Source of the DNA: an uncultured Caldilineales bacterium
GTDB taxonomy: Bacteria; Chloroflexota; Anaerolineae; JAAEKA01
DNA length: 64,000 nt
NCBI GenBank assembly: GCA_937907455.1
Contig: CALESQ010000082.1
Location: forward strand, 10,898-74,897
Reading direction: 5' to 3'
Shown: positions 1 to 64,000 of the stretch, piece after piece
How positions within the stretch are numbered: the first letter of the stretch is position 1
How the letters are laid out: each line of letters begins with the position of its first letter
Program-made: the position numbers and the translations under genes
The notes under the pieces: model-generated
Told to the model about the DNA's origin: nothing
Seen by the model: the letters and a program-made list of their open reading frames with translations, nothing else
Databases searched by the model: none

Positions 1-823
1 CGCCGTGGCCCATGCCGCCGATGGCGGTCTCACGGTAGCGGCCAAGCGCAGGGCCGGTGGTGTGCAACCACTCGGTGGCGATGAAGCGCAGGGGATGCGC
101 CTCACCGGCCAGCTTTACTACGTTGACCAGAAAAGAATGGTTGCCACCGTGGCCGTTGGAGAAGTAGAGCGTCTCGGCGCCGAGTGCGGCCAGTCGGGTG
201 GTTACGGCCAGCAAAAAGTCCTCGAAGACGCGACCACCCAGGTTGAGCGTGCCGGGGAATTGCCGCGTGTGGGTGCTGACACCATAAGGCCAGGCGGGCA
301 GGCAGCATACCTCGGCGGGCGCACGCCGGGCCAGGCCGTCGGCGATGGCCTGCACAATCACCGTATCGGTACTCAACGGCAGGTGATGGCCGTGCTGTTC
401 GGTGTGGCCGGTGCTGATCACCACCACGCGGCGAGTCAGATCAGCGGGCCAGGGTGAACAGGGGGCAGGCTCAAACGGGGCAGTTACCACCGGCCAGCCC
501 GTCGGGCGCACGGGGTCGGCCATGCCGGCGGGAGTCAACAACCAGATTTGGCGGAAGCCCTGGCTGAGCAGCTCACCAGCGATGCCGCGCAGCACGCGCC
601 GCCACAGTGTTGATGGCACGGTGAGGGCAGCCAGGGGGTTGCTATCGGTGCGGGCAAAGCCATAGGGCATAGCGGGCAACAGACACAGCGCCTGTGGGTG
701 AGGCAGCCCGGCCAGGGCGTGCAGATCGTATGTTCCCAGGCCGAGGGGAATCAGCATGGGAAGGGTGCGGGGCAACTCGGCCACTTCGGGCCAGGTCAGG
801 TCGGCGTAGGAGATGATGCGCAT
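1..823 (-). CDS. creatininase (creatinine amidohydrolase) family protein; the 3' end runs off the window edge
   Basis: Minus-strand reading frame (codon low position = 2 mod 3) is open from the ATG at complement 823 to position 1 (checked 600-680). The translation contains RVVVISTGHTEQHGHHLPLSTD and NGHGGN, the creatininase signature motifs. The N-terminal ~130 aa (MRIISYADLTWPEV...LIPLG) looks like a second, degenerate creatininase half. An alternative start at complement 523 (MADPVRP) cannot be excluded. Confidence 0.5.
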   Translation of the reverse strand, partial: MRIISYADLTWPEVAELPRTLPMLIPLGLGTYDLHALAGLPHPQALCLLPAMPYGFARTDSNPLAALTVPSTLWRRVLRGIAGELLSQGFRQIWLLTPAGMADPVRPTGWPVVTAPFEPAPCSPWPADLTRRVVVISTGHTEQHGHHLPLSTDTVIVQAIADGLARRAPAEVCCLPAWPYGVSTHTRQFPGTLNLGGRVFEDFLLAVTTRLAALGAETLYFSNGHGGNHSFLVNVVKLAGEAHPLRFIATEWLHTTGPALGRYRETAIGGMGHG

Positions 824-968
824 AAGAGCAAAGCCCAAACAAACAATGTCGGCGGATCGTATGATCCGCCGACATTATACACTGACAGGGCTGGAAGAAG
901 CCAGAGCCGCCATTGCAATCGCATGGAGTCGCAAAACTCGCTTTGCGACTCCGCGGCGCCTGTCTTTG

Positions 969-1418
969 CTAGCTTTGCGATTCCGGTGCGCCTGCGGGTG
1001 AGGGGCGAGGCTTGGGGCCGCGCATGCGCCGGAACAGCCAGCGGATCACGATAACCGCTGCAGTGACTGCGGCAATGATGATCACGTTGCGCAGCAGACC
1101 CATCAGGCCGCGGCCGATGTCTATGCGGCCCTCGCCGCCGCGCTCGCTGCCTTCAAAGTTGCCGTTCGGCGCAAAACCCTCCGAAGGCTGGCCGGACTCA
1201 AACTGCTGCATCTGCTGCGGCGTCAAATTGGTGGGTGGGCGATGGCGGCCACGACCGGCGAATCCTGCGCCGTCAGGGCCAAAGCCGGGGTCGTCCATGC
1301 CAGCAGGGATGCCAATGGCGTTGGCAACCGAAGGATTCTTCTGCACCAGTTCATACGCTCCCAGCGAGACCAGACAGAAGATCAACAACACGATGAGATA
1401 ACGAACTGCGGTTTTCAT
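969..1418 (-). CDS. hypothetical membrane protein with N- and C-terminal TM helices and a Gly/Pro-rich middle
   Basis: 149-aa ORF with a hydrophobic N-terminus (LIVLLIFCLVSLGAY) and a C-terminal TM segment (IIIAAVTAAVIVI); coding-like GC3. Confidence 0.4.
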   Translation of the reverse strand: MKTAVRYLIVLLIFCLVSLGAYELVQKNPSVANAIGIPAGMDDPGFGPDGAGFAGRGRHRPPTNLTPQQMQQFESGQPSEGFAPNGNFEGSERGGEGRIDIGRGLMGLLRNVIIIAAVTAAVIVIRWLFRRMRGPKPRPSPAGAPESQS

Positions 1419-1439
1419 AGCTTGGTTCCTGGGTGCGGC

Positions 1440-1949
1440 TCAGGCGTTGTCGCGATGAGCAGTGATCGGTGCGGGTTGAAGCCGTTGTGACGACACCTTG
1501 CGCCGTATGGGCCGCACGATGAAGCGGGTGATGGCGCTGACGATCCACTTCCAATGCAGCGCAAAGTGAACAGCCAGGGCGAAAACGCTGATGTTGGCCG
1601 ACCAACTGTGAATAAAGCGCCAGCTCGCTTCGGCCTCAAGCTGCAAACCGAGTACAGGCAACACGCTACGCGAAATGGCAATGCCGCTGACCATCACCAG
1701 CACAAAGGCGATAAAGAACACAATGTCTACCACAAAATCCAGTCGTGAGGCATGAAACAGCTTATGGAAGAAGCGCTTGCCTACCTGCACCACCCAATCC
1801 CAATGGGCAGCAAGGTGTAAAACAATGACCAGGGTCAGCGCGATACTGAGCCATTCATGAATCGGTATGCCGGTGAGACGAATTTCGTAGGCTATCAGAA
1901 AGCTGATGAAAATCAAGATGTCTATCCAAAGGTTGGTTTTCGTGGACAT
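1440..1949 (-). CDS. DUF4405-like / cytochrome b-type integral membrane protein
   Basis: 169 aa with four predicted TM helices, each carrying conserved His (HEW, HLAAHWDW, HKLFH, HFALHWKW), typical of b-type heme-binding membrane proteins. Confidence 0.5.
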   Translation of the reverse strand: MSTKTNLWIDILIFISFLIAYEIRLTGIPIHEWLSIALTLVIVLHLAAHWDWVVQVGKRFFHKLFHASRLDFVVDIVFFIAFVLVMVSGIAISRSVLPVLGLQLEAEASWRFIHSWSANISVFALAVHFALHWKWIVSAITRFIVRPIRRKVSSQRLQPAPITAHRDNA

Positions 1950-2167
1950 GGATACCTCAATGCAAAATTACGAATCAGAGAACAGTTCAAGTATAGCGGT
2001 AAATTGTTCAAAAAATATGAAGAAAGCGTAAAAACATAGTGATGGTTTAAATGTTACTGATCAAAGCGATGCGGATATAATAAGTAAGGTTTAAGGGGCG
2101 CGCAGCAGGCAGGTCATTCTGTCACCTTATCCCCTTGTCATCCACTCTTATTCTCTCAGGAGACTCT

Positions 2168-2725
2168 ATGTCTATCAAACCGGATCATTGGATTCGCCGC
2201 ATGGCGCTGGAACACGGCATGATCGAGCCGTTTGTGGATGGGCAGGTGCGCGAGGGCGTTATTTCCTATGGCTTGAGCAGCTATGGCTATGACATCCGCA
2301 TCGCCAACGAATTTCGCATTTTCACCCCCGGCCTGGGCGACCTGACGGTGGTAGACCCCAAGCGCTTCGATACGCGTTCGATGGTTGAGTTCAAGGGCGA
2401 TACCTGTATCATCCCGCCCAATTCCTTCGTGCTGGCGCGGACTATAGAATACTTCCGCATCCCGCGCAACGTGCTGACCGTGTGCGTGGGAAAATCAACG
2501 TACGCGCGTTGCGGTTTGATCGTCAATGTGACCCCGTTCGAACCGTGCTGGGAGGGTTACGTTACGTTGGAGGTCTCGAATACCACGCCGCTGCCAGCCA
2601 GAATCTATGCCAATGAGGGTATTGCGCAGGTGCTGTTTTTTGAGGGCGATCCGCCTGACTTTTCCTATGCCGACAAGAAGGGCAAGTACCAGGGGCAAAT
2701 CGGCATTACCCTGCCCAAGCTATAA
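2168..2725 (+). CDS. dcd: dCTP deaminase
   Basis: [13 protein letters not shown]...SYGYDIR...[11 protein letters not shown] motifs; AGGAG Shine-Dalgarno 8 nt upstream of the ATG at 2168 (the listed ORF starts earlier at 2135). Confidence 0.9.
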
Positions 2726-2775
2726 GCACCGTCCATTTAAGCCACAACGCGCGACAACCTTCTGCAAGCGCTCTT

Positions 2776-4035
2776 ATGAAATCGTCTGCGACTAACTCTA
2801 CCCCAAGCCTGCGCACGTTGCCGCGCAACGTGTGGGTGGTGACAGCCACCAGCTTTCTCACCGACATCTCCAGCGAGATGCTGGTTTACCTGATTCCGCT
2901 GTTTTTGTCCACGGTGCTGGGTGTGCGCCTCAGCGTAGTCGGACTGATTGATGGCATAGCAGAAACTACTGCCAGCCTGGTAAAGGTCTTTTCCGGTTGG
3001 TTTAGCGACCGACTGGGCCGACGCAAGTGGCTGACGGTGGCAGGCTACAGCCTGTCTGCCCTGGCCAAGCCGCTGTTTGCCGTGGCTAACTCGTGGGCCG
3101 CGGTGCTGGCAATCCGCTTCACCGACCGGTTGGGCAAGGGCATCCGCACCGCGCCGCGCGATGCACTGGTAGCTGACAGCATTGATGAGCAGCATCGTGG
3201 GCTGGCTTTTGGCCTACACCGCGCCGGCGACACGGCAGGAGCGATGATTGGCCTGCTGCTGGCCCTGGCTGTCGTGCTTGCGATGCAAGGCCACGAACTG
3301 ACACTGGAGCGAAGTACGTTCCGCACCATTGCGCTGCTCAGCATTATTCCTGCGGCGCTGGCAGTGCTGGTGCTTGTTGTGGGTGCCCGCGATGTGGCGG
3401 TTGTCTCGCAGCGCGAACGGCCACGTCTCTCGCTGGCCGGCTTTGATGGCCGCTTCAAGCGCCTGCTGCTGGTGATGGTGCTGTTCACGCTGGGCAATTC
3501 ATCCGATGCGTTTTTGGTGCTGCGTGCCCAAAGCCTGGGGGTGAGCCTGCCTGCGGTGCTGGGGATGCTGGCGCTGTTTAACCTGCTCTACGCGCTGGTA
3601 TCCGGTCCCGCGGGCGCGCTCTCCGACCGCATAGGCCGACGACGGTTGATTGCGAGCGGTTGGTTGTTTTACGTGCTGATCTACCTGGGTTTTGCCAAAG
3701 CCCAGGCTGCCTGGCAACTCTGGGGGCTGTTTGCGGCTTATGGCCTGTACTATGCGCTGACAGAAGGCTCGGCTAAGGCGCTGGTAGCTGATGTGGTTAC
3801 GCCAGCCCAACGCGGCAGCGCCTATGGCCTGTTCAACGGCGCAATTGGCTTGGCGGCGCTGCCTGCCAGCCTGTTGGCCGGCCTGCTGTGGCAGGGAGCC
3901 GGTGGCTGGAACGGCTTCGGACCGGCTGCGCCCTTTATCTTCGGTGCCGGCATGGCGTTGCTGGCGGTAGCCCTGCTGCTGTGGTGGATGCCGCGAAATG
4001 ATGGCTGGGCAGACACGCCGCGCGGCCAACTGTGA
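2776..4035 (+). CDS. MFS transporter
   Basis: 419 aa with 12 predicted TM helices and the MFS signature GWFSDRLGRRKWL. Confidence 0.85.
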   Translation: MKSSATNSTPSLRTLPRNVWVVTATSFLTDISSEMLVYLIPLFLSTVLGVRLSVVGLIDGIAETTASLVKVFSGWFSDRLGRRKWLTVAGYSLSALAKPLFAVANSWAAVLAIRFTDRLGKGIRTAPRDALVADSIDEQHRGLAFGLHRAGDTAGAMIGLLLALAVVLAMQGHELTLERSTFRTIALLSIIPAALAVLVLVVGARDVAVVSQRERPRLSLAGFDGRFKRLLLVMVLFTLGNSSDAFLVLRAQSLGVSLPAVLGMLALFNLLYALVSGPAGALSDRIGRRRLIASGWLFYVLIYLGFAKAQAAWQLWGLFAAYGLYYALTEGSAKALVADVVTPAQRGSAYGLFNGAIGLAALPASLLAGLLWQGAGGWNGFGPAAPFIFGAGMALLAVALLLWWMPRNDGWADTPRGQL

Positions 4036-4067
4036 GACGTATAGCGGGATGAAATAGCCGCTCAATA

Positions 4068-4116
4068 ACAAGGCGGCTGAACTCTGCGTGTTACCACGGT
4101 GAGTTCAGCCGCCTTG
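4068..4116. terminator. perfect inverted repeat (aaggcggctgaact...agttcagccgcctt) between convergent genes; likely a bidirectional terminator
   Basis: 14-bp perfect stem seen in the sequence between the MFS gene (+) and the DinB-like gene (-). Confidence 0.5.
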
Positions 4117-4160
4117 TCGCGTTGACAACACGCCGCTGCATTGGCTGTTATGCGGGGTGA

Positions 4161-4616
4161 TCAGCGCAGCTTCTTCGCCTCCAGGTTGGCGTGCAGGTTG
4201 AGATAGCGCAGCCAAACGCGCAGATGCAGCGGGCCAAACTGATTGTGCGCTACTTTAACATCCTGCATCAGCGCCGTGGCGAGCTGGCGGGTCAGTGCCA
4301 CCGTTTCGCTGCGGGTGGTGGTAAAGGCAGTTTGCAGCGCCAGCCAATTTGCCTCACGCGGAGGACGATAGCCGTCGTATTCATCACGCAGCAACGGCGC
4401 GCCCAGCGCCACGCGCAACCGGCTTTGCCCCCAGCGTTCAATGCCGATGATGTGGCTTAGCAAGGCACAATTGTGCGGCGAGTCTTTGGCCGCGGCAAAG
4501 GTGCGCTCCAGCGTGCGACCGGACAGCTCCAGTTGCTGCGCGATTTGCTCGGCGCTAAGACCGTTAAAGGGGCGACTGAGAAAAGTATTAACCAGTGCGC
4601 TACGTACACTCATCAT
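4161..4616 (-). CDS. DinB/YfiT-like (DinB_2) family protein
   Basis: 151 aa, helical, with His/Glu/Trp pattern (SHIIGIERWGQ) resembling the DinB_2 / mycothiol-maleylpyruvate-isomerase N-terminal fold. Confidence 0.45.
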   Translation of the reverse strand: MMSVRSALVNTFLSRPFNGLSAEQIAQQLELSGRTLERTFAAAKDSPHNCALLSHIIGIERWGQSRLRVALGAPLLRDEYDGYRPPREANWLALQTAFTTTRSETVALTRQLATALMQDVKVAHNQFGPLHLRVWLRYLNLHANLEAKKLR

Positions 4617-4644
4617 TTCACCTCAACCAACGGAAGTCGCAGCG

Positions 4645-5094
4645 CTAGCTTTGCGGTTCCGACGACTGTGCCGGCATTTGCAGCGTCAGGCGTTTCATAT
4701 GCGCCAAAATCGCGCCAATACCCTTCATGCGTTGCAGGCTGATCACCTGCTGCAAGCCCATCGCCTGAAAGAAATCGGCTGGCACGCCCAGGATTTCCTC
4801 GGCTGTAGAGCCGTTCAGCCCTTCGGCCATCAAGGCAGCATAGCCCCGTACCGTGGGCGCTTCCGGGGGCACATCAAAGAAAAACTCCATCAGGCTATCA
4901 TGTTGCTCGGCAGCCACAAACACCGGTGACATGCACTCATGCACCTGATCCATCTCAGCGTGGCCGGCCCAGCGCTCTGGCAGCGGCGGCAGGCTTTGCG
5001 CAAAATCCAGCAGCAAATCCAGCTTTTCACGGCCCTCGGCACTGGCAAATTCATCTACAATCGCTTTCAAGCGAGGGGGAAGAAGCGATGTCAT
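4645..5094 (-). CDS. sufE: SufE-like Fe-S metabolism associated protein
   Basis: 149 aa; the VHECMSPVFV segment matches the SufE VPGCQSQVWL active-site Cys motif; typical length. Confidence 0.65.
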   Translation of the reverse strand: MTSLLPPRLKAIVDEFASAEGREKLDLLLDFAQSLPPLPERWAGHAEMDQVHECMSPVFVAAEQHDSLMEFFFDVPPEAPTVRGYAALMAEGLNGSTAEEILGVPADFFQAMGLQQVISLQRMKGIGAILAHMKRLTLQMPAQSSEPQS

Positions 5095-5189
5095 GGGTAA
5101 AGCCCTTTCTCTGGAGAGAAATTATCGGTAACAGGTAACAAGTAGCCCGTCACTCAGATCGCAACACCCTGGTTGCCGACGCTGTCTCT

Positions 5190-5217
5190 TCTGAGTTACG
5201 AATTACGAGTTACGGAT
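5190..5217. repeat. four imperfect copies of the heptamer GAGTTAC (reverse complement of GTAACTC), just downstream of the BNR gene stop
   Basis: gagttacgaattacgagttacggattac seen directly; same family as the 10x GTAACTC array at 60244. Confidence 0.6.
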
Positions 5218-8128
5218 TACTGCATGCCGCCGTCCCAAACGCTGCGGTCGTCAGCATGATATCTATAATGTCCACATCGCCATCACCGTCGCGGTCGTAG
5301 CGGTTGTTCCAGTCCGGCGAAACGGTGGTCTCCAGCCAGTGACTCGCTTCTGTGGCAATGTCAATCACATCTATATCGCCGTCGCCGTCAAAATCCGGGC
5401 AAGTACGATAAGGCGCGGCCGGCAGTGGCCAGACATACGCGCCGCGGCCGCGCGTCCACAGCGCCAACGTGGTAGCACCGGCATCCACCGTCATATCCCA
5501 GATCATCACATTGGGCAGGCCCGCCTGGAAGCGATACCACACCGGTGTGGCCGCGTTGATGTCGTTGGTATAGTACAACCCCCAATCTGTGCCCGCGAAC
5601 ACCTGCTGCGGGAAATTGGGGTTGACCATGATCGAATTGGCCGGGATGTTGGGTAGATTACCGCTTTTGTCCAGCCAAGTGAAGCTGGCGCAATTGGTGC
5701 TGCACGTCACTTGAAAAACGTGGCCGGTCGTGGCAGGAGTGTTCTGATCGAAGCCACCCACCGCAGCATACCCCACCAACGGATTGGCCGTGTCCTGATA
5801 CACATCCAGGATGGGACGATTGGGCAGCACCGCATTGCCACCGGTGACGTTGACCCAGGTGGCGCTGTTGGTCACGCCCTGCCCCAGGTTAAACCCCATT
5901 TGCACATTACCATCGTTGGTGCCAACAATGGCGCGGGTGTTGTCGCTCCACGCATAGTTAAGCTGATTGATGAAGGAGCGGTCGGCCAGCGTGTTTTTGG
6001 TGAGATCACCGCTGTTGACCACCCAGCGCGTACCGGTAGTGGCCCCGATAGCGCCATTAATCGACTCGAACACGCGGTAGCTGCCGGCGATCATGTGCGT
6101 GCAGCCGGTGGCCGGGCAGCCGTTTTTCTGGATTTCATAGGGAAAAACAAAGCTCAACCGGTCGCCTGACCACGCGCCTGTGGCCGAGGTCTGTGAGCCG
6201 TAAGCGCCGGTGGTGCTGACAGACAGGCTACCATTCTGGCTTTCCTGATACCAACGTTGCCCCAGCATCGGTTCGATACGGGCAAACATACCATCGCCGC
6301 CTTTGCGCAGTTGCCACACAGCCTGCGTAGGATTGCCCGAAGTCCACACATACACTGCCGAGCCATTGTCCTGCATACCGCCGTTGATGCCCGGCTGCGC
6401 GGCCGTGGCAAAATTGGCCGTGATATCACCAGAATAAAACTCCAGCGTAGGGAGCGAGTTGTTAAGCTGACTGAAGCTGGGCGAGGCTGCGTTGGCATTG
6501 GTGGTTACATAAGCGCCACCATCGTTGCCCGCCAGCAACACACTCGACGACCCCGGCACATAGGCCAGCGCGTGCTGATCTACGTGTACTGTGGTGCCAC
6601 CGGCATAGCCACAGGTCAGGTTGGTGTAGGTGGAGCCGCCATTGGTGGAACGGAAAATGTCCACAGTGCTCAGGTAGGTAGTATCGGCGTTATTGGGATC
6701 CACCGTGATGTTCTGATCGTACCAATTTTGACTGTAGTCACCAAAACAGCCGGTCAAGCCGGTGGGGCCGGTCTGCTTGCTCCAGGTAGTACCACCGTTG
6801 GTGCTGCGCCAGATACCCAGCAGCCCCCCGCGCTGCGTGCCGCCCGTGGCCAAAATCGCCTGAGCCACTACATAGATTACATCGGGGTTGCTGGGAGCAA
6901 TGGCTGCATCCAGACGCCCCAACTGGTTGCCCGCGCCGGTGCTGGTGTTGATGGGCGTGCCGACGGCAGTATCAGCAGGCCAGCCATTGTCCGCGCGGCT
7001 TAGCGTTTCCCAGCTTGCCGGACAGCCCTCAGTGGGCAGCGTGGCGCGGTACACGCCGTTAGCACCGTTCAAGTGAAGATTGCTCTGCACCGTTGTGGCA
7101 AAACCGCGCGCTCCGACGAAAGCATAAACCTGCGTGATGCTACCTTGATCGCGCAGAATCAGGCCGGTGATATCCTGGCGCTGTGTAGCAAAGGCATTGG
7201 TCAAGCAGGGGCCGGTCCAGTTATCGCCGGCATCGAACGAGAAATAAACCCCGGTTTTAGCACCCACCACTACATGGTTGCTGTTGTTGGGGTCCACCTG
7301 CACCTTGCCGATAGCCTGATATTGCGGGAAGTTGCCCGCGGGCTGAGTATAAGCGCCGTTGAACACTTCCGCGCCCAGCACAGTCCAAGTCGCGCCGGCG
7401 TCAGTACTCTTCAGCACTCCGGCGGCACCGAAGCTGAACGAACCAAAGCGCAGATCGCCGGTGCCCGCATACACGGTGTTGTGGTCGTTGGGATCCAGCG
7501 TGATATCACCGATGGCGATGGTACTCAGCAGCGGGTCGTCGGTGACCGAGGCCCAGGTAGTGCTGGCCGAACAGCAGTTCGTGGTTTTCCATACCCCACC
7601 GCCGTCCGAGCCGAGGTAAGCCACGTTGGGCGTCACCGGATCAACCACAATCACATTGGCACGCCCGCTTACCAGGCCATAGCTGTAGCAACTGATGCAG
7701 CCATTGCTTTGCAGCGGCTTGGGGCCCAGCGAAGTAAAGCGGTCAGGACTGAGCGCCAGCGGCGAACGGCCAGAGGTGCGCGTGTAGGTGATCTCACCAG
7801 CAGGCAGTGCGCGCGCCACGCGTGCATCCTGTTCGCGCGCCTCAAGATACCATGCCGGATTAAACTCACCGGTGGGGTAGCTGACACGATGGAAGAAATA
7901 ATCACCCATAGCCAGCAGGTTGGCACTTTCACTGCTCTCATCCTGCCCAGGTTCAGGCAGATAGCGTTCACGCCCCGGGTCTATATTGGGCGCAATGGCT
8001 GCAAACGCCGAGGACTCTCCGCTGCCTGCCGGGGCGCTCTCTGGAGCGGCTGAAGGAACAAGCGCCACACCCAGCACAAACAACAACAAAAACATGCCCA
8101 TCGCTGGGCGCAAGATAGCTTGTTTCAT
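5210..8128 (-). CDS. secreted BNR/Asp-box repeat protein (sialidase/GH74-like beta-propeller) with a C-terminal dockerin-like domain
   Basis: 972 aa; signal peptide (MKQAILRPAMGMFLLLFVLGVALVPSAA); multiple S-x-D-x-G-x-T-W Asp-box repeats (SFDAGDNWTG, STNGGTTWS, STDAGATWT); C-terminal tandem Ca-binding dockerin repeats (DFDGDGDIDVIDI ... DRDGDGDVDIIDI). Confidence 0.8.
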   Translation of the reverse strand: MKQAILRPAMGMFLLLFVLGVALVPSAAPESAPAGSGESSAFAAIAPNIDPGRERYLPEPGQDESSESANLLAMGDYFFHRVSYPTGEFNPAWYLEAREQDARVARALPAGEITYTRTSGRSPLALSPDRFTSLGPKPLQSNGCISCYSYGLVSGRANVIVVDPVTPNVAYLGSDGGGVWKTTNCCSASTTWASVTDDPLLSTIAIGDITLDPNDHNTVYAGTGDLRFGSFSFGAAGVLKSTDAGATWTVLGAEVFNGAYTQPAGNFPQYQAIGKVQVDPNNSNHVVVGAKTGVYFSFDAGDNWTGPCLTNAFATQRQDITGLILRDQGSITQVYAFVGARGFATTVQSNLHLNGANGVYRATLPTEGCPASWETLSRADNGWPADTAVGTPINTSTGAGNQLGRLDAAIAPSNPDVIYVVAQAILATGGTQRGGLLGIWRSTNGGTTWSKQTGPTGLTGCFGDYSQNWYDQNITVDPNNADTTYLSTVDIFRSTNGGSTYTNLTCGYAGGTTVHVDQHALAYVPGSSSVLLAGNDGGAYVTTNANAASPSFSQLNNSLPTLEFYSGDITANFATAAQPGINGGMQDNGSAVYVWTSGNPTQAVWQLRKGGDGMFARIEPMLGQRWYQESQNGSLSVSTTGAYGSQTSATGAWSGDRLSFVFPYEIQKNGCPATGCTHMIAGSYRVFESINGAIGATTGTRWVVNSGDLTKNTLADRSFINQLNYAWSDNTRAIVGTNDGNVQMGFNLGQGVTNSATWVNVTGGNAVLPNRPILDVYQDTANPLVGYAAVGGFDQNTPATTGHVFQVTCSTNCASFTWLDKSGNLPNIPANSIMVNPNFPQQVFAGTDWGLYYTNDINAATPVWYRFQAGLPNVMIWDMTVDAGATTLALWTRGRGAYVWPLPAAPYRTCPDFDGDGDIDVIDIATEASHWLETTVSPDWNNRYDRDGDGDVDIIDIMLTTAAFGTAACSNP

Positions 8129-8138
8129 GGACTGTATT

Positions 8139-9062
8139 CTAACTCAATGTTGCATGCCGCGTGAGCGGCTTGAACCCTTCGCCCAATACCTCGTGACTAG
8201 GGCTGATGACGACAAAGGCCTGAGGGTCGGCTGTCCGCACGATCTCCTGCACACTGCGCGTCTCGCGACGGCGCACCACGGCCATCAGCACTGTGCGTTG
8301 CTGGCCGGTATAGCCGCCTTCGGCCTCCAGCAAGGTAACGCTGTGTTGAAGCTGCGTGGTGATACCGTCACGAATCGCATCAGGCTGTGTGGTGATGATA
8401 AAGGCAGTGATGCTGGCTGTAAAGCCGGTTTCCATGAAGTCAATCACCCGCGCCGATACCCAGGCCACAATCAGCGCGTACAGTGCAGGCTCCAGGCCAA
8501 AGAAAAACGCTGCCAGCGCCAGCGTCAGCACATCCATAACCAGCAGTGACACCGACATACGCACGCCGCGCCAGTGTTCCAGCAGCTTGGCGGGGATCTC
8601 AGTACCGCCGGTGGTAGCATGGCCGCGAAACACCAGGCCCAGCCCTACGCCATACAGCAAACCGCCGTACAGCGTATACAGCAACGGGTCGCCGCGCACC
8701 ACCGGCAGATGGGGCCGCAGTCCATCTATCAGCAACGAGGCCAGCAGCGTGGCTAGAATCGTTTTCGGGCCAAACTGCACGCCCAGAATTGCCATCGCCA
8801 GCAGCAGAAAAGGCACGTTGAGCACCAGCATGGTGACACCAACCGGCCACCCCCACAGCCGGTTGGCGAACATCGAAAGCGCCGTAAAGCCGCCGGGCAC
8901 AATGTCGTTGGGGTCCAGAAAGACCACCACCGCCACCGCGGTGAGCGTGGCCCCCACGGTCAGCAGCACCAGGTTCACCAGCGAGCGGCCGGTAAATGTG
9001 CCCCAGCGTGTGCGCACCCATACCTGCCGGTTAAAGCGCTGGATAAAAGACCACAGGCTCAT
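8139..9062 (-). CDS. YitT family membrane protein (DUF161/DUF2179)
   Basis: 307 aa with multiple TM helices and a C-terminal DUF2179-like soluble domain. Confidence 0.75.
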   Translation of the reverse strand: MSLWSFIQRFNRQVWVRTRWGTFTGRSLVNLVLLTVGATLTAVAVVVFLDPNDIVPGGFTALSMFANRLWGWPVGVTMLVLNVPFLLLAMAILGVQFGPKTILATLLASLLIDGLRPHLPVVRGDPLLYTLYGGLLYGVGLGLVFRGHATTGGTEIPAKLLEHWRGVRMSVSLLVMDVLTLALAAFFFGLEPALYALIVAWVSARVIDFMETGFTASITAFIITTQPDAIRDGITTQLQHSVTLLEAEGGYTGQQRTVLMAVVRRRETRSVQEIVRTADPQAFVVISPSHEVLGEGFKPLTRHATLS

Positions 9063-9080
9063 GGCATAGCCGCGGCCAGA

Positions 9081-10625
9081 TCAGCGGTTGCGGCCATAGC
9101 GTTCGTGGCTGGATACCCAGTCGGATGAAGAAATCGCCGAGGCCAACGAAATTTCACCGGCCAACGCCACCGAAGCGACAATCTCGGCCAGCTTGTTCAC
9201 CGTGCCGCGGCCTGTGCAGCCCAGCAAGTCCAGACATTCGCGCTGGGTAGCCAGGCTGGTGCCGCCGCCGTGCGTAGCCACGATCAGCGAAGGAATGGTG
9301 AGCGCCATGTACAGATCAGCTTCCGGCGTCAGCTCGGCGTACAGGATGCCCGCCGACGACTCGGCTACGTTAGCCACATCCTGGCCGGTGGCGATGAACA
9401 TAGCGGTGATGCCGTTGGCCGAGTGTGCGCCGTTGTTGTTAGCTCCAGACAGGATTGCGCCGATATTGGCTATATTGAAATGATAGAAAAGCTGTTCCGG
9501 CTTGACGCGCATGTGTTGGATCAGCACATCGCGCTTGACCACGGCTTCGGCCACCACGCGCTTGCCGCGCGTGTGCATCACGTTCACCTGGCTGGCTTTC
9601 TTGTCGGTAGCCAGGTTCGATTCCAGATAGAAGTGGCGAATACCGGCATAGTTGTCCAGGATCCAGCTACAGGCTGCAAAAGTGGCGCGCCCCACCATGT
9701 TCTGCCCGGCCGCATCACCGGTAGTGAAGTTGAAACGCAAAAAGGCAAATTTGCTGGCCAGATAAGGGTCTATGTAAGACAGCCTGGCTACGCTGGAGGT
9801 AGCCTCGGCGTGATCACGAATTTCGGTCATGTTGGTGTTGACCCAACGCAGAAAATCGCGCGCGGCGCGGGCATCGTCAAACACAAACACCGGCGCGCGC
9901 TGCATGGCATCGCCGATTACCGTGGCCTCGACACCACCACTTAGGTTGAGCACTTTCATACCACGGTTATACGAGGCCACCAGTGTGCCCTCTGCCGTGG
10001 CCATGGGGATGATAAAATCGCCCTGGGCGTGTTCCCCGCGAATGGTGAGCGGCCCGGCAAAACCCAGCGGGATCTGGGCTACGCCGCTGAAGTTCTCGAC
10101 ATTGCCTGCGGTGATGTGTGCATCGAACGAGTAGTGGGGGATATGTTGCAGCTTGTTGCCGGTGAACTGCTCAACAAAATGCTGACGTTCTTTGATGATG
10201 GCTTCGCTGTAGTTGTCGGCGTTATCACGCGGGATCCTGATACTGTTGTCAACCTCGGTGTTCACCGCGCTGTCTACTTTCAGCGAAAGATTGCCGAAAC
10301 CTGCCGCGGTGAAGTTAATTTCCAGCTTGTGCATGCCCTCGGACAACGGCTTGATGCGGCAAATCACATCCATCATCTTGCGTAGGGGAAAATCCACTGG
10401 CTTTTCGGCCAAATCCTCCGGCTTGAGCTGTTCGCCAGTGTCCAGCAACACGGTGAGGGCCTCGCGCGGCACGGCTACGCCATCAAATTTCACGCTGTGC
10501 AAGGCCGTGACTTTGGTATCGCTCAGGCGGTTTTTGAGCGAAAAGCGCACACCGTCGGCAGTGTTGCGCAGGCTGTTGAATGTGTAGAGCTGCTTCAGCA
10601 CCATGCTGGGGATCGGCAAAGCCAT
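9081..10625 (-). CDS. hydroxymethylglutaryl-CoA reductase family protein with a ~130-aa N-terminal extension
   Basis: Class-I HMGR motifs: IPMATAEGTLVAS, TTGDAAGQNMV, ATGQD, THGGGT; GGAGG RBS 12 nt upstream of the ATG at complement 10625. Confidence 0.8.
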   Translation of the reverse strand: MALPIPSMVLKQLYTFNSLRNTADGVRFSLKNRLSDTKVTALHSVKFDGVAVPREALTVLLDTGEQLKPEDLAEKPVDFPLRKMMDVICRIKPLSEGMHKLEINFTAAGFGNLSLKVDSAVNTEVDNSIRIPRDNADNYSEAIIKERQHFVEQFTGNKLQHIPHYSFDAHITAGNVENFSGVAQIPLGFAGPLTIRGEHAQGDFIIPMATAEGTLVASYNRGMKVLNLSGGVEATVIGDAMQRAPVFVFDDARAARDFLRWVNTNMTEIRDHAEATSSVARLSYIDPYLASKFAFLRFNFTTGDAAGQNMVGRATFAACSWILDNYAGIRHFYLESNLATDKKASQVNVMHTRGKRVVAEAVVKRDVLIQHMRVKPEQLFYHFNIANIGAILSGANNNGAHSANGITAMFIATGQDVANVAESSAGILYAELTPEADLYMALTIPSLIVATHGGGTSLATQRECLDLLGCTGRGTVNKLAEIVASVALAGEISLASAISSSDWVSSHERYGRNR

Positions 10626-10731
10626 TGGGGGATACCTCCATGATATGTATGAATTTGTCGCGGGCAGACGTGGCGCAATTGTAACACAAAGCGGTCAGTT
10701 TGAGTAGTCAACTACAGAACTTGCAGCAATT

Positions 10732-11060
10732 TCAAATATGACTTTGACCCAACGCGATACGGATCAGTGATAGCCGGCACGATGGTGTCGGCTTGAGCGC
10801 CCCCTGGGCTTTCAGCCTGCGGGGTGCTGCGCAAAAACGCCCCAGCACGGGGTCATATTCGCAGCGCCATAGTTCCGTCTGGCGCACACCGCTCGAGTTG
10901 GTGGTGATAGCGGTGGAGGTCAGGTGGTCGTTGAGCAGGTAGAACGTGTTGCCGCCAGTGCGCATTGCGACGCGGACGGCTCCGGCGTAGTAGTCCCTTG
11001 GGGAGGCTACGCACTACTTGCGCACGGTCGTCCGGTTGTCGCGCTCGTAGTAGGCGTCGA
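10732..11060 (-). pseudogene. RHS/YD-repeat core fragment (remnant A), disrupted by a 23-nt insertion with an in-frame TAG and a 35-nt junction insertion; the toxin tip is almost entirely deleted
   Basis: Translation: ...YERDNRTTVRK*CVASPRDYYAG...FYLLNDHLTSTAITTNSSG...YDPVLGRF followed by the hairpin insertion at 10799-10833 and then a short ADTIVPAITDPY remnant. Confidence 0.6.
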
Positions 11061-11062
11061 CC

Positions 11063-11476
11063 TCACGAATTCTCTGCCAACCACCCCAGGAAAGCCGCCG
11101 GAGTGACGATGCGGATACCGTGATGCTCTCCCAAGTCCAAGAGGTGGTGGTCACCGGAAACGATCATCGATGCTCCGGCGACAAGGGCGCACTCAATAAA
11201 CATGTCGTCGTCCCGGTCGTTGTGAACCACATGCAAGTTGCCGGTGATCTCCACCTGCTGACCGAAGCGCCGAAAGTCGTAAACTGCGGCACGGACGTTG
11301 TCGGCCGAAAAACCGAACTTGTCGTAGAGTTTTTCGGAGAACTCGGCCAGCATCTCGCGGCAATAGACCACATCAACCAATCCCGCTCGGGCCGCCAGCC
11401 AGCACTTGTAGGCCGCGCCGCGCCAAAGCACGGCTGCGAGACGAACGTTGGTGTCAAAGACGACTTTGTCAGTCAC
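11063..11476 (-). CDS. PIN-domain toxin (TIGR00305-like) of a type II toxin-antitoxin pair
   Basis: 137 aa with acidic PIN residues (VFDTNV, HNDRDDDMFIE, VSGDHHL); overlaps the upstream small ORF by 8 nt. Confidence 0.7.
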   Translation of the reverse strand: MTDKVVFDTNVRLAAVLWRGAAYKCWLAARAGLVDVVYCREMLAEFSEKLYDKFGFSADNVRAAVYDFRRFGQQVEITGNLHVVHNDRDDDMFIECALVAGASMIVSGDHHLLDLGEHHGIRIVTPAAFLGWLAENS

Positions 11477-11723
11477 GGCGGTCTTCGTGTTTCAGCTCGT
11501 CGATGAGTTGCATACGTTCGTCTTCCGAAAGTGCATCCCAATCGAGACCTCGCTGCGCCGAGATGGCTCGCATGCGCTGATTTCCGTAGGCCACCAGGTT
11601 GTCCAGGTCTTCCAGGTCGGAGATGAGCGCCCGTAGCAACGCGTGTTTGCCGTTGGGCGTAAGTTGACGCGCCAAGCCGATCATTTGTGCCTCTGGTAGG
11701 GGGAGAAGAACCGTTGCTTCCAT
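11469..11723 (-). CDS. putative antitoxin partner of the PIN toxin
   Basis: 84-aa ORF immediately upstream and overlapping the PIN gene; typical TA gene order and size. Confidence 0.5.
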   Translation of the reverse strand: MEATVLLPLPEAQMIGLARQLTPNGKHALLRALISDLEDLDNLVAYGNQRMRAISAQRGLDWDALSEDERMQLIDELKHEDRRD

Positions 11724-11789
11724 GGAAAACGCCTCACACTGGGACCGGATGTCTATGCACTGATATCGCCAGGATAGATTTTACTATGG

Positions 11790-11930
11790 TTGGCGCTTGA
11801 TCGCAAACCGCATATCCATGACACTACTATCTGCCCGCCGCTGCTATTTGTGGTGATGGCGGTGGACGTCAGGCTTGTCTTGAGCATGGTCGAAAAATGG
11901 TCGTTGATTGGGTGCGCAGAGCGGATAGTG
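11790..11930 (-). pseudogene. short RHS core remnant B (...LKTSLTSTAITTNSSG...)
   Basis: Shares the DHL-STAITTNSSG segment with the other RHS core fragments; flanking sequence is unrelated. Confidence 0.35.
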
Positions 11931-12012
11931 CCGCCGATGTGTTGATGCAAAGAGATGCACATCAACACACCGGCGGAGTACTCATTAGGTTGGTAATTAT
12001 CGGCCTTCTGCC

Positions 12013-12366
12013 CTATCTTCCAGCAACGCGTCGCCTCCTGAGCCATTCCACGACAAGCCATGCAATCAGCAGGTTGACGACCAGCGTCAGAGACAACCAG
12101 GCGATGCGATCGTCATGCTCCGCCACCAGCAATACAAGGATCGAGTTGACAATGAGCAGAGATACAGCATAGAACTGAGCGCCAAAACTGCCTGGGTCGA
12201 CGGCAGGTGTCCCGGGGTAGCCAGAAATCCAAGCAAGCCAAGTGGGTATTGGCACCGCATCTGAAGTTGATCTCGAGTATCGCTGCCTTGGGAAGGCCAC
12301 CAGCCATATTACGCCGAATCCTATAAAACCCAATACCCAGTCAGTAATTGCTTCACTCATTGCCAA
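12013..12366 (-). CDS. small membrane protein; putative immunity protein for the adjacent RHS toxin tip
   Basis: 117 aa with three TM helices; immediately downstream of and overlapping the tip at 12357-13067, the position typical for RHS immunity genes. Confidence 0.45.
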   Translation of the reverse strand: MAMSEAITDWVLGFIGFGVIWLVAFPRQRYSRSTSDAVPIPTWLAWISGYPGTPAVDPGSFGAQFYAVSLLIVNSILVLLVAEHDDRIAWLSLTLVVNLLIAWLVVEWLRRRRVAGR

Positions 12367-13620
12367 CGCGCGCGCCTCCCCTGTTTTTCTCTGGTAGGTT
12401 TTGACGGCGCGGGAGTGGCAGCTCTGCCCTGTGAGCGAGATGGCTGCTGGATTCTATCGATCACGGCACTCGCTGGAGCATTTGATGCTATGCCTCCTGC
12501 GAACGACCGAACCACCGCTGGAAAGGCAACCGCTGCGTTTGTCAAGTCCTCGCTAACGATATTACGCGCCTCGTCAGCCCAGCGAGACAACCAAGGCGAG
12601 GCCCTATCCGGTGGCAAGGGATTGGCGCTCTTCAATGGCCCGATTATCCTCGCGGCCACGGATCCAAGTCCGACACTAACCATCAAATCAGCAGGATTGA
12701 CTTGCCGGCCATTCACTGCTTGACTTGCCAAGTATTGTGCGCCGCTCGCCACGGCGTTTGTTACCACAGCCCCCGCCACGGTGGTTGCGGTCAATGGAGC
12801 AAAGAACCCCACAGTAGCACTAACCATCGTTGCCACCCTTACATCCTTCCAATTGATCGTATCCCACCTTTCTTCCAGCGTTCCATCGCTACCAAGCATT
12901 TGACCGGCTAAGGACCCCACAAAACCGACTGTGCCAACGATCAAGCCAGACACTGCCATTGCAGCGATGGGTATGAAAAAATGGCCGCTGGGATCGCTAT
13001 ACTTGAGCGGGTTATTCAGCACATAGCTGTACCTGTTCAGCGCCTGCGGATTGCCCGGCTCCGGCACGATGGTGTCGGCTTGAGCGCCCCTGGGCTTTCA
13101 GCCTGCGGGATGCTGCGCAAAAACGTCCCAACTGCGCATTATACCAGCGCACGTTGTAAAAGCACAGCCCGATTGATGCCTTCGGCAGTCTTCCCACTGA
13201 CCTGTAAAGCGCCACGTGATGGGTGTCGTGCCGGTGCTGAAGCGCGTCTTGTTTTAGGGTTTGTACAGCACCTTGCCTAACAAGCTGCCATCAGTCCCGT
13301 TGGCCGTAACGTTGGTGCCGCCTAAGTGGTCACCGAGCAGGTAGCAGGTCTCCACGCCGCTACGCATCGCCACGCGCGCGCTACCGGCGTAGTAGTCCCT
13401 CCGGGAGGCTACGCACTACTTTCTGACCGTCGTGCCGTTGTCGCGCTCGTAAGTGTTGCCGATGTAGACGGTGGTCACCCCGCCCACCGTGGCCTTGACG
13501 CGCTTGCCGTCGCCGTCGTAGACATAGGTGGCGTTCACACCGCTGCCCGTGATGCTGGTCACGTGGTTCTCCACGTCGTAGGCCAGGGTCACGTCCTGGT
13601 TGCCGTTGATGCGCCAAGCT
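12357..13620 (-). pseudogene. orphan RHS C-terminal cassette C: core fragment (13068-13620, carrying both the 23-nt and 34-nt insertions) plus a toxin tip (12357-13067) with predicted membrane-spanning/glycine-rich segments
   Basis: Core: YD repeats (YVYDGDGKRV, TYERDNGT), RK*CVASRRDYYAGSARVAMR, RWYNAQLGRF then the 34-nt insertion at 13086-13119. Tip starts PEPGNPQALNRYSYVLNNPLKYSDPSGH. Confidence 0.6.
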
Positions 13621-13625
13621 CAATC

Positions 13626-13668
13626 ATGGGCCTCACAGACTCTCCGGTCTGCGAGGCCCATGATGCGT
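13626..13668. other. perfect 11-bp-stem palindrome (tcatgggcctc ... gaggcccatga) at the upstream boundary of cassette C
   Basis: Seen directly; it separates the cassette D immunity gene from the cassette C core fragment. Confidence 0.5.
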
Positions 13669-13691
13669 GCTTTCGCCAGTGGTTCAGCCAT

Positions 13692-14201
13692 TTACTCCTG
13701 GTCTTCATCCATGGACTGTTCGAGGGCGTCGATCAATCGGGATAGCCTGATCTCCAGCGCCTTATGCCCCGATGTGCCGGCCTCTGGCATGCCTGTGATT
13801 TCTGCCGCCGCCACACGCGTCTCGGCGATGGGATGTCGCGATCCATCATCGTCCTGGCTGTACTCCACGGTCCATGCGTGGCCGAACATGTCGATGCGGC
13901 CGAAGCACGGAACGGGCCAATCTTCACGATTGAAGGGACGATCAGTAAGAATCAACGGCCACTCGCCATAGATGATCCCCAGATCGCCGAACCATTCGAC
14001 AAGGATAGCTTGCGACGAGCTGAGATGATTGATATCTGTGGCCGTGGGTGGCAGCTTATAGTGAAATGGAAAGAAGTATCCTAGACCTCCTTTCGTCTTC
14101 AGACTACCACGAACGATAATGCCTGCAGCGTACCCGCCGCTCTGCAATGGTACAGCAAACCATTGTCCTTCACGATACCGGATCCGCTTGGTTCTTGTCA
14201 T
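13692..14201 (-). CDS. putative immunity protein for the GIY-YIG-like RHS tip (cytoplasmic, 169 aa)
   Basis: ORF immediately downstream of the tip at 14214-14936 in the same orientation; no TM segments and no detectable catalytic motifs. Confidence 0.4.
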   Translation of the reverse strand: MTRTKRIRYREGQWFAVPLQSGGYAAGIIVRGSLKTKGGLGYFFPFHYKLPPTATDINHLSSSQAILVEWFGDLGIIYGEWPLILTDRPFNREDWPVPCFGRIDMFGHAWTVEYSQDDDGSRHPIAETRVAAAEITGMPEAGTSGHKALEIRLSRLIDALEQSMDEDQE

Positions 14202-14213
14202 CGGAGACTCCTG

Positions 14214-14988
14214 CTACTGCATTCCGGCCCGCCGTGCTGCGTTGATATACTGGGCGCGTCGTGGATTGCGCGGACTGATAGGTTGGATCTTGTTCTGGGG
14301 GGGCTGATAGCGGTCATAGAGTATCTGTTCTGCGCCTCGTTGCACCTCGCGACTATTCGATTGAAACTCGGCATTGAATCGCAACTCGGGAAAACTGCGA
14401 CCGTGTTCAGCTTCTCGTCGAGCCAGGTTATTGGTGCGACCTGTATATTGCACGTTGCCATTGGCCGGATCTCGCAACGTGTAGACGCCTCCAGATGGAG
14501 TGTTGGCAGTCGCCGCGGCGGGTGTAGTCGGTGCGCGGTTGGCAGCCCTCGGCACATCACTCGCCCGGTTCGCCAGCTCGCCAGCATTCTCAGCCTGCCG
14601 GACCACCGCGGCGGCCTCATCGGCGTGGGTGGCGACCTCGATGATCTCATCAACGTGCGCTGCCGCCTTCGCCACATCATCGGCGTGCGCCAACCCGCGC
14701 ACCAACAGCCCGCCCCCGGTCGCTACCGGGATGATCAGCCCCGCGACATCGGCCGCCAACGAAAGACCACCGATCCACGTCAGGCCATTGGTCTTGATGT
14801 CGGAGATGTCATAGGCGATAAACGCAATGTCGAACGCGCTCTCGACCCAATGACCGCTTGGATCGGTATACTTGAGCAGATTACCGTTTACATAGCTATA
14901 CCTGTTCAGCGACTGCGGGTCGCCCGGTTCCGGCACGATGGTGTCGGCTTGAGCGCCCCTGGGCTTTCAGCCTGCGGGGTGCTGCGCA
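14214..14988 (-). pseudogene. orphan RHS C-terminal cassette D: only the junction (with the 34-nt insertion at 14955-14988) plus a tip carrying a GIY-YIG-like nuclease domain
   Basis: Tip begins PEPGDPQSLNRYSYVNGNLLKYTDPSGH. C-terminal GGVYTLRDPANGNVQYTGRTNNLARREAEHGR fits the GIY-(10-11)-YIG...R...E nuclease pattern. Only about 12 nt of RHS core are retained upstream of the insertion. Confidence 0.55.
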
Positions 14989-15015
14989 AAAACGTCCCAG
15001 CACGGATCGCTTCTC

Positions 15016-15639
15016 TTATTCGAAGTCAATGACTAGGGGCCGTCCATCCTTCGGCCATGCATGCGCCGGCTTGTCATCTGGAAAGACTTCGGCCAAGGTA
15101 CCAGGTTGTACTCGATTCAGAAGATTTAAACGAAAAGACGAATCGAGGCGGAGCGATGCTTGCCTGGGAGGAAAGAAGTAGTATTTCCATCCAGATGCGA
15201 CGATTCCCTGATCCTGCCAAAAAAGATCCACCCGGAGCCGAAAACTTTCCACATCCCGCCCATAGGTACCATAGTAGGAATCAGGTTGTCCCAAGCACGC
15301 TATCAGGTCACGCATGGTAGGACCTTTACCATTATAATCAATGTGCATGCCACTCAGTGTTGAATTCTTTAGATTTATCACATAGTTTGTCTTGCCGCTA
15401 CTCCATGAGATTTTTTGAAATGTTCGATCGACATGCAGACGATCTTCAGATACCTGGAGATATTGCGTAACCCAGGTTTGCATTTGATCCAACGAAACCG
15501 GTATGGTGAAGTAATCTTCCAGGCCAGTAGCAACCATTTCGCTACAATCACGTTGCGGAAGCCATCCGGTGCAGCTGGACAATAGAAAAACTATTAACAG
15601 AACAATATGTTTCGTTATGTGGTGGAATGAGGATTTCAT
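15016..15639 (-). CDS. lipoprotein; putative immunity protein for the HExxH toxin tip
   Basis: 207 aa with a lipobox (LLSSC); low GC (about 42%) versus 62% background; directly downstream of the tip gene with a 4-nt overlap. Confidence 0.5.
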   Translation of the reverse strand: MKSSFHHITKHIVLLIVFLLSSCTGWLPQRDCSEMVATGLEDYFTIPVSLDQMQTWVTQYLQVSEDRLHVDRTFQKISWSSGKTNYVINLKNSTLSGMHIDYNGKGPTMRDLIACLGQPDSYYGTYGRDVESFRLRVDLFWQDQGIVASGWKYYFFPPRQASLRLDSSFRLNLLNRVQPGTLAEVFPDDKPAHAWPKDGRPLVIDFE

Positions 15640-16820
15640 TGTAGGAATGCATTCATTATATTCATCTGGTAACGCAACTCTTGGCTCCAGTGCTCTCCCA
15701 GATGTTTCTGAATTTCAGTATTCTTATAGCCTGATACTCCCATAGTAACATCGTAAAAAACCCACACCGTCACCGCTTCGGCCCAGCGTTCCCAAGCGCG
15801 TACGCACCCTATACAGCTCTCGGCATAATCTGTCAGAGCAGTTCCGCTCCAGGCCATCGAGAACGGCTGGAGATGTGTTTGACCATAGCTTGTGGTACCT
15901 ACCCACATCCTGTTATGCCAATCAATGACGTGAGCCAGTTCATGGACTATGGTGGTTCGATTGTACAAATCATCGTTGACGAAAGGTATTTTTACATTTG
16001 AAGTGCCTGGAAGTAATGCGTTGGGACGCCCGAAAAACGATCCTTCCTTAATCGTTACTGGTCCGCCTAACAGCTTGCCAAGTTGCGCTAAACCGGCTTG
16101 TACAAGCCCTGATCCAAGTCTGCGTCCGAACTCAACCACACCTTGCCCCATGGCTGACATTTGTGCAGCATTCGACTGCCAATTCCATTGACCGGAAAAC
16201 GAGATGCCCGCTTCGGCTAACACTTCGTTAAGTATTCCTATATCGGCGAATGAGGCCAGGCCTGCTGCAGACCATCCGCTGCCGTTATCAAAGTACCCGT
16301 GCGCATTATACCAGCGATTCTTCCAGTACCATTCATTCTCCCAGCAGGCGTGGTCATCGCCAGCGCAGGCGGCATGGCCGCTGGGATCGCTATACTTGAG
16401 CGGGTTATTCAGCACATAGCTATACCTGTTCAGCGACTGCGGGTCGCCCGGCTCCGGCACGATGGTGTCGGCTTGAGCAAAACGTCCCAGCACGGGGTCG
16501 TAGAAGCGCGCGTTATAATACATCAACCCGCCGATGCCAGGGTCGCGCTGGCCGGTGAATGTATAGCTGGTCGGCAGTGCATTGCTGCCTCCGCTGCGCA
16601 GTGATCCCCACGGGTAGTAACGCTGTGCCGTGGAGGTGCTGGTCGCCGTGTTGTACGTGACATTGGTGCTGCCGAGATGGTCGGCAAACAAGTAGTGGAC
16701 CTGGTTCGCGCCGGTCGTGCCGTCCTGCACACGCATGGCAACGCGGCGGCCGGCGGCATGGTAGTAGCTGCGCCAGGTGTAGTTGGCCGGCAAGACGGCT
16801 ACGAGCGCCGGCTCCATCAT
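15636..16820 (-). CDS. orphan RHS C-terminal fragment with an intact core/tip junction and an HExxH metallopeptidase-like toxin domain
   Basis: ...YTWRSYYHAAGRRVAMR...YYLFADHLGSTNV...RFYDPVLGRFAQADTIVPEPGDPQSLNRYSYVLNNPLKYSDPSGH then a ~270-aa domain with HELAHVIDW. It has neither the 34-nt nor the 23-nt insertion. Only ~130 aa of core, so it is still an orphan without its own N-terminus. The tip region has lower GC. Confidence 0.6.
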   Translation of the reverse strand: MMEPALVAVLPANYTWRSYYHAAGRRVAMRVQDGTTGANQVHYLFADHLGSTNVTYNTATSTSTAQRYYPWGSLRSGGSNALPTSYTFTGQRDPGIGGLMYYNARFYDPVLGRFAQADTIVPEPGDPQSLNRYSYVLNNPLKYSDPSGHAACAGDDHACWENEWYWKNRWYNAHGYFDNGSGWSAAGLASFADIGILNEVLAEAGISFSGQWNWQSNAAQMSAMGQGVVEFGRRLGSGLVQAGLAQLGKLLGGPVTIKEGSFFGRPNALLPGTSNVKIPFVNDDLYNRTTIVHELAHVIDWHNRMWVGTTSYGQTHLQPFSMAWSGTALTDYAESCIGCVRAWERWAEAVTVWVFYDVTMGVSGYKNTEIQKHLGEHWSQELRYQMNIMNAFLQ

Positions 16821-16841
16821 AGATGGTCAATGTCATGGCGC

Positions 16842-17324
16842 TTACCCGCTCTTGCGGACCTGCCGACCCAGGTAACGAATCGCCACCCAAACAGCGAAAG
16901 TGATTATCACAATAGCCAGAGCGCTTCCATACGTCACACTCCGTTGATACGCTGGATCGCAGGCCAAGGACATGCGAGAGGCGCGCGCAGCGGATTGTGT
17001 TGAGATCAATACCGCGCATAACATGCGTTGAATCACCATGCTTCCGATCAAAGCTAACAAAGCTGTTAGCCATATAGCTAAATCCGCCAGGCAAGATGCA
17101 CCTCCCCATATCTGGTAGATCAAGATCGCTAGCAAACCACCGACAGTTAGGTAAAAAACTGTAAGTATCTGAAACGCTAGCGTTCCATTGGGATACAAAC
17201 CAATGACTGGAACAGATACGTTGATCACAGCCAGAATTACTGCCGCAGCAATTCCAAAACAGATGCTAAGGATAAATGCCCTGAACAACGCTGATCGGGC
17301 TGTCGGGTCGACGTCTAATCTCAT
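16842..17324 (-). CDS. four-TM membrane protein; putative immunity protein for the glycine-zipper tip
   Basis: 160 aa, hydrophobic, directly downstream of the tip at 17352-18140. Confidence 0.45.
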   Translation of the reverse strand: MRLDVDPTARSALFRAFILSICFGIAAAVILAVINVSVPVIGLYPNGTLAFQILTVFYLTVGGLLAILIYQIWGGASCLADLAIWLTALLALIGSMVIQRMLCAVLISTQSAARASRMSLACDPAYQRSVTYGSALAIVIITFAVWVAIRYLGRQVRKSG

Positions 17325-17351
17325 GAATGAGTCTCCTGAACCTTGACGACG

Positions 17352-18744
17352 CTATGGCCCCGTGTATCCAACTGCTTGCTGACTCCACTCTTGAACGGCA
17401 GCGTCAATGAGCTGCTGCAGGATCTCTGAAGCCACATCATATGTCCCGGCAGAGATTGCCTTCATTATGTTCTCCAGATGACTCGCAGACAAGTTCACTG
17501 TTCGTCCTTCGAGTACGATTTGGCCGCGCAGTACTCCATTGCCAGGCAGGAGCCGGATCATTGGGACGCCGCCCTTGAAGACCTGGTCACCCAACGAGTT
17601 CAGGATCGGGTTCATCAGCTTTTGCATCCCATATCCTGCACCTGCGGACACGCTGCCTCCAAGTGCATCAAAGGTCATAGTCTGGACATCCAGGAAACCA
17701 GCATCCAATGCGCTTTGGAGCAATGCATCATTATTCCAGCCCTGCCCATGCATCCATTGAACAAGTTGTTTGCTCCCACCCTCTGTCAACGCCGCAGCTT
17801 GTCCACCCAAAGCACCACCGACACCTCCCAGGGCCACTGTTCCATATACGCCAACGCCCAGATAGGTACCGATACCCAACGTCCCTCCGGCCACTGCCCC
17901 TCCCATAAATCCTGCTGCTACCTTGCCACCATCGACCTTAAGTGCTGCATCCCCGAATGACATTCCCGCATTTAGGTTGTTCATCACCTGGGGTACATAT
18001 GCGATTGCTGCACCAATCACGCCTCCGATTAATGCGGTCGCAAGCAGTGGAGAATGGCCGTCGCTATCAACGAACTTGATAGGGTTGTTAAGGACATAGC
18101 TATACCTGTTCAGCGACTGCGGGTCGCCCGGCTCCGGCACGATGGTGTCGGCTTGAGCGCCCCTGGGCTTTCAGCCTGCGGGGTGCTGCGCAAAAACGTC
18201 CCAGCACGGGGTCGTAGAAGCGCGCGTTGTAATACATCAACCCGCCGATGCCAGGGTCGCGCTGGCCGGTGAATGTATAGCTGGTCGGCAGTGCATTGCT
18301 GCCTCCGCTGCGCAGTGATCCCCACGGGTAGTAGCGTTGAGCCACGGTCTGGCCGTCACCGGCACGATAGCTCACGCTGCTGGAACCCAGGTGGTCGCTG
18401 AACAGATAGTAAACCTGGTTCGATGTTGTGCTGCGCACACGCATGGCAATGCGCTGCCCACCCAGGCTATAGTAGCTGCGCCAGACATGAGTAGCCGGTG
18501 GATTTACATCCGGTGCAGCAGCCGCATTCTCCACCAGCTCTGCCGGCTGCGCCGCCACTACAGGAGAGATGACCGCACCGGGTTGTACCTCACGAACAGC
18601 TTCTGGCATTACAGATTGCTGCATGGATGTATCCGCCTGACCGCCGGGGAGCGTATAGGTCACCACCAGTTTAGGTCTACGGGTGGCTGTACCGTTTTCG
18701 CGGCTGCCAAAGTAGTAGCTCATGATGGCGCTGTTCAGCGGCAA
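17352..18744 (-). pseudogene. orphan RHS C-terminal cassette F: core fragment (about 18141-18500, with the 34-nt insertion at 18159-18192 and no 23-nt insertion) plus a glycine-zipper-rich, membrane-active-type tip (17352-18140)
   Basis: Core: HVWRSYYSLGGQRIAMR...YYLFSDHLGSSSV...RFYDPVLGRF then the insertion. Tip: PEPGDPQSLNRYSYVLNNPIKFVDSDGH followed by GxxxG-rich hydrophobic segments. Confidence 0.6.
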
Positions 18745-18975
18745 CGTGGGTCGCAGCCGGCGTTACCATCCCTGCCAACAAAGAAACCGCCACTATCCAA
18801 AATTAACCGCGCAGTAAACCTGAAGTCTTCACAACTTTCCTCCGACAGCTTGTGAGTGTCTGTGCCCTGTTCCGGTCAACGGCGTTAGTCATAAGAAGAA
18901 CATGGCCCGCTTTATCTGCATTCGTCGCAGCATAGCGTAATTATAACAACGATTTGCAATAGCGACAAATATCAG

Positions 18976-19143
18976 GTTGTGTATGGATTTCGGTTGAAAT
19001 GTGTTGCCACCGAATTGAATTCGGTGTCTCAAGCCACGAAGCCCCTGCCGGGGCTTTCGGAGAGCGCCTGAGAGCGCTTCGTTCTCTGAACCGCAACCAT
19101 GTATTGTCCGGCTCTTGTCATTCAACCGAAAGTCGCACACTAC
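18976..19143 (+). mobile_element. MITE-like element, copy 1 (168 bp; ~25-bp imperfect terminal inverted repeats; flanked by the 9-10 bp direct repeat CAAATATCA(G))
   Basis: caaatatcag at 18966-18975 and again at 19144-19153. The ends are ggttgtgtatggatttcggttgaaatg and cattcaaccgaaagtcgcaca, which are inverted repeats. About 90% identical to the copy at 52180. Confidence 0.6.
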
Positions 19144-19237
19144 CAAATATCAGCCCGATTCGGATGACCACAAACTGCCCTCAGCCTGATTTCTGACAGC
19201 TAAGATGGCCCCAGCGCAGATAACAACGGACGCTGTG

Positions 19238-19996
19238 TCAGGCCTTTTCGGCAATACACAGCACCGAGGTGCCCACAGGCAACGAAACCACACGCATCAG
19301 CGCAGCTTCTGCCTGGCCCACACTGCTGAGAATACCGTTCAGCAACGGTGGCGCCGGCTCCATCTCCACCTGATAGGCGTCATTGTCGAAATGCGGCGAG
19401 GCCAATTCCGGCTCGGCCCGGTTGCGCCGTGCCAAAATCAGCCCGGCAGCCAGAGGAAATATAAAGAAATTATTGTAAGAGGCGCGCAACACCCGCAAAT
19501 GGTGGCGCTGCAACTTGTCTTTTAATTCAGCGCGCGTATAGCGCCGCTGGTGTGCATTGATCACGTCGTTGTGGCTCCACAGCGCCATCAGCGCAGGCAC
19601 AGTCACCACCAGCTTGCCCCCCGGCTTGAGTACGCGGTAGCATTCGCTGAACACGCCATGTTCATTGGGCACATGCTCAACCACATCCAACAGGGTAACA
19701 ATGTCGAAGCTGGCTGCCTCAAAGGGCAGATCGTCGGCACTGCCTTCCTGCACGTTGAAGCCGCGCTGCTGGGCCACTGTCAGCGCCGGTGAGTAGGTGT
19801 CTACCCCGACTACCTCGCCATAATGGCTAAGGTGGTGCATCATGTTGCCTGCGCCGCAGCCTACATCCAGCACGCGGCGGTGGTGCGCACCGCTGCCTGC
19901 ATAACGATCCAGATAGCCCAGAATGGCACGGGTACGGCTGGCAAACCACCAGTGGCGGTCTTCATCCAGCACAAGGTTCATAGGAGTAGAGGTCAT
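19238..19996 (-). CDS. class I SAM-dependent methyltransferase
   Basis: VLDVGCGAGNM glycine-rich SAM motif and the LKPGGKLVV motif. Confidence 0.8.
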   Translation of the reverse strand: MTSTPMNLVLDEDRHWWFASRTRAILGYLDRYAGSGAHHRRVLDVGCGAGNMMHHLSHYGEVVGVDTYSPALTVAQQRGFNVQEGSADDLPFEAASFDIVTLLDVVEHVPNEHGVFSECYRVLKPGGKLVVTVPALMALWSHNDVINAHQRRYTRAELKDKLQRHHLRVLRASYNNFFIFPLAAGLILARRNRAEPELASPHFDNDAYQVEMEPAPPLLNGILSSVGQAEAALMRVVSLPVGTSVLCIAEKA

Positions 19997-20034
19997 AGCA
20001 TCGCCTGTTCAGAGAAATGATTAGGGATTGTAGC

Positions 20035-21291
20035 CTAAATCGCGGCGCTTGCCAAAGGTGCAAGCCACGGCAGCGCGGCATTCACCACAGCGGCCACGGA
20101 GATATCGCGCACGCAGCCATGCGCCGCCAATGCCGCGGCAGGCCAATCCAGCCGGTTGCAAGGGATGCAACCCCAGTCGGACACCAGCACACGGTGGCGC
20201 TGGGCATTCCCCCACGGCCCGAAGGTGCGCTGGTCCACCGGACCATAGAGATGCACGGTGGGCGTGCCTACGGCCACCGCCAGATGCAGCGGGCCGCTGT
20301 CCGGCCCAATCACCAGCGCACAGCGCCGGTACAGCGCAGCCAGCACACCGAGGCTGGTTTGGCCGGCCAGTGTCACCGGTGTTGGTGCCAAGTTGGGCGG
20401 CAGCAGAGCCAGCACAGCATTGATCTCGGCGGCCTCGCTGGCCGCGCCAGTAAACAGCACCTGCGCGCCGGTGGTGCGCACCAGCGCTGTCACCGTTTCC
20501 GCCCAGGCTGCGGGCTGCCAGCGTTTTACTTCGGCGCCGCTGCCAGGATGCAGCGCCACCACTGAAGCAGCCGCGCGGGCGGGCAACAGAGCTTCGGCCG
20601 CGGCCATATCTTGCGGCGACACCGCCACGCGCAGACCAAGGCTCTCAGGCTGCCAGGCAGCTTCATCAAGCTGGCTGGCAGCGGCCACCAACGCCAGATT
20701 CTGCGCCACCTCGTGGCGACCAGGTTGATAGGGTACGGCCTGCGTCAGAAAAGGCGCCGTCTCAGGCCAGGCATAACCCACGCGCCGGGGGATGCCCGCA
20801 GCCGCAGCCAACCAGGCTCCCCACCAATGATCGAAGCGCAGCACCAGCGCCAGATCGAAATGCTGCGCCGCCAGGCGTTGTGCCTCGGCGCGCAGCAGGC
20901 GATAGGGCGCAGTCAGGACGGTGGCGGGCTGGCGGCTGAAACCGGGAAAAGCACACGTGAGAATCTCATCAGCGTCAGAGGTATCGGCCAGCACCGCCTG
21001 GCTCCACGGTCCCAGCAATACGCTAATGTGAGCAGCAGGCAGAGCGCGGCGCAGCAAATGCAGCGCAGGCGTGGTAAACAGTACATCTCCCAGATGGTCA
21101 GGACGGATAACCAGAATGCGGCGACAGGAGTGCGGCGAAGGTGACGGTTGCGCAGCCCTGTAGCGCCATCCCCAGGCGCGCAGTAATGCCAGCCGCAGGC
21201 GCTGGCGCGGGGTGCGCGCTGCTGCCGCGGCGGCGCGGCGATGCTGCGCCGCTAACGCCTGGCGTTGCGCAGGGGAAGTTGTCGCGTTCAT
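20035..21291 (-). CDS. glycosyltransferase family 9 (heptosyltransferase-like) protein
   Basis: ILVIRPDHLGDVLFTTPALHLLRR N-terminal motif and C-terminal GPDSGPLHLAVAVGTPTVHLYGP. Confidence 0.75.
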   Translation of the reverse strand: MNATTSPAQRQALAAQHRRAAAAAARTPRQRLRLALLRAWGWRYRAAQPSPSPHSCRRILVIRPDHLGDVLFTTPALHLLRRALPAAHISVLLGPWSQAVLADTSDADEILTCAFPGFSRQPATVLTAPYRLLRAEAQRLAAQHFDLALVLRFDHWWGAWLAAAAGIPRRVGYAWPETAPFLTQAVPYQPGRHEVAQNLALVAAASQLDEAAWQPESLGLRVAVSPQDMAAAEALLPARAAASVVALHPGSGAEVKRWQPAAWAETVTALVRTTGAQVLFTGAASEAAEINAVLALLPPNLAPTPVTLAGQTSLGVLAALYRRCALVIGPDSGPLHLAVAVGTPTVHLYGPVDQRTFGPWGNAQRHRVLVSDWGCIPCNRLDWPAAALAAHGCVRDISVAAVVNAALPWLAPLASAAI

Positions 21292-21303
21292 CGGAGGAAA
21301 AGG

Positions 21304-22602
21304 TCAGCTCTGGCCGTTGACGCCCAGCTCGCGATAGATTTGGCGCAACTGCGGCACAATGGCCTGCCAGCCGTAATGTTGTTCGACAAAGCGACGACTG
21401 ACTGCGCCTAGCTCGCGCCGCCGCGCTGGGTTGCCCAACAGCGCAATCACAGCTTCGGCAAAGGCAGGGGCTTCGTCGGCAAACACCACCTCGCGGCCAT
21501 CGGTCAGCGGGAACCCCTCGCAGCCCAGCCGCGTGGAGACCAGCGCCGCGCGCATAGCCATTGCCTCCAGCACCTTGAGCCGTGTGCCGCCACCCATGCG
21601 CAGCGGCACCACGTACACCGAGGCTGCGGCAATGTGAGAGCGAATATCGGGCACGAAGCCGGCCACAATCACGCCAGGCAGTTGTGCCAGCTCTTGCACG
21701 CGCGGGTGGGGCTGTTTGCCCACGATCACGAAGTTAGCATCGGTCACGCGGCTGCGGATCAGCGGCAGCACCTCGTGAGCAAACCAGGTAACGGCATCAA
21801 TGTTGGGGCGAAAATCCATTTTGCCGGTGAATACCAGCGCGTTGGGGCCGTAGTCGGGCAGGCGTGTATCCTGTTGCGGGTCGTAGGCCGCGTAATAGTC
21901 CAAATCAACGCCGTTGGGCACTACGGTGATATTCAGGCCCGGGTCCAGCTCCAGCAGGGCGGCGCGGTCTGCGTCAGACACGGCCACAACGTGATCGGCC
22001 TGACGGCAGATGGCACGTTCGTAGCGGCGCAGCTTTTGCCATTGCACCAACGAATAGGCTGCGGCATGCCAGCGGCCCGGCTTGCGCCGGTCAGTTTCCC
22101 AGGCGCGCTGCTGCAGCACATATTCAGCATTGTGGTTGTCGAACACCAGCCGCGGCCGGCCTATGGGAATAGAAGGCAGATTGGCTTTTTGCTGGGCATT
22201 GCGCCACAATGGGTGATGCGTAAGCCAAAGGCCATAGGGGGCCATTTCAATGCCTTCAATCTGTACCACATCGTAGCGATAGCGCTCCAGCAACATGCCA
22301 AGCTGTGCCTGGAAGGTGTCGGAGGCCAAACGTAGCCCCATGTCTGGCGTGGTAGTGATGGCGGTGGTCCAGGCGCGGCGCATCAGGTCACGTGGCGGCG
22401 GCGCGTCCACAGCTTCGATCACGGTGCAATAGCGTGGCAATGGCGAGTTACCCGGCGGATTGTCGCCCTCAGCCTGAAAGGTGAGCAGATGGATTTCGTA
22501 CTCGCCAGCCAGATTTGCCAGCAAGTTATAGTTGCGGATGGTAGTTCCCTGATGCGGTGGATAGGGAACCTGCGGGGTGAGAAAAAGCAGGCGGTGCGGC
22601 AT
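21304..22602 (-). CDS. glycosyltransferase family 4 protein
   Basis: C-terminal GT-B donor-binding region (VVPLRMGGGTRLKVLEAMAMRAALVSTRLGCEGF). Confidence 0.75.
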   Translation of the reverse strand: MPHRLLFLTPQVPYPPHQGTTIRNYNLLANLAGEYEIHLLTFQAEGDNPPGNSPLPRYCTVIEAVDAPPPRDLMRRAWTTAITTTPDMGLRLASDTFQAQLGMLLERYRYDVVQIEGIEMAPYGLWLTHHPLWRNAQQKANLPSIPIGRPRLVFDNHNAEYVLQQRAWETDRRKPGRWHAAAYSLVQWQKLRRYERAICRQADHVVAVSDADRAALLELDPGLNITVVPNGVDLDYYAAYDPQQDTRLPDYGPNALVFTGKMDFRPNIDAVTWFAHEVLPLIRSRVTDANFVIVGKQPHPRVQELAQLPGVIVAGFVPDIRSHIAAASVYVVPLRMGGGTRLKVLEAMAMRAALVSTRLGCEGFPLTDGREVVFADEAPAFAEAVIALLGNPARRRELGAVSRRFVEQHYGWQAIVPQLRQIYRELGVNGQS

Positions 22603-23811
22603 TCAGGGAGTTCCTGTAGCGTGATAGGCACGCTGGTACACGGCCAGAGTTTCTTCGGCGGCGCGCTGCCAGGAAAAGGTACGGGCGCGGGCCAGCCCTT
22701 TGGCACGCAGCGAGGCGCGCAGGGCCTCATCATCCAACAGCCGCTGCAACGCCACAGCCAAATCTTCCTCGCTGTGAGGATCCACCAGCAGCCCGGCATC
22801 GCCCACCACCTCAGGCAGGCTGGAAACGTTGGATACCACCACCGGCAGCCCGCAGGCCATGGCCTCCAGCGGGGTCAGGCCAAAGCCTTCGTAATGCGCG
22901 GGATGGGCCAGGCACGTCGCCAGATTGTAGAGATACACCAGGTCGCCATTCTGCACGCGCCCCAGAAAAGTAACGTGTGCTTGCAGCTTAAGTTGCTCCA
23001 CCGTCTCAAAAATCTGCTCGGCCAGCCAGCCGGTGGCCCCGGCCAGCACCAGCCCCGCACTCACTTTGTAAGAATCGAGCAGGCGACGGTAGGCATGGAG
23101 CAAGGTGGTGATGTTCTTGCGCGGCTCAATGGTGCTGACGAAGAGGATGAACTCATCGGGCAGGGGAAATTTGTGGCGCAGCGAGGCCAGCGCCTCGGCG
23201 CGGCTCAACGGACGATAGAGGGGATCCGCGGCTTCGTACACCACGGTGATTTTGCTGGCTGACGCCCCCACCAGCTTCACCAGGTCGTCTCTGGTGCTTT
23301 GCGACACCGCGATAATGTGGTCAGCCCGTTCCACCGCGGCATCAATCTGGCCGTAATAGCGCGCGCTGTCTTCGGTAAGAAAGTGCGGCCAGCGCAAAAA
23401 AGCCAAATCGTGGACAGTAATCACCGATTTAAAGCCGTGCGCACGCAGCGGCGGAATGAAATCAGGGCTGTGCAGCAGGTCAATCTCCAGCTTCTGCGCC
23501 ATGCGGCGCAAGCGCAGCTCTGCCGCCAGCAATGTTTGCTCGCGGCGGTGATGGCTGGGGGTCCACAGCCCGCTACGGCTGACATGCTCACCCGTAGCCA
23601 GGGGGCGATGATCGCTGCGGTGCTGCAACAGCAAGTAGCGGTTGGTAGCATCCAGCCGCGCCAAAGCCTGTGCCAAATGGATGGTGTATTGACCAATCCC
23701 GGCACCAGTGTAGTGAGCAATACGGGCGTCTATGGCAATGCGCATGAAAGCGTTGATTTGGCGAGCTGAACATAACAAAAAACCCCCACACCGATGGCGG
23801 CATGGAGGCAA
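22603..23811 (-). CDS. glycosyltransferase family 4 protein
   Basis: EGFGLTPLEAMACGLPVVVS motif; adjacent to and co-oriented with the other glycosyltransferases. Confidence 0.8.
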   Translation of the reverse strand: MPPCRHRCGGFLLCSARQINAFMRIAIDARIAHYTGAGIGQYTIHLAQALARLDATNRYLLLQHRSDHRPLATGEHVSRSGLWTPSHHRREQTLLAAELRLRRMAQKLEIDLLHSPDFIPPLRAHGFKSVITVHDLAFLRWPHFLTEDSARYYGQIDAAVERADHIIAVSQSTRDDLVKLVGASASKITVVYEAADPLYRPLSRAEALASLRHKFPLPDEFILFVSTIEPRKNITTLLHAYRRLLDSYKVSAGLVLAGATGWLAEQIFETVEQLKLQAHVTFLGRVQNGDLVYLYNLATCLAHPAHYEGFGLTPLEAMACGLPVVVSNVSSLPEVVGDAGLLVDPHSEEDLAVALQRLLDDEALRASLRAKGLARARTFSWQRAAEETLAVYQRAYHATGTP

Positions 23812-23875
23812 CGATGCCTGACCTCGCCTACTATACCATGATCGTCAGGTCGTGTCAAGGCTGTCACGGTCATAT

Positions 23876-24499
23876 TCAGATAGCGCTCTGCACCAGCGCG
23901 GCCAGCTCGGCCAGAATCATGGCAGTAGCGCCCCACACCTGATGCCCCAGCACGCGAAAATAGGGCACGTTGAGCGTTTGCCCCAGCACCACGCGCGTTT
24001 CATAGCCGACGCTGTCAGGTTGCGCAAAAAGGTGCAGCGGTGCTTCGATCAGCTCGGCTACCTCGCCAGGCTGCGGGATAAAATGCGGACGCTGTGCGGC
24101 ATAAGCCACATAGGGCGATACATGAAAATGGCTGGGAGGAATGTACAGCGGGGTGAGTGCGCCCAGCAAGCGCAGATCGTCGGTGCAGGCGCCAATCTCT
24201 TCGCAGGCTTCACGCAGTGCCGCGTGGGCGGGCGAGGCATCATGCGCATCCACGCTGCCACCGGGAAAGCTGATTTGCCCGCGATGATTGCCCACAGTGT
24301 CGGTGCGACGCGTCAGCACCAGATACAATTCATCGCTTGATGGTTGCGGATAGAGCAGCACCAGCACAGCACCGACTCGCGGCCGCGGCTCACCCTCTGG
24401 AGGATAAAGCGCGCGCGTCAGCGGGGCCATGCGGCGCATCGCCTCGACCCCGGGCAGTGGGCCTTGCAGCGCTGCCTGAAGCTGTTGCAGGCTGATCAT
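23876..24499 (-). CDS. NUDIX hydrolase (CoA pyrophosphatase-like)
   Basis: NUDIX box GGSVDAHDASPAHAALREACEEIG; LTRR upstream motif typical of CoA pyrophosphatases. Confidence 0.7.
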   Translation of the reverse strand: MISLQQLQAALQGPLPGVEAMRRMAPLTRALYPPEGEPRPRVGAVLVLLYPQPSSDELYLVLTRRTDTVGNHRGQISFPGGSVDAHDASPAHAALREACEEIGACTDDLRLLGALTPLYIPPSHFHVSPYVAYAAQRPHFIPQPGEVAELIEAPLHLFAQPDSVGYETRVVLGQTLNVPYFRVLGHQVWGATAMILAELAALVQSAI

Positions 24500-25425
24500 A
24501 GGTTACCTCGGACGCGCAGATGCGCCAGCGCAGCCGAGGCACTTTTACGCACCTTGTTTTTGGAATCGCTTTGCGCGGCTTGCAGCGCGGCGCTTGCCGC
24601 GCTGCCGCCCAAACAGCCCAACGCCTGAGCAGCGGCCTCGCGCACCAGGCCAGAGCTATCGCTTTGCAGACGAAGAATCAAGGCATCGGCTGTACTGCGG
24701 TCGCCCAACTCGCCCAGAGCCAGGGCCGCCGCAGCCCGTACCGGTGCCACGCGATGGCTCAAGGCATCCAGCAACGGTTCGCGTGCAAGAGAGCCGCCAA
24801 AACGTCCCAGCCAACGCGCGGCCCGCTCCACGTCACCCAGATCATCGCCATACAGCCGTTCAATCCAAGTGGCAGCGCTCAGGGCAATGTCCTCACCAAA
24901 GCGCGCCTGATCCTGTTCGGCACGCAAAAAGCCACGGTAAAGGTCTGCAAAGCCGGGCGCATCGGCTTGCCAGGCAGGATCGGATGCAGTAGCGCGCGGG
25001 GCGGCGCGGGGCGGGGCCAATTGCGCAGCAAACTGCGTAGCCGAACGCACCTGCCCGCCCGCAGCGCGCACCTGCGCAGCCAGCCCGCGGTCGTTGCTAA
25101 CCACGATGATTTCGCGCGGGCGCGCGGCAGCCCGCACCATCTGCACCAGCAGCGCATCAGCCTCTGTGCCTGCCGGGGCAAAACGCACCGTTAGCCAGGC
25201 ATCGGAAAACTGCCAGCGAGGCGCGGGGCCTACACCGCTATCAAACACCACGGTGACAGGCTGCCGCCGAGCCGCAGCAAAACTGCGCAACCGCGTGACC
25301 AGTTGCCATTCATCGTCGGCGTCGGTCAGCTCAATACCCGGCAGCGCGCCGATCAAATTGTGCCCATCAATCAACAAAGTCATGGTGGCTATTAAATCAG
25401 CAATGCGGGGAAAAGGCAAGTGCAT
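24496..25425 (-). CDS. NYN (YacP-like) domain protein fused to HEAT/PBS-lyase-like repeats
   Basis: N-terminal LLIDGHNLIG...VVFDSG (NYN/PIN-like); C-terminal repeated VR.AAAQALG HEAT-like units. The start may be the internal Met at complement 25383. Confidence 0.55.
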   Translation of the reverse strand: MHLPFPRIADLIATMTLLIDGHNLIGALPGIELTDADDEWQLVTRLRSFAAARRQPVTVVFDSGVGPAPRWQFSDAWLTVRFAPAGTEADALLVQMVRAAARPREIIVVSNDRGLAAQVRAAGGQVRSATQFAAQLAPPRAAPRATASDPAWQADAPGFADLYRGFLRAEQDQARFGEDIALSAATWIERLYGDDLGDVERAARWLGRFGGSLAREPLLDALSHRVAPVRAAAALALGELGDRSTADALILRLQSDSSGLVREAAAQALGCLGGSAASAALQAAQSDSKNKVRKSASAALAHLRVRGNL

Positions 25426-25549
25426 CCAGTGCGCTTAAGGCTTCGGCAAAATCCATCCATGCCTGAAAATCCTGCGGTTTTTGCAAACAATGCTACAATA
25501 GCTGCTGTTCACTGCCTGGTTTTCATTAACTTGTCCACCGGAGGCCCCC

Positions 25550-27205
25550 ATGACCCGCACCATCCACGCGCCGCGCGGCGCACAACTCACCTGCAAAAAC
25601 TGGCTGATCGAAGCTGCTTATCGCATGATCCAGAACAACCTTGACCCCGAGGTGGCGTTTGACCCTGCCAACCTGGTGGTATACGGCGGACGTGGCCGCG
25701 CTGCCCGCAACTGGGCCAGCTACGACGCCATTCTGCGCTCGCTGGAGACGCTGGAGCCGGATGAAACCTTATTAGTGCAGAGCGGCAAGCCGGTGGCGAT
25801 CTTTCGCACACACGAGGACGCGCCGCGCGTCCTGATCGCCAACAGCAACATCGTGCCGCACTGGGCCACGCAGGAAAATTTCGACCGCTGGGAGCGCGAC
25901 GGGCTGATTATGTTCGGCCAGATGACCGCGGGGTCGTGGATTTACATCGGCACGCAGGGTATTTTGCAGGGAACCTATGAAACCTTCGGCAGTCTGGCGC
26001 GACAACAAGGCTGGGCTGATGGCCTGCGCGGCAAGCTGGTGCTCACCGCGGGCCTGGGCGAGATGGGCGGCGCGCAGCCGCTGGCTGTTACCATGAACGG
26101 CGGCGTAGCGGTGGTGGCGGATGTGGACCCCTGGCGCATTGAGCGCCGGTTGGCGCATCGCTATCTCGATGTGTCCACCGACAGCCTGGAAGAAGCGATG
26201 ACCTGGGCGGAGGAAGCGCGGGCGCGCGGCGAAGCCAAATCTATCGGCCTGCTGGGCAACGCGGCCGAGGTGCTGCCAGAGCTGGTGCAGCGTGGTATCG
26301 TGCCTGACATCGTTACTGACCAGACCAGCGCGCACGATCCGCTGCTGGGCTATATTCCCGCGGGCTATTCGCTGGAGGCTGCGGCCGCGCTGCGCGAGCA
26401 TGACCGTACCGCGTATCTCGATGCGGCGATGCAAAGCATGGCCGCGCACGTCGAGGCGATGCTGGCAATGCAGCGCGCGGGGGCCATCGTGTTCGACTAC
26501 GGCAACAACCTGCGTCAGCGCGCCTATGATTACGGCGTAAAAGATGCGTTTTCGTACCCCGGCTTCGTGCCCGCGTTCATCCGCCCGCTCTTCTGCGAAG
26601 GCAGCGGCCCCTTCCGCTGGGTAGCGCTCAGCGGCGACCCCGAAGACATCCGCGTCACCGATCAGATCATCCTGGACCTGTTCCCCGAAAACGAACATTT
26701 GCACCGCTGGATCACGATGGCCCAGGAGCGGGTGGCTTTTCAGGGCCTGCCGGCGCGCATTTGCTGGCTGAAATATGGTGAGCGCGCCCAGGCTGGGCTG
26801 GCGTTCAATCAGGCTGTGGCCGAGGGCCGCGTCAAGGCCCCGATCGTGATTGGCCGTGACCATCTCGACAGCGGCTCGGTAGCCAGCCCCAACCGTGAAA
26901 CCGAGGGGATGCGCGACGGCTCCGACGCGATCAGCGACTGGCCGATTTTGAACGCGTTGGTCAACGCGGTGGGTGGGGCCACCTGGGTCAGCTTCCACCA
27001 CGGCGGCGGCGTAGGCATTGGCTACAGCCAGCACGCCGGGCAGGTGATCGTGGCCGACGGTACAGAGGCCGCGGCGCGGCGTCTGCAGCGTGTCCTCACC
27101 ACCGACCCCGGCATGGGTGTGGTGCGTCACGTGGACGCGGGCTACCCCGAAGCGATCAGCTTCGCGCGCGAGGCAGGCATCAAAGTGCCGATGCTCGACG
27201 TTTGA
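25550..27205 (+). CDS. hutU: urocanate hydratase
   Basis: 551 aa; strong identity to HutU over its whole length ([10 protein letters not shown]..., NAD-binding region, C-terminal GYPEAI). Confidence 0.9.
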
Positions 27206-27710
27206 ACCTGCGATCCTGTTTGATCTGCCATTTAAGCGGGTTTTGGATGATATAACGGCGAATGGCGTGCAAGGCGCGCTGGTTGCGAATGATGCGTTCG
27301 TAATAGTTGCGTTTCCACACTGCGGTTCCCTGCGTCTTGCGCAGGCGGTTGATCTTGCGTGCAGATTCGGTTTTGAAACCGCGAATGACTTCGGTCACGC
27401 TATGACGTTTGGGCGCAGGGGTTCGCCGTGTGCGCGGTTCTTCCAGCAAGATAAAGATCGCGTGAATATGATCGGGCATCAACACAAATTGGTCTAGTTG
27501 TAAGTAGGGGTAGTGCTTGGGGAGCGCGGTGAGTACCATGTGTACCAGATGACCGTAACGACTGGGATGAAATACGCCATCCACAACGCTGCCGAGGATC
27601 GGCTTGCGGTTTTTAACAACGATGGTGATGAAGTAGCCCCCCGGTTGGCTGTAGTCATAACCCTTAAGACGGATGGAGCGCCGATGATGACGCGACGGAT
27701 CATATGGCAT
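27180..27710 (-). CDS. REP-associated tyrosine transposase (RAYT; IS200/IS605-like TnpA_REP)
   Basis: 176 aa from [12 protein letters not shown]; HIHAIF (HuH motif) and YYERIIRN (catalytic Tyr); GGAGGG RBS upstream. The listed 270-aa ORF continues into the REP array only because the repeats contain no stop codons. Confidence 0.8.
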
Positions 27711-27730
27711 GAGGTCCCTCCTGTCTGAGC

Positions 27731-28945
27731 GTGGAATCAGGGTCTGGGCAGGTGCGCCGTGGTAAGCGACGAATCCGCGTGAGCATGGGATCAGGGTCTG
27801 GGCAGGTGCGCCGTGGTAAGCGGCGAATCTGCGTGAGTGTGGGATCAGGGTCTGGGCAGGTGCGCCGTGGTAAGCGACGAATCCGCGTGAGCGTGGGATC
27901 AGGGTCTGAGGGCAGGTGCGCCGTGGTAAGCGACGAATCCGCGTGAGCGTGGATGCCGCCCTGGCAGCGAGTCGACGTCTGCGGCGGCGCACCTGCCCTC
28001 ACGCGTGGCGCCGTGGTAAGCGGCGAATCCGCGTGAGCGTGGAATCAGGGTCTGGGCAGGTGCGCCGTGGTAAGCGGCGAATCCGCGTGAGTGTGGATGC
28101 CGCCCTGGCAGCGAGTCGACGTCTGCGGCGGCGCACCTGCCCTCACGCGTGGCGCCGTGGTAAGCGGCGAATCCGCGTGAGCGTGGAATCAGGGTCTGGG
28201 CAGGTGCGCCGTGGTAAGCGGCGAATCCGCGTGAGTGTGGATGCCGCCCTGGCAGCGAGTCGACGTCTGCGGCGGCGCACCTGCCCTCACGCGGTGCGCC
28301 GTGGTAAGCGGCGAATCCGCGTGAGTGTGGATGCCGCCCTGGCAGCGAGTCGACGTCTGCGGCGGCGCACCTGCCCTCACGCGTGGCGCCGTGGTAAGCG
28401 GCGAATCCGCGTGAGCGTGGATGCCGCCCTGGCAGCGAGTCGACGTCTGCGGCGGCGCACCTGCCCTCACGCGTGGCGCCGTGGTAAGCGGCGAATCCGC
28501 GTGAGCGTGGAATCAGGGTCTGGGCAGGTGCGCCGTGGTAAGCGGCGAATCCGCGTGAGTGTGGATGCCGCCCTGGCAGCGAGTCGACGTCTGCGGCGGC
28601 GCACCTGCCCTCACGCGCGGCCCTGGCAGCGAGTCGACATCTGCGGCAGCGCACCTGCCCTCACGCGCGGCGCCGTGGTAAGCGACGAATCCGCGTGAGC
28701 GTGGATGCCGCCCTGGCAGCGAGTCGACGTCTGCGGCGGCGCACCTGCCCTCACGCGTGGCGCCGCGGTAAGCGACGAATCCGCGTGAGCGTGGATGCCG
28801 CCCTGGCAGCGAGTCGACATCTGCGGCGGCGCACCTGCCATCACGCGCGGCGCCGTGGTAAGCGACGAATCCGCGTGAGCGTGGATGCCGCCCTGGCAGC
28901 GAGTCGACGTCTGCGGCAGCGCACCTGCCCTCACGCGCGCGCTCG
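27731..28945. repeat. REP/REPIN (BIME-like) array of about 17 tandem units built from two unit types (about 54 nt and about 90 nt); both carry GGCAGGTGCGCCG or its reverse complement plus GTGG heads
   Basis: Seen directly. Unit A: gtggRatcagggtctgggcaggtgcgccgtggtaagcgRcgaatccgcgtgagc. Unit B: gtggatgccgccctggcagcgagtcgacgtctgcggcggcgcacctgccctcacgcgtggcgccgtggtaagcggcgaatccgcgtgagc. Inverted REP pairs form REPIN hairpins. The array is adjacent to the RAYT gene. Confidence 0.8.
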
Positions 28946-28950
28946 TGCCC

Positions 28951-29646
28951 TTACGGGGACGGAGGAGCTAGTGCTGCGCGCCGAGCGATGGCCGCTGTCG
29001 CGGCATCACGCACACGCCAGTCTTCACGTTTATCGTCGCGATGCGTAACCAGCGCTTTCTCAACCTCGGCATCGCCCCATTTAGCCAGCCCCAGCGCAGC
29101 GGCACGACGCACCATAGGAGTTTTATCACTGTTCAGCAGCTTCAACAACGTTACCTGCACATGCGGAGCTGCCGGCATACCATCTTTTGTAGCAGGCAGG
29201 GGAGCCATGCGCGCTAACGCTTCGCCAGCGCTTTGGCGTACCGCAGAGTCGCGACTGAGCAGCAGTACCACTAATGCCTCGACGCTGTCATCACGGGTGG
29301 GCATTGCACCCAACCCATCGGCAGCAGCGGCCTGTACCGCGGATTTTGGTGATGAAGCAGCTTTCAGCAACACAGCTCGACTTGCACTGCTATCTAGTGC
29401 AGCCAGCGTCAACGCAGCTTCCGAACGCACAATCGGATCAGCCGCATCCAGCAGATCGCCCAATGCGGTGATTTCGTCGCGCCCTGCACCGGTCTCGATC
29501 AGAGTTCGCATGGCGTGCAGACAACGCGCGGCATAGCCGCTGGTCAGATCGGCCAGCAACGCGTGCCGCTGCGCGGCATCCAGCTTACGTCCTGCCGTAT
29601 CAACAGCAGCGATGCGTTGGAACCAGGTTTGAATTGTTTGTAGCAT
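28951..29646 (-). CDS. HEAT-repeat (PBS lyase-like) protein
   Basis: 231 aa of repeated A.VR..AA.ALG helical units. Confidence 0.55.
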   Translation of the reverse strand: MLQTIQTWFQRIAAVDTAGRKLDAAQRHALLADLTSGYAARCLHAMRTLIETGAGRDEITALGDLLDAADPIVRSEAALTLAALDSSASRAVLLKAASSPKSAVQAAAADGLGAMPTRDDSVEALVVLLLSRDSAVRQSAGEALARMAPLPATKDGMPAAPHVQVTLLKLLNSDKTPMVRRAAALGLAKWGDAEVEKALVTHRDDKREDWRVRDAATAAIARRAALAPPSP

Positions 29647-29663
29647 AGTTTGGAAGCAACCGA

Positions 29664-30050
29664 TTAGCCCAGAAAAAGATCACGTGTTTGGTCTTGCAAC
29701 AACACGTACAGGATGGCACCGCCAGCAATCGGACCAAGCGGGATGAGCGGCATTTGCAAAACCGCGGCAATCATAGCCCACAGCCTGCCCCACGGCTTGA
29801 GCTGCCATAACCCCCAGCCAATAGCCAGGCTGCCGATGCCAATCACCGCCAGCAAACCGCCGATGCCCAGCAAACTGAGCGCCAAAAACCAATCAGGCAG
29901 GCGCAGCAAAAAGGCACTGGAACCGGTGGCTCTGGCGCTGAGAGGGACAAAAATGGCTGCAATAGCACTAAGCACAAAGAAGCCGCCAAACAGAAAGTAG
30001 TAGGCAGCGATCAGATTAGTCTTGGTGGAAACAGTGGCGCGCATGGGCAA
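29664..30050 (-). CDS. hypothetical integral membrane protein (4 TM)
   Basis: 128-aa hydrophobic ORF; no recognisable motif. Confidence 0.4.
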   Translation of the reverse strand: MPMRATVSTKTNLIAAYYFLFGGFFVLSAIAAIFVPLSARATGSSAFLLRLPDWFLALSLLGIGGLLAVIGIGSLAIGWGLWQLKPWGRLWAMIAAVLQMPLIPLGPIAGGAILYVLLQDQTRDLFLG

Positions 30051-30123
30051 ATAGTGCGGCTATGAGCTAGTAAGGGTGTACCGTGACGAAGATCGGCGTA
30101 GTTCGCCAATCCTTCAGCTTCGG

Positions 30124-31275
30124 CTATGGACTGACCTGCACGAAGGCGTTGTCTTTTACCTGAAAGATATACACCGTAGGATCGGTCAGATCGCCCTGTG
30201 CGTTGTAGGTGAGCTTGCCCAACAGCGCATTGATGGTGCCGCCGTGCAGGGCATCGGCAATTTTCGCAGCATCCAGCGAGTTAGCCTTTTTTACCCCTTC
30301 AGCCAGCAGCATCACCGCGCTGTAGCCGTTGATGCTATAGGTGTCGGGGTTGCGGAAATCAATAGCCTGATAGTCTTTAATCCATTGAGCATCGGCTACA
30401 GTACCGGGGCTGGGTGCGAACGAACTGACATACATGCCCTCGGCTGCACCCGCGGCCTCGTCAATGGTAGCCGCCAGAAAGGCTCCGTCTGAAGCGAGCA
30501 TGGGCACAGCAACCCCAGCCTTCACCAGCGCAGCGCGCAGATAGGGGGCTTCAATCTCATAACCGGCATAGAAAATAGCATCCGGTGCAGCGCCTTGCAC
30601 GGCCGTTACCTCGGCGTCGTAGCGTTCCTGACCTTCTGCCACCTGGCGGGTGAGTACCACCTGTGCCCCCAGCCCGGCCAATGCCTGGCTGATCTCTTTG
30701 CCAAGACCTACACCATATTCGGTGTCGTTATGTAGCACAGCGATGCGTTTGGCTTTCAGAGTGTTCACCAGAAAACCGGCGTCTACCTGCGCCTGCACGG
30801 CATCATTGGCATTGACGCGGAAGAAATTGCGATAGCCACGTTGGGAAATAGAAGTTTCAGACGCGGTCGGAGTAACGACGATCAACGGAAGATTGCGGTA
30901 GATCTCCATAGCTGCCAGGGTTTGGCCGCTGTTGTAATGACCCACCACGCCCAACACACGGTCACCGCGCGCCACGGCATCACCTACCTCACCAGCTACC
31001 GCCACCGCCACATCAGAGTCGGATTCATCATCTACCGGCACGATCTTCACAGTGTAGCCCAGCAAGCCGCCCTGCTGATTAAGCTTAGCTGCGGCCAGTT
31101 TGGCCCCGCCCAACACCGTTTGCCCGCCGTTGGCCTGAAACCCGGTGAGCGGCGCGGCGACGTAGATTGTCACTTCACCCTTCGATTTTTGTCCGCCGCA
31201 GCCGCTTAGCAGTAGCAGCAGCAGCAGCAAGCCAATCAGCCTTTTTCGCATCATACGTCTCCTTGTTCTCAGCAA
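30124..31275 (-). CDS. branched-chain amino acid ABC transporter substrate-binding lipoprotein (LivJ/LivK family)
   Basis: Lipobox LLLLLSGCGG; periplasmic-binding-protein type I fold motifs throughout. Confidence 0.8.
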   Translation of the reverse strand: MLRTRRRMMRKRLIGLLLLLLLLSGCGGQKSKGEVTIYVAAPLTGFQANGGQTVLGGAKLAAAKLNQQGGLLGYTVKIVPVDDESDSDVAVAVAGEVGDAVARGDRVLGVVGHYNSGQTLAAMEIYRNLPLIVVTPTASETSISQRGYRNFFRVNANDAVQAQVDAGFLVNTLKAKRIAVLHNDTEYGVGLGKEISQALAGLGAQVVLTRQVAEGQERYDAEVTAVQGAAPDAIFYAGYEIEAPYLRAALVKAGVAVPMLASDGAFLAATIDEAAGAAEGMYVSSFAPSPGTVADAQWIKDYQAIDFRNPDTYSINGYSAVMLLAEGVKKANSLDAAKIADALHGGTINALLGKLTYNAQGDLTDPTVYIFQVKDNAFVQVSP

Positions 31276-31337
31276 CCGGTGACCAGTTTACAGTGCTTGA
31301 TAGGACTGCATACTACCTACTGGACACCGGTTATTGT

Positions 31338-32204
31338 TTATTTTCCTGTTCCCAGCGTGCGGTAGTCGTAGACCTCGTTGATCGAATCTACCACGTCCTG
31401 CAAGCTGGATACTTCTCCGGCGATATCAGCGCGCAGCCGTTCGGCACGGTCGCTGTCCACATCTTTGGAATTGAGCAGCAGCAGTTGGCTGTATACCGTA
31501 CCCAGTGAAGCCAGCGAGCTGTCAAGTTGCAAGTCAGCGCGCTTCATTCGATTCTCCAATTCATTGATGTTTTCAGCCAGGCGACGTTGATCGGCCAGGG
31601 TGGTTTCGATCTGTCGGCGCACGCGTTCATCTGCCTCGCGCTGCAAGCGCGCCTCCAGCGAAGGGATGCTCTTAGCCAGTTCTTCGCGATCCCCCTTGAT
31701 AATCGGGTCACCGCGATACGAATCGAGCCGCCGCGCCAGCCGCACCATGTTGCCGATCCAGTCATAGATCTCGCTGGTAGTGCGCTGCATACGATCTTTA
31801 AGCACACCATCCTTTTGCGTCTTGACCGTGTTTTTGATCTGTTGATGATAATCCTCGGCTTTGCCCAGCTTGGTCTTCAGCCGTGAATCGCGCAGGCCGC
31901 CGCTGTCATACTTCTCGTGAAACAACCGGTCTACGGCACGGTCACGCTCATCCTGGTCGTTGATGGCGCTGAACGACACCGTGGCGACACCGGCTGCACC
32001 CAGCGCCAACCATGTCCATGCTCCCCACCAGGGAGCCAGATCGGGCAGGGGATGCGGCAAAAAGAAGGCCAACAGCAACGCGCCGGCCAACAAAATGGCG
32101 TTTTCAGGGCGGATGAAGGCATGTTCCAGCACCGCACGCCGCGCCTGACGTTCAACAGTTTCGTGGATAGAGTCGCCGGGCATTCGAAGTCCTTGGCTCA
32201 ACAA
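31338..32204 (-). CDS. membrane-anchored coiled-coil protein (two N-terminal TM helices, XpaC/TelA-like architecture)
   Basis: 288 aa; two TM segments followed by a long charged, heptad-rich region; overlaps the upstream vWA gene by 2 nt, suggesting an operon. Confidence 0.4.
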   Translation of the reverse strand: MLSQGLRMPGDSIHETVERQARRAVLEHAFIRPENAILLAGALLLAFFLPHPLPDLAPWWGAWTWLALGAAGVATVSFSAINDQDERDRAVDRLFHEKYDSGGLRDSRLKTKLGKAEDYHQQIKNTVKTQKDGVLKDRMQRTTSEIYDWIGNMVRLARRLDSYRGDPIIKGDREELAKSIPSLEARLQREADERVRRQIETTLADQRRLAENINELENRMKRADLQLDSSLASLGTVYSQLLLLNSKDVDSDRAERLRADIAGEVSSLQDVVDSINEVYDYRTLGTGK

Positions 32205-32206
32205 AA

Positions 32207-33940
32207 TTAAAAATACGAACTTAACAGACGATACAACTGGCGGATGGTGGTCAGATCACCTTCACGCAGTTGACCGCCGCTGCTTTCAGCCAGAGTGCTT
32301 AGCATCACGCGGTCGGCATCCTCACCAAAAGCAATGGCAAAGATCACTACCGGAACCCCCTGCGCGTTGCCGGTCTGAATCTCGCGTACCAACTGCGATA
32401 GCGAGGTAGCCGAGTTGTTTTCCAAGCCGTCGGTCATCACCACAATCGCATTGATGCGTTCGGGGTCGTTCTCGCGTTGCAAGCGGATATAGGCAGCGCG
32501 CACGCCATCGAGCAATGCGGTATCACCGATGGCTTCCAGCGTGTCCACAGCCCCTTCCAGGCGGGCGCGGTTTTCGCCCAGCGGAGCCAGCGGCTCGATG
32601 TTGTTCACCGTGCTGCTGAACTCTACCAAGCCAAGCTGTTCCTGGTCGCCTTTGATCTGGCGCAGGAACTCGCGCAGCGCAGTTTGAGCCGCGGCCAGCT
32701 TGTCGCCTTGCATGCTGCCGCTGGTATCTATCACCAAAAAGACGTTGGCCTTGCGCTTGGTGTATTGCCAGACGTTCTGCACCACATCTACCACCGCCGG
32801 ACCCGGCACTTGCAGCGTGGTTTGCGGCTGCGTGGCATCCACCCCGTTGCCCGCATTGATGGGGCTGCCCTCCAGCGACAGGGTGAGATCGGCGGGGCGA
32901 AAACCGGCCTGTAGCACAGTCTGCTGTGCCGCAGATGATTGTACAAAGTCACGCAGCGCGCGCCACGTTTGCCGCTGATTATCAGTGAGCGTGCCGGTTT
33001 CCAGCAGCGCCAGCGGATGATCAGCCCATAGCGTGCCTTCGGCAGGGTACAGCGCCACCAACCGATCGTTCGGCTGCTGCCGGTTGTAGTTCACCACAAG
33101 GTGTTCCTGCACCACAAAGGCATCCAGAAAGTCCTTGCCTTCCTGGCGGATGCGCTGCATCACCGTGGCTTCGCCTTCACCGTAAAATTTCACCGTGCGC
33201 TCGATGGCTGCCACATAGTCCAGAGTCACCTGATCCGTAGCATCCTGCTCGGTGAGACCGCGCGTTTTTCCCGCACCGGCATAGAATTCGGCTAACGTAG
33301 CCAGCAGGCCACTGGCCACATTGGTGCTGGGATGGCTCCAGCGGAAGGCGGCATCGTTGGCCGCGCGGCTTTGGATGCTGTGCCAGCCAACAGGTTGAGT
33401 GGGCCAGCCCAGGTCACGCGCCACGGTATCCCAGGCGGCAATCACCACCGGGCTGACGGCAAAACGTACCGCTTCGCCCACGCGCGAAGGCGCGATAGCC
33501 CCTTCACCCACGGCTTGCAGCTCGCCCCAGCGCCGATCAAGCTGATCCAGCCACAGGCTAGAGTCGGGGCTGATCACCTGAAACGCGGGCACGGCCAACG
33601 CTTCTTCAATCATCACATCGGGGGTCAGCTCTACCAACAGCACCTGCATGGTGCGACGGTCAGCAGTGCGCAGCTTTTGCTGGTTGAATTGATCGGCCAA
33701 TGCAGTCATCAGTGCGGCCTTGTCGGGAGTGTAGGCCACGGTGAGAATGGGATTTTCGAGATCGGCTGACGGCGTGCTGCTGGTCTGAACGGTTGAATCC
33801 GAACGGTTCCAGAGTGTGAGTATACTGCACAGGCAAACAAACGCCACCAGCAACACAGCGATCAGCACCACGGCCAGCGTGCCCTGAGTTTTTTGCGCCT
33901 GGGAAGCAGACGTGCTTCGCCTCTGTTTCGCCTTGGTCAT
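32207..33940 (-). CDS. membrane-anchored protein with a solute-binding-like N-domain and a C-terminal von Willebrand factor A domain
   Basis: N-terminal TM helix; MIDAS motif DTSGSM, then TDG, in the C-terminal ~190 aa. Confidence 0.65.
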   Translation of the reverse strand: MTKAKQRRSTSASQAQKTQGTLAVVLIAVLLVAFVCLCSILTLWNRSDSTVQTSSTPSADLENPILTVAYTPDKAALMTALADQFNQQKLRTADRRTMQVLLVELTPDVMIEEALAVPAFQVISPDSSLWLDQLDRRWGELQAVGEGAIAPSRVGEAVRFAVSPVVIAAWDTVARDLGWPTQPVGWHSIQSRAANDAAFRWSHPSTNVASGLLATLAEFYAGAGKTRGLTEQDATDQVTLDYVAAIERTVKFYGEGEATVMQRIRQEGKDFLDAFVVQEHLVVNYNRQQPNDRLVALYPAEGTLWADHPLALLETGTLTDNQRQTWRALRDFVQSSAAQQTVLQAGFRPADLTLSLEGSPINAGNGVDATQPQTTLQVPGPAVVDVVQNVWQYTKRKANVFLVIDTSGSMQGDKLAAAQTALREFLRQIKGDQEQLGLVEFSSTVNNIEPLAPLGENRARLEGAVDTLEAIGDTALLDGVRAAYIRLQRENDPERINAIVVMTDGLENNSATSLSQLVREIQTGNAQGVPVVIFAIAFGEDADRVMLSTLAESSGGQLREGDLTTIRQLYRLLSSYF

Positions 33941-33950
33941 AGAATTACCC

Positions 33951-35201
33951 TCAACGTGCCACGTTCAGATCAAACCAGCGCAGCAGCGCCAGCAGCACCT
34001 CACGATCAGGCGCGCGCATGGCATCGGTGCGCGAAACAATTGGCGCTACGCCCTGGGCGGCCCAGCGGGTAAAGGGGCTGTCTGGCTGATCTACTGAAAC
34101 CTCTGAGTTGACCGGGCGCAGGCCATAGGAAACAGCCCGGGCTTGCACCTCGGCCGAAAGCAAGTAGCGCTGGAACTCCAGGGCGGCGTTCTTTTGGGCG
34201 GCGCTGGTTTCCGGGCCAATCCAAATGGTAAAGGGAAAGTCAAACCAGGTGACATAGCGCGGATAAAAGATCTGCAATGCTTCGCCCCAACGGGTTTGAA
34301 TGCCAGCCATATTCTTCAGCAGGTCGGCCTCCAGCAGTTGGCCGCCGTCGCCTGCCGAATAGCCAAACAGGGCAAAATCTTCGGCAGTATAAGCGCTGCC
34401 GCCGCTAAGGTCGGTAGTGCTGGACATCAGCTCGCCCAGCCATTTCTGAAAGGCCGGATCGCTGACCTCGGTCATGCCGATATTGGTGGTATTGAAGTAT
34501 TCGCCGGCCGCGGCCACCATCGCCGCCAGGCCGCCGACATTTTTGCGCGGGTTGGGCACCACCAGCTTGAAAAAGCCCCATTCCGGCTGACCACCCAATG
34601 CCGGCCAGCCACCCGGGTCAATGGCGGCATCGTGGATAACGTTCCAGTTAATGTCACCGACTTTGGCGCTCAACGCAGTGGCGCGGCTTTGGTACAGGCC
34701 CCAGGTGAACAGGCTAAGAGCAATAGGCCGGGCGCGGTATTCGCCATCGGTGAGGAACACGTCGCGGCCCAGCCGCTCTTTGTAGGTCACGTTAGCCAAT
34801 TCAGGCAGATAGCGGCTGTCGGGGATCCAGGCTGTGGGAAAGCGCGCCAACGCCTGCTTTTGCTGGTCGGTCAGGGCTTGCAGATCGGCATCAGCAGGCA
34901 GAGCGCCGAATTCATCGCGATCGAACCGGCCCAGGGCCGCCAGGCCATCCACCGAGATGATCTCAACCTCGATGACATTGCCATCCAGCTCGTGCTTTTC
35001 CGCATTGAATTGTTTGGCAGCGTCGTTGACCCAATCATAGACTGGCAGCGCGGTCAATACCCGCACTGCGACCGGCCCTCGCTGCGGGGTTGCCAAAGAG
35101 GTGCCGCTCTGGTTGCCGGTGGTGCGCAACAAAGCAGCCGCGCCCACAACCAACAGGGCAGCTACAATGATGACAACGAAAATCACACGGGTTCGGTTCA
35201 T
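33951..35201 (-). CDS. membrane-anchored extracellular solute-binding-like protein
   Basis: N-terminal TM helix; periplasmic-binding-protein-like domain; paralogous to the N-domain of the vWA protein. Confidence 0.5.
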   Translation of the reverse strand: MNRTRVIFVVIIVAALLVVGAAALLRTTGNQSGTSLATPQRGPVAVRVLTALPVYDWVNDAAKQFNAEKHELDGNVIEVEIISVDGLAALGRFDRDEFGALPADADLQALTDQQKQALARFPTAWIPDSRYLPELANVTYKERLGRDVFLTDGEYRARPIALSLFTWGLYQSRATALSAKVGDINWNVIHDAAIDPGGWPALGGQPEWGFFKLVVPNPRKNVGGLAAMVAAAGEYFNTTNIGMTEVSDPAFQKWLGELMSSTTDLSGGSAYTAEDFALFGYSAGDGGQLLEADLLKNMAGIQTRWGEALQIFYPRYVTWFDFPFTIWIGPETSAAQKNAALEFQRYLLSAEVQARAVSYGLRPVNSEVSVDQPDSPFTRWAAQGVAPIVSRTDAMRAPDREVLLALLRWFDLNVAR

Positions 35202-35265
35202 CGTTATTCTCCGCGATGGTACGCGATCCGAACCATGAAGGCTCGGATCGCGCCTAAACAGCCGC

Positions 35266-35952
35266 TTATCCTTGTTCAGACAATCCCAGGCGGCGCTTGC
35301 GTTCGATCAGGGCCGCATCAATTTCGGTGCGATCCAGCACCTGATCCATCTGCTTATCCAGGCTGGAGGCCAGCATTTCGCTTTCGGCAGAGGCCTTGTC
35401 CAGGCGGGCACGCACGGCATCGGCTACGCGCGCTACATCGGTATCGCCAGACCCGGCCAGATCGTCCAGGCTGCGCATGGCCTTGTTGCTGAGTTCCTTG
35501 GCGCGTGCCAGCTCCATCAGGGCTTGCAGCTCTTCTTTTTCCTGCACGGTTGTGGCCAGCTTGGCTTCCAGCTTGGTTTTGGCGCTGCGCAGGGCATCGT
35601 ATTCCTGTTCCAGCTGCTGAAGCTGCTTGTCGTAGCTTTCCACCGTGCGCTGTGTAGAGTTGAACTTGGCCTGCGCGGCTACAGCCAACGACTCGTTGCC
35701 TTCGGTGAGGAAGATATCTATGTTGCGGTCAAGCTGAGCTGCCTTGTCGCGATACTCGTCACGCTTGCGGCGAATGGTCTTCACCTGGCCGCCCACAGTG
35801 GCTACGGCATCGTTCAGGTCTTCCAGGTTGTTTTCAATCTCGCGAATATACTGGTTGACCACTGCCACCGAATTGGATTTCAAAGCCTGATCGGCCAGGT
35901 AGTGCAGGTTAGCCTTGATGAGAATTTGTACTTTTTCCAGCAGAGATGCCAT
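35266..35952 (-). CDS. pspA: PspA/IM30/Vipp1 family protein
   Basis: MASLLEKVQILIKANLHYLADQA... coiled-coil; GGAGG RBS 9 nt upstream of the ATG at complement 35952 (the listed ORF starts earlier). Confidence 0.8.
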   Translation of the reverse strand: MASLLEKVQILIKANLHYLADQALKSNSVAVVNQYIREIENNLEDLNDAVATVGGQVKTIRRKRDEYRDKAAQLDRNIDIFLTEGNESLAVAAQAKFNSTQRTVESYDKQLQQLEQEYDALRSAKTKLEAKLATTVQEKEELQALMELARAKELSNKAMRSLDDLAGSGDTDVARVADAVRARLDKASAESEMLASSLDKQMDQVLDRTEIDAALIERKRRLGLSEQG

Positions 35953-36135
35953 GAGAGATGCCTCCAGAGTTGTGATAGGTAATATGTAACTGTCACAGAG
36001 CATCTTCGCGGTTTAGCTTGGTGGGAGATTGCAAACCATCCCGAAAAGCCGGCCAGAGCGAAGATGTGTCTTAACGGTTACTGACACGAAGCTCGTTTTG
36101 CACGAGGGCTGATAGACTGCTTGCCTGTTGCCATG

Positions 36136-39100
36136 CTAGCGCGTGCGCCGCCGCTTGGCTGCCGGCGCTGCTTTGCCGGGCACAGGTGATTTGGTTGGCG
36201 CGGGTTTGGCCGCAGCCGGTTGAGCCGCATTGACTGGCGGGCCGCCGCCTGCGCGGTCGCTGGCCATGTGGCAATGCTTGTATTTCTTGCCGCTGCCGCA
36301 CCAGCAAGGATCGTTGCGGCCCGGCCCGGCAGGCGATGCCGCCGCAGGAGCTGCCGAGGCCGCAGCACTGCCTTCGTCGCTGCGGTTGGTTTGCACCACG
36401 CGGCGCGCCGGTTGGGGCTGGCGGGCCACATCCACCTTGTAGATGGCGTGAACAATGTCGTTTTCAATCGCAGCCAGCAGCTCCTGGTACATGGCGTGCG
36501 ACTCTTTTTTATAGGCCACAATCGGCTGAATTTGGCCGATGGCCCGCAGGCCAATGCCTTCACGCAGCGCATCAAGATCGGTAAGATGGCGCACCCAGCG
36601 GTTGTCCACCGCATTCAGCATCACCATGCGGTCGCGGAACAGCGCCGCTCCCTGGGCGATGCCTTGCAGCACCGCGTCTTTAGCTGCATCGGGCAATTGG
36701 CGCAGCGGCAGATCGGCCACATCGTCAGGGATAACCCCATCAAACGCCTCGCCGATGCGTTGGTGCAGCGTGACAAAGAAAGGATCGGGCCGTTCGGCCA
36801 TGCCGTTCAGGCTGAGTGCCTCGCTGCTAAACTGGCGCAGCAGGTCTTCACCGCTGAGCGCCGCGCGGCGGTCATACAACGCTTCGGCATATTGGCTGAT
36901 CTCAGCTTCGATTTCAGCAGGGCTGAACGTCTGCCAGGCAGCCGCGCTGTGGGCGGTGTCCAGCGGCAAGATAGCGTTCACCGCGGCATGAAGGCCAGGC
37001 AGGTCGCGCTTGCCGTCGGCATCGGGCGTGGCGAAGGTGTCTACCAGCCGTCCGATCTGCGACTGCACCATGTCCAGCACGGTGGGGCGCAGTGTCGGTT
37101 CGCTGAGAATACGCCGCCGCTGGTCGTAGATCACTTCACGCTGTTTGTTAACAACATCATCAAACTCTAATACGTGTTTGCGCACATCAAAGTTGTAGCC
37201 TTCGACACGAGTTTGGGCATTTTCCAATGATTTGCTAACCAACCCATGCTCGATAGGCACATTATCTTCCACGCCCAGCCGCTGCATCAGCCCGGCCACA
37301 CGTTCACCGCCAAAGCGGCGCATCAACTCATCGTCCAGCGCCACAAAGAAATGGCTGGAGCCAGGATCGCCCTGCCGACCGGCGCGGCCACGCAACTGGT
37401 TGTCAATGCGCCGTGCTTCGTGGCGTTCCGTGCCCAGCACATGCAGTCCGCCTGCGGCCAATACCGTTTCGCGGGCGCGGGCGCAGTCTGTGCGCGCTTC
37501 GGCCAGTGCCTGCTCCCACACCCCCGGTTCCAGCGCGATCAGGTCGTGCCCGGCGCGGCGCAGGGTGTCGCGGGCAATGCCTTCAGGATTGCCCCCCAGC
37601 AAAATATCTACGCCACGCCCGGCCATGTTGGTGGCAATCGTCACCATGCCGGGGCGCCCGGCCTGGGCAATCACCAGGGCCTCACGTTCGTGGTTTTTAG
37701 CATTCAATACATTATGAGGGATGCCGCGGCGCTTCAGCAGGCCGGCGAGATATTCGCTGGTTTCGATGGCTACGGTGCCGACGAGAACCGGCTGCTGCCG
37801 CTGATAGCAAGCCTCAATCTCATCCAGCAAAGCGCTGAACTTGGCCCCGCCATTGCGGTAAACGGCATCCTGCTGATCCACGCGCTGCACCGGCACATGG
37901 GTGGGAATAGCCACCACCTCCAGATTGTAGATCTTGGCGAACTCTTCGGCTTCGGTTTCAGCGGTGCCGGTCATACCGGCCAGCTTGTTATACATGCGGA
38001 AGTAATTCTGAAAGGTGATGGTCGCCATGGTCAGCGACTCGTGTTGGACTTTCACCCCTTCTTTGGCCTCGATAGCCTGGTGCAGGCCTTCGGAATAACG
38101 GCGACCTTCCATCAGGCGGCCAGTGAACTCATCTACAATCACCACCTCGCCGTTGCGCACGATGTAGTCGCGGTCGCGACGATAGAGCACCGCCGCGCGC
38201 AGGGCATTATCCAGATAGGGCGACAGCTCGAAGTGCTCAGGCGAATAGAGGTTGGTAATACCCAGCGCGCTTTGCACCTTTTCGATGCCGCCTTCGGTGA
38301 GGGTGACCACCTTGTCTTTTTCGTCCAGCACATAGTCGCCATCAGCGGCTTCCTTGTTGCTAGAGGCGCGCAGCCGGGGCATCAACTCGGCAAAGGTTTT
38401 GTACCAGTTGCTGGACGCCTGCGCCGCGCTGGAGATGATCAGCGGGGTGCGTGCCTCGTCAATCAGAATGTTGTCTACCTCGTCTACAATGGCAAAGTAG
38501 AGCGGACGCTGCACGCACTGGTTTTGATCGTTGACCATGTTGTCGCGCAGATAGTCGAAGCCAAACTCGTTGTTGGTGCCGTAGGTGATGTCGGCAGCAT
38601 AGGCTGCGCGGCGGGTGATGGGGCGCAACCGCTGAAAACGGTCGTCCTCTGACTGCCAATTGGGGTCGAACAGGTAGGAACCGCGGTTGGGGTCGCCCGC
38701 GGTGGATTGGATCACCGAGGTGCTGAGACCCAGCAGGTGGTACACCGGCCCCATCCACTGCACGCCGAACTTCGACAGGTAATCATTGGGGGTTACCAGG
38801 TGTACGCCGCGCCCGGTGAGTGCATTGAGATAGAGCGGCAGGGTGGCTACCAGGGTTTTGCCCTCGCCGGTTTTCATCTCGGCGATCATGCCGTTGTGCA
38901 GCACTACGCCACCGATCAGTTGCACATCGAAATGGCGCATGCCGGTGGTGCGGCGACTGGCCTCACGCACCAGCGCAAAGGCCGCAGGCAGGATCTCCTG
39001 CATGATCTCTTCTTCCAGGTCACGGATCGCCTTGTCCTGGCGCTTGATCTCCTGGGCCATCTGAGCGCGTACGTTGACATCCCCTTCGATTTCCCATTCG

Positions 39101-39309
39101 CTGCGCAGCTCGACCAGCGCGGCTTTGGCGCCGCGCGTAGCTAATTGTATTTTTTCTTTGAATTCAGCCGTTCGCTGGCTGAATTGCTCGTCAGCTAGCT
39201 GCTGAGTTTCAGCTTCCAGCGCGTTGACTTGCTGTGCCAATCGTTGAGCTTGTTTCACCGCTTTTGTAGCTGTGTCACCAAACGCTTTTTTAAACAGATC
39301 GCGAAACAT
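36136..39309 (-). CDS. secA: preprotein translocase ATPase subunit SecA
   Basis: 1057 aa; Walker A MKTGEGKT; DEAD-like motifs; C-terminal zinc finger CWCGSGKKYKHCH followed by a long basic tail. Confidence 0.9.
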   Translation of the reverse strand: MFRDLFKKAFGDTATKAVKQAQRLAQQVNALEAETQQLADEQFSQRTAEFKEKIQLATRGAKAALVELRSEWEIEGDVNVRAQMAQEIKRQDKAIRDLEEEIMQEILPAAFALVREASRRTTGMRHFDVQLIGGVVLHNGMIAEMKTGEGKTLVATLPLYLNALTGRGVHLVTPNDYLSKFGVQWMGPVYHLLGLSTSVIQSTAGDPNRGSYLFDPNWQSEDDRFQRLRPITRRAAYAADITYGTNNEFGFDYLRDNMVNDQNQCVQRPLYFAIVDEVDNILIDEARTPLIISSAAQASSNWYKTFAELMPRLRASSNKEAADGDYVLDEKDKVVTLTEGGIEKVQSALGITNLYSPEHFELSPYLDNALRAAVLYRRDRDYIVRNGEVVIVDEFTGRLMEGRRYSEGLHQAIEAKEGVKVQHESLTMATITFQNYFRMYNKLAGMTGTAETEAEEFAKIYNLEVVAIPTHVPVQRVDQQDAVYRNGGAKFSALLDEIEACYQRQQPVLVGTVAIETSEYLAGLLKRRGIPHNVLNAKNHEREALVIAQAGRPGMVTIATNMAGRGVDILLGGNPEGIARDTLRRAGHDLIALEPGVWEQALAEARTDCARARETVLAAGGLHVLGTERHEARRIDNQLRGRAGRQGDPGSSHFFVALDDELMRRFGGERVAGLMQRLGVEDNVPIEHGLVSKSLENAQTRVEGYNFDVRKHVLEFDDVVNKQREVIYDQRRRILSEPTLRPTVLDMVQSQIGRLVDTFATPDADGKRDLPGLHAAVNAILPLDTAHSAAAWQTFSPAEIEAEISQYAEALYDRRAALSGEDLLRQFSSEALSLNGMAERPDPFFVTLHQRIGEAFDGVIPDDVADLPLRQLPDAAKDAVLQGIAQGAALFRDRMVMLNAVDNRWVRHLTDLDALREGIGLRAIGQIQPIVAYKKESHAMYQELLAAIENDIVHAIYKVDVARQPQPARRVVQTNRSDEGSAAASAAPAAASPAGPGRNDPCWCGSGKKYKHCHMASDRAGGGPPVNAAQPAAAKPAPTKSPVPGKAAPAAKRRRTR

Positions 39310-39395
39310 CTATTATCTTCTCTCACAGAGTGAATCACAGAAACGCCGCCTCGAAAGGGAGTGGCGTTTCCAGGGTTGGAATAATCAAGCAATGT

Positions 39396-39428
39396 ATTAT
39401 ACCACAACCAGCAAGGGGGACAACCGGC
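39396..39428 (-). promoter_or_regulatory. candidate secA promoter: extended -10 TGGTATAAT with TTGTCC -35 (16-nt spacer), about 90 nt upstream of the secA start
   Basis: Seen on the minus strand; the leader also contains the direct repeat ttgcaacg(N8)ttgcaacg and a stem (gaaacgcc...ggcgtttc) 20 nt before the ATG. Confidence 0.3.
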
Positions 39429-39796
39429 CCGCGACAGGTGGGCAGACGGCAGGGCGATGGGGTTTGCAGATACAGGAAACCAGGGGGACGAATGAAAAGC
39501 GGGCAAAAAAAAGATTTACCGAATGAACGCACCCTGTCGGCAAAGATGCTGGATGAATGATGACCGAGTGCGCTCATCGGTAAAAACTTCGACGCTTTCA
39601 GCCCGGCAAGTCCCCCCGGACCATCCGGAACGTCGAAGCGATATAGGCAGATTGTGTACTCCCAGGAAAAGACCGTTCACAGGATAACACAGGCCTGCCC
39701 AGTCGTTCTATTGAGTTGATCAAACAACCTATCCTAAACCTATCACCACCCTGTCAGAATTGTCGTTGCAATGCGGAGGCGTTGCAACGATTCTGC

Positions 39797-40858
39797 TCAG
39801 ACCATGAAGCCCTGATGCAGCAGCAATTCAGCATTGAGCACCGAACCACCAGCCGCGCCGCGCACGGTATTGTGGCCCAGCAGCACAAATTTCAGATCCA
39901 AAACAGGGTCAGGACGGATACGACCTATCACGGTAGCCATGCCCTGACCGGCCATGCGATCAAGGCGCACCTGCGGGCGATCCGGCTCGTCGCGCACGAT
40001 GATGCAGGGGTCGGGCGCGCTGGGAAGGCCCAGGGTTTGCGGCAGGCTGCGATAGCTACGCAGCACCTCGGCGGCTTGGGCGGGGGTAGCCTTGTGCCGC
40101 AGAGAAACCGACACGCATTCCAGGTGGCCGTCAAGGGTATGGACGCGGTTGCAATGCGCGCTCAGCGCGAAATTAGCAAAATCAATACCTGTGCCGTTAA
40201 ACAGACCCAGCATTTTCAGCGGTTCGGTTTCCAGCTTCGACTCTTCATTGCCGATGTAAGGAATAACGTTGTCGGTGATGTCCATGGTAGACACGCCAGG
40301 ATAGCCCGCGCCTGACACAGACTGCATAGATACCACGAAGACCTTGTCCAGCCCGAAGCTGTCGTGCAGCGGTTTCAGCGCGGCAGTGAGATGGGTGGCA
40401 GTGCAGTTGGCGTTGGCTATAATAAAGCCAGGCCAACCGCGGCGCTGCTGTTGCACACGAAGCAAAGCCGCGTGTTCGGGGTTGACATCGGTGATCATCA
40501 ACGGCACGTCATCGTCCATGCGATGCGGCCCGGCGTTGGTGAACACATAGTAGCCCGCGGCAGCGAATTCAGACTCGACGCGCTCGGCCACTTCGTTGGG
40601 CGTGGCCGAAAAGATGATGCGGCAATCGCGGAATTGATCAGGATGCCCCAAGCGCAGCACCATGTCGCGCGCGGCTGCGGGCATATCAGGTTGCAGCACC
40701 CAACGCCGCTCGTGGTATTTCACGCCTGCCGAGCGATCCGATGCACCCAGCGCGGCTAACTCAAACCAGGGGTGATCGGCCAGCAGTTGCACAAAGCGCT
40801 GGCCCACAGCCCCGGTAGCACCCAGAATGCCAACTTTAACTTTAGAACTCAATTTCAA
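39797..40858 (-). CDS. asd: aspartate-semialdehyde dehydrogenase
   Basis: GILGATGAVGQRF NAD motif; active-site Cys in the SGAG region. Confidence 0.9.
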   Translation of the reverse strand: MKLSSKVKVGILGATGAVGQRFVQLLADHPWFELAALGASDRSAGVKYHERRWVLQPDMPAAARDMVLRLGHPDQFRDCRIIFSATPNEVAERVESEFAAAGYYVFTNAGPHRMDDDVPLMITDVNPEHAALLRVQQQRRGWPGFIIANANCTATHLTAALKPLHDSFGLDKVFVVSMQSVSGAGYPGVSTMDITDNVIPYIGNEESKLETEPLKMLGLFNGTGIDFANFALSAHCNRVHTLDGHLECVSVSLRHKATPAQAAEVLRSYRSLPQTLGLPSAPDPCIIVRDEPDRPQVRLDRMAGQGMATVIGRIRPDPVLDLKFVLLGHNTVRGAAGGSVLNAELLLHQGFMV

Positions 40859-41258
40859 TCTCCTGCAAACGGTCGGTGTCTGTAGCTGGTTGATTGCGCG
40901 CCTCCATCAACGCCAGGCGGTTGTCAAGCAGCACGCGTACAGCCAACAGCAGCTCGCGTTCAGCACCACGCAGGTGCTGCCAGAACTCGCTGCTCAAGCT
41001 GGGCGCAGGCAGCCAGGCGCGCAAACCGCGCAGCCCCTCAGCCAGCCAGCTATTCCATGAAAAATCGTCTCCGGCCTGAGCTATACGCGCAGCCTCTTCG
41101 GCATCCAGCCAGGGCGTGTTGAAAAGATGCTGCCAGGGATCATCCTCGGCAGTTGCCGGTGGCTCGGCGTGCAGGTGACGCGCGGCTTCGGCCTCGCGAC
41201 GGCGTTCCATCTCGGCTTCGTATTCGGCAATGCGGGTACGGATATTATCAACAGGCAT
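40842..41258 (-). CDS. hypothetical protein
   Basis: 138 aa from MPVDNIRTRIAEYEAE; GAGGAG RBS; overlaps the asd 3' end by 17 nt. Confidence 0.35.
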   Translation of the reverse strand: MPVDNIRTRIAEYEAEMERRREAEAARHLHAEPPATAEDDPWQHLFNTPWLDAEEAARIAQAGDDFSWNSWLAEGLRGLRAWLPAPSLSSEFWQHLRGAERELLLAVRVLLDNRLALMEARNQPATDTDRLQEIEIEF

Positions 41259-41626
41259 AGCGGGGGCTCCTCGGCAGGCCAAAATCAACGGCCCGATTGT
41301 AGCCGAAAGTGAGGTAGCTTGCAAGTGACCATTGCAGGCGACAGATCACCAGCCAAAGAACACTCACTGCGTTGTAAAATCAAGTTTGTCTGTGGCAATT
41401 GCTGATAGCCTGTCATTCCCCGGCCCGGCCGGGCCGGGGAAGCCCTTCACGAACGCGTGGAGACTCTTCGCTGCGTTCGGAGTGACAGCACTGAGTGCGT
41501 TTTAGCTTGCTGAAATCAGCGATCTGTGTTACATCAATATAGACGTGTTTGTTGGTTTTTTGTATTCGCAATCAATCTGCCTGCGTTCTTTAGCACGCTA
41601 ATTGATCAGTTTTCCAGCCTGATTCG

Positions 41627-42802
41627 ATGAATCTCATCAACAATATCCCCGTTTGGGGCGATCTGAACGACGAAGGCGCGCTGCGCCAGATTGCTAACTG
41701 CGCCAAAGAGGCCGACGCTGCGGCGCTAATGGCTGATCACCATCTGGGCTATGCCGTGCCCATCGGCGGCGTGGTAGCCTATGCCGACAAGATCAGCCCC
41801 TCTGGTGTAGGCTTTGATATCGCCTGCGGCAACAAGGCCGTGCTCACCGATCTGCCCGCGGCCGAGGTGCGTCGCCACATTCGCCGCATCATGGACGACA
41901 TCTGGGGGACCTTGTCCTTCGGTATCGGGCGCAAAAACGCCACGCGCGTAGACCACGCCCTGTTTGATGATCCGGCGTGGCGCATCGGCGCGGTAGCATC
42001 GCATAAAAAGCTGGCCAGCGAGCAACTCGGCACCATCGGTTCCGGCAATCACTACGTAGACCTGTTTGCAGACGAGCAGGAACGCGTGTGGATCGGCGTA
42101 CACTTTGGTTCACGCGGGCTGGGCCACAAAACCGCCACCTACTTTCTGCAGGCCGGGGGCGCCAAAGATGGCATGGAGGTGGATCCGCTGGTGCTGGATG
42201 CGCGCTCTGCCCTGGGCGAGGATTATCTGGCCTGCATGGCGCTGGCGGGACGTTACGCCTATGCCGGACGTGACTGGGTGTGCAGCGAGGTGGCGCGGCT
42301 GCTAGGCGCCACTATCCTGGACGAAGTACACAACCACCACAACTTTGCCTGGCGCGAGCAGCATAATGGCCGCGATCTGTGGGTGGTGCGCAAAGGGGCT
42401 ACACCAGCCTTCCCCGGCCAGCGCGGCTTTGTAGGCGGCTCAATGGGCGACATCTCGGTGATTTTGGAAGGCGTGGATTCGCCGGAAGCGCGGCTGGCGC
42501 TGCACTCCACCGTACACGGCGCGGGGCGGGTGATGAGCCGCACCGCGGCACGCGGCAAGATCAACCGTAAAACGGGTAAAGTCATCTCCCCGGGCAGGGT
42601 GTCGCGCGAGATGATGATGGCCTGGGTGAAGGGGCAAGGCGTGGAGCTGCGCGGCGCAGGCACCGACGAATCGCCGCATTGCTACAAGCGTCTGCCTGAC
42701 GTGTTGGCGCACCACGCCGCCACCATCCGCATCCTGCACACACTTACCCCGCTGGGCGTGGCCATGGCCGGTGAAAACGAATGGGATCCGTATAAGGATT
42801 AG
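41627..42802 (+). CDS. rtcB: RtcB family RNA ligase (short form)
   Basis: GSGNHY, HNHHNF, HGAGR and PHCYK motifs. Confidence 0.85.
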   Translation: MNLINNIPVWGDLNDEGALRQIANCAKEADAAALMADHHLGYAVPIGGVVAYADKISPSGVGFDIACGNKAVLTDLPAAEVRRHIRRIMDDIWGTLSFGIGRKNATRVDHALFDDPAWRIGAVASHKKLASEQLGTIGSGNHYVDLFADEQERVWIGVHFGSRGLGHKTATYFLQAGGAKDGMEVDPLVLDARSALGEDYLACMALAGRYAYAGRDWVCSEVARLLGATILDEVHNHHNFAWREQHNGRDLWVVRKGATPAFPGQRGFVGGSMGDISVILEGVDSPEARLALHSTVHGAGRVMSRTAARGKINRKTGKVISPGRVSREMMMAWVKGQGVELRGAGTDESPHCYKRLPDVLAHHAATIRILHTLTPLGVAMAGENEWDPYKD

Positions 42803-42906
42803 AAGGGAGGGGCAGGGAAATTGGGAGATTGGTACGCCGAAGGCGGGTAGATTGGGAGATTAGGTGGGAGGATAGAGTGAGAAAAGATAAGCTCCGCCCA
42901 TCGTCG

Positions 42907-43055
42907 CTTGGGCCGGTCCCTGCGGGATGATTCCCAATCTCCAGACCGTGCCCCCGTTGCCGGACTCGGTCTGGAGACCGGCCGGAGCCTTTAGGATACT
43001 CTGCTTGGGCCGCTCCCTGCGGGATGGTTCCCAATCTCCAGACCGTGCCCCCGTG
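42907..43055. repeat. two about 52-bp direct repeats (cttgggccgSTccctgcgggatgRttcccaatctccagaccgtgcccccgt) separated by their own inverted complement; hairpin-rich convergent-terminator region
   Basis: Seen directly. Related attgggagatt motifs (reverse complement of aatctcccaat) occur just upstream, at 42815-42880. Confidence 0.45.
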
Positions 43056-43060
43056 TCATC

Positions 43061-43753
43061 TTACTCAATCACCGCCACTGCGCGAACGGGAGAACCACTG
43101 CCGCCGCGGATCCGCAACGGCAGCGCGATAAAACGAAAGCGCCCGCGTCCGATCAGTTGATGCAGGTTGATCAGCCCTTCATAGTGAGTAAAACCCAACT
43201 CGCCACACACGCGATGCACCGCTCGATTGGAGAGATGGCGCACGCCTGGCGACATACCCTCCACGCCGAACGCGGCGATGCGTTGCTGTCCCAGCCAACG
43301 CGCGGCCTCCTCACTCAGGCCAGGCGGTTCAGCCCAGGTTGAGCTGCCAAAAGTGCGCCGATAGTGATCGGTGTAGAGCAGCACCGTGTCACCCGGCTCG
43401 ATGTTCAGGCCCGCCGTAGCCAACGCGGCCTGCAAATCATTCACCTCAATCAACTCGTTAGGGCCGCGGTGCGACAAATCAAGACAAATTCCCGCAGTAT
43501 AGAACTGTGTCAGCGGCATGGTGTCAATGGTCTGCCCGTGCCAGGGCCGACCCATGTGGCTGAGCGCATCCACATGGGTGCCGCTATGCTCGCTCAACTC
43601 CAGACGATTCACCGCGGGCGTGGCGCCAACGCTGGGCGGCAAACCCTCCCATTGTTCGTGAGTGGCATGCACTGTTACGCGCACCGGCGGCATGCCGGAA
43701 AACACCGGCATATCGCTATACAGTTCCTGGCTGAGGTCAATAAGTTCAGGCAT
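43061..43753 (-). CDS. cyclase family protein (kynurenine formamidase-like)
   Basis: HSGTHVDALSH metal-binding motif; likely start at MPELIDLS. Confidence 0.6.
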   Translation of the reverse strand: MPELIDLSQELYSDMPVFSGMPPVRVTVHATHEQWEGLPPSVGATPAVNRLELSEHSGTHVDALSHMGRPWHGQTIDTMPLTQFYTAGICLDLSHRGPNELIEVNDLQAALATAGLNIEPGDTVLLYTDHYRRTFGSSTWAEPPGLSEEAARWLGQQRIAAFGVEGMSPGVRHLSNRAVHRVCGELGFTHYEGLINLHQLIGRGRFRFIALPLRIRGGSGSPVRAVAVIE

Positions 43754-43818
43754 GACATTCGCGCCGGCAGATGACAGGGCGGCGGAAAAGCAATTCATCT
43801 CCGCTCGCCGTTCACCGA

Positions 43819-45096
43819 TCACCGATCACCGATCCATTCCACCACGGTTGCTTCGCCCTGGCCCACGCCCACACACAGGGTTACCAGGCCATAGCGCACG
43901 GGGTTGCCAGCCGCGGCGCGGCGACGCATCTCATGCACCAGGGTAGTCATCAACCGCGCGCCAGAGCAGCCCAGCGGATGCCCCAGGGCAATGGCGCCAC
44001 CGTTGACATTGGCCTGCGCCGGATCAATCTCCAGCTCGCGCAGGCAGGCAATGCTCTGCACCGCAAAGGCTTCATTGATCTCCACCAGACCTATGTCGGC
44101 CAGGCTGAGGCCCGCGCGCGCCAGCGCCTTGCGCGTAGCTGGCACCGGCCCCAGGCCCATTAGTCGCGGGTCTACGCCTGCCGCAGCCGAGGCCACAATG
44201 CGTGCCAGGGGCTTCATTCCAAGCGCCGCGGCGCGTTCGGCTGAGGTCAGCAGCAGCGCGGCCGCGCCATCGTTCAGCCCGCTGGAATTGCCCGCGGTCA
44301 CCGTGCCGCCCTTGCGAAAAATCGGCCCCAGCCTGGCAAGCTGCTCCAACGTAGTGTCCAGCACGATCTCGCCCGTTTCCTCGCGGCGGTAGCGCGGATG
44401 CTCATCCAGTGCCACTATCGTGGGTGGCCCCTTACGTTGAGCAATTGGCACAGGTGTGATCTCCTCAGCCAGCCGGCCCGCGGCCATAGCCGTCACCGCG
44501 CGGCGCTGGCTCTCGAAAGCAAAGACGTCCTGCTGTTCACGGCTGATCACACCGCCCGCTACCCCGCCCTGCATGCTTAATTCATAGATATTTTCAGCGG
44601 TTTCGCCCATTTGCTCCAGCGGAAACAATGCCTCCAGTCGCGGGTTGGGGTAGCGCCAACCCAACGTAGTGTCGTAGATGGTGGCATGACCGGTGGGATA
44701 GCTGCGCTCGGCCTTGGGCATAGAATAGGGTGAGCGGCTCATAGACTCCACGCCGCCAGCCAGATACACATCGCCTTCACCGGCCTTGATAGCGCGCGCA
44801 GCCTGGTTGATGGCGTTCAACCCAGAGGCGCACAGGCGGTTGAAGGTGACACCGGCCACCTGTTGCGGCAAACCGGCCAGCAGCACGGCCATGCGTGCCA
44901 CATCGCGGTTATCTTCACCGGCCTGGTTGGCGCAGCCCAGATACACTTCTTCGATCAGCGCGGGATCAAGGCCGGTGCGCTGGATCAACGCTTGCAGCGG
45001 CAGCGCGGCCAGGTCATCAGCGCGCACCGCGGCCAGTGCGCCGCCATGACGACCCACCGGCGTGCGGATAGCATCAAGGATCACAACATCGTGCAT
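43819..45096 (-). CDS. acetyl-CoA C-acyltransferase (thiolase)
   Basis: Thiolase signatures including the active-site Cys (LCASGLNAI) and C-terminal [11 protein letters not shown]; start taken at [15 protein letters not shown] with a GAGG RBS. Confidence 0.85.
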
Positions 45097-45330
45097 AGTA
45101 GCCTCGGGAGATAGGGTGAGGGAGTGAGAGGGTGACAAGGTGAGGGGGTGACAGGTAGCGGGGTGACTGCCATTCCCAAACTAACCTGAATATCGCTTGG
45201 GCCTGTCTTCGACCGTGCCCGTGCGTTTCATCCATGAATGACTGTTTACTGGATACTGCGCACTGGGTACCCTTGCAGTTTGCCTTGCGGTGCATTCTAC
45301 CATAGAATCAAGCTGCAAAGGAGAATTGCT

Positions 45331-45609
45331 ATGGCCCCTGCTGAAATTGTGATGTTGGCTACCCCCTGGTGTGGCGATACACGCCTGGCGCGCCGTGTGT
45401 TGGATGAGCTGGGCATTACCTATGATTTCGTAGACTTCAGCCGCGATGAGCCGGCGGCGCGGCGCGTTGAGCAGATCACCGGCGGCTTTCGCAGCTCACC
45501 TACCATCCTCTTTCCTGACGGCAGCGTGCTGATAGAGCCAGCGGCACGCATCTTGCGCGAGAAAATCGAAACGCTGCAAGCCGCCGGCTACCACCTGGGC
45601 ACAGTGTAA
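45331..45609 (+). CDS. glutaredoxin-like protein (CxxT variant)
   Basis: 92 aa from MAPAEIVMLATPWCGDT; Grx fold pattern; AAAGGAGA RBS; the listed ORF starts earlier. Confidence 0.5.
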   Translation: MAPAEIVMLATPWCGDTRLARRVLDELGITYDFVDFSRDEPAARRVEQITGGFRSSPTILFPDGSVLIEPAARILREKIETLQAAGYHLGTV

Positions 45610-45747
45610 CGATCCCCGCGCGTACAGCATCTCAAAACCAAAGCAAGTACTGTCTGGTACAATAAACGCTTGTCCCTAGGAAATACGTCTTGGCCGGTTT
45701 ACCCCGAGCCATAGCGCCTTGCCAACGGATATGACCAAGGATCAACC

Positions 45748-46704
45748 ATGAGCGAACAACACACAGAACAATTGATTATTATCGGCAGCGGGCCGGCAGG
45801 CTATACCGCAGCCCTGTACGCCTCCCGCGCCAATCTGAACCCTTTGCTGTTTACCGGTAATGAAATCGGCGGCCAGGTCGCCATCACCTCAGAGGTCGAG
45901 AACTACCCGGGCTTTCCCGAAGGCATTCTCGGCCCTGAGTTGGTAGAGAAATTCCAAAAACAGGCTGAGAAGTTCGGTACACGTATCGAATATGACTGGG
46001 TGAACGAAGTGGATTTCCGCCAGCACCCCTTTGTGGTGCGCACCGCCAGCGGCAGCGAACACCGCGCCGAGGCAGTAGTTGTCAGCACTGGCGCTACCCC
46101 GCGCAAGCTAGATGTGCCCGGCGAAAAAGAGTACACCGGCTACGGCGTCAGCTATTGTGGCACCTGCGATGGCTTTTTCTTCCGCGGCAAGGAAGTAGTG
46201 GTTGTCGGTGGCGGTGACAGCGCGCTGGAGGAGGGCCTCTTCCTTACCAAGTTTGCCACCAAAGTCACCGTGATTCACCGCCGCGATGAGCTGCGCGCCA
46301 GCAAGATCTTGCAGGATCGCGCCGCGGCCAATCCCAAAATGGCCTGGAAGTGGAGCACGGTGATCGAACGTATCAACGCTGCAAGCAGCGCAGAAGGCTT
46401 GCCGCCCAAAGTGACCTCGGTCACTCTGCGCGATCTGAAAACCGGCGAGGTCTATGATTACACCACTGATGGCGTATTCATCTTTGTGGGTCACATCCCC
46501 AACTCGCAGCTTTTCACCGATCAACTGGATATTGACGAAGCCGGCTTTGTCATCACCGACCGCCGCTATCATACCAGCATCCCCGGCGTGTTTGCCGCTG
46601 GCGAGATTCAGGACCCGGTATTCCGCCAGGTCATCACCTCTGCCGGACAAGGCGCGGCCGCAGCCATGCAAGCCGAAAAATTCCTGGCCGAGCGGGAAGC
46701 ATAG
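45748..46704 (+). CDS. trxB: thioredoxin-disulfide reductase
   Basis: [13 protein letters not shown] motif; redox CGTCDG (CxxC); [14 protein letters not shown] motif. Confidence 0.9.
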
Positions 46705-46773
46705 GCAAAACAAGCCTCGAATTCAAAGAAGAGCCGGCTTTGCGGAACTGCTGCAAAGCCGGCTGACCTCACC

Positions 46774-47310
46774 ATGCTGCCACCTGCGCACATCGAATTC
46801 ACCTGGGCGGCGCTGAATGCCTTGCAGCGCCGTGCCGGTCTTTTTCCCAAAGCCGACTATCGTCTCATAGCGCTGGCTGCCGTGCTGCCCGATCTGGTAG
46901 ACAAGCCGTTGGCTACATTCGTCCTCACCGACGAAGATGCCGCGCTGCTGTTCGGCCACACCGCTTTGGTACATAGCGGCGTATGGGCCTCAGCCTGGGC
47001 CGCGGGCAAGCTGGAGCAAGCCCTGCCCTATCTGCTGGCCTTTTCCGGTCACCTGCTGGCTGACCGCATGTGGAGCTTCCGCCAAACCCTGTGCTGGCCC
47101 TTGCGAGGACGGCGTTTTCATCAGTGGAAGCATGTCGGTTCGCCGCAAGCCATCCTGCAAGCCTATCTTCACGTCATCCGTCAGGAACCGCTGCTAATCA
47201 CCTTTGAGTTGCTGGGCGCATTGCTGCTGGCTTGGTTTGTCCTTGACCGCGGCCTGTGGCAACACGCAGCCATGGCTGATTTTTTGCACACCGGCAGTGT
47301 CACCCCATAA
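46774..47310 (+). CDS. membrane-bound metal-dependent hydrolase-like protein (YbcI/DUF457-like)
   Basis: His-rich motifs (PAHIEFTW, LPDLVDKPL, GHTALVH, SGHLLAD) interleaved with TM segments. Confidence 0.4.
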   Translation: MLPPAHIEFTWAALNALQRRAGLFPKADYRLIALAAVLPDLVDKPLATFVLTDEDAALLFGHTALVHSGVWASAWAAGKLEQALPYLLAFSGHLLADRMWSFRQTLCWPLRGRRFHQWKHVGSPQAILQAYLHVIRQEPLLITFELLGALLLAWFVLDRGLWQHAAMADFLHTGSVTP

Positions 47311-47322
47311 ACTACACCCATC

Positions 47323-47901
47323 ATGCGCGTCATTGCTGGCACAGCCAAAGGCCATCCCCTGCAAAGCGTCCCCGGCGACAGCACCCGCCCCATTGCCGAC
47401 CGGGTAAAGTCCGCGCTGTTCAGCATCTTGGAATCGCAGGATTTCATTCGCGGGCATCGTTGGCTTGATCTGTTCGGCGGCACCGGTGCGGTAGGCATCG
47501 AAGCACTCAGCCGCGGAGCCGCGGGCGTGGTTTTTGTGGAAAAAGATAGCCGCGCCGTGCAAACGCTGGGGCAAAACCTGCGCAGCACCGGCGTGGGCCA
47601 GGATGGGCGTTCGCATGTAGTGCGCGGCGACGCCTTTGCCTATCTGACACGGCCCGACCTGGTTCCGTTTGATCTGATCTACATCGCCCCGCCACAGTAC
47701 AAAAGCCTGTGGCAAAAAGCCCTGCAAATGGTAGATGCGCGGCCAGAACTGCTGACTGCACGCGGCCAAGTGGTGGTGCAGATCTTCCCCAAAGAGGATG
47801 ACCCTGCGTTGCCGCTGCTGCATTTACAGCGCTACGACCAGCGGCAATACGGCAGCACCAGCCTGATTTTCTACGAACCGCCCATCCCGCCATCCCCCTA
47901 A
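47323..47901 (+). CDS. rsmD: 16S rRNA (guanine966-N2)-methyltransferase
   Basis: MRVIAGTAKG...LDLFGGTGAVGIEALSRGA...DPPY-like motif IAPPQY. Confidence 0.8.
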   Translation: MRVIAGTAKGHPLQSVPGDSTRPIADRVKSALFSILESQDFIRGHRWLDLFGGTGAVGIEALSRGAAGVVFVEKDSRAVQTLGQNLRSTGVGQDGRSHVVRGDAFAYLTRPDLVPFDLIYIAPPQYKSLWQKALQMVDARPELLTARGQVVVQIFPKEDDPALPLLHLQRYDQRQYGSTSLIFYEPPIPPSP

Positions 47902-47921
47902 GACAAACAGGAGATATTGGC

Positions 47922-48332
47922 ATGGACCCCCGTATCAGCATTATTACCCTTGGTGTAACCGATCTGGCTCGCAGCACGGCTTTTTATCGCGAAGGGTTCG
48001 GCTTTCCCTATCTGGCAGAGAGCAGCAGCGACGACATCGCGTTCTTCGAGATAAACCGCGGCTCGCTGCGTCTGGCGCTATACCCGCGGGCCGCGCTGGC
48101 CGAAGATGCCACAGTGGCCGACGCGCCGTGCAGCTTCCCTGGCTTCACCCTGGCCCACAATCTGCGCACGACGGAAGAGGTGGATGCAGCCTTCGCGCAT
48201 CTGCTTGCCGCAGGTGCGCGGGCCATCAAGTCACCGCAAAGCGTATTCTGGGGCGGTTATTCATCGTATATTGCCGACCCCGACGGTTTCCTTTGGGAAA
48301 TTGCGCATAACCCCTTCTCGTGGATCGAATAA
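47922..48332 (+). CDS. VOC (glyoxalase/bleomycin resistance) family protein
   Basis: 136 aa with a paired beta-alpha-beta-beta-beta module pattern. Confidence 0.65.
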   Translation: MDPRISIITLGVTDLARSTAFYREGFGFPYLAESSSDDIAFFEINRGSLRLALYPRAALAEDATVADAPCSFPGFTLAHNLRTTEEVDAAFAHLLAAGARAIKSPQSVFWGGYSSYIADPDGFLWEIAHNPFSWIE

Positions 48333-48389
48333 ACGATTGCGCCTAGACACAAACCGGCCCGCTTGTAACAAGCGGGCCGGTTTGTGTTA

Positions 48390-49757
48390 TCAGTCACGGC
48401 GCTGCACAATCATCGGCAGGCCGCTGCGGGGCGAGGTGGTCACCTGGTGCAGCGGTTGGACGTTGGCACCCGGTGCCAGATACAACCGGTAGCGGCTGGC
48501 GATCAGTGCCAGCAGAAGCTGCGCCTCCATCAGCGCAAAATGGTTGCCGATGCAGATGCGCGGCCCTGCGCCAAAGGGCATGTAACCGTACTTGTCGAGC
48601 TTGACACCGGTTTCAGGGTCGAAACGGGCAGGATCGTACACCTCTGGCTGGCTCCAACGCCGCTCATCATGATGCAGCACGTAGGGCGAGATCAACACAA
48701 ACGTGCCCTGCTTGAGCGCATAACCACCCAGCGTTGTGTCCTGCGTCGCCACGCGCACCAGCATCGCCACGGTCGGCTGGATGCGCAGCGTTTCCTTGAT
48801 CACCATCAGCGTATAGGGCAGGTTGGGCAGGTCCTCCACAGTGGGCAGACGACCATCGGTCAGCACCGTGTCCAGTTCGTGTTCCAACGCCTGCAAAACC
48901 GCGGGATTTTGCGACAGGAAATAGAAAGCCCAGGTCAGCGTGTTGGCAGTCGTTTCGTGGCCCGCAAAGAACATCGTCAGGATGTTGTCACGCAGCAACT
49001 CATCGGACAAGCCCACACCATCGGCATCGCGCGCTTCCATCAGCACGGACAGCAGGTCGCTGCGGCCTGCCGTGCCAGTCGTGCGGCGCTCAGCCACAAA
49101 CTGATTGACCAGATCGGTCAACTGCGCGTTGATCTGCGCGGCTTTCTGATCGCGCTTGGTCAGCCACGCGGGCGCGGGCGAGGCCAGATCGTCCACGATG
49201 ATCTTTTGCGCGTCGTTGACGATCTGCTCGAACTGGGCGCTGCGTTCCACCGCGATGCCGAAAATCGCCTCGGCGATGATCCACATCGTCACCTGGGTCA
49301 TGTCCGCATGAATGTTGCGCTGCTCGCCGGGCTGCCAGCCCGCCACCAGCTTATCACCCATCGCAGTCATCGTTTCGGCATAGTGGGCGATCTGACCATG
49401 CTGCATCAGCGGCTGGATCAGCTTGCGCTGTGGCCGCCACTCGTCGTAGCCCGCGGTCAGAATGCCGTGGCCGAGGAAGCGGGCCAGGCCGCGCGTATCC
49501 TGAAACACCGCTTCCGGCTTGACAAATTCCTGGGCGCGCTCCAGCAGCACCTCGCGGATCAGCTCGGGGTCGCTGACGAGGCAGAAGGAGCGTTTCATTG
49601 CTTTGAACTGCACCAGATCGCCATACTCGCGCTGTGCTTGTTGTAAAAAGTCAACAGAAACGCTGTTGTGCGACACAAATTGAAAAGCGCTGCCCACAAT
49701 CGGCATGCCGGGCACAGTCGGAGGAAGGGAAGCGGTTGGTTTTGTAGTTGCGATCAT
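48390..49757 (-). CDS. cytochrome P450
   Basis: Heme loop FGAGPRICIGNHFA; ETLR (K-helix) motif. Confidence 0.85.
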   Translation of the reverse strand: MIATTKPTASLPPTVPGMPIVGSAFQFVSHNSVSVDFLQQAQREYGDLVQFKAMKRSFCLVSDPELIREVLLERAQEFVKPEAVFQDTRGLARFLGHGILTAGYDEWRPQRKLIQPLMQHGQIAHYAETMTAMGDKLVAGWQPGEQRNIHADMTQVTMWIIAEAIFGIAVERSAQFEQIVNDAQKIIVDDLASPAPAWLTKRDQKAAQINAQLTDLVNQFVAERRTTGTAGRSDLLSVLMEARDADGVGLSDELLRDNILTMFFAGHETTANTLTWAFYFLSQNPAVLQALEHELDTVLTDGRLPTVEDLPNLPYTLMVIKETLRIQPTVAMLVRVATQDTTLGGYALKQGTFVLISPYVLHHDERRWSQPEVYDPARFDPETGVKLDKYGYMPFGAGPRICIGNHFALMEAQLLLALIASRYRLYLAPGANVQPLHQVTTSPRSGLPMIVQRRD

Positions 49758-49947
49758 GTGAACCTGCCTGTTGTCTTATTCAAAATTATCTTGTTTATCG
49801 AAATCAAATAGATGTTGATTTTTGTTGATAATTGTATTATACTCTGGAGAGTTGCGCCGTCAATCAGCAATTATTTTCGCTTTGTACAAAATCAGACAGC
49901 GCGCCGTAATCTGTTTGACTTTGTTACATGAGCTGCCGGAGGTTGTG

Positions 49948-50526
49948 ATGGGTGAAAAAGCCGAGTACAAAAGCGCGATTCGGTCGCGCCGTTTGATCCG
50001 CCAGGCATTTGTTGAGCTGGTACAGGAAAGGCCAATCGAAAAGATCACCGTGACCGACATCGTCACGCGCGCCGACATCAACCGCGGCACGTTTTACGCG
50101 CATTACGCGGATACGCGCGCGGTGGTCGAGCAGATCGAAAACGAAATCATCGCCAAGATGCTGGAATTTTTGGGCGAATTTCGCTATAAAAATTTCTTTC
50201 AGAACCCGCTGCCCCTGCTGCTGAAGATTTCGCGCTATTTGCAAGACGATCTGGAATTCTACCGTATCCTGATCAATGCGCACGGCTCGGAGCAGTTTTT
50301 GACCAAGCTGAAAAACATCTTTGTGCGTCACATGGAAACCAGCAGCGACGTACCCGCGCCGCTCAGGCAGGCCCCGGCTTTTCTGATCCGCGTGCATTTC
50401 TTCGCCGGTGGACTGGTGAACCTGTATCAGGTCTGGTTCCGCGCGGATTTGCCCGTGTCGCTGGATGAGATCGCGCACGAGGTAAGCAAACTGATGACGG
50501 GCGAAGGCAGGCTGGCTGCAGGCTGA
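49948..50526 (+). CDS. TetR/AcrR family transcriptional regulator (divergent from the P450)
   Basis: N-terminal HTH ITVTDIVTRADINRGTFYAHY; GGAGG RBS before the ATG at 49948; AT-rich divergent intergenic region. Confidence 0.8.
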   Translation: MGEKAEYKSAIRSRRLIRQAFVELVQERPIEKITVTDIVTRADINRGTFYAHYADTRAVVEQIENEIIAKMLEFLGEFRYKNFFQNPLPLLLKISRYLQDDLEFYRILINAHGSEQFLTKLKNIFVRHMETSSDVPAPLRQAPAFLIRVHFFAGGLVNLYQVWFRADLPVSLDEIAHEVSKLMTGEGRLAAG

Positions 50527-50650
50527 TGTGGGCGCAGCCGCGCGCCAGCTCGTTTTTGTTCTTGACACCCACACCCAGCGATTTTATACTGCACGCTCCG
50601 GCTTCTGGAAGCCGACGCCAGCATTTTTTTCTCAAAAGGACGATGAACGC

Positions 50651-51214
50651 ATGAACAGCCATCAGAACTTGTCACCGGAACAGCGCGACGCATTGCTCGC
50701 CACGCTGCAAGCCCGTTTCGAGAAGAATAAACAACGCCATGCGGGTCTGGCGTGGAGCGATGTCCAGGCCCGGCTCGCCGCTGATGCAGCAAAGCTGTGG
50801 TCGCTCAGTGAAATGGAACGAACCGGCGGTGAGCCGGATGTGATCGGACAGGACGATCAGACGGGGGCGTATCTGTTTTGCGACTGCGCGGCGGAAAGCC
50901 CCAAGGGTCGCCGCAGCCTGTGTTACGACCGCGCCGCGCTCGATGCCAGGAAAGAATACAAGCCGGAAGATAGCGCGGTGGATATGGCCGCGGCGATGGG
51001 GATTGAGCTGTTGACCGAAGCGCACTATCGCGCCCTGCAAACGCTGGGCAAGTTTGATCTGAAGACGTCGAGCTGGGTCGCCACCCCCGCGGCGATTCGG
51101 GAACTCGGTGGTGCGGTTTTCTGTGACCGCCGCTACGACACAGTTTTCCTCTACCACAACGGCGCCGAGTCGTACTATGCCGCGCGCGGCTTCCGCGGCT
51201 TGCTGCGCGTCTGA
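50651..51214 (+). CDS. DUF4256 domain protein
   Basis: 187 aa from MNSHQNLSPEQRDALLATLQARFEKNKQRH; AAGGA RBS. Confidence 0.55.
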   Translation: MNSHQNLSPEQRDALLATLQARFEKNKQRHAGLAWSDVQARLAADAAKLWSLSEMERTGGEPDVIGQDDQTGAYLFCDCAAESPKGRRSLCYDRAALDARKEYKPEDSAVDMAAAMGIELLTEAHYRALQTLGKFDLKTSSWVATPAAIRELGGAVFCDRRYDTVFLYHNGAESYYAARGFRGLLRV

Positions 51215-51240
51215 CATTGCACACCACCCATTAACCGAAC

Positions 51241-52080
51241 ATGCGCAGCGATCACCCTCTCTTCAAGCAATACCCGGTGGACAGCCAGGTGCTTATCGCA
51301 GGCGAACATTGTCCCAGCCCTTATCACATCTACGATGGTTCGATTCTGTTCATCGGTGGCACGGTGGCTGGTACGACAGCGCGCCAGCTTCTGGCTAACG
51401 AGCGGCTCGCCCCCATCATGGATCAAAATGATCGGGCACTGGCCGCGCTTTGGGTCTGCGATTTCACCGAGGCTAATCTGGGGCCGCATCACGAACTACA
51501 AATCTCCCTGTTCGCCTCCGTTGATCCCGTGCCACCGGTGCGCGCCCATCCGTTTGCCATCCATCGGACGCTGGTCAACGACCGCGCAACGCGCATGGTG
51601 TGTCACGGGCTTTGGAACAATACCGCCAAAGTGGTGGGCTACAACACTCAACATCTCGGCTTGAACGCGCGTCGGGGCCACAGCGACATCACGCGGGGCC
51701 GCGGGCGCTGGCAGTTCCGGGTGAGCGACGACAACGGGCTGGTAGCAACCGGCGATCTGGCGCTGCCGGCGCGGGCTGCGCCGGTGCAACTGGCAGCGAT
51801 GATGCAGCATATCGGCGTCAAGGGCCTGCTTCGCTCCCTGCGCACGCCCTACGTCCACGTACCTGTGGTCAATACGCGCAACCGCTTTGCCGACGATAAC
51901 CGGGTGGCGCATACCTATACCCGAAACGATAACCAGGTCATTCGACGGTTCACCGCGCAGGATCAGCTTTCAATTCACTACCCGCAAGCGGCGGTGCTGG
52001 ATTTCGCGCCGGACTTTGTCCAGCACAACGAGGGCGTGCGCTTTGTCTATCTGCGACCAGAGCCGGAAGGCCCGGCTTGA
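51241..52080 (+). CDS. hypothetical protein (possibly acetoacetate decarboxylase-like fold)
   Basis: 279-aa ORF with coding-like composition; no firm motif. Confidence 0.35.
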   Translation: MRSDHPLFKQYPVDSQVLIAGEHCPSPYHIYDGSILFIGGTVAGTTARQLLANERLAPIMDQNDRALAALWVCDFTEANLGPHHELQISLFASVDPVPPVRAHPFAIHRTLVNDRATRMVCHGLWNNTAKVVGYNTQHLGLNARRGHSDITRGRGRWQFRVSDDNGLVATGDLALPARAAPVQLAAMMQHIGVKGLLRSLRTPYVHVPVVNTRNRFADDNRVAHTYTRNDNQVIRRFTAQDQLSIHYPQAAVLDFAPDFVQHNEGVRFVYLRPEPEGPA

Positions 52081-52179
52081 GCGGTCAACCAACAGCGCTG
52101 CTGCTATCTTATCCACGTCTGTAGTCGGGGGGCATCGTGCTTTGGGCACGCGCGGGCCGCGCCCGCGTCCTGAAACTTG

Positions 52180-52344
52180 GGTTGTGTATGGATTTCGGTT
52201 GAAATGTGTTGCCACCGAATCGAATTCGGTGTCTCAAGCCACGAAGCCCCTGTCGGGGCTTTCGGAGAGCGCCTGAGTGCGCTTCGTTCTTTAAGCCGGA
52301 ACCATTGATTGTCCGGCTCTTATAATTCAACCGAAAGTCGCACA
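52180..52344 (+). mobile_element. MITE-like element, copy 2 (flanked by the 8-bp direct repeat GAAACTTG)
   Basis: gaaacttg at 52172-52179 and again immediately after the element; internal hairpins (accgaatcgaattcggt, gaagcccctgtcggggcttc, agccggaaccattgattgtccggct); lies 260 nt upstream of ccr. Confidence 0.6.
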
Positions 52345-52606
52345 TTATCGAAACTTGCCAAAAGCGCCCGCTTATGACACAATGCGTCATGACGTTAATC
52401 TGGTAACGTTCCGCTTTTTTTGGGTAGGTGATTGTCATGCAACCGTGGGCCTCGACGATGATAGCCCAGTCTGCTTGCGCGGCGCACAGGCGCTTTTTTT
52501 CGCCTGCACTGATTGATCGCGCCCTTCCCCTGCCTGCTTGCTCCCTTTCCGCTTCCCATTATTTTCCCCCCGTAAACCTGATACTGTGCGCAAGGAGGCC
52601 ACAACG

Positions 52607-54880
52607 ATGAGCGAACTCAAGGAATTATATGCCGTTGGCGAACAGCCACCGGTAGGCCATGTACCGCCTCAGATGTATGCCTGGATGGTGCGCCCGGAAC
52701 GCTTTGGCGAGCCGACTAAGGCCTGGCAGGTCGAAGTGATTGACACGCCGGAGCCTGCCGACGACGAAGTCCTCGTGTATGTGATGGCCGCGGGCGTCAA
52801 CTACAACAATGTTTGGGCTGGCCTGGGCATTCCGGTGGACGTCATCGGCGCGCGCAACAAGGCCGGCGAGCCGGAGCGCTTCCACATCGGCGGCAGCGAC
52901 GCCAGCGGCATTGTTTACAAAGTTGGCAAGGATGTCACCACCCACAAGGTCGGCGACGAGGTGGTCATCCACTGCGGCACCTGGAGCCGCGACGATCCCT
53001 GGGTCAAGGCGGGCGAAGACCCGATGTACAGCCCAACCTTCCGTATTTGGGGCTATGAAACCAACTGGGGCAGCTTTGCGCAGTTCACCAGGGTGCAGGC
53101 GCACCAGTGCCTGCCGCGCCCCCAGCACCTCACCTGGGAGCAATCCGCAGCCTATATGCTGGTAGGCGCGACCGCCTACCGCATGTTATACGGCTGGGCC
53201 GAACACGCCCTGCGCAAGGATGACATCGTGCTGATCTGGGGCGGCGCGGGTGGTCTCGGCTCGATGGCGATTCAGATCGTCAAGGCCGCAGGCGGCAAGG
53301 CCATCGCCGTGGTCAGCGAAGATGACAAGTTCGACTACTGCAAGAACCTCGGCGCAGTAGGCTGCATCAACCGCAAGAATTTCAACCATTGGGGCATGTT
53401 GCCACACTGGAAAGACACCGTCGGCTACAACGAATGGCTAAAGGGCGTGCGCGGCTTCGGCAAGGCTATTTGGGACGTGCTGGGCGAGCGCAAAAGCCCG
53501 CGTATCGTCTTTGAACACCCCGGCGAGACCACCATCCCCACCTCGATCTTTGTCTGCGACACCGGCGGTACGGTGGTGATCTGTGCCGGCACCACCGGCT
53601 ACAACGCCACGGTAGACCTGCGCTACCTGTGGATGCGCCAGAAACGGCTGCAAGGCTCACATTTTGCCAACGACGAGCAATCCAAGGGCTTCAACGATCT
53701 GGTGCTGGCTGGCAAGGCCGATCCGTGCATGTCGCGTGCCTTCACCTGGGACGAATTGCCCTTCTCGCATCAACTGATGTACGAGAACAAGCATCCCTTC
53801 GGCAATATGTCTATTCTCATCGGCGCGCCCGATTTTGGCCTGGGCATTCACAAACCCGAACCTGCGGGCGCGGTACATGTGGAAGCACCCGCCGAGCCGC
53901 GTGCCGCCGAGAACTTCTATCGTGCGCCGCTGCATCCTGTAGATGAAGCCAAACCGGAAACCGCCGTGGTTGAAGACACCCGCCTGGTGCGCGAGATGAT
54001 GCACTACGGCGTGATTGCCTGTTCGCTGGGCACGCCGATAGACGAAGTAGCCCAACGTATGAGCGACTATCATATACATGCTGTTGTGGTTACCGATGCC
54101 GAAGGCTATGCTGCGGGCATTGTATCACAAACCGATGTAGTGTTGGCGCGGCAAGGGCGCGCCAGCCAGGAACTGGCCGCTCTGACTGCCGGCGACGTGA
54201 TGAGTCGCCATGTGGTGAGCTGTACACCCGACACCACCATCTCTGAGGCCATCACCCTGATGACCCGCAACCATATTCACCGGCTGGTTGTGGCCGACAA
54301 GCGTGGTGCCAAACCGTGGCCGGTAGGAGTATTGAGCATGACCGATATTATCACTTATGGCATGCAAGCACCGCACAGCGGCGCACCTGCCATGTCGCTG
54401 CCGCCCTCACTGATGGCAAGCGACATCTACGAGCCTATGACCCTTGAACCCAGCCTGGAAGACCTGAGCGCGCTGCACGAAGCCAACACCGTGAGCGATA
54501 TCATGCACATCGGTGTGGTGAGCTGCCCCCGCTCCGCCTCGGTGATGGATGCCGCACGCAAAATGCTCGATCAGGGCATCCATGCCGTGGTGGTGGTAGC
54601 CGATGATGGTCACGCGGTGGGCGTGGTGTCGCAAACCGATGTAGTGCTGGCACGCCAAGGACGCACCGTAGAGCAGGCAGCAGCGCTTAGCGTGGGCGAT
54701 ATCATGACTCCCACACTGGTAAGCTGCACCCGCGACCGTGCCCTTTCCGAAGCCATCACTCTGATGACGCGCAACCGGGTACACCGCCTGGTAGTAGTGG
54801 AAGATCAGAACGGCAAGCTGATGCCGGTGGGCATTCTCAGCATGACCGACGTGATCCGCCAGTTCTTCAGCAAAAACTAA
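52607..54880 (+). CDS. ccr: crotonyl-CoA carboxylase/reductase fused to four C-terminal CBS domains
   Basis: N-terminal 440 aa match Ccr along the whole length ([122 protein letters not shown]). C-terminal 330 aa are two Bateman modules (four CBS repeats). AAGGAGG RBS 8 nt before the ATG at 52607. Confidence 0.8.
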
Positions 54881-54897
54881 GCGAAGGAAAACTTGCC

Positions 54898-56067
54898 ATG
54901 ACAGTACTTACCGGTGAATACGAAACCGTACGACGCGAAGCGCGCAAATTCGCTGAAAAAGAAGTTGCGCCCATAGCCCATGACCTGTACAACGAAGGCA
55001 AAGAAATCCCGATGGAGATCATCAAGAAGATGGCCAACCTGGGCTACTTCGCGATGGCGATCCCGGAGGAATACGGCGGTCTGGGCATGGACACGCTGAC
55101 CATCACACTGGTCACCGAAGAATTGAGCCGCGTTTGGCTGTCGGTCGGTTCGGTGATGACCCGCATGTTGATCGCGGGCGGGCTGATCCTGAACGGCGGC
55201 ACGGAAGAGCAAAAGGAACGCTGGCTGCCCGGCATTGCCACGGGCGATGTGCTGCCCGCCGCAGCCTTCACCGAACCAAACGCCGGGTCGGACACCGCAG
55301 GTATGCAGTTGCGCGCGGTGAAGCAGGGCAACAAATACATTCTGAACGGCGCCAAAACCTGGATCACCTTCGCCAACCGCGCCAACCTGATGACCGTGCT
55401 GGCCCGCACCGATCCTGATGCAAGTAAACGGCACAAGGGCTTGTCCATGATCGCCGTGGAGAAGGCCCCCGGCAACGACTTTATGCCGCCGCACCTCACC
55501 GGCGCGCCCATTCCTACCATCGGCTACTACGGCATGAAATCGTTCAGCCTGAACTTCGAAGATTTTGAAGTGCCCGCGGAGAACGTCATCGGTGGCGTGG
55601 AGGGCAAAGGCTTCTACCAGCTCATGGGCGTGTACGAGACCGCCCGCATCCAGACCGCGGCCCGCGCCGTGGGTGTGGCGCAGGGCGCGTACGAGGCCGC
55701 GCTGCAATACGCGCAGGAGCGTGAGCAGTTTGGCCGCCCGCTGTCCGATTTCCAGGTGATCCAGCACAAGATCGCACACATGGCGACCGACATCGAGGCC
55801 GCGCGCCAGCTCACCTATTACGCCGCGCAGAAGAAAGATTCGGGCCAGCGCTCGGATTTGGAAGCGGGCATGGCTAAGCTGTTCGCCGCGGACATGGTGG
55901 AGAAAGTCACCAGCGACGCCTTGCAGATCTTCGGCGGCTACGGCTACGCCATGGAGTATCCGGCGCACCGCTTCTGGCGTGATGGCCGCATCTTCAAGAT
56001 ATTTGAAGGCACCAGCGAAATCCAGGCCGAAGTCGTCGCCAAGCGGCTTATCCCTGAGCGTAAGTAG
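54898..56067 (+). CDS. acyl-CoA dehydrogenase (short form; candidate methylsuccinyl-CoA or short/branched-chain acyl-CoA dehydrogenase)
   Basis: 389 aa; ACAD signatures (TEPNAGSD, catalytic region YGGYGYAMEYPAHRFWRDGRIFKIFEGTSEIQ). Confidence 0.85.
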   Translation: MTVLTGEYETVRREARKFAEKEVAPIAHDLYNEGKEIPMEIIKKMANLGYFAMAIPEEYGGLGMDTLTITLVTEELSRVWLSVGSVMTRMLIAGGLILNGGTEEQKERWLPGIATGDVLPAAAFTEPNAGSDTAGMQLRAVKQGNKYILNGAKTWITFANRANLMTVLARTDPDASKRHKGLSMIAVEKAPGNDFMPPHLTGAPIPTIGYYGMKSFSLNFEDFEVPAENVIGGVEGKGFYQLMGVYETARIQTAARAVGVAQGAYEAALQYAQEREQFGRPLSDFQVIQHKIAHMATDIEAARQLTYYAAQKKDSGQRSDLEAGMAKLFAADMVEKVTSDALQIFGGYGYAMEYPAHRFWRDGRIFKIFEGTSEIQAEVVAKRLIPERK

Positions 56068-56071
56068 TCCA

Positions 56072-56104
56072 GCGTAAGGAGTAAGGAGACGTTTTTGCCT
56101 CCTT
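56072..56104 (+). other. stem-loop ggagtaaggag-acgtttttg-cctccttactcc immediately after the ACAD stop
   Basis: Seen directly; possible intra-operon attenuator or terminator. Confidence 0.3.
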
Positions 56105-56146
56105 ACTCCTCGCTTCTCACTACTTACTGTGTAATCGGAGACCCTT

Positions 56147-57598
56147 ATGAACCTAACCTTCACCCCCGAAAGCATCGCCGGTGTAGTCCAAAACATTGAA
56201 GCTGCCAACGAAGGCTTCCGCGCGCTCTATCCCGGCGACGTGACCACACGCCAACCGGTACACACCGTCTACGGCGGCGCGCATTTGTTCAAATCTGACA
56301 CGGCCAGCAAGCTGGGCGGCATCGCCCTGCGCAACATGGACGCCTACGCGCCCAACTTCGTTGCCTTCGCCAAGGCGCTGGGCCTGCCCGGCGCGGCTGC
56401 GCTGCCCGACACCACCGCGGATGTCGAGCATCTGGCGCAGATCATCGCCAAAGACCCGGAAGCGGCCAGCTTCAGCCACGAACCGGCCTGGATGGCCTAC
56501 ACCGTCTACCAGCGCGTGCGCGAAAAGCTGCAACGCGAGCCGGTGGAAGATTACCGCGTCGACTTTGAAGACGGCTACGGCAACCGCCCGGACGAGGAAG
56601 AAGACATACACGCGGTCAACGTCGGCAAGGAACTGGCCGCAGGCATCGAAAACGGCAAGCTGCCGCCCTTCATCGGCATCCGCATCAAGCCGTTCACGCT
56701 GGAAAGCTACCGGCGGGCCGTGCGCACCCTCGACCTGTGCATTACCACGCTGGCGCAGGCCAGCGGCGGCAAAGTGCCCGCCAACTTCGTCATCACCCTG
56801 CCCAAAGTGACGATGCCAGAGCAGGTCACCGCGCTGGCCGATCTGGTGGATCAACTGGAAGCGAAAAACGGCATCCAGCCGGGTGCAATCGGCCTCGACC
56901 TGATGATCGAAACACCGCAGGCGATCATTGACGACACCGGTGCAAACACGGTCAGCCTGCTCGTGCGGGCGGGCCGCGGGCGCGTGCGCTATTGCGCGTA
57001 TGGAACCTACGACTACACCGCGCTGGTCAACATCACGGCGCACTATCAGACGCACACCCACCCCGCGGCGGATTTTGCCCGCCACGTCATGCAGGTGAGC
57101 CTGGCCGGTACGGGCGTCAGCATCAGCGACGGCGCCACCACCATTATGCCCATTGGCCCGCACCGCGCCACCAAGGAAACGCCCTTGACCGCGCAGCAGG
57201 AAGCGGAAAATATGGCTGTGGTGCAGGCGGCTTGGAAGCTGCACTACAACAACGTGCGCCACTCGCTGCGCCACGCCTTCTACCAGGGCTGGGACCTGAA
57301 CCCGGCACAGTTGCCGGTGCGCTACGCCGCCGTCTACACCTTCTTTCTGGAAAGCCTGGATGATGCCAGCAAGCGGCTCAACCGCTTTGTGGATGCGGCC
57401 GCGCAAGCTACGCTCAGCGGCAACATGTTCGACGACGCAGCTACCGGCCAGGGCTTGCTGAACTTCTACCTGCGCGGCATTGCCTGCGGTGCGATCACCG
57501 AGGAAGAAGCCACCTCCACCGGCGTCACGCTGGAAGAGTTGCGCGGCCGCTCGTTCGTGAAGATCGTGCAGAACCGGGCGTATAAAAAGACGCTGTAA
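56147..57598 (+). CDS. HpcH/HpaI aldolase / citrate-lyase-beta (CitE) superfamily protein, malyl-CoA lyase-like, unusually long (483 aa)
   Basis: DFEDGYG (equivalent to DLEDsV), IGIRIKP, LDLMIETPQAI and AYGTYDYTALVNI match CitE/malyl-CoA lyase catalytic motifs; GGAG RBS. Confidence 0.5.
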   Translation: MNLTFTPESIAGVVQNIEAANEGFRALYPGDVTTRQPVHTVYGGAHLFKSDTASKLGGIALRNMDAYAPNFVAFAKALGLPGAAALPDTTADVEHLAQIIAKDPEAASFSHEPAWMAYTVYQRVREKLQREPVEDYRVDFEDGYGNRPDEEEDIHAVNVGKELAAGIENGKLPPFIGIRIKPFTLESYRRAVRTLDLCITTLAQASGGKVPANFVITLPKVTMPEQVTALADLVDQLEAKNGIQPGAIGLDLMIETPQAIIDDTGANTVSLLVRAGRGRVRYCAYGTYDYTALVNITAHYQTHTHPAADFARHVMQVSLAGTGVSISDGATTIMPIGPHRATKETPLTAQQEAENMAVVQAAWKLHYNNVRHSLRHAFYQGWDLNPAQLPVRYAAVYTFFLESLDDASKRLNRFVDAAAQATLSGNMFDDAATGQGLLNFYLRGIACGAITEEEATSTGVTLEELRGRSFVKIVQNRAYKKTL

Positions 57599-57698
57599 GT
57601 AATGCGTAACTCGTAACCGGATTTGATAGCTTTGGCTGCAAGGTTGTCAGACTCTGGATTATGAGGTACGAGTTACGTGCCATGTTTGGGAGTTTTCT

Positions 57699-59396
57699 AT
57701 GACAGACCCCCATTTCCACCCCCTTGCCGATGCGCTGCACGCCTGGGAAACCGGCGATCTGGCAAAGTCCACCGAGCGCGCGCCGGAACGCGCGGAAACC
57801 GAGGCGTTTCCGCGGCTGGCAACACCACTCGATGCCGGGCCGCAGCCGCCCGCTGCGGCTGATCAGCAATGGTATCTGGACAAGCTGAGCTTTCCCGGCC
57901 AGTATCCCTTCACGCGCGGGGTGCAGCCCACCATGTACCGTTCCCGCTTCTGGACGATGCGCCAGTATGCGGGCTATGGCACGGCGGCCGAGGCCAACGA
58001 GCGCTTCAAATACCTGCTGGGCCAGGGTCAAACCGGCCTTAGCATCGCCTTCGACCTGGCGACACAGATCGGCTACGACAGCGACGACCCGCTGGCTGCG
58101 GGCGAGGTGGGGCAGGCAGGCGTGGCGATTGACTCGCTGGCTGACATGGAGGCGCTACTCGACGGCATTCCGCTGGACAAGGTCAGCATCAGCATGACCA
58201 TCAACGCGCCGGCCAGCGTGCTGTTGGCGATGGTGATCGCCGCGGGCGAGGCGCGCGGCGTGCCTGCGGCCAAGCTCACCGGCACGATCCAGAACGACAT
58301 CCTGAAGGAATACGTCGCGCGCGGCACCTACATCTTCCCGCCCGGCCCCAGCGTGCGCCTGGCCGCGGATACCATCGCATTCTGCGCGCGCGAAGTGCCG
58401 CGCTGGAACGCGATCAGTGTCAGCGGCTACCACATCCGCGACGCGGGCAGCACCGCCGCGCAGGAGATGGGCTTTGCCATCGCCAATGCGCTGGCCTATC
58501 TGGACGCAGTGCTGGCGCGCGGCGTAGCGATTGATGACTTCGCGGGCCGCATCTCCTGGATTTTCAACACGCAAAACAACTTCTTCGAGGAAGTCGCCAA
58601 GTACCGCGCCCTGCGCCGCCTGTGGGCCACGCTGCTCAAGGAACAGTACGGCGCGCAAAAAGCCTCCAGCATGACCCTGCGCACGCACGTTCAGACCGGT
58701 GGCGCGACCCTCACCGCGCAGCAGCCGCTGAACAACATTGCCCGCGCCGGCTTTCAGGCTCTCGCCAGCGTGCTGGGCGGCATCCAAAGCATGGCTTTGA
58801 GCTGCTACGACGAGGCGTTGGCGCTGCCCACCGAGGAAGCACAGGCCACCGCGCTGCGCACGCAGCAGATCATCGCCCACGAAATCGGCGTGTCCGAGGT
58901 AATTGATCCGCTGGCAGGGTCGTATTACGTCGAAAGCCTCACGGACCAGCTCGAAGCCGAAGCGCTGGCCCTGATCAACAAGGTGCAGGAGCTGGGCGGC
59001 TCGGTGCAAGCCATCGAAAGCGGCTGGATGCAGCAGCAGATCGCGGATTCGTCCTGGCGGATGCAAAAGGCTGTCGAGGCGGGCGAGCAGATCATCGTCG
59101 GCGTCAACGCCTACCAGTCGCCCGGCGAGGAACGGCCCGTGGGCATCTTCCGCCCCGACCCCGAAACCTACCGCACCCAGCACGCCCGCCTGGAGCAGCT
59201 CAGGGCGACGCGCGACCAGGCCACGGTGCAAGCTGCGCTCAGCCGGTTGCGCGCCGTAGCCCAGGCCCCCGCTGGCCCCGACAGCAACCTGATGCCGCCC
59301 ATTCTCGACGCGGTGCGCGCCTACGCCACGCTGGGCGAAATCTGCGGCGTGCTGCGCCAGGAATGGGGCGAATACGAACCGCCGACTGTTATTTAA
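57699..59396 (+). CDS. methylmalonyl-CoA mutase family catalytic (large) subunit with no B12-binding domain (IcmA/HcmA/Ecm-like)
   Basis: 565 aa; FPGQYPFTRG, MYRSRFWTMRQYAGYG, GQTGLSIAFD, TIQNDILKEY and RTHVQT match the mutase TIM-barrel domain; no Rossmann B12 domain. Confidence 0.85.
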   Translation: MTDPHFHPLADALHAWETGDLAKSTERAPERAETEAFPRLATPLDAGPQPPAAADQQWYLDKLSFPGQYPFTRGVQPTMYRSRFWTMRQYAGYGTAAEANERFKYLLGQGQTGLSIAFDLATQIGYDSDDPLAAGEVGQAGVAIDSLADMEALLDGIPLDKVSISMTINAPASVLLAMVIAAGEARGVPAAKLTGTIQNDILKEYVARGTYIFPPGPSVRLAADTIAFCAREVPRWNAISVSGYHIRDAGSTAAQEMGFAIANALAYLDAVLARGVAIDDFAGRISWIFNTQNNFFEEVAKYRALRRLWATLLKEQYGAQKASSMTLRTHVQTGGATLTAQQPLNNIARAGFQALASVLGGIQSMALSCYDEALALPTEEAQATALRTQQIIAHEIGVSEVIDPLAGSYYVESLTDQLEAEALALINKVQELGGSVQAIESGWMQQQIADSSWRMQKAVEAGEQIIVGVNAYQSPGEERPVGIFRPDPETYRTQHARLEQLRATRDQATVQAALSRLRAVAQAPAGPDSNLMPPILDAVRAYATLGEICGVLRQEWGEYEPPTVI

Positions 59397-59790
59397 GTAG
59401 ACAAGTACACAAGTAGACAGGTAGACAAGTAGACAGGTAGACAAGTACATAAGTAGACAGGTAGACAAGTAGGCAAGTAGACAAGTACATAAGTAGACAG
59501 GTAGACAAGTACATAAGTAGACAGGTAGACAAGTAGACAGGTAGACAAGTACATAGAGGACCATTTTGTGTACTCATCCCCGTGTACTTGTGTACTCATT
59601 CCCGTGTACTTGTGTACTCACTCCTTGTGTACTCATCCCTTGTGTACTTGTGTACTCATCCCTTGTGTACTCATCCCTGTGTACTTGTGTACTCATCCCT
59701 TGTGTACTCATCCCCTGTGTACTTGTGTACTCATCCCTTGTGTACTTGTGTACTCATCCCTGTGTACTCTCCTCAGGAGACCCCTATGCT
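59397..59790. repeat. two adjacent octamer-type tandem repeat arrays filling the mutase-hydratase intergenic region (GTAGACAa/GTACAtAa, then GTGTACTt/GTGTACTCATCCCt)
   Basis: Seen directly at 59398-59555 and 59565-59775; both contain the palindromic core GTAC. Confidence 0.8.
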
Positions 59791-60247
59791 CGACCAAAGT
59801 TACATTGGCAAGAAGCTGCCGACGATCCGCTATCAGGTGGATGCCAGCAAGATCCGTGAGCTGGCCGGTGCGCTGGGCGACGATAACCCGCTGTTCCATG
59901 ACAAAGCCGCCGCGCAGGCCGCGGGCTATGATGACATTGTAGCACCGCTGACTTTTCCCACGCTGTTCCGCTTCTGGGGTGGCACGGCCGCGGGCGCAGA
60001 AACGCGCAGCCTGCTGCAACAGATGGGCGCGAACGTGCTGCGCATCCTGCACGGCGAAGAAGAATACGAATACTTCAGCCCCTTGCAGCCGGGTGATGAC
60101 ATCAGCGGCGAACTGGAAATCCTCAGCATTGATCGCAAAGAGGGCAGTTCCGGCGCGATGGATATGGTCAAAACGCAGGCTACTTACCGCGATCAAAACG
60201 GCGATGTGAAGGCGATCACCCGCGCCACGATGGTGGTGCGGTGGTAA
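59786..60247 (+). CDS. MaoC-like dehydratase, N-terminal-type (non-catalytic hot-dog) subunit
   Basis: 153 aa from MLDQSYIGKK; AGGAGA RBS; a hot-dog fold partner gene follows. Confidence 0.7.
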   Translation: MLDQSYIGKKLPTIRYQVDASKIRELAGALGDDNPLFHDKAAAQAAGYDDIVAPLTFPTLFRFWGGTAAGAETRSLLQQMGANVLRILHGEEEYEYFSPLQPGDDISGELEILSIDRKEGSSGAMDMVKTQATYRDQNGDVKAITRATMVVRW

Positions 60248-60313
60248 CTCGTAACTCGTAACTCGTAACTCGTAACTCGTAACTCGTAACTCGTAACTCG
60301 TAACTCGTAACTC
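60244..60313 (+). repeat. (GTAACTC)x10 perfect heptanucleotide tandem repeat; its first unit overlaps the TAA stop of the preceding gene
   Basis: Seen directly; related CGTNTTA x4 at 60352-60378 and gtaactcgtaacc at 57603-57615. Confidence 0.9.
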
Positions 60314-60426
60314 GAAGCATACCATCCTTGCAGTCTGTGATGTCAAATCCGTGTTACGCATTACGTATTACGTGTTACAGAACGCTGATAGGTCCGCCTG
60401 CCATTGGCATGGAACGAGGATAATTC

Positions 60427-60840
60427 ATGACCCCCAACTACGAAACCATCCAGGTTGGCGACGCGCTGCCCAGCCTGAGCAAGCCCGCGATCACGGAAGT
60501 GCAACTGGTGCGCTACAGTGGTGCGAGCGGCGACTTTAACCCCATCCACACCGTGCATCAGGCGGGCGTGGACAGCGGCAACGGCGGCGTGATTACGCAC
60601 GGCATGGTGATTATGGGGTTCGTCGGCCAAATGATCACCAATTGGGTGCGCCCTGACCAGGTGCGCAAGTTCGGTGTGCGCTTCACCGGCATCAGTCGGC
60701 CCGGCGACGAGATCACCGTCACGGGCAAGGTCATCGAGAAGTTCATGGTGAACGGCGAGCCGCGCGTGCGCTGCGAAGTAGAAGCCGCGGATCAGGCTGG
60801 TCAGCGCAAGGTGAAAGGCGAGTTCGTCGCCGCGCTGTAA
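60427..60840 (+). CDS. MaoC family (R)-specific enoyl-CoA hydratase, catalytic hot-dog subunit
   Basis: SGASGDFNPIHTVHQAG...ITHGM hydratase motif (D...H). Confidence 0.75.
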   Translation: MTPNYETIQVGDALPSLSKPAITEVQLVRYSGASGDFNPIHTVHQAGVDSGNGGVITHGMVIMGFVGQMITNWVRPDQVRKFGVRFTGISRPGDEITVTGKVIEKFMVNGEPRVRCEVEAADQAGQRKVKGEFVAAL

Positions 60841-61056
60841 TTCTCTTCTTAATCCCAAGAAATTTGTAGCTGTCACTACATCTTTTTGCAGCGATCAACG
60901 GTATGCTTGCTTAAGCACGCGTCCAGGAATAACTCTCGAAATAGCCGGGTCATCAATTGCGCACCATCCCGAAGTCGCCGGTCAAAACAGGATGTTATTC
61001 TTGGCTAGTTCTAAGCAAAATCCTTACCCTAAATCGTTTTCAACAGGAGATAAAAG

Positions 61057-61545
61057 ATGACAACAAAGACTTTCAACACCAGCATTGATTTACCTGCTAA
61101 GACTCGCACGGCTATGGTGGCATTGCTCAACCAGCAATTGGCCGATAGCAGCGATCTATACACCCAAACCAAACATGCCCATTGGAACGTCAAAGGCCCG
61201 CAGTTCATTGCGCTGCATGAGCTCTTCGACGACTTAGCCGAAGGGCTTGAAGGACACATGGACGAAATCGCCGAGCGTGCATCAGCACTGGGCGGTCACG
61301 TCATGGGTACAGCACGCATGGCCGCGGCTGCCTCTACCCTGCCTGAGTATCCTGCAGGCGTGTTTGGCAGCATGGAAACCGTCGCTGCATTGGTCGAGCG
61401 CTACGCCGCGCTGGCCAAGTCTACTCGGGCCGCCATTGACACTGCGGACAAAGCCTCAGATGCAGACACCGCCGATCTATTCACGGGTGTTTCCCGCTTC
61501 CTGGATAAGTCCCTGTGGTTCCTGGAGGCTCATACACAGGCGTAA
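61057..61545 (+). CDS. dps: Dps (DNA protection during starvation) ferritin-like protein
   Basis: HWNVKGPQFIALHELFDD...ferroxidase residues; 162 aa. Confidence 0.85.
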   Translation: MTTKTFNTSIDLPAKTRTAMVALLNQQLADSSDLYTQTKHAHWNVKGPQFIALHELFDDLAEGLEGHMDEIAERASALGGHVMGTARMAAAASTLPEYPAGVFGSMETVAALVERYAALAKSTRAAIDTADKASDADTADLFTGVSRFLDKSLWFLEAHTQA

Positions 61546-61614
61546 AAGCTTGCTTCAATACGCTAACGAGCCTTGCCGTGTGGCAAGGCTCGTTTCTTTA
61601 ATGCGAGGAAAACA

Positions 61615-61893
61615 ATGGATTTTCATCTCGACGATCTTGTCTTGCGCCATAACAAAGAAGAAAAATGCTTTGAAGCCCTGCTCCAGGACCATCGGTTGGC
61701 TCATGTGCAGTACCAGTGCGAGCCGGGACGCATGATATTTACTCACACCGTGGTGCAACCTGCGGCCCGCGGCAAAGGGGTAGCCGGCCAGTTGGTGCAA
61801 CACGCACTGAACTACGCCCGCGCTGAAGGGTTGACTCCTGTGCCGGTCTGCTCCTACGTCCAGCGCTACTTAAAGGAGCATCCGCAGGCATAA
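61615..61893 (+). CDS. small GNAT-fold N-acetyltransferase (YjdJ-like)
   Basis: 92 aa from MDFHLDD; GKGVAGQLV acetyl-CoA binding motif; GAGGA RBS. Confidence 0.55.
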   Translation: MDFHLDDLVLRHNKEEKCFEALLQDHRLAHVQYQCEPGRMIFTHTVVQPAARGKGVAGQLVQHALNYARAEGLTPVPVCSYVQRYLKEHPQA

Positions 61894-61990
61894 CCGGCAC
61901 AGAATGGCAAAGCGAGCTTTGCTCGGCTTGACGCTGTGGTTATTTTGCCTATAATTCGTACCGTACCAACAATGAACGGTTGGCAGGCCG

Positions 61991-62020
61991 ATCCGCCCTT
62001 GCAGGCGGATTGTTTTTTTA
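61991..62020 (+). terminator. intrinsic terminator (gatccgccc-ttgc-aggcggat followed by TTTTTTT)
   Basis: GC stem plus a T-run, seen downstream of the GNAT gene. Confidence 0.6.
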
Positions 62021-62031
62021 CCAGAGGCTTT

Positions 62032-63687
62032 ATGCAGCGGCGCAATCTCCTTCAACTTTATCGCGACGAATTCTCCAACTACAACGCGGCAAAATTTCGG
62101 CAGGATTTGCTGGCTGGGCTGACCGTGGCCGCAGTAGCCCTGCCGCTGGCACTGGCCTTCGGCGTGGCATCCGGCGCATCCGCGGCCGCGGGTCTGGTGA
62201 CGGCGGTACTGTCCGGTCTGCTGATCGGCCTGCTGTCCGGCGCGCCCTATCAGATCTCCGGCCCGACCGGCGCGATGAGCGCGGTGCTGATCGTGCTGGC
62301 CCAGCAATACGGGCTAGCAGGTATCTGGCTGGCAGGCGCCATTGCGGGCGTGCTGCTGCTGGTGATTGGCATCCTGCGGCTGGGGCGTTTCATTGCCTTC
62401 GTGCCTGCGCCTGTCATTACCGGCTTCACCTCCGGCATTGCGCTGATTATCTTCATCGGCCAGATTGACAACTTCCTGGGCACGAAAACGCCGGGCGCTG
62501 ATGCAGCGCTCTTCAAGCTGTTGGGTTACACCAAAGGCGGTTTCAACATAGATTGGCACACGGCCGTGCTGGGCCTGGTGGTGATTGCCACCATGCTGCT
62601 GTGGCCGAAACGGTGGGCGCTGCGTTTCCCCTCGTCGCTGATGGGGATCATCGTGGCGACCGCCCTCAATGCCCTGCTCGGCTGGCCCGTACCGGTGATC
62701 GGCGACATCCCCAAGACCCTGCTGCTGGCCGAGCGCCTGCACCTGAGCGACTTCGCCGCGGTGGACTTGCGCGGGCTGGTCGCGCCGATCCTGTCCATTA
62801 CCGCGCTGGGGGCGGTGGAAAGCCTGCTCTGCGGCGCGGTCGCCAGCAACATGACCGGTATTCGCTTGCAGGCCAATCAGGAATTGATCGCGCAGGGCGT
62901 CGGCAACATCGTGATCCCCTTCTTTGGCGGCGTACCCGCCACCGCAGCCATCGCACGCACAAGCGTGGGCATCAAGTCGGGCGGGCAAACGCGCCTGGTC
63001 AGCATTATCCACGCGCTGGCATTGCTGGCTTCGATGTTCGTGCTTGCACCGGTGATGTCGCGCATTCCCCTCAGTGCGCTGGCTGGCGTGCTGATGGTGA
63101 CCGCCTGGCGCATGAATGAATGGTCCGGCATTCGTTCGATTTTCAGCCACCGCTTTAAGACTGCCATCCTCACCTTCATTGTTACGTTGCTGGCGACTAT
63201 CACTTTCGACCTGACACAGGCTATTCTGATCGGCGTGTTTATCTCCGGGCTGTTCTATCTTAGCCAGAGTGCCAGCATTGACATCACCGTGCAGCCTGTG
63301 GATGCAGAAAAGCTGCGCCAGCGCGGCATCGGCGTAAAGGGCGATTGCCGTCATGTCAAAGTGGCGTACCTGACCGGCCCGCTGTTTTTTGCGGCTACAG
63401 GCAATTTCAGCGAAGCCTTTGCGCAACTAGAGGGCACTCAGGTGTTGATTCTTTCCATGCGCGCTGTGCCGTTGATTGACATCAGCGGGCTGGAGGCAAT
63501 GGCCGCGCTGCACAAACGGTTGCATGCTGTCGGCGGCGTGTTGATGCTGGCCGCGGTCAACGACAAGGTACTCAGCTATCTGCACCGCGGCGGTCTGACT
63601 GAGGAAATCGGCGAAGACTGCATTTTCTGGAGCGCCGATCAGGCGATCCTCGCCGCCGAAAAGCTGCCATGTCACTACTGTCCATAA
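62032..63687 (+). CDS. SulP family anion transporter with a C-terminal STAS domain
   Basis: 551 aa from MQRRNLL; SulP TM core and STAS (VLILSMRAVPLIDISGLEAM). Confidence 0.85.
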   Translation: MQRRNLLQLYRDEFSNYNAAKFRQDLLAGLTVAAVALPLALAFGVASGASAAAGLVTAVLSGLLIGLLSGAPYQISGPTGAMSAVLIVLAQQYGLAGIWLAGAIAGVLLLVIGILRLGRFIAFVPAPVITGFTSGIALIIFIGQIDNFLGTKTPGADAALFKLLGYTKGGFNIDWHTAVLGLVVIATMLLWPKRWALRFPSSLMGIIVATALNALLGWPVPVIGDIPKTLLLAERLHLSDFAAVDLRGLVAPILSITALGAVESLLCGAVASNMTGIRLQANQELIAQGVGNIVIPFFGGVPATAAIARTSVGIKSGGQTRLVSIIHALALLASMFVLAPVMSRIPLSALAGVLMVTAWRMNEWSGIRSIFSHRFKTAILTFIVTLLATITFDLTQAILIGVFISGLFYLSQSASIDITVQPVDAEKLRQRGIGVKGDCRHVKVAYLTGPLFFAATGNFSEAFAQLEGTQVLILSMRAVPLIDISGLEAMAALHKRLHAVGGVLMLAAVNDKVLSYLHRGGLTEEIGEDCIFWSADQAILAAEKLPCHYCP

Positions 63688-63697
63688 AAATCACTGG

Positions 63698-63726
63698 TTG
63701 ACACCTCCAGAGGGGGAGGCTATAAT
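63698..63726 (+). promoter_or_regulatory. perfect sigma70 consensus promoter (TTGACA, 17 nt, TATAAT) opening an AT-rich region
   Basis: ttgacacctccagagggggaggctataat seen directly; about 135 nt upstream of the methyltransferase ATG. Confidence 0.5.
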
Positions 63727-63864
63727 GAAACAGACAAGCCATCAGAGGCGGATAAGCTATTTATCTCGTCAGCCAAGATTCAGGCCAATCCATCACACTC
63801 TTCTGATTTTTATAAATAGCTAAGTCCTGTAAGCCTGTTTTTAGTAGACTGCAAAAGACTCGAC

Positions 63865-64000
63865 ATGGCAACCTACAGCGATACCCATAAAAAAGCACAA
63901 CTGGGCCAATTTTTCACACCTCAGGCTATTGCCGATTTTATGACAGCGCTTTTTCCCCCCGCGCGCGGCTCCTGTCGTTTATTGGATGCCGGCGCGGGCA
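63865..64000 (+). CDS. N6-adenine DNA methyltransferase (Eco57I/HsdM-like), 5' part only
   Basis: MATYSDTHKKAQLGQFFTPQAIADFM...LLDAGAG; preceded by a low-GC region. Confidence 0.6.
   Translation, partial: MATYSDTHKKAQLGQFFTPQAIADFMTALFPPARGSCRLLDAGAG

Follow-up and report, generated by a model that had tools for sequence, protein, structure and literature searches.

The window analysed here is a 64-kb stretch of DNA from an uncultured Caldilineales bacterium. On its minus strand, displaced RHS 3' cassettes form an array at 10.77-18.83 kb. The array holds six core-derived fragments, four toxin tips, four immunity-position ORFs and one embedded PIN toxin-antitoxin pair, listed here with the short inserts found among them:

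18193-18830 (-), leader A, 5'-truncated 3' end of a CBM96/DNRLRE-type RHS gene (Rhs_assc_core, tblastn)
18159-18192 (-), 34-nt insert, copy 1 (TGCGCAGCACCCCGCAGGCTGAAAGCCCAGGGGC), junction A
17352-18158 (-), core end (AQADTIVPEPGDPQSLNRYSYVLNNPIKFVDSDGH) and tip A, rich in glycine zippers (tblastn, RHS-fused homologues)
16842-17324 (-), immunity-position ORF A (ImmA), 160 aa, about four hydrophobic segments
16374-16838 (-), core-end fragment E
15636-16820 (-), cassette E, core end and HExxH tip, 394 aa, the sole uninterrupted core-tip ORF of the array
15016-15639 (-), immunity-position ORF E (ImmE), 207 aa, lipoprotein-like N-terminus (LLSSC)
14989-15010 (-), core stub C, about 20 nt (about six codons; ..SVLGRF)
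14955-14988 (-), 34-nt insert, copy 2, junction C, directly after the core stub
14214-14954 (-), core end and tip C (GIY-YIG match, Imm26 partner)
13692-14201 (-), Imm26 immunity protein, 169 aa (Pfam PF15428, 3.9e-17)
13120-13613 (-), leader B, decayed YD-type core end
13396-13416 (-), 21-nt insert in leader B, within a Tyr TAC codon, creating TAG
13086-13119 (-), 34-nt insert, copy 3, junction B, one C>T difference
12357-13085 (-), core end and tip B (Rhs_assc_core, tblastn)
12013-12360 (-), immunity-position ORF B (ImmB), about 115 aa, three hydrophobic segments
11843-11893 (-), sixth, small core remnant (..LTSTAITTNSSG..)
11063-11723 (-), toxin-antitoxin pair: an 84-aa upstream ORF (11469-11723) overlaps a PIN_3 protein (11063-11476)
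10774-11062 (-), leader F, array-terminal core end, truncated, internally deleted and without a tip
10994-11014 (-), 21-nt insert in leader F, within a Tyr TAC codon, creating TAG
10799-10833 (-), 35-nt insert copy in leader F

When the full-length RHS proteins of relatives were compared with the window by tblastn, the matches were confined to 10849-18756 and to C-terminal parts, and no RHS N-terminus or shell was found anywhere in the 64 kb. This agrees with the initial annotation, in which no full-length rhs lay nearby; such a gene may be located elsewhere in the same genome, so that "headless" describes this locus only. The array is reproduced at 99.9-100% identity in two independent assemblies, L001 (JGI) and L002 (NCBI MAG GCA_040275545.1), and hence is not an assembly artefact. 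Promoter-like and terminator-like matches were no more frequent than in shuffled sequence.

The five core-terminus fragments described initially (A, E, C, B and F) are all present, with the sixth remnant besides. Nevertheless, the 130-180 aa of core ascribed to every copy is not retained: C keeps about six codons, leader B is broken by a TAG (from its 21-nt insert), a TAA and a frameshift, and F is internally deleted. Likewise, the core terminus continues into a tip, as had been stated for all of them, only in E, whereas tips A, C and B are cut off from it by a 34-nt insert that brings a frameshift and a TGA. The Rhs_assc_core model (TIGR03696) reflects this, since cassette E spans it in full (73 bits), while leader A reaches from model position 1 to 48 and the tip A, C and B ORFs take in 54-76, the match being divided by the insert in these three. 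That E alone is a continuous ORF was absent from the initial annotation. Leader A, whose frame is shifted near 18760, consists of a DNRLRE domain tail, a linker and a core end as far as ...YDPVLGRF, and its homologues are named DNRLRE domain-containing proteins. Leader F continues past its 35-nt insert with 25 nt of AQADTIVP, where homology stops; in the strain variant L006 this fragment mutates fast.

The four tips are different and each is followed by a small minus-strand ORF, as proposed. Tip E, for which a metallopeptidase-like domain had rightly been suggested, is an HExxH domain with a predicted M34/PPEP-1-like fold (pLDDT 94.8; best fold match PPEP-1, probability 0.99). It recurs as a C-terminal domain in 138 homologue clusters, in proteins of up to 2159 aa, with E145 and H148 invariant and H144 present in at least 90% of the sequences, and the profile of these homologues includes the RHS end matching YenC2, TccC3 and Tse5. 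Tip C is a putative Tox-URI1/GIY-YIG-like nuclease paired with Imm26: its GIY-YIG match is weak (E 8e-4, under the Pfam cut-off) and its partner supports the nuclease first proposed, Tox-URI1 with Imm26 being a listed pairing (PMC3482391). Two further tips had been considered glycine-zipper, membrane-active domains. This holds for the glycine zipper of tip A, with 11 GxxxG motifs, but is not supported for tip B, which has three such motifs, a single hydrophobic segment (N-terminal) and no homologues found. Elsewhere, homologues of tip A occur as fusions with intact RHS ends, and tip A is under purifying selection (dN/dS 0.14 against L035).

Tips and immunity-position ORFs show coupling signals. 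The stop of cassette E overlaps the start of ImmE and that of tip B the ATG of ImmB (ATGA in both), and AGGAG precedes the ATG of ImmA by 8 nt and that of Imm26 by 7 nt. The embedded PIN toxin-antitoxin pair was also confirmed (PIN_3 match, 9e-16).

A near-identical insert of 34-35 nt occurs at four junctions (A, C, B and F), exactly between ...LGRF and AQADTIVPEPG, where the chance expectation for the window is 0 copies. It shifts the frame and, read as T plus 33 nt, contains an in-frame TGA. Comparison of A with E isolates it, as the two share 97% identity over the 151 nt upstream and 100% over the 65 nt downstream and differ exactly by the 34 nt. The same insert is present at the identical site in another Anaerolineae MAG, where it has 0/33 differences against 25/135 in the homologous flanks (P ~0.001), within a block of about 70 nt that is identical between the genomes while the flanks diverge. 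Seven of the eight copies of this family have five T; the remaining one (L013:1201) is 33 nt long with four T, keeps the frame and carries matched Gly codons around the stop (GGC-UGA...AGG-GGC) in a small stem-loop.

The insert family as a whole ranges from 21 to 73 nt; the ends are conserved, the middle varies and copies can be nested. Related inserts interrupt four different Tyr TAC codons (TA|C; 21, 32, 36 and 37 nt), and once they are removed the sequences return to the family consensus and the frames are open; all inserts of the main family create an in-frame TAG. They were seen only in RHS orphan leaders, the loci coming from five sources (metagenomes or MAGs), and none was found in intact rhs genes or in ~150-155 kb of other DNA examined. 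The inserts vary less than adjacent third codon positions (for the 32-nt insert, 3/32 against 10/40, P 0.025). To our knowledge, frameshifting or TAG-creating leader inserts have not been described for enterobacterial orphans. Nothing else at the locus is as unusual as these conserved stop-bearing inserts, which the initial annotation did not mention.

In Rhs and other polymorphic toxin systems, recombination within the conserved core end gives a full-length rhs a new tip along with an immunity gene, and the displaced old pair moves downstream, retaining a short core piece as leader. The array in the window would have formed by this established route. Among relatives, L020-22 have an intact 2589-aa RHS with an immunity gene and orphans, L018 has a full-length RHS and then orphans, and L020 shows the parent of the leader A type, with CBM96/DNRLRE domains ahead of the core end. 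Parent architectures in relatives, as read from these sequences, are intact RHS genes followed by similar orphans, which corroborates the original view of the cassettes as displaced orphan RHS C-termini with immunity genes. The array is thus very probably a headless, partly decayed set of displaced rhs 3' cassettes in the genome of a member of the Anaerolineae. The delivery part would have been lost at this locus, with leader A cut at ~18.83 kb, and the tips are not deliverable from here because the 64 kb contain neither a shell nor an N-terminus. They are probably a silent reservoir, and the four immunity genes are probably still useful as protection against the matching toxins of neighbours. 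The cassettes, at least E with ImmE, could instead act intracellularly as toxin-antitoxin-like modules: E is intact from its ATG to the stop coupled with ImmE, a bona fide PIN pair lies within the same array, and a Salmonella rhs orphan is reported to act in this way inside the cell (PMC7043789). We consider this improbable, given that cassette E has no Shine-Dalgarno sequence or promoter ahead of it and tips A, C and B have no in-frame start with a ribosome-binding site.

Orphan rhs-CT/rhsI modules downstream of rhs genes are known from Enterobacteriaceae, e.g. Salmonella Typhimurium LT2 and Dickeya (PMC3150448, PMC3967940). The window shares with them tandem same-strand cassettes of a short core piece, a divergent C-terminal tip and a small immunity gene, a tip composition that differs from the core, and core-end recombination as the accepted origin. 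Unlike them, it has no adjacent full-length rhs, its first leader lacks a 5' part, the frameshifting 34-nt insert stands between leader and tip for three of the four tips, the leaders carry TAG-creating inserts, the host belongs to the Chloroflexota (Anaerolineae) and the parent has CBM96/DNRLRE domains before the core end. RHS-linked tips and the Tox-URI1 and Imm26 pair also recall the polymorphic toxin cassettes and polyimmunity loci of Zhang et al. (2012, PMC3482391), where RHS toxins are recorded for Chloroflexi among other phyla; however, tips A, B and E and three immunity-position ORFs match no Pfam Tox, Ntox or Imm family. Like rAID-1 of Bacteroidales, this is a same-strand array with skewed GC and a conserved repeat between cassettes, and probably a store of immunity genes without delivery of its own. 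The defining feature of rAID-1 is a XerD-like recombinase at the 5' end, and its contents are mostly immunity genes (10.1101/471110), whereas the window has no recombinase, keeps intact toxin tips and has RHS core ends and inserts as its repeats. Regarding the solved RHS/YD shells with a C-terminal plug (YenC2, TccC3 and Tse5, representing Tc toxins and T6SS Rhs effectors), the core end matches up to DPxGH, but the array keeps no more than the final 110-140 residues, from which a shell cannot form. A leftover array of contact-toxin tips and antidotes without the large delivery gene is an ordinary kind of locus, apart from the stop-bearing inserts; the array is of a known kind, and the inserts may be new.

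For the inserts, we tentatively lean towards small non-autonomous insertion elements specific for the conserved rhs core end. Their target sites would be TA^C in Tyr codons and, at the GRF junction, TTTT^GCTCAA; orphan leaders would retain them for lack of translation, and the locking of tips out of frame would be a side effect. REP/REPIN sequences, Correia-type MITEs and IS200/IS605-derived PATEs are similarly non-coding and tens of nt long, they too have a variable middle between conserved ends and occur nested, and the lack of target duplication is shared with the IS200/IS605 family. Unlike these elements, the inserts are seen only at rhs core ends (~155 kb examined) and have no TA duplication, significant hairpin or linked RAYT/TnpA gene. 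Moreover, no convincing terminal inverted repeats were found, no transposase or recombinase is linked to them in the window, their folding is not better than that of shuffled sequence, and their conservation could partly be gene conversion, the F insert of L006 changing at about its neighbours' rate. This rate, the confinement to orphan leaders, where lesions are tolerated, the further lesions in leader B and the lack of exceptional structure or of any Rfam match would also suit neutral debris, that is, one or a few old lesions in untranslated leaders that were propagated passively through duplication, gene conversion and vertical descent, with the rest of the array explained as above. Such debris is rather unlikely, as like-ended inserts at four Tyr TAC codons have a chance of ~4e-7 (given ~10 TAC per 400 nt) and point to several sequence-specific events, the inserts are the sole lesions in the otherwise open leader-plus-tip frames of winA, L013o, L019a and L020o at dS 0.5-1.4, and both the 34-nt and the 32-nt inserts are more conserved than the adjacent positions compared above.

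It is possible, though somewhat doubtful, that the inserts are functional cis elements, either locks or insulators against leader-to-tip translation or recombination signals at cassette boundaries, comparable to the repetitive intergenic sequences that accompany a recombinase in rAID-1 (10.1101/471110) and to integron attC sites. The TAG and TGA stops and the identical ~70-nt block would fit, several orphans (window cassette C, L013:1274, L020:6652 and L034) start exactly at ..LGRF or Y|DP beside inserts, and in one related array two tyrosine recombinases abut an orphan beginning at LGRF. Against it, recombinases are absent from the window and from most related loci, stops are not present in all three frames, no significant structure was found, and up to four inserts inside one leader (L009) fit a boundary signal poorly. 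It is very improbable that the inserts are recoded or removed (ribosomal hopping, frameshifting or RNA-level excision) and that leader and tip are still one protein. In-silico excision restores the frames exactly and leaves leaders with dN/dS 0.2-0.3; however, such values can be inherited from time within intact genes. As in the T4 gene 60 coding gap and mitochondrial "byps", the inserts are short, non-coding and begin with or contain a stop, and the L013:1201 copy has matched Gly take-off and landing codons reminiscent of gene 60. Unlike in those systems, most copies also shift the frame: the five T of the other seven would require a +1 shift in addition to hopping, and the TA|C inserts have no matched codons and mostly frame-shifting lengths. 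We regard translational bypassing as excluded for practical purposes. In this genome TGA and TAG serve as normal stop codons, and we know of no bacterial mechanism that removes 21-73-nt segments from mRNA.

Cassette E had also been described as recently acquired and of low GC. A recent acquisition is not supported, and no assembly lacking E was found. The low GC is real, with 0.43-0.51 at 15.0-16.2 kb where the flanks have 0.56-0.62, but it does not single out E, since it is common to other tip and immunity modules, such as ImmA (0.48-0.52).

The RHS-derived region of the window forms a headless array of displaced rhs cassettes, with modules arranged head to tail on the minus strand from about 18.83 to 10.77 kb. 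On this one strand, four units repeat the order partial core, divergent tip (the C-terminal toxin domain) and small ORF, and two tip-less core remnants are also present. The components are the following:

18830-18193, minus strand: leader A (a leader being the retained RHS core end), an RHS 3' end with DNRLRE/CBM96 tail (..RRPKLVVTY), linker and ..WRSYY..YYLFSDHLGS..YYNARFYDPVLGRF; 5' end cut, frameshift near 18760
18192-18159, minus strand: insert copy in A, 34 nt, directly after GRF
stop at 17352, minus strand: tip A, whose frame restarts with AQADTIVPEPGDPQSLNRYSYVLNNPIKFVDSDGH after the insert
17324-16842, minus strand: ImmA, 3' of tip A
16820-15636, minus strand: cassette E, the sole unbroken core-end and tip ORF of the array
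15639-15636, minus strand: ATGA, the ImmE start overlapping the E stop
14988-14955, minus strand: 34-nt insert of cassette C, after a core stub of about 20 nt (..SVLGRF)
end at 14214, minus strand: tip C, after the insert copy
14201-13692, minus strand: Imm26 gene, 3' of tip C
13613-13120, minus strand: leader B, a YD-type core end with TAG, TAA and a frameshift
13119-13086, minus strand: insert copy in B, between leader B and tip B
end at 12357, minus strand: tip B, with ImmB next
12360-12357, minus strand: ATGA, the ImmB start overlapping the tip B stop
11893-11843, minus strand: core remnant, 50 nt
11723-11063, minus strand: 84-aa ORF and overlapping PIN_3 gene
11062-10774, minus strand: leader F, terminal and truncated, with a 35-nt version of the insert, ending 25 nt past it

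The initial annotation had described continuous core-tip ORFs and uniform leaders, and neither description holds for this anatomy: E alone is continuous, A, C and B are interrupted by the insert, and the leaders range from the short stub of C to the broken leader B and the truncated leader F.

The PIN_3 gene (match 9e-16) is overlapped by 8 nt by the 84-aa ORF upstream, for which no family match was found. This arrangement, a PIN protein with an overlapping small gene, is that of a VapBC-type toxin-antitoxin pair. As for transcription, the region's strongest sigma-70-like candidate (TTGTCG-17-TATAAT, TG upstream; window 18940-18968, minus strand) lies in an AT-richer spacer just 5' of the truncated leader A, from where the entire array might be transcribed; promoter-like matches in general were not commoner than in shuffles.

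The RHS identity of the modules was examined with the NCBIfam model Rhs_assc_core (TIGR03696, curated cut-off 32.5 bits). Cassette E matches the full model (73.2 bits, positions 1-76) and leader A its positions 1-48 (36.5 bits). In A, C and B the insert splits the core domain, which leaves their tip ORFs with sub-threshold matches to positions 54-76. By sequence, the core-terminal DPxG(H/L) cleavage motif appears as DPSGH in E, C and B and as DSDGH in A. Furthermore, a profile of tip-E homologues including their RHS ends matches the same region of YenC2, TccC3, Tse5 and other solved RHS proteins.

When full-length RHS proteins of relatives were used in tblastn, the window matches were confined to 10849-18756 and to C-terminal parts only, and RHS N-terminal and middle parts gave no match in the 64 kb. 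YD shell material in the window is just a 58-aa YD piece in leader B, and none of the largest ORFs elsewhere in the window is RHS. The RHS pieces of the window are fragments, not RHS proteins. The whole array recurs in the NCBI MAG GCA_040275545.1 and in a contig of a JGI metagenome (99.9-100% identity); an assembly artefact was rejected, the JGI, NCBI and ENA sequences being identical and contigs breaking solely inside repeats. The tblastn result bears out the earlier claim that the region holds no full-length RHS ORF. The classification as displaced orphan RHS cassettes also stands, considering the core-end matches, the restriction of tblastn matches to C-terminal parts and the parent genes found in relatives.

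The window shares the core-tip-ORF repeats of known orphan rhs-CT/immunity arrays and differs from them in that no full-length rhs is adjacent: none was found directly upstream of the array in the window, unlike in the related loci L018 and L020-22. [quoted passage not shown]

Leader A has homologues in short ORFs only, but parents are visible on the contigs of these. L020-22 encode an intact 2589-aa RHS protein with CLIPPER, RHS repeats and two CBM96/Disaggr (DNRLRE) domains, which then reads ..RPKLTVTY..HTWRSYY..DSSGH and continues into an EC869-like tip, followed by an immunity gene, two tyrosine recombinases and orphans. L018 has a full-length YD-type RHS, then an IS, then orphans; the two frameshifts in this RHS gene look like long-read assembly errors. 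Given these parent architectures, leader A descends from the CBM96 type of parent, B and F from the YD type. This two-parent origin is in line with the accepted Rhs-orphan model, in which old tips are displaced by core-end recombination (PMC3150448, PMC3967940).

In L020 (4062-6535; also in L021-L024), the two tyrosine recombinases (528 and 296 aa, mutual identity about 35%) are encoded by neighbouring genes. On one side lies the intact rhs with its immunity gene, on the other an orphan with homology beginning exactly at ..QLGRF (L020:6652). Seen in one species only, the two genes may represent an integrative element directed at the rhs core end that exchanges the tip. In another related genome (L019:8584-8660), the orphan array is bounded by a tRNA-Val gene, about 50 nt from its start, and by an IS110-family transposase at its end. 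In the window itself, no tRNA gene was found.

Concerning the tips and the ORFs in the immunity position, the HMM searches proposed in the initial annotation gave a mixed outcome. Imm26 (PF15428) downstream of tip C is clear (62.9 bits, cut-off 23.3, E 3.9e-17), the match of tip C to GIY-YIG (PF01541) is sub-threshold (19.8-20.1 bits, cut-off 22.6, E 8e-4, first 30 profile positions only), and Pfam and NCBIfam hold no family for tips A, B and E or for ImmA, ImmB and ImmE. The tip C motif VYTL..VQYTGRT..RREAEH agrees with the Y, YxG, R, RxxE pattern given in PMC3482391, which also lists Tox-URI1 together with Imm26. Hydrophobic segments number about four in ImmA and three in ImmB, the ImmE N-terminus is lipoprotein-like, and Imm26 is soluble by sequence. 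AGGAG boxes precede ImmA and Imm26 and, together with the ATGA overlaps of E/ImmE and B/ImmB, fit tip-immunity operons. For cognate toxin activity and specific neutralisation the signs are indirect, namely these overlaps or Shine-Dalgarno boxes and the Tox-URI1/Imm26 combination.

Tip E (window 15636-16373) belongs to a family covered by no Pfam model, with 138 homologue clusters at 50% identity (P0063-P0200), 78 of them with E below 1e-10, and many homologues form the C-terminus of 1600-2160-aa proteins. In its HExxH motif, E145 and H148 never vary among 46 homologues and at least 90% of them keep H144, and WAE follows downstream in the consensus. The AlphaFold model of tip E (pLDDT 94.8) has as top PDB match in Foldseek the M34 protease PPEP-1/Zmp1 (probability 0.99, E 0.011, TM 0.39-0.50), which is consistent with weak profile matches to anthrax lethal factor and PPEP-1 (E 0.005-0.05). 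Tip E is a candidate gluzincin metallopeptidase of the M34 type.

Tip A contains 11 GxxxG motifs and has no sequence relative in the PDB; its homologues P0017-19 are joined to intact RHS ends, and its dN/dS against a relative is 0.14 at dS 0.67. For tip B no homologue or family was found, and it is unrelated to tip A. Tip and immunity modules are generally low in GC, with E the lowest. Low GC is typical of rhs tips. Since this feature is common to the modules and typical of such tips, it gives no date for E.

The 34-nt insert, TGCGCAGCACCCCGCAGGCTGAAAGCCCAGGGGC, occurs in four window copies with at most one mismatch, where chance would give none. Its flanks are constant, cgtttt (..GRF) before and gctcaagccgac (AQAD..) after. 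Between copies A and E, identity is 97% over the upstream 151 nt and complete over the downstream 65 nt, and exactly this insert, present in A, is missing from E at the junction. Split into an additional T and 33 nt, the insert translates to AQHPAG*KPRG, so that it both shifts the frame and brings a TGA. Five T are present in 7/8 copies, and one related copy (L013:1201) has four, which makes it 33 nt long and in frame save for the TGA.

A 20-mer of the insert gave three true matches in 185,579 species-representative genomes, all in MFD10595 bin30 (an Anaerolineae MAG) at the same RHS position, and this genome has also a fourth, variant copy. The 20-mer gave only chance matches in a metagenome collection, which evidently lacks these organisms, and no match in a viral scan. 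Just before the insert, the RHS sequence (CCCCGTGCTGGG[G/A]CGTTTTT; window 10840-10852, minus strand) contains a short stem and then a T5 run, which recur at the same place in other copies; copy F passes a terminator-like filter, and the extra T of the 34-nt insert extends the run. Intrinsic terminators or promoters at the inserts were not supported.

Related inserts were found at loci of relatives. They share the ends 5' G[T/C]GCG[C/T]AGCCTCC ... GGAG[T/G]GGA 3' and vary in their middles, with lengths of 21, 32, 36, 37 and 64-73 nt, and the long forms carry a nested segment like the 34-nt insert. Four different Tyr TAC codons hold them, always as TA|C, by which a TAG is created; with about 10 TAC per 400 nt, the chance of 4/4 sites at TA|C is about 4e-7. 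These sites and those of a palindromic type are:

RK|YYY: TA|C insert site, window 13396-13416 and 10994-11014
QR|YYPWG, YT|YTGQ and RH|Y(D/N)P: further TA|C insert sites
L018:10374-10412 and L019:13595-13623: palindromic insert CACCTGCACTTGCG...CGCAGGTGCAAGTG, in the Met codon of RRVA|MRV of DNRLRE-type leaders

The palindromic type measures 29-39 nt and, in L018, stays in frame, adding 13 residues and no stop; another type, of 24 nt, follows PEPGN. Neither L018 nor L020 carries the inserts in its intact rhs gene. Other Chloroflexota-like arrays have conserved elements of their own immediately 5' of orphan cassettes: a GC-rich element of about 50 nt ending ..GGAGGGAGAGGGCC, right before (Y)DPAIGRF, in two copies (L034:2230-2345 and 4015-4130), and, in L035:30-95, 13-bp arms GCACGAATACACG/CGTGTATTCGTGC that form a perfect inverted repeat, located after a PEPGNxQS stub and before the leader that restarts as ..SPDTIVPDPGN.

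Several known explanations were rejected. An 11-mer scan of about 155 kb from these organisms found full copies just in rhs core ends, which speaks against a general genomic repeat and differs from the many dispersed intergenic copies of REP/REPIN; likewise, all three occurrences of the 20-mer in the sole species-representative genome that has it are rhs junctions. IS630/Tc1-type MITEs have a TA duplication and terminal inverted repeats, whereas 2/4 TA|C sites lack the right-hand TA (L009:3863, L013:1274) and just CCTCC/GGAGG is complementary. No known RNA family was found in the window region or at loci L009, L013, L019 and L031 of relatives, tRNA-like sequences were not detected, and structure z-scores of -1.7 to +0.8 were not significant. 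That duplication or template switching of adjacent RHS coding DNA gave rise to the inserts was discarded, as alignment scores equalled those of shuffled inserts. An alternative genetic code was also rejected, given that TGA, TAG and TAA all terminate long ORFs. A linked recombinase was discarded too, the two tyrosine recombinases occurring in one related array and having no homologue in the window. The frameshifted tail peptide gave a single match in a protein search.

In-silico excision of the inserts turns leader A of the window and three leaders of relatives (L013o, L019a, L020o) into uninterrupted ORFs that run into their tips. Compared mutually, these leaders show dN/dS of 0.20-0.32 at dS 0.5-1.4, the same range as in comparisons with an intact main gene. 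Between genomes, the 34-nt insert has 0-2 differences per 33 nt and its homologous flanks differ by 5-22%. In window leader A against L013:3129, the insert differs at 0/33 positions versus 25/135 in the flanks (P about 0.001), and the 32-nt insert at 3/32 versus 10/40 third codon positions (P 0.025), in a small sample where same-genome copies are not independent. The open excised frames and the lower divergence of the inserts speak against plain junk, and neutral debris appears unlikely, although in a 98.7% strain variant the insert of fragment F mutates as its surroundings do. Even less can be said for inserts that are recoded or removed, which is at best highly improbable. A bypass as in T4 gene 60, with matched codons, a stop after take-off and the frame restored, would be feasible just in the four-T copy L013:1201; the five-T copies of the 34-nt insert would have to shift by +1 in addition, and the TA|C inserts, most of which frameshift, lack matched codons for take-off and landing.

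Tentatively, the inserts might be small insertion elements of a non-autonomous kind, with specificity for the rhs core end. That they are functional cis elements, as locks or recombination signals, is rather unlikely. A combined reading, which must be regarded as doubtful, would make them an undescribed Anaerolineae insert family of 21-73 nt specific for the rhs 3' core, either site-specific mini mobile elements or cis locks or recombination signals. Its members would have the ends of the TA|C family, plus the related 34-nt TGCGCAGCACCCC...GGGGC, and would enter at TA|C or at the GRF junction without target duplication, creating in-frame stops and being conserved above neighbouring third codon positions. 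In its cis variant, they would govern which toxin cassette joins the delivery gene.

To our knowledge, general homologous recombination is the sole explanation so far offered for cassette silencing and exchange. Should the inserts be sequence-specific elements or signals of the rhs core end, they would offer a handle on the silencing of toxin cassettes and their exchange with the expressed gene; if they are junk, the locus is ordinary. The interest of the locus rests on the insert family. The array is a Chloroflexota example of a well-known class, that of displaced Rhs toxin/immunity cassettes, and supplies a recurrent unnamed toxin tip family, the M34-like HExxH family of tip E. Its present value likely lies in immunity and a silent store of tips, AID/rAID arrays being the analogy for the immunity role (10.1101/471110).

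Two genes past the array and unrelated to it, a 972-aa secreted protein (window 5210-8128, minus strand) shows faint matches to Sortilin-Vps10/BNR-like repeats and C-terminal DGDGDxDxxD repeats with a dockerin-like look.

Follow-up and report, generated by a model that had tools for sequence, protein, structure and literature searches.

Orphan RHS cassettes and a 34-nt insertion

The window, a 64,000-nt stretch of an uncultured Caldilineales bacterium, contains an array of five RHS cassettes (W1 to W5). All five are 5'-truncated orphans without an RHS shell. No full-length RHS gene was found at the locus, where no core remnant is longer than 214 aa. The features are as follows.

18193..18744, minus strand: W1 core remnant (tail of an upstream domain and last part of the YD-shell/core), matching TIGR03696 positions 1-48 and, weakly, TEN_YD-shell
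18159..18192, minus strand: 34-mer copy of W1 (reference sequence); excision gives ..FYDPVLGRF-AQADTIVPEPG.. leading into the intact tip
17352..18158, minus strand: W1 core end (AQAD..DSDGH) and 233-aa glycine-rich tip, an intact ORF
15636..16820, minus strand: W2, uninterrupted 394-aa orphan, core end plus HExxH-containing tip
16478..16479, minus strand: empty site of W2 (cgtttt/gctcaagcc), exactly 34 nt absent, frame open
14214..15005, minus strand: W3, 17 nt of core, 34-mer, core end, and a tip that weakly matches GIY-YIG (19.8 bits, below cutoff)
14955..14988, minus strand: 34-mer copy of W3, identical to W1; RHS homology starts only 17 nt upstream
13692-14201: Imm26 gene after the W3 tip (62.9 bits)
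12357..13610, minus strand: W4, core remnant with three mini-insertions and one in-frame TAA (13254-13256), then an intact 207-aa tip
13086..13119, minus strand: 34-mer copy of W4, one C>T substitution relative to W1
10774..11061, minus strand: W5, terminal tip-less core remnant with a type-B insertion and the 35-nt copy
10799..10833, minus strand: 35-nt copy of W5 with one extra G (34-mer match at 10800-10833 plus base 10799)
27180-27709: RAYT-like gene (Y1_Tnp), the only HUH transposase in the window

A pattern search of the window allowing at most one mismatch returned exactly four copies of the 34-mer, three of 34 nt and one of 35 nt, all on the minus (gene) strand, in agreement with an earlier note on this DNA; 100 shuffles returned none. 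On the gene strand the insert reads TGCGCAGCACCCCGCAGGCTGAAAGCCCAGGGGC, with cgtttt (..GRF) to its left and gctcaagcc (AQA..) to its right. When the five junctions are aligned, as that note had proposed, carrier W1 and the empty site of W2 have near-identical flanks (1/60 differences upstream, 3/75 downstream). The two cassettes differ by the precise presence or absence of 34 nt; the boundaries are unambiguous and the flank comparison reveals no target-site duplication. The insertion does break the reading frame: the core frame passes through the insert and stops ~30 codons later, and the tip frame meets a TGA inside the 34-mer.

Other parts of the original description needed correction. The site had been placed exactly at the core/tip junction, the cleavage boundary; it lies within the TIGR03696 Rhs_assc_core domain, at about position 48 of the 76-position profile, 35 codons upstream of the DPSGH core end (the DPxGH core/tip boundary). 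The insert does sit at a GRF/AQAD boundary, but the longer RFYDPVLGRF context proposed for it is found only in W1: W3 homology begins at 15005, 10 nt past the stop of the preceding gene; the upstream core of W4 is of a different RHS lineage (WYNAQLGRF); and W5 homology is lost at 10774, 25 nt past the insert. W2, described as the intact cassette, indeed lacks the element and is open in frame, but is itself a truncated orphan. The 34-mer is a genuine, precisely bounded miniature insertion in the conserved C-terminal RHS core domain.

A family of mini-insertions

The 34-mer belongs to a small family of tiny, GC-rich, lineage-restricted inserts. Members are 11-37 nt long, sometimes nested, and have a common 5' head, K-Y-GCG-Y-AGC. 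None has a target duplication and every one is sense-oriented. There are 15 copies at about six distinct sites in the RHS core remnants of the window and of two further loci, L004 and L005. The head motif occurs eight times in the window (2.0±1.4 expected); six of these matches lie in RHS remnants, all six on the gene strand. Inserts of 21-37 nt have only one target feature in common, a C on the 3' side. Three further window members are listed below; relatives at other sites of the same RHS fragments had not been part of the earlier description.

13396..13416, minus strand: type-B mini-insertion GTGCGTAGCCTCCCGGAGGGA of W4, inside a Tyr codon (aagTA^Ctac), where it makes a TAG stop; excision gives ..TTVRKYYYAGSARVAMR..
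10994..11014, minus strand: type-B mini-insertion GTGCGTAGCCTCCCCAAGGGA of W5, at the same core position as in W4
13177..13187, minus strand: 11-nt hairpin insertion TGCCGAAGGCA in the W4 core remnant; excision gives GQWEDSIGLCFYNVRWYNAQLGRF

A nested A-like element matches the 34-mer at 25 of 34 positions, for which chance would give 0.02 hits per window. Read from both sequences and their predicted folds, it has the same predicted two-hairpin layout as the 34-mer, with an inner-stem T-A pair changed to C-G.

The stem-loop proposed for the 34-mer can be drawn, but its stability does not exceed that of composition-matched shuffles (z from -0.2 to -1.6 for RNA, -0.18 for DNA); the 11-nt insertion alone folds better than shuffles (z -2.4). 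An Rfam search with the inserts gave no family match. These results bear on whether the insert is a regulatory hairpin (a terminator, attenuator or RNA-stability element) selected to stop transcription into the tips. A GC-rich stem-loop and, in a scan of W5, a terminator-like hairpin with a T-run overlapping the first bases of the insert fit this reading. It is nevertheless extremely improbable given the unremarkable fold, the absence of an Rfam match, a count of terminator-like structures in the region equal to the shuffle expectation, and the order of elements: on the sense strand the T-run comes before the main hairpin, and on the antisense strand it is an A-run that comes after it.

In the scans made, the 34-mer is confined to RHS fragments and is not a generic dispersed mini-repeat, the outcome that the earlier note had named as refuting its view. 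Scanning 185,579 species genomes for the exact 23-nt core gave two matches, both at the same RHS site of one other Anaerolineae metagenome-assembled genome (MAG). Diverged copies were sought in the window and ~40 kb of other loci, with none at ≥70% identity outside RHS fragments. The carriers are two related Anaerolineae genome lineages only, both MAGs. Restriction to RHS would be odd for an ordinary mobile element, since intergenic DNA should tolerate insertions too.

Mosaic flanks and possible routes of spread

The simplest account, that one insert-bearing pseudogene was duplicated as a block with its tip, would explain near-identical copies in one array. The earlier note had argued against it from unrelated tips, and we agree: the five carrier tips have no BLASTP match among one another at E≤0.01, and two pairs of homologous tips are discordant for the insert, W1(+)/L5c1(-) and L5c2(+)/L8c1(-). 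Upstream flanks also differ at 23-38 of 60 nt in most pairs of window carriers. The comparison of tips already refutes such passive inheritance, and we give it practically no credence.

What the carriers do have in common lies close to the insert. All seven read CGTTTT/A/GCTCAAGCCGACACC, and the empty sites except W2 read CG(G or C)TTC/ATC.. or CAC... W4 and W5 differ at 38 of 60 positions upstream but are near-identical from the insert to 25 nt past it; in W4 the shared sequence begins ~11 nt before the insert. The carrier cassette L5c2 of L005 is a mosaic: the 18 nt beside its insert show 0 differences from the window haplotype and 9 from its own paralog, and the following 63 nt show 12 and 3, respectively (p = 3e-4, for a partition picked post hoc in one cassette). 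The 34-mer seems to travel with its immediate flanks as a block of ~50-76 nt, a feature absent from the earlier note.

Three readings of the spread were weighed. In the first, the 34-mer and its flanks (a ~76-nt unit) would be a site-specific recombination site, like integron attC or shufflon sfx, used for insertion, deletion or exchange of tip cassettes. Each carrier cassette has a single copy, and all copies are direct repeats; W3 starts 17 nt before its insert, immediately beyond the stop codon of the gene before it; only 25 nt separate the last copy from the end of the array; and a recurrent RHS breakpoint, YD/P, lies 17 nt upstream of the insert. Still, we consider a dedicated site very improbable, and the integrase-like target suggested by the earlier note fares poorly. 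No recombinase or integrase gene was found among the array ORFs or their immediate neighbours, the 34-mer cannot be divided by eye into two inverted 13-nt arms and an 8-nt spacer, W2 has no copy on its upstream side, and elsewhere (L004) arrays end at another distance from the insert. Homologous recombination alone predicts breakpoints near conserved core ends.

The second is active transposition: each cassette would have been hit independently by a non-autonomous 34-nt element recognising CGTTT(T)/GCTCAAGCC and mobilised in trans by a HUH/Y1-type single-strand DNA transposase, following RAYT or IS200/IS605 logic. Because such enzymes insert and excise scarlessly, the insert would then be a reversible silencer. 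This is doubtful but a real possibility. The boundaries are clean, strand specificity is strict (15/15 family members), nested copies exist, the W1/W2 difference is exactly the element, and the genome encodes a Y1_Tnp/RAYT-like protein. Type-B relatives occupy several sites; in our reconstruction every one of them interrupts a Tyr codon as TA^C, and excision there restores conserved residues. REPs, too, are 20-40 bp long, are thought to be RAYT-mobilised and can lie within ORFs (PMC3733652). Against transposition, the same flanking codons always accompany the insert and in L5c2 are foreign to the local background, which clean movement of 34 nt would not yield. In addition, W2 offers a perfect target that has stayed empty, the 34-mer lacks a GTAG tag and significant hairpins, it has no similarity to the repeats flanking the window's RAYT-like gene, and no copies occur outside RHS in the window and ~40 kb of other loci.

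The third, which we take as the best reading and place at about an even chance, is that gene conversion carried a miniature insertion, flanks included, from one RHS core end to another, silencing orphan cassettes. The 34-mer would have entered a GRF/AQAD allele once or a few times; together with its immediate flanks, as a ~50-76-nt block, it would then have been copied into cassettes with unrelated tips by the process, homologous recombination or gene conversion, that also shuffles RHS core ends. The insertion, its family, its confinement to RHS fragments, the mosaic flanks and the ORFs that are intact after excision are observed directly, whereas we infer the order of events, an enzyme behind the first insertions and the silencing. 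By frameshift and stop the 34-mer would uncouple core remnant from tip, so that carrier cassettes would form a reservoir of silent orphan toxin/immunity modules, preserved intact in all other respects. Several observations count against this reading: W2, an empty site with perfect flanks, sits unconverted in mid-array, confinement to RHS is odd for a mobile element, and the repeats flanking the window's RAYT-like gene are unrelated.

Cassette integrity and comparison with known elements

Excision of the mini-insertions leaves intact, continuous and conserved core-to-tip ORFs, and the L5c2 tip shows strong purifying selection against its uninterrupted ortholog (omega 0.10). This fits inserts that are recent or tolerated; ORFs intact apart from the inserts could equally reflect their removal. 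If inserts were removed or skipped in expression, by bypassing, programmed frameshifting or unconventional RNA splicing, interrupted cassettes would stay functional. The mitochondrial byps of Magnusiomyces are translational bypassing elements. Like T4 gene 60 (PMC5462505) and the byps, our inserts are short (27-55 nt in those systems) and structured, many are rich in GC, and they lie in sense orientation within ORFs that are intact apart from them; type B alone sets its TAG stop directly before a GCGYAGC mini-hairpin, reminiscent of the gene 60 stop in an A-site hairpin (PMC5462505).

Such removal or skipping, including the bypassing or frameshifting raised in the earlier note, nonetheless appears very improbable. 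The 34-mer has neither a stop after the putative take-off codon nor a matching landing codon (no codon cognate to TTT, CGT or GGA lies 31, 34 or 37 nt further downstream), and the three copy lengths, 33, 34 and 35 nt, would each require a different frame correction. At type-B sites, take-off and landing codons match at no more than 1-2 of 6, where the original residue is still not restored. The host genes are truncated orphans without the RHS shell and hence not complete genes anyway, and Rfam offers no match. The 34-mer is a real oddity, with no sign of ribosome bypassing or of a dedicated recombinase.

REP/REPIN elements mobilised by RAYT transposases (PMC3733652; see also PMC3116915 and PMC2817692) are 20-40 bp, GC-rich, hairpin-forming and non-coding, occur in Chloroflexi and occasionally within genes, and are believed to transpose as single-stranded DNA, leaving the target unduplicated (PMC3733652), all of which resembles our inserts, as does the RAYT-like gene in the window. 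However, REPs are high-copy and mainly extragenic, whereas the mini-inserts occur only in RHS remnants, and the 34-mer has neither a GTAG nor a CGTC tag, a weak palindrome, and no relation to the RAYT-flanking repeats. Rickettsia palindromic elements (RPEs) and intragenic REPs are likewise small palindromic repeats lodged within protein-coding genes, and related genes can carry them at the same position (PMC3733652). RPEs are in frame and translated in probably functional proteins (PMC3733652), whereas the inserts here bring stops and frameshifts and are confined to one gene family. IS200/IS605 derivatives (PATEs) and other HUH single-strand DNA elements (PMC6006769) are also strand-specific, leave no target duplication, insert scarlessly beside a short target and rely on DNA hairpins; known derivatives exceed 100 nt, carry a pair of subterminal hairpins and use a defined target of four or five nucleotides, unlike inserts of 21-37 nt preceding a C. 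A full-text literature search returned nothing comparable to mini-insertions at fixed core positions of orphan RHS arrays.

Very small dispersed repeats of cyanobacteria are reportedly the subject of a 2008 article by Elhai et al. in Genome Research. They are mobile-looking, ~20-30 nt long, imperfectly palindromic and nested, like our inserts, but genome-wide in many contexts rather than in RHS only; we know of no sequence relationship between the two.

For the array itself, the closest known systems are the arrays of orphan Rhs toxin/immunity cassettes in Salmonella, E. coli and Dickeya, of which Koskiniemi et al. in 2014 are said to give an example. Both consist of tandem modules that lack an N-terminal shell and join a piece of the conserved 3' end of the core to a variable toxin tip with an immunity gene, and core-end homology is the substrate for tip exchange; here, TIGR03696 and a DPxGH end are present and Imm26 follows one tip. 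The present locus differs in having no full-length rhs gene upstream, in its Anaerolineae (Chloroflexota) MAG host, and in core ends interrupted at fixed positions by miniature insertions.

Position and effect of the 34-nt insertion

Four of the window's five RHS cassettes (W1-W5, all on the minus strand) carry the same GC-rich mini-insertion (the 34-mer), and W2 is empty. Copies were located by searching for the plus-strand form with at most one mismatch, and the empty site by comparing the flanks of W2 with those of W1. Four copies were observed, against a chance expectation of none in the window.

The 34-mer in the RHS cassettes of the window
18159-18192, minus strand: 34-mer in W1
14955-14988, minus strand: 34-mer in W3
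13086-13119, minus strand: 34-mer in W4, with one C>T change
10800-10833 (cassette label 10799), minus strand: copy in W5, 35 nt through an extra G
16479/16478, minus strand: uninterrupted site in W2

Read on the minus strand, the insert is TGCGCAGCACCCCGCAGGCTGAAAGCCCAGGGGC, flanked by cgtttt (..LGRF) and gctcaagcc (AQA..). The flanks of W2 and W1 differ at 1 of 60 positions upstream and 3 of 75 downstream, and W2 lacks exactly 34 nt; in this comparison the boundaries cannot be shifted. There is no target-site duplication at the junctions, nor are there terminal inverted repeats in the 34-mer. With its unique boundaries, these absences lead us to reject a MITE. The core frame passes through the insert and reaches a stop about 30 codons further on, while the tip frame meets a TGA inside it. 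The earlier note's precise, frame-breaking insertion in four of five cassettes is thus borne out.

The reported observation is real but mislocated, since the note had placed the insertion at the exact junction between the conserved core and the variable toxin tip. Residues 68-149 of W2 match positions 1-76 of TIGR03696 (Rhs_assc_core, NCBIfam, 76 positions; 73.2 bits). W1 before the insert matches positions 1-48, and the tip ORFs of W1, W3 and W4 after it match positions 54-76, so the insert lies within the conserved domain. Its site is 35 codons (105 nt) upstream of the DPSGH core end, where the variable tips start.

The cassettes belong to the RHS/YD-repeat orphan cassettes, with a TIGR03696 core that ends in DPxG before a variable tip. 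All five are 5'-truncated orphans (longest core remnant 214 aa), and the supposedly 'intact' W2 is a 394-aa fragment. W3 has just 17 nt of core ahead of the insert, and W5 loses RHS homology 25 nt past it. The array is flanked by a methyltransferase gene on one side and HMG-CoA reductase on the other, and no full-length main rhs gene (shell plus N-terminal domain) lies upstream of the orphans at this locus. Imm26 (62.9 bits) adjoins the W3 tip downstream; the small ORFs after the other tips match no family.

RHS arrays also hold other genes. A PIN-domain toxin gene (PIN_3, 59 bits) and a small ORF upstream of it, probably its antitoxin, occupy 11063-11723 between W4 and W5; the W5 remnant starts where the PIN gene ends. 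At L004, an RHS locus of another Anaerolineae genome, a 451-aa ORF with CxxC pairs (715-2070) truncates a cassette and is, from the appearance of its sequence, a possible IS66-family transposase.

Distribution and spread of the 34-mer

Three public contigs that encode the W2 protein (L001-L003) carry the same 34-mer copies, but because they are 99.9-100% identical to the window and come from the same strain, they give no population information. The exact 23-nt core, without flanks, was matched twice in 185,579 species represented by one genome each. Both matches are in one Anaerolineae MAG, MFD10595 bin30 (loci L004 and L005), at the GRF|AQAD site of RHS fragments. An exact-core scan of metagenomes returned only L006 (2181-2203) and L007 (469-491), from an unrelated organism, with an exact 23-nt match and 28/34 identity to the whole 34-mer. 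This match covers the last codons of a gene, its TGA and, in the space between convergent genes, the left arm of a terminator-like palindrome of 15 bp; judged by this context, it is probably due to chance.

Viral contigs were scanned with two degenerate patterns, and the 56 kb of non-RHS window together with the other loci held no copy of the 34-mer at at least 70% identity outside RHS fragments. L006/L007 is the sole non-RHS match across the exact-core, degenerate viral and at least 70% identity scans. We therefore reject a generic dispersed repeat, which the earlier note had named as a refuting outcome: outside the window, the exact core sits in the species genomes only at RHS sites of one MAG. 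Protein searches added nothing. A search with the read-through peptide found only P0001, itself from L005, and was insensitive, missing the known positive P0002; an exhaustive HMMER search of 1.84 billion cluster representatives gave no further carriers. These protein-level negatives are weak, because a read-through tail would hide inside a 50%-identity cluster.

The copies could in principle descend from one pseudogene duplicated as a block with its tip. The five tip-bearing carriers, however, have mutually unrelated tips, and both pairs of homologous tips are discordant for the insert: W1 carries it and the L005 cassette L5c1 does not (33% tip identity), and L5c2 of L005 carries it and the comparison cassette L8c1 does not (83%). 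Block duplication is therefore excluded, and the earlier note was right to find it inadequate.

All seven carriers have the immediate flanks CGT TTT | insert | GCT CAA GCC GAC ACC (the CGTTTT/GCTCAAGCC haplotype), and among seven empty sites only W2 has flanks of this type. In L5c2, the 18 nt beside the insert show 0 differences from the window haplotype and 9 from its paralog L5c1, whereas the next 63 nt show 12 differences from W1 and 3 from L5c1 (Fisher p = 3e-4 for the mosaic, with the partition picked post hoc). W4 and W5 differ at 38 of 60 upstream positions but are nearly identical over the insert and the next 25 nt. Core-end segments free of the insert are 97% identical between the two genomes (e.g. 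L005 5268-5424 versus W1), so a recombining pool of core ends exists anyway. Taken together, the shared flanks, the L5c2 mosaic, the W4/W5 pattern and the shared core ends favor a block of about 50-76 nt that spread through gene conversion or homologous recombination, and they speak against repeated clean transposition of the 34 nt.

Orphan RHS cassettes are thought to serve as a reservoir of new toxin tips, drawn on by recombination. The intact 264-codon tip of L5c2 has a dN/dS of 0.10 against an uninterrupted ortholog (dS about 1.0), and its immunity gene has a dN/dS of 0.32. Either, then, the interruptions are young compared with that divergence, or they leave selection in place. Continued selection could be explained by selection on the reservoir, by precise excision or by removal during expression. 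Our leading account, to which we give an even chance of being right, is a lineage-restricted mini-insertion that would ride on recombination between RHS core ends and would leave orphan cassettes silent but otherwise intact.

A family of mini-insertions in RHS cores

The core remnants of the window and of L004 and L005 hold further mini-insertions.

Mini-insertions besides the 34-mer
Type B: GTGCG(C/T)AGCCTC...GGAG(G/T)GGA, 21, 36 or 37 nt; in W4, W5, L004 and L005
A-like element, nested in type B: TTGCGTAGCACCCCGAAGGCCGAAGGCCGGAGTGGG, 36 nt; in L004 and L005
Hairpin insert: TGCCGAAGGCA, 11 nt; in W4
In-frame insert of different sequence: 24 nt; in L004 and L005

All inserts except the 11-nt and 24-nt ones share the head K-Y-GCG-Y-AGC. 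The window contains 8 instances of this motif, where 2.0+/-1.4 would be expected; six are in RHS remnants, each of them on the gene strand. The window, L004 and L005 together hold 15 family copies at about six distinct sites, all 15 in sense orientation, and 33.5 kb of other related contigs hold none. The A-like element equals the 34-mer at 25 of 34 positions (0.02 such hits per window by chance) and is predicted to have the same two-hairpin layout. The inner stems, GGCT-GAA-AGCC and GGCC-GAA-GGCC, differ by a compensating T-A to C-G change, read from both sequences. The family as a whole must have inserted independently at several sites. Templated copying of native RHS core was rejected as a source of the inserts, since local similarity lies within the range of shuffles.

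Excising the proposed inserts gives a continuous conserved RHS core running into an intact tip in W1, W5, L5c2 and L5c3 (the last also from L005), and likewise in W4 save for one TAA. The cassettes are thus damaged almost only by mini-insertions. In our reconstruction, type-B inserts interrupt a Tyr codon (TA^C), which makes a TAG; for the 34-mer, TTGCGC...GGGG placed in TT^C is an equally good reading.

The W4 TAA, the only stop in that cassette not made by an insertion, lies within 13248-13256 (minus strand), where ccc TAA AAC AAG replaces the expected ..KPWGE..; the stretch resembles tgg ggc gag after a cluster of five G>A changes. Upstream of cassette c2 in L005 (about 3925-3880, minus strand) is a GTAG-headed hairpin, GTAGTGCGCTGGCGCGTGACACACGCGC, bordered by a 9-nt direct duplication, GGCATGCCA; its head resembles that of type B.

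Comparison with known elements and other repeats

The earlier note proposed that the 34-mer folds as a stem-loop, but its RNA and DNA folds fall within shuffled controls, and those of the other inserts are likewise no better than shuffles, the 11-mer excepted. No Rfam match was found in the array region at E<=1 or in the whole window at the gathering threshold. An intrinsic terminator is rejected because the T-run precedes the main hairpin and terminator-like counts equal the shuffle expectation, as do the counts of promoter scans, which removes a promoter reading as well.

Two functions raised in the earlier note also found no support. Gene-60 bypassing depends on take-off and landing codons that match, on a stop following take-off and on a gap of conserved length (PMC5462505). 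By eye, the 34-mer has neither a stop behind TTT nor a cognate codon to land on. Copies are 33, 34 or 35 nt long, calling for corrections of +1, +2 or 0, and no single programmed frameshift fits all three; the 33-nt variant, a third copy in MFD10595 bin30 (in L005), is in frame yet carries a TGA. As for an integrase-like target, no recombinase gene was identified within or beside the array, and inspection by eye shows no division of the 34-mer into two inverted 13-nt arms with an 8-nt spacer between them, which argues against an integron attC or tyrosine-recombinase site. We regard the recoding and integrase ideas as unsupported.

REPs are high-copy elements of 20-40 bp whose palindrome is tagged at one end by GTAG or CGTC; they occur in Chloroflexi and are sometimes intragenic (PMC3733652). 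Unlike REPs and REPINs, which are high-copy, dispersed and mainly extragenic, the exact core of the 34-mer is known at RHS sites only, beyond the window as judged from exact-core scans of species genomes (the degenerate scan covers the window and the other loci). The 34-mer has neither tag, and in type B the TA of (G)TAG comes from the split Tyr codon, with a preceding G at only 3 of 6 sites. The 34-mer therefore fails as a REP on tag, copy number and distribution.

The window contains a RAYT-like transposase gene on the minus strand (27180-27709), which scores 28.4 bits with Pfam Y1_Tnp (cutoff 23) and is adjoined by about 1.3 kb of clustered inverted-repeat units of 54 and 90 nt (27700-29040). 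Gene and cluster (27180-29040) resemble a REPtron, although no dispersed copies of the units were found elsewhere in the window. For every insert, the best local alignments to these repeats are within the shuffle range, and we reject a link between the inserts and this RAYT. Compared with IS200/IS605-type elements, the inserts are all sense (15/15) and without duplication, at targets TA^C, TT^C or TTT^G, TC^C and CT^C. The insert sites share no fixed tetranucleotide target, and no cognate TnpA was identified.

A targeted, reversible element is a minority possibility, left by the confinement to RHS, the invariable sense orientation and ORFs that are otherwise pristine. In its full form, the inserts headed by K-Y-GCG-Y-AGC would make up a class not described before: scarless, strand-specific and ultra-small (11-37 nt), with RHS cores as their specific target. 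They would act as reversible switches on spare toxin cassettes, either through precise excision from the DNA or through being removed or skipped in the RNA or by the ribosome. We think this improbable; if true, it would explain why interrupted cassettes are otherwise pristine and under purifying selection. Under the favored block spread, one mini-insertion reached a second genome and cassettes whose tips are unrelated, its flanks being copied along with it. Should the inserts be no more than passengers of gene conversion, they would serve as a natural marker for short RHS core-end conversion tracts (about 50-76 nt). If they are targeted or can be excised, no smaller mobile element specific to a gene family would be known in bacteria, and they would be a means of holding toxin cassettes silent but recoverable.

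RHS fragments on metagenome contigs of other Chloroflexi hold other small insertions: about 100 nt bordered by a 29-nt direct target duplication (L009, 720-835), a 26-nt GC-rich piece that causes a frameshift (L010, about 1560-1590) and a perfect 13-bp palindrome, or inverted repeat (L017, about 50-120). Interruption of RHS remnants by small elements may for this reason be common across the phylum; the K-Y-GCG-Y-AGC family itself appears confined to two genomes. The abnormal C-termini of P0010, P0017 and P0019 were considered as insertions and rejected, being plain truncations at YD|P. RHS homology begins or ends at ..YNARW(YD)|P.. in four unrelated loci: window 15005 (W3), L011 (about 1550), L014 (about 1430) and L015 (about 650). 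This position, which is 17 nt upstream of where the 34-mer sits, suggests that these RHS genes have a module breakpoint that recurs.

Two other repeats were seen in the window. A 173-nt sequence occurs in two copies that are 92% identical (18975-19147 and 52180-52352); it contains several internal palindromes and matches no Rfam family. Its first copy is located after the methyltransferase gene and before the RHS cassettes begin, beside a sigma-70-like promoter match (18968-18940, minus strand). Candidate identities for the sequence are a small RNA, a MITE and a regulatory region. Dense short tandem repeats fill 59355-59780 and 60244-60320: an 8-nt AAGTAGAC-like unit over about 200 nt is followed by 15- and 23-nt units holding its reverse complement (GTGTACT), and there are six copies of GTAACTC.

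Follow-up and report, generated by a model that had tools for sequence, protein, structure and literature searches.

The 64-kb stretch of DNA analysed here (the window) carries two copies of what is very probably one 170-bp non-autonomous MITE, with ends that mimic those of an IS256-family insertion sequence (IS) of Anaerolineae/Caldilineales. The element has inserted as a 170-bp unit at at least three unrelated sites, duplicating 8 bp of target. Repeat finding in the window placed the two copies, which share the same orientation, in a single two-member family (D8) spanning 18975-19147 and 52180-52352 with 92% identity, and in the alignment the similarity ends abruptly on both sides. A BLAST comparison of the two gave 92.9% identity over 168 nt. 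The boundaries of the element were fixed by comparing both window copies with a third copy from another genome (L025) and with the full-length IS, which set the non-coding copy A at 18975-19144 and the intergenic copy B at 52180-52349, both on the plus strand and each 170 bp long. The elements start with GGTTGTG and finish with CACTACC (copy A) or CATTATC (copy B). A first-pass annotation, made from the letters alone, had described a MITE-like element in two copies of about 90% identity. Both copies lie where it put them and are about 92-93% identical; its lengths of 168 and 165 bp have to be replaced by 170 bp for both elements, since its boundaries were off by 1-5 nt, with the right end of copy B drawn 5 nt short.

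The ends of the MITE are imperfect terminal inverted repeats (TIRs) of about 24-27 nt, in line with the imperfect repeats of about 25 bp initially proposed. The 24-nt arms are 79% complementary and share a perfect 11-nt core (TTTCGGTTGAA/TTCAACCGAAA). In copy A, the left TIR occupies 18975-19001 on the plus strand (GGTTGTGTATGGATTTCGGTTGAAATG) and the right TIR 19121-19144 on the minus strand (reverse complement GGTAGTGTGCGACTTTCGGTTGAA). The left TIR of copy B, at 52180-52206 on the plus strand, is identical to that of copy A, and its right TIR lies at 52326-52349 on the minus strand (reverse complement GATAATGTGCGACTTTCGGTTGAA). When the TIR pattern GTGTRYGRMTTTCGGTTGAA was searched with up to three mismatches, the matches in the 64 kb were exactly the four element ends. 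The expectation was 0.03 matches, and four matches were reached in none of 100 dinucleotide shuffles. The MITE lacks coding capacity and showed no similarity to the transposase in a BLAST comparison. One minus-strand frame is open across the element, and its sole database match is another copy of the same element, as described below.

Each window copy is bracketed by a perfect 8-bp direct repeat, and the sequence of this repeat differs between the copies. Copy A is flanked by AAATATCA at 18967-18974 and 19145-19152, and copy B by GAAACTTG at 52172-52179 and 52350-52357. The flanking duplications seen in the first pass are therefore real, although they are 8 bp long and not 9-10 bp. The repeat given there as CAAATATCA(G) consists of the 8-bp duplication plus one terminal base of the element on each side, as a comparison with copy B, the full-length IS and the L025 copy shows: in every one of them the termini are GG...CC/TC and the duplication is 8 bp long.

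Relatives that lack the element show the insertion of copy B. Two such relatives, L060 and L062, were found through homologues of the 279-aa protein encoded beside copy B (82% and 70% identity) and show the same gene order. In the alignment, both read ...GCGTCCT-[A/G]AAACTTG-CCAAAAG... at the ccr site, with a single 8-mer and no element; in the window, the 8-mer GAAACTTG is followed by 170 bp and then by the 8-mer again. The locus in L060 and L062 is a textbook empty site for copy B. An empty site for copy A was not found among the near-identical methyltransferase variants L080, L081 and L082, of which L080 and L081 carry the copy A element and L082 diverges directly past the methyltransferase stop and is hence uninformative. 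A scan of one genome per species identified the third copy in the Anaerolineae MAG JBAQWV01 (L025:6779-6948), where an element 92% identical over its full length sits in unrelated flanks with a duplication matching at seven of eight positions (GCAGTCTG / GTAGTCTG). A protein-database search with the peptide read across the MITE gave one match, a spurious 74-aa ORF (P0146) that reads across a copy with different flanks, and the fourth site is seen only in this form. BLAST of a plasmid collection gave no match to the MITE, and viral contigs scanned with the TIR pattern gave 0 matches. The empty site for copy B, the third copy elsewhere, and an IS with matching ends and an 8-bp duplication together bear out the MITE reading of the first-pass annotation. 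It had proposed comparing empty sites in relatives, and for copy B this comparison returned two relatives with one 8-mer and no element. Conservation at orthologous positions without duplications, which it had named as pointing away from a MITE, is the opposite of what was found.

The interior of the element contains perfect hairpins, as first described. In copy A they span 19008-19056 (CACCGAATT/AATTCGGTG at 19008-19026 and AAGCCCC/GGGGCTT at 19039-19056), and copy B also carries a perfect hairpin, AGCCGGA/TCCGGCT. On either strand, the predicted fold is more stable than that of shuffled controls by about 5 SD (z about -5). This folding, the several perfect hairpins and the promoter-like hexamers that adjoin both copies are what a conserved structured ncRNA or cis-regulatory element (a leader, sRNA or terminator module), placed by chance near ccr and the rhs array, might be expected to show. 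We nevertheless regard such an element as highly improbable. The low folding energy is explained by the TIRs and palindromes and is alike on both strands, so that it provides no specific evidence for an RNA. Among four copies, none of the 62 predicted pairs showed a compensatory change, and the substitutions between copies either lie in loops or, in several cases, disrupt stems. Rfam returned no family at the gathering threshold across the whole window, nor any meaningful match at E<=5 around both copies. The flanking duplication differs from copy to copy, and relatives with the same flanking genes precisely lack the element and retain one 8-bp target, an empty site by which the structured-RNA reading is largely refuted. 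In all likelihood, the hairpins of the interior are passenger palindromes.

In the scan of one genome per species, the end sequence of the MITE also turned up at the ends of many contigs in two Anaerolineae MAGs, where it runs into ...GGAGACCGCCTCGC-ATG (MASVLPERRSV). A metagenome scan identified the full-length IS (L048:1524-2953), which is 1,430 bp long, has imperfect TIRs of about 27 nt and encodes a single 436-aa ORF. This ORF matched Pfam PF00872 (Transposase_mut) with E=1.3e-31 and 110 bits against a cutoff of 21. Its best NCBIfam model was the IS256 family at 133 bits, followed by ISH6 at 57 bits. Because 133 bits lies below the IS256 equivalog cutoff of 150 bits, the transposase is best described as a divergent IS256 member. 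An IS with matching TIRs, which the first-pass annotation had suggested looking for, thus exists in related genomes as a 1,430-bp IS256-type element. IS256-family members make 8- or 9-bp target repeats (PMC3189936), and a perfect 8-bp duplication, CGCCGCCA, brackets the IS copy carried by L065, a contig of 128 kb. No duplication was seen on the short IS-bearing contigs L048, L066 and L067, perhaps because several copies have collapsed into one in their assembly.

The correspondence between the MITE and this IS holds separately for each end. The left end of the MITE has one mismatch in the first 26 nt to IRL, the transposase-start end of the IS (L048/L065/L068); for the left TIR of copy A this amounts to 26 of 27 positions, with BLAST giving 96% over positions 1-26. 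The right end agrees with IRR, the transposase-stop end, at 22 of 24 positions (right TIR of copy A), and both carry the IRR-specific GAC variant. The consensus of the IS and MITE ends in the end-sequence table is GGTAGTGTATGnnTTTCGGTTGAAAT. In the BLAST comparison the interior of the MITE showed no similarity to the IS, and the two ends are all that they have in common.

Duplications of 8 bp also occur outside IS256, the transposase of the IS weakly matches the ISH6 and ISL3 models as well, and the partner IS was not found in the window or within 7 kb past either end. On these grounds, the MITE might have been moved by another family that makes 8-bp duplications (ISL3, IS6, IS66, IS1595 or ISH6), with a coincidental or convergent likeness to IS256 ends. 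We consider this very unlikely, since the ends match, with one mismatch in 26 on the left and 22 of 24 on the right, an IS whose sole ORF is a PF00872 transposase, and the end-specific GGA/GAC variants match too, with a negligible chance expectation. MITEs often arise by internal deletion, and here only the ends match the IS, as would be expected if the two copies were independently decayed, internally deleted IS copies and not a 170-bp transposing unit. There is very little chance that this is so, as the same 170-bp structure with the same non-IS interior occurs at at least three unrelated sites in at least two genomes, with its own duplications. Identical interiors at unrelated sites (L025, P0146) exclude independent deletions.

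The same ends were also found around other short elements with unrelated interiors in MAG JBAQWV01 (L007, L034, L019 and L004). The transposase family is abundant in metagenomes, with 941 clusters at E<=1e-30, most of them on contigs about as long as the IS (about 1.4-2 kb). Neither the transposase nor a full-length IS was found in the 64-kb window, searched by tblastn, or in the 7 kb past either end, and no transposase was present among the contigs retrieved from samples and MAGs of the window's organism. In another organism, contigs L070-L079 (for example L071:1283-2592) contain a frameshifted IS copy with ORFs of 217 aa and 211/219 aa, fixed beside PIG-L and ATP-synthase genes across many samples, a decaying copy.

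IS256 elements transpose by a copy-out/paste-in mechanism through a circular intermediate. By analogy, the transposase of the IS would act in trans and bind the approximately 26-nt ends of the MITE, and the recognised end would consist of the conserved core TTTCGGTTGAA and the terminal GGTWGTGT. The MITE would then be mobilised by copy-out/paste-in via a circular intermediate, with staggered target cuts 8 bp apart. Copies A and B have diverged by about 7%, which indicates that the family has had no recent burst and may be inactive now. Copy B was present in every retrieved assembly of the window's organism, and the copy count is two in about 78 kb of this genome (the window and 7 kb beyond either end).

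On one side, copy A is neighboured by the stop codon of a class I methyltransferase gene on the minus strand (19238-19996). On the other side is the first rhs-like fragment (18100-18744, also on the minus strand), the nearest rhs-like ORF at a distance of about 230 nt. It had been suggested that copy A marks the breakpoint at which a parental rhs gene was lost. This idea is not supported by the locus, as the duplication is intact and excision of the element restores no ORF. The perfect duplication on both sides of copy A points to a simple insertion with no rearrangement at its ends since; a transposon-mediated deletion or recombination would be expected to leave mismatched flanks, and the flanks of copy A match. 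A gene interrupted by copy A was likewise considered and rejected, because in silico removal of the element and one duplication restored no reading frame.

The rhs array itself occupies 10774-18744 on the minus strand and contains five core-end repeats (CCGGCACGATGGTGTCGGCTTGAGCGCCCC) at 10774, 13061, 14930, 16454 and 18134; the C-terminal module that comes after the repeat differs in every case, and there is no full-length rhs gene upstream. Its first fragment (18100-18744) opens with a short stretch that resembles the end of another domain (…SYYFGSRENGTATRRPKLVVTY). In L082, which carries a methyltransferase of the same 90%-identity protein cluster, the DNA right after this gene (L082:3757-4194, compared with 18800-19237 of the window) is wholly different. 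This divergence indicates that the rhs array with copy A is a strain-variable region, of which the MITE is not the demonstrable cause. A promoter-like sequence, TTGTCG-17-TATAAT (10/12 matches, with a TG extension), is located at 18940-18968 on the minus strand and points toward the rhs-like fragments. It adjoins the left end of copy A and overlaps its target duplication.

Copy B lies between the 279-aa ORF (51241-52080) and a ccr-CBS gene with its ATG at 52607. This gene encodes a crotonyl-CoA-reductase-like ADH_N/ADH_zinc_N/CBS fusion and heads an acyl-CoA dehydrogenase/mutase/MaoC cluster. Copy B ends 257 nt upstream of the ccr ATG, close to the 260 nt estimated in the first pass. The best-conserved non-coding block of the interval between the 279-aa ORF and ccr, GAAACTTGCCAAAAGCGCCCGCTTATGACACAATGCGTCATG at 52350-52390, starts exactly at the insertion point of copy B. 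It is also present in the relatives with the empty site and holds a -35/-10-like TTGCCA-17-CACAAT with a TG extension. The last three bases of the right-hand target duplication begin the conserved -35-like TTGCCA. An ATGAC...GTCAT palindrome in this block could be an operator. The insertion of copy B has pushed all DNA upstream of the -35 away by 178 bp. On the downstream side of this promoter block, the leader of ccr (52390-52600) is unrelated to that of both relatives and contains, ahead of the ccr start, a terminator-like hairpin followed by a T-run at 52481-52494 (GGCGCACAGGCGCTTTTTTT); this region might act as an attenuator or be a leader that has been replaced.

Both insertions in the window (2/2) are located at the upstream edge of a -35-like hexamer, and in each the duplicated target overlaps the -35. 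The family may conceivably be more than junk, with promoter-upstream targeting or a co-opted regulatory or insulating role for the hairpin-rich element; the unrelated short interiors between IS256-type ends in a related MAG would then mean that new MITEs have arisen time and again in Chloroflexota through the capture of ends. We rate this proposal as unlikely. A further observation concerns the ccr-site copy in L052:3940-4109 (JGI 3300014348), which is a mosaic carrying copy A variants in its left half (alignment columns 42 and 74) and copy B variants in its right half. The mosaic may reflect gene conversion between the copies or polymorphism among strains.

The MITE also behaves as repeated DNA in assemblies. 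The window proteins are identical in MAG GCA_040275545.1 ('Caldilineales bacterium') and in several metagenome assemblies. Independent assemblies of this organism stop 27-55 nt inside the MITE (L053, L057, L058 and L059), and the L080 scaffold has an NN gap inside it. These breaks, together with the IS ends at contig ends, are the behaviour of repeated DNA, and the presence of the MITE accounts for the breaks of the organism's short-read assemblies at both places. Contig L058 includes exactly 30 nt of copy A at its right end, and copy B does not share this stretch. On the assumption that 31-mers were used for this assembly, the sample may tentatively be credited with another copy whose end is of the A type.

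Other repeats are also present in the window. A complex tandem array with periods of 54 nt and 90 nt (16 and 12 copies) occupies 27700-29027 in a region of about 64% GC and holds internal 30-nt inverted repeats; the array may encode a repetitive protein or may be non-coding. Dense short tandem repeats were found at 59355-59782 and 60230-60320, comprising 8-nt units (AAGTAGAC/AGGTAGAC), adjacent units of about 15 nt (TTGTGTACTCATCCC) and 7-nt GTAACTC arrays. The contigs of other assemblies start inside these repeats (L087 and L089), indicating that they break assemblies too.

Comparison with known systems places the partner IS close to the IS256 family (for example, IS256 of Staphylococcus and ISPsy17 of Pseudomonas syringae), with which it shares a single PF00872 ORF, TIRs of about 27 nt and an 8-bp duplication. 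The MITE shares with this family the ends and the 8-bp duplication; however, it lacks a transposase and has only the 24-26 terminal nucleotides in common. The partner transposase is itself divergent, and the hosts are uncultured Chloroflexota. The general class for comparison is that of the bacterial MITEs, such as the Correia/NEMIS elements of Neisseria, RUP of Streptococcus pneumoniae and MITEPsy1/2 of P. syringae (reviewed in PMC10969869). Like these, the window element is small, non-coding and intergenic, with IS-related TIRs, target duplications and a strong predicted secondary structure. In contrast to the TA duplication of Correia elements, the duplication of the window MITE is 8 bp, and its end sequences also point to a different transposase family. 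Correia elements have a known regulatory or RNA-processing role, whereas the window MITE has no demonstrated role of either kind. The 2024 review of prokaryotic MITEs makes no mention of IS256 or Chloroflexi (PMC10969869). In view of this silence, the family is probably undescribed, although of a well-known kind.

Our general understanding of transposition is unchanged by this MITE. It provides a clean bacterial case from the poorly studied uncultured Caldilineales/Anaerolineae, in which TIRs and an 8-bp duplication are accompanied by an empty site and a matching autonomous IS. It is also a repeat family to mask and annotate in such MAGs, given that a spurious 74-aa 'protein' read from it is already in databases. 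Finally, copy B borders the likely ccr promoter on its upstream side, where it could affect the regulation of the ethylmalonyl-CoA-type cluster.

Follow-up and report, generated by a model that had tools for sequence, protein, structure and literature searches.

A DUF6986 protein in the lyase position of a putative ethylmalonyl-CoA pathway cluster in Caldilineales

Six co-oriented genes of an uncultured Caldilineales bacterium form a compact, operon-like cluster. In our assessment it is reasonably probable that they encode the C5 branch of the ethylmalonyl-CoA (EMC) pathway, a route of acetate assimilation, in a Caldilineales variant which is assembled partly from non-orthologous components and has a protein of the uncharacterised DUF6986 family at the glyoxylate step. 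A carboxylating crotonyl-CoA carboxylase/reductase (Ccr) with four CBS domains, a short Mcd-like acyl-CoA dehydrogenase (ACAD), a B12-type acyl-CoA mutase and a pair of MaoC hydratase subunits surround this protein, and homologous loci of other phyla combine DUF6986 with canonical EMC genes.

Results

The six genes (Ccr-CBS, ACAD, DUF6986, mutase, MaoC-N and MaoC-C; 52607-60840, Table 1) lie on the plus strand of the 64-kb stretch of DNA analysed here (the window), with intergenic gaps of, in order, 17, 79, 100, 389 and 179 bp. The first-pass annotation had reported short gaps, which does not hold for all of them. It had also placed the beginning of the first gene at 52180, a position which falls in the 526-bp spacer upstream of Ccr-CBS; the longest open reading frame begins with TTG at 52538, and the ATG at 52607, adopted here, is the start in the public gene call and in the homologues. 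Another Caldilineales MAG (L005) carries the same gene order over seven ORFs, with 50-80% protein identity and spacers of 29-109 bp, and because the order recurs there, the arrangement in a single orientation, as first described, is not a matter of chance.

Table 1. Positions of genes, domains and repeats in the window
Feature	Position	Strand	Remarks
Ccr-CBS gene	52607-54880	+	757 aa
Ccr domain	aa 1-~430, nt 52607-53896	+	TIGR01751
Two Bateman modules (four CBS)	about nt 53990-54358 and 54488-54871	+	four PF00571 stretches
ACAD gene	54898-56067	+	389 aa
DUF6986 gene (first annotated as lyase)	56147-57598	+	483 aa
Hairpin of inverted GTAAYNC heptamers	57599-57676	+	directly 3' of the DUF6986 stop codon
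Mutase large (substrate-binding) subunit gene	57699-59396	+	565 aa
Two opposed short-repeat arrays, AAGTAGAC-type then GTGTACTT-type	59395-59769	.	TRF, inverted repeats
MaoC-N gene	59786-60247	+	153 aa
(GTAACTC) heptamer array	60244-60314	.	TRF: 10.1 copies, 100% matches; between MaoC-N and MaoC-C
MaoC-C gene	60427-60840	+	137 aa

The Ccr domain and its fusion to four CBS domains, both recognised in the first-pass annotation, are confirmed. In a profile search the Ccr domain scored 549 bits against TIGR01751 over residues 18-415 (curated equivalog cutoff 378.55), and its best PDB matches are 9kva, AntE and the Methylobacterium extorquens Ccr 4gi2 (503 bits). In the alignment the motifs VNYNN (N65), WGYETN (Y150/E151) and GSHFAN (H352) are identical in 4gi2, and the CO2-pocket set Asn81, Phe170, Glu171 and His365 of the K. 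setae enzyme, mapped by motif and offset only, is present as N65, Y150, E151 and H352, as in the carboxylating 4gi2; the tyrosine at the position of Phe170 is shared with 4gi2 and AntE. Judged by its sequence, Ccr is a bona fide enzyme of the carboxylating type. The four PF00571 stretches (172.9 bits in total) make up two Bateman modules, the second a clear duplicate of the first, and each CBS domain carries a ribose-contact-like G-h-h-S-x-T-D motif, which we take to be a putative ligand-binding site. The double Bateman module probably puts Ccr under the control of an adenosyl ligand. CBS domains are also found in 120 of the 120 best database matches, and their presence in most close relatives implies control of the carboxylase at the metabolite level, which, as far as the literature could be searched, would be without earlier description.

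All three ACAD domains are found by profile search in the second protein, which, as had been noted, is devoid of the N-terminal extension of Mcd, a stretch of about 170 aa which mimics the dimer-dimer interface. Its best PDB match is PdMCD (6es9; 413 bits, second-best match 343 bits), with an alignment that covers PdMCD residues 167-550, and its identity to the HdN1 Mcd core is 43%. In PdMCD the carboxylate is bound by R252, R376 and R421, E535 is catalytic, and A285 and F287 form a pocket which has room for the C2-methyl group and is unfavourable to succinyl-CoA (PMC5798300). Of these and neighbouring positions, S248, R252, A285, F287, T418, R421 and E535 are kept as S85, R89, A122, F124, T253, R256 and E370, while R376 and E380 are replaced by Y211 and S215; the protein retains the methyl pocket, the catalytic glutamate and all but one of the three arginines that bind the carboxylate. 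By these residues the protein is predicted to be the core of a methylsuccinyl-CoA dehydrogenase, in line with the Mcd-like role first assigned to it.

The mutase matches PF01642 and TIGR00641 alone, and the B12-binding domain PF02310 is absent in Pfam profile searches, in agreement with the earlier description. Large subunits without a B12 domain are likewise known from the HcmAB 2-hydroxyisobutyryl-CoA mutase (4r3u) and from archaeal and Chloroflexota-type MCM, and HcmA is the best PDB match (547 bits; MCM 463 bits). The MCM active-site residues Y89, Q197, R207, Y243, H244, H328 and Q330 are all there, as are Q361 and S362; differences from the P. shermanii and human MCM are F287I, W334A, H364A, N366S and Y75Q. 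The signature of ICM is Phe at 89 and Gln at 207, and HcmA has Ile90, Gln208 and Asp117 where the mutase has Tyr, Arg and Ala. Identity as ICM or HCM was rejected on the basis of Tyr89 and Arg207, which argue for a carboxylated substrate, in contrast to Hcm and Icm; affiliation with ICM had been named beforehand as a case that would speak against the EMC reading. Orthology with Ecm was rejected as well: identity to cluster-linked Ecm proteins is 37-44%, PF02310 is missing, and the Ecm-group residues G328, V331, N332, R361 and A362 are absent, with H328, T331, G332, Q361 and S362 in their place. For the Ecm-like role proposed at first, the gene context and the retained Tyr89/Arg207 lead us to infer that the mutase acts as Ecm.

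The protein belongs to a Chloroflexota split-mutase clade, the Dehalococcoidia relatives of which (65-67% identical) stand alone in housekeeping contexts. Together with the low identity to Ecm and the missing Ecm residues this means that it may be an ordinary methylmalonyl-CoA mutase, in which case the cluster would serve a homologous C4 series or propionate/acrylate metabolism, from acrylyl-CoA to methylmalonyl-CoA and succinyl-CoA (and through fumaryl-CoA and malyl-CoA to acetyl-CoA and glyoxylate). Residues H328, T331, Q361 and S362, which are those of MCM and not of Ecm, the acceptance of acrylyl-CoA as a substrate by Ccr enzymes and the modelled relationship of DUF6986 to malyl-CoA lyases are consistent with such a route. 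We nevertheless regard it as improbable, as the A285/F287 pocket, by which PdMCD disfavours succinyl-CoA, is retained in the ACAD, genuine genes of the Ecm, Mcd and Mch types occur in homologous DUF6986 clusters, and the smaller mutase residues at F287, W334 and H364 are compatible with a bulkier substrate.

MaoC-N resembles the non-catalytic hot-dog subunit HadA (PF13452, 98 bits; NF040624, 70 bits; PDB matches 5i7n, 4rv2_A and HadA) and is 76% identical to its L005 orthologue; a 221-aa ORF from 59582 was rejected as its gene because it reads through a repeat array. MaoC-C resembles the catalytic subunit HadB (PF01575, 64.5 bits; NF010246, 63 bits; PDB matches 4rv2_B and HadB), and its SGDFNPIH fits the hydratase-2 motif [ST]-G-D-x-N-P-[LIV]-H. 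The mycobacterial HadAB/HadBC and MSMEG_1340/1341 (R)-hydratases are likewise encoded by neighbouring small genes for hot-dog proteins, a degenerate one (PF13452) followed by one with the hydratase-2 motif, although identity to the pair is low (bit scores 29-60) and the Had heterodimers work in mycolic-acid FAS-II, whereas the context here is the central metabolism of CoA esters. A hydratase split by a heptamer array had been correctly perceived and given an Mch-like role. PF19315, the fused double hot-dog family of Mch, was not found, the HdN1 Mch gave no significant blastp match (E 0.018 at best), and the HadA/HadB-type pair is unrelated to canonical Mch. The pair could equally be a CroR-type crotonase.

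The protein between ACAD and mutase had been called a long CitE lyase, an identity which was rejected. Its only match in Pfam profile searches is PF22484 (DUF6986; 586 bits), with no match at threshold to PF03328 or PF01274; the malyl-CoA lyase model NF041626 gave 20.9 bits (cutoff 500), hhalign against a CitE-like lyase returned a probability of 4.5%, and no solved structure was significantly matched by sequence. A structural model of moderate confidence (pLDDT 70) comes closest in fold to malate synthase, with malate synthase A the nearest, and to malyl-CoA lyase, and both the fold and the arrangement of metal/catalytic motifs place the protein in the malate synthase/CitE TIM-barrel superfamily. 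An extra helical N-terminal region of ~115 aa varies within the family. At 483 aa the protein is longer than Mcl (5ugr, 4l7z; about 320-350 aa) and, compared with the malate synthases A, G and H (3cux, 1n8i, 3oyx), shorter than the 530-720 aa of MSA and MSG.

The family comprises 822 clusters at 50% identity (E<=1e-30); the query has words in common with >8000 sequences and matches >598 species genomes. DUF6986 and Ccr-CBS, first considered atypical parts, are widespread across phyla, and at least 10 contigs are putatively common to their match lists. In proteobacterial loci (HdN1, other Gammaproteobacteria, Accumulibacter and one Rickettsiales MAG) DUF6986 adjoins a canonical long Mcd, a fused Mch (PF19315), an Ecm fused to its B12 domain, MeaB and/or Ccr-CBS, which greatly strengthens the original reading of an EMC-like cluster. 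The EMC-linked proteins form one clade, and its sister clade resides in clusters for urate/allantoin catabolism, which also end in glyoxylate. Scanned DUF6986 clusters of both contexts, each glyoxylate-making, contain no known glyoxylate-releasing lyase: a canonical Mcl was not recognised within the EMC gene runs, the spacers of which are partly annotated, and at 23 purine loci the 147 neighbouring ORFs include no PF04115 ureidoglycolate lyase. DUF6986 is apparently a glyoxylate enzyme, likely at the (beta-methyl)malyl-CoA lyase or malate-synthase step.

Tentatively, and with the balance still against so extended a proposal, DUF6986 may represent an unrecognised family of glyoxylate-releasing lyases, of which one clade would stand in for Mcl1 in EMC clusters (Chloroflexota, Gamma- and Betaproteobacteria and others) and the sister clade for AllA in urate/allantoin clusters (Acidobacteriota, Bacteroidota), with one active site that cleaves X-CH(OH)-COO- glyoxylate adducts at C-C or C-N and with the Ccr of the same organisms under allosteric control through its fused CBS domains. 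The 55% identity between EMC- and purine-linked proteins argues for one common reaction, for example that of malate synthase, over a dedicated beta-methylmalyl-CoA lyase. Within the same EMC cluster DUF6986 would then consume glyoxylate with acetyl-CoA to form malate, for which a separate thioesterase may or may not be needed, and likewise in purine clusters, and the beta-methylmalyl-CoA lyase would lie elsewhere. We consider this rather unlikely, as both kinds of cluster would be left without their final glyoxylate-releasing enzyme, given the missing Mcl and PF04115, and fixed positions beside conserved motifs (T332/N, N426/D) set the two clades apart.

Discussion

In the EMC route proposed here, Ccr, by its domain identity, would reductively carboxylate crotonyl-CoA to ethylmalonyl-CoA, which the split-type B12 mutase, with a B12-binding subunit encoded elsewhere, would rearrange to methylsuccinyl-CoA. 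The short Mcd, probably an ordinary ACAD-type tetramer, would oxidise this to mesaconyl-CoA, the HadAB-type heterodimeric (R)-hydratase, as its position in the cluster suggests, would form beta-methylmalyl-CoA, and DUF6986 would release glyoxylate and propionyl-CoA in a Mg2+-dependent reaction and possibly also condense glyoxylate with acetyl-CoA. The full core logic of the pathway had been ascribed to these 8 kb; the cluster falls short of it, as no epimerase, B12-binding subunit or MeaB was found anywhere in the window of 64 kb.

In its sequence of enzyme classes the cluster agrees with the EMC sets known from Rhodobacter sphaeroides, Methylobacterium extorquens and Streptomyces (ccr, ecm/meaA, mcd, mch, mcl1): a carboxylating enoyl-CoA reductase, a B12 acyl-CoA mutase, a methylsuccinyl-CoA-type ACAD, a MaoC hydratase and, here putatively, a glyoxylate lyase of the CitE/malate-synthase superfamily. 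Ccr is nearest to the M. extorquens type and the ACAD to PdMCD. Unlike these sets, the cluster has a Ccr with four CBS domains, an Mcd without the 170-aa N-extension and R376/E380, a non-orthologous, split-type large subunit in place of Ecm, a HadAB-type heterodimer in place of the fused Mch (PF19315) and DUF6986 in place of the HpcH/CitE protein Mcl1, and genes for epimerase and MeaB are not nearby.

EMC genes of different phyla have a member of a large uncharacterised family in the expected position of the lyase, and a sister clade within that family occupies the expected last glyoxylate-forming or -consuming step of purine catabolism, while Mcd, mutase and Mch each appear replaceable by simpler or split versions. 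If confirmed, this would improve pathway prediction in metagenomes, in which such organisms would now be scored as without a complete EMC pathway or purine-to-glyoxylate route.

Several spacers of the cluster are highly structured. The hairpin behind DUF6986 has a predicted RNA fold of -42.2 kcal/mol (z -5.8), and the AAGTAGAC/GTGTACTT arrays, absent from the L005 cluster, fill the spacer between mutase and MaoC-N, where they can form a hairpin of about 170 bp by pairing with each other (-165 kcal/mol, z -10.6). Co-transcription may be broken at the large structured spacers of 389 and 179 bp, and genes set apart in this way might be neighbours without a common pathway, for instance with a Ccr that provides extender units in the form of ethylmalonyl-CoA or a MaoC pair that serves fatty-acid metabolism. 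The very stable hairpins of these two spacers and the use of acyl-ACP or steroid-CoA by characterised HadAB-type hydratases would fit such neighbours; to this we give very little credence, since L005 keeps the order with tight spacing, PKS or FAS genes were not found among the window ORFs scanned, and the linkage of Ccr-CBS, Mcd and DUF6986 extends across phyla. The GTAACTC repeat also recurs as a 14-mer, with 15 matches in the window versus 0.1 expected.

Gene order and conservation of the cluster

Contigs of a Caldilineales (Chloroflexota) MAG (GCA_040275545.1, ENA ERZ795037) match the window. The six genes of the cluster share one orientation and are separated, in gene order, by spacers of 17, 79, 100, 389 and 179 bp (see the table of coordinates). 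The first-pass annotation had described such a six-gene cluster, which is indeed present, while its start moves from 52180, a position in the upstream spacer, to 52607 and its lyase changes family from CitE to DUF6986. The seven-ORF order is also found in a second Caldilineales MAG (locus L005) with 50-80% amino acid identity and spacers of 29-109 bp, so the arrangement is conserved and did not arise by chance. An ethylmalonyl-CoA (EMC) pathway is the best-supported reading; the cluster would be a variant of this known pathway, with moderate confidence in the full scheme and the mutase and the hydratase as its weakest links. Nothing on an EMC pathway in Caldilinea was found in the literature searched.

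Coordinates of the cluster genes and of further features (positions in the window unless another locus is named)
Feature	Position	Strand
Ccr-CBS	52607-54880	+
ACAD	54898-56067	+
DUF6986	56147-57598	+
Mutase large subunit	57699-59396	+
MaoC-N	59786-60247	+
MaoC-C	60427-60840	+
Heptamer-built hairpin	57599-57676	
Opposed arrays, mutase/MaoC-N spacer	59395-59769	
(GTAACTC) x10 array	60244-60314	
Further repeat site	60340-60380	
Further repeat site	5193-5220	
DUF4256 protein	50528-51214	+
279-aa protein	51241-52080	+
Glyoxalase-fold gene	47922-48332	
Thiolase	43819-45138	-
HMG-CoA reductase	9081-10625	-
Nested tandem repeats	27726-28947	
Dehalococcoidia mutase large subunit, L085	10001-11707	
Dehalococcoidia mutase large subunit, L087	10001-11716	
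Purine-linked DUF6986 locus, L082	5551-11437	
Purine-linked DUF6986 locus, L057	9932-19214	
Divergent genes, Accumulibacter L011	2683-6595	-

Crotonyl-CoA carboxylase/reductase with CBS domains

The N-terminal approximately 430 aa of Ccr-CBS score above the NCBIfam crotonyl-CoA carboxylase/reductase equivalog cutoff (549 bits vs 378), with 9kva, AntE and Methylobacterium extorquens Ccr 4gi2 (503 bits) as the closest solved structures; actinobacterial ECRs, Kitasatospora setae 6owe among them, reach about 268 bits. The VNYNN, WGYETN and GSHFAN motifs are identical to those of 4gi2, which points to a carboxylase-type enzyme, as predicted from these motifs, and not a plain reductase. All carboxylation residues singled out by the first-pass annotation have their counterparts, N65, Y150/E151 and H352 corresponding to K. 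setae Asn81, Phe170/Glu171 and His365, with the Phe170 position being Tyr throughout the clade of the window enzyme.

The proposed fusion to two Bateman modules is likewise borne out, as four CBS domains are found at the C-terminus and the two modules are clear duplicates of one another. Each of the four domains carries a G-h-h-S-x-T-D motif, which in CBS domains touches the ribose of adenosyl ligands. Other genomes have the fusion as well: PF00571 is present in 120 of the 120 best database matches. Proteins with a single CBS pair (about 590 aa) come from Delta- and Gammaproteobacteria and Myxococcales, and those with two pairs (about 760 aa) were seen in Caldilineales/Chloroflexi-labelled entries only. 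No mention of Ccr together with a CBS domain was found in the literature searched.

Immediately upstream and on the same strand lie a DUF4256 gene and a gene whose 279-aa product matches nothing in Pfam or NCBIfam, a pair preceded by a TetR regulator gene and a P450 gene in divergent orientation. A thiolase gene (Pfam), located 7.5 kb upstream of the cluster, is a possible source of acetoacetyl-CoA; elsewhere the window has a gene for HMG-CoA reductase. Pfam identified no epimerase, Mcl, propionyl-CoA carboxylase, B12 subunit or ETF among 30 further window ORFs, and a glyoxalase-fold gene considered as epimerase was dismissed, having no NCBIfam epimerase match.

The short Mcd-like dehydrogenase

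The top PDB match of the ACAD is Paracoccus methylsuccinyl-CoA dehydrogenase (PdMCD) 6es9 with 413 bits (runner-up 343), aligned over residues 167-550, that is, the core without the N-terminal extension; identity to the core of Mcd from the gammaproteobacterium HdN1 is 43%. Residues defined for PdMCD (PMC5798300) include S248, R252, A285, F287, T418, R421, the catalytic E535, and R376 with its partner E380. All are kept in the ACAD except the last two, which are Tyr and Ser, respectively. The retained methyl-branch pocket and two of three carboxylate-binding arginines argue for methylsuccinyl-CoA as the substrate. [quoted passage not shown]

Mutase and split hydratase

The mutase (565 aa) matches PF01642 only and scores 547 bits with 2-hydroxyisobutyryl-CoA mutase HcmA and 441-463 bits with methylmalonyl-CoA mutase (MCM) in PDB. 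When aligned with HcmA, the MCMs of Propionibacterium shermanii and human, and four Ecm proteins linked to clusters, it is MCM-like at Y89, Q197, R207, Y243, H244, H328, Q330, Q361 and S362, and substrates of the isobutyryl- and 2-hydroxyisobutyryl-CoA mutase types are therefore excluded. An isobutyryl-CoA mutase had been named at first pass as an outcome that would speak against the pathway; the MCM-like residues, including Y89 and R207, speak for the pathway instead. The Ecm-group residues G328, V331, N332, R361 and A362 are absent, identity to Ecm amounts to 37-44%, and the protein has the substitutions F287I, W334A, H364A, N366S and Y75Q. These are shared by Dehalococcoidia homologues, 65-67% identical, which stand alone in unrelated contexts, and hence characterise a Chloroflexota clade rather than a paralogue specific to the EMC pathway; the role as Ecm is therefore contextual. 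The WIFN/GGAT residues, considered as a mark of such a paralogue, are also common to the stand-alone homologues. The Dehalococcoidia proteins of loci L085 and L087 have Q75, I287, A/S334, A364 and S366, and neither EMC genes nor a B12 subunit were found near them. A tblastn search with the HdN1 proteins detected no B12-binding domain or MeaB in the window.

MaoC-N is HadA-like (PF13452) and MaoC-C HadB-like (PF01575, with the hydratase-2 motif SGDFNPIH); an ORF of 59582-60247 was rejected as the MaoC-N gene, its frame running through the repeat array. The pair has no significant similarity to canonical Mch, which tblastn with the HdN1 protein did not find in the window either. By its position the pair would replace Mch; a possible alternative is an (R)-3-hydroxybutyryl-CoA dehydratase that feeds Ccr.

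DUF6986 in two glyoxylate-forming contexts

The 'long CitE lyase' of the first-pass annotation proved to belong to PF22484 (DUF6986), its only match, with 586 bits; the malyl-CoA lyase model gives just 20.9 bits. No PDB sequence relative was found, sequence and profile searches yielding marginal Mcl matches only, and hhalign of DUF6986 with a CitE-like lyase was non-significant; in the family profile LPKV, IET and GTYDY, and GWDLNPAQ and DDAAT are weakly aligned with the corresponding Mcl segments. The family is large, with more than 8000 word-sharing matches, 822 clusters at 50% identity (E<=1e-30) and matches in at least 598 species genomes, and it is strongly conserved, Chloroflexota and gammaproteobacterial proteins being 61-65% identical. 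Many members (representatives P0363-P0510) have about 440 aa and align with the profile only between positions of about 116 and 478, so that much of the family has a variable or replaced N-terminal helical region (about 115 aa).

Gene contexts were compared in the 80 best-scoring genome loci plus HdN1, a sample whose proportions are not family-wide frequencies: eight loci are of EMC type, 56 of the 80 show purine catabolism, 16 neither and none both. HdN1, other Gammaproteobacteria and Accumulibacter combine DUF6986 with long Mcd, fused Mch (PF19315), fused Ecm with B12 domain and MeaB, joined in some loci by Ccr-CBS. In a Rickettsiales-labelled MAG the locus consists of Ccr-CBS, DUF6986, Mcd, Mch and Ecm, and L005 has the Caldilineales layout. 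The purine-type neighbours, confirmed by NCBIfam, are OHCU decarboxylase (51), allantoinase (42), PuuD-like urate hydroxylase (29), XDH subunits (23-26) and uricase (13). A further 147 ORFs include HIU hydrolase (21) and allantoicase (14). In high-GC loci, many ORF families that had looked like conserved neighbours were antisense shadow ORFs and were discarded. A Hymenobacter operon (L082) has the order allantoinase, allantoate amidohydrolase, ureidoglycine aminohydrolase, OHCU decarboxylase, HIUase, DUF6986. In an NJ tree the EMC-linked proteins group in one clade, with fixed differences from the purine-linked ones (H303/M, T332/N, N369/H, N426/D, A446/N). Their purine-linked sister clade (loci within L012-L084) is hosted by Acidobacteriota, Bacteroidota and other phyla, where uricase or PuuD, HIUase, and allantoicase or allantoate amidohydrolase with ureidoglycine aminohydrolase are among the neighbours.

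Both contexts end in glyoxylate, and DUF6986 occupies the slot of the glyoxylate-releasing enzyme. No gene examined in the EMC runs was recognisable as Mcl1, ureidoglycolate lyase (PF04115) does not figure among the 25 commonest families of the purine clusters, and near purine-linked DUF6986 neither a ureidoglycolate lyase nor a malate synthase could be recognised. For the cluster a (beta-methyl)malyl-CoA lyase is favoured, which would cleave beta-methylmalyl-CoA and probably, like Mcl1, malyl-CoA. A glyoxylate consumer of malate synthase type, to which the top fold match of the DUF6986 model and the 55% identity between the proteins of the two contexts would point, is less favoured than the lyase. 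The literature searched contained no mention of DUF6986 or PF22484 and nothing on a 'phosphoenolpyruvate kinase' linked with EMC, on Accumulibacter EMC with malyl-CoA lyase or, of relevance, on malate synthase with ureidoglycolate. This context-based functional hypothesis for a large family is, with the wide occurrence of CBS-fused Ccr, the chief by-product of the analysis.

In Accumulibacter (L011) three divergent genes lie directly upstream of the DUF6986-Mcd-Mch-Ecm-MeaB-Ccr-CBS run. Their products, a CitE-like lyase, a MaoC hydratase and a 2-methylfumaryl-CoA isomerase (TIGR04253, 844 bits, cutoff 725), make up the citramalyl branch of the 3-hydroxypropionate bi-cycle, so that mesaconyl-CoA may there have a second route, to acetyl-CoA and pyruvate.

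Repeats in the spacers

The intergenic spacers hold GTAAYNC-type heptamers and AAGTAGAC / GTGTACTT octamer arrays. A heptamer-built hairpin (-42 kcal/mol, z -5.8) lies 3' of DUF6986, two opposed arrays in the mutase/MaoC-N spacer pair as a hairpin of about 170 bp (-165 kcal/mol, z -10.6), and a perfect (GTAACTC) x10 array separates the hydratase genes. None of these elements occurs in the orthologous spacers of L005, which makes them local insertions. An Rfam scan (E<=1) found no riboswitch, cobalamin or other, in 51000-62000, and promoter and terminator consensus sequences were not enriched over shuffles. Elsewhere in the window, between urocanase and HEAT-repeat genes, large nested tandem repeats with periods of 54, 90 and 144 bp and up to 98% matches overlap ORFs on both strands.
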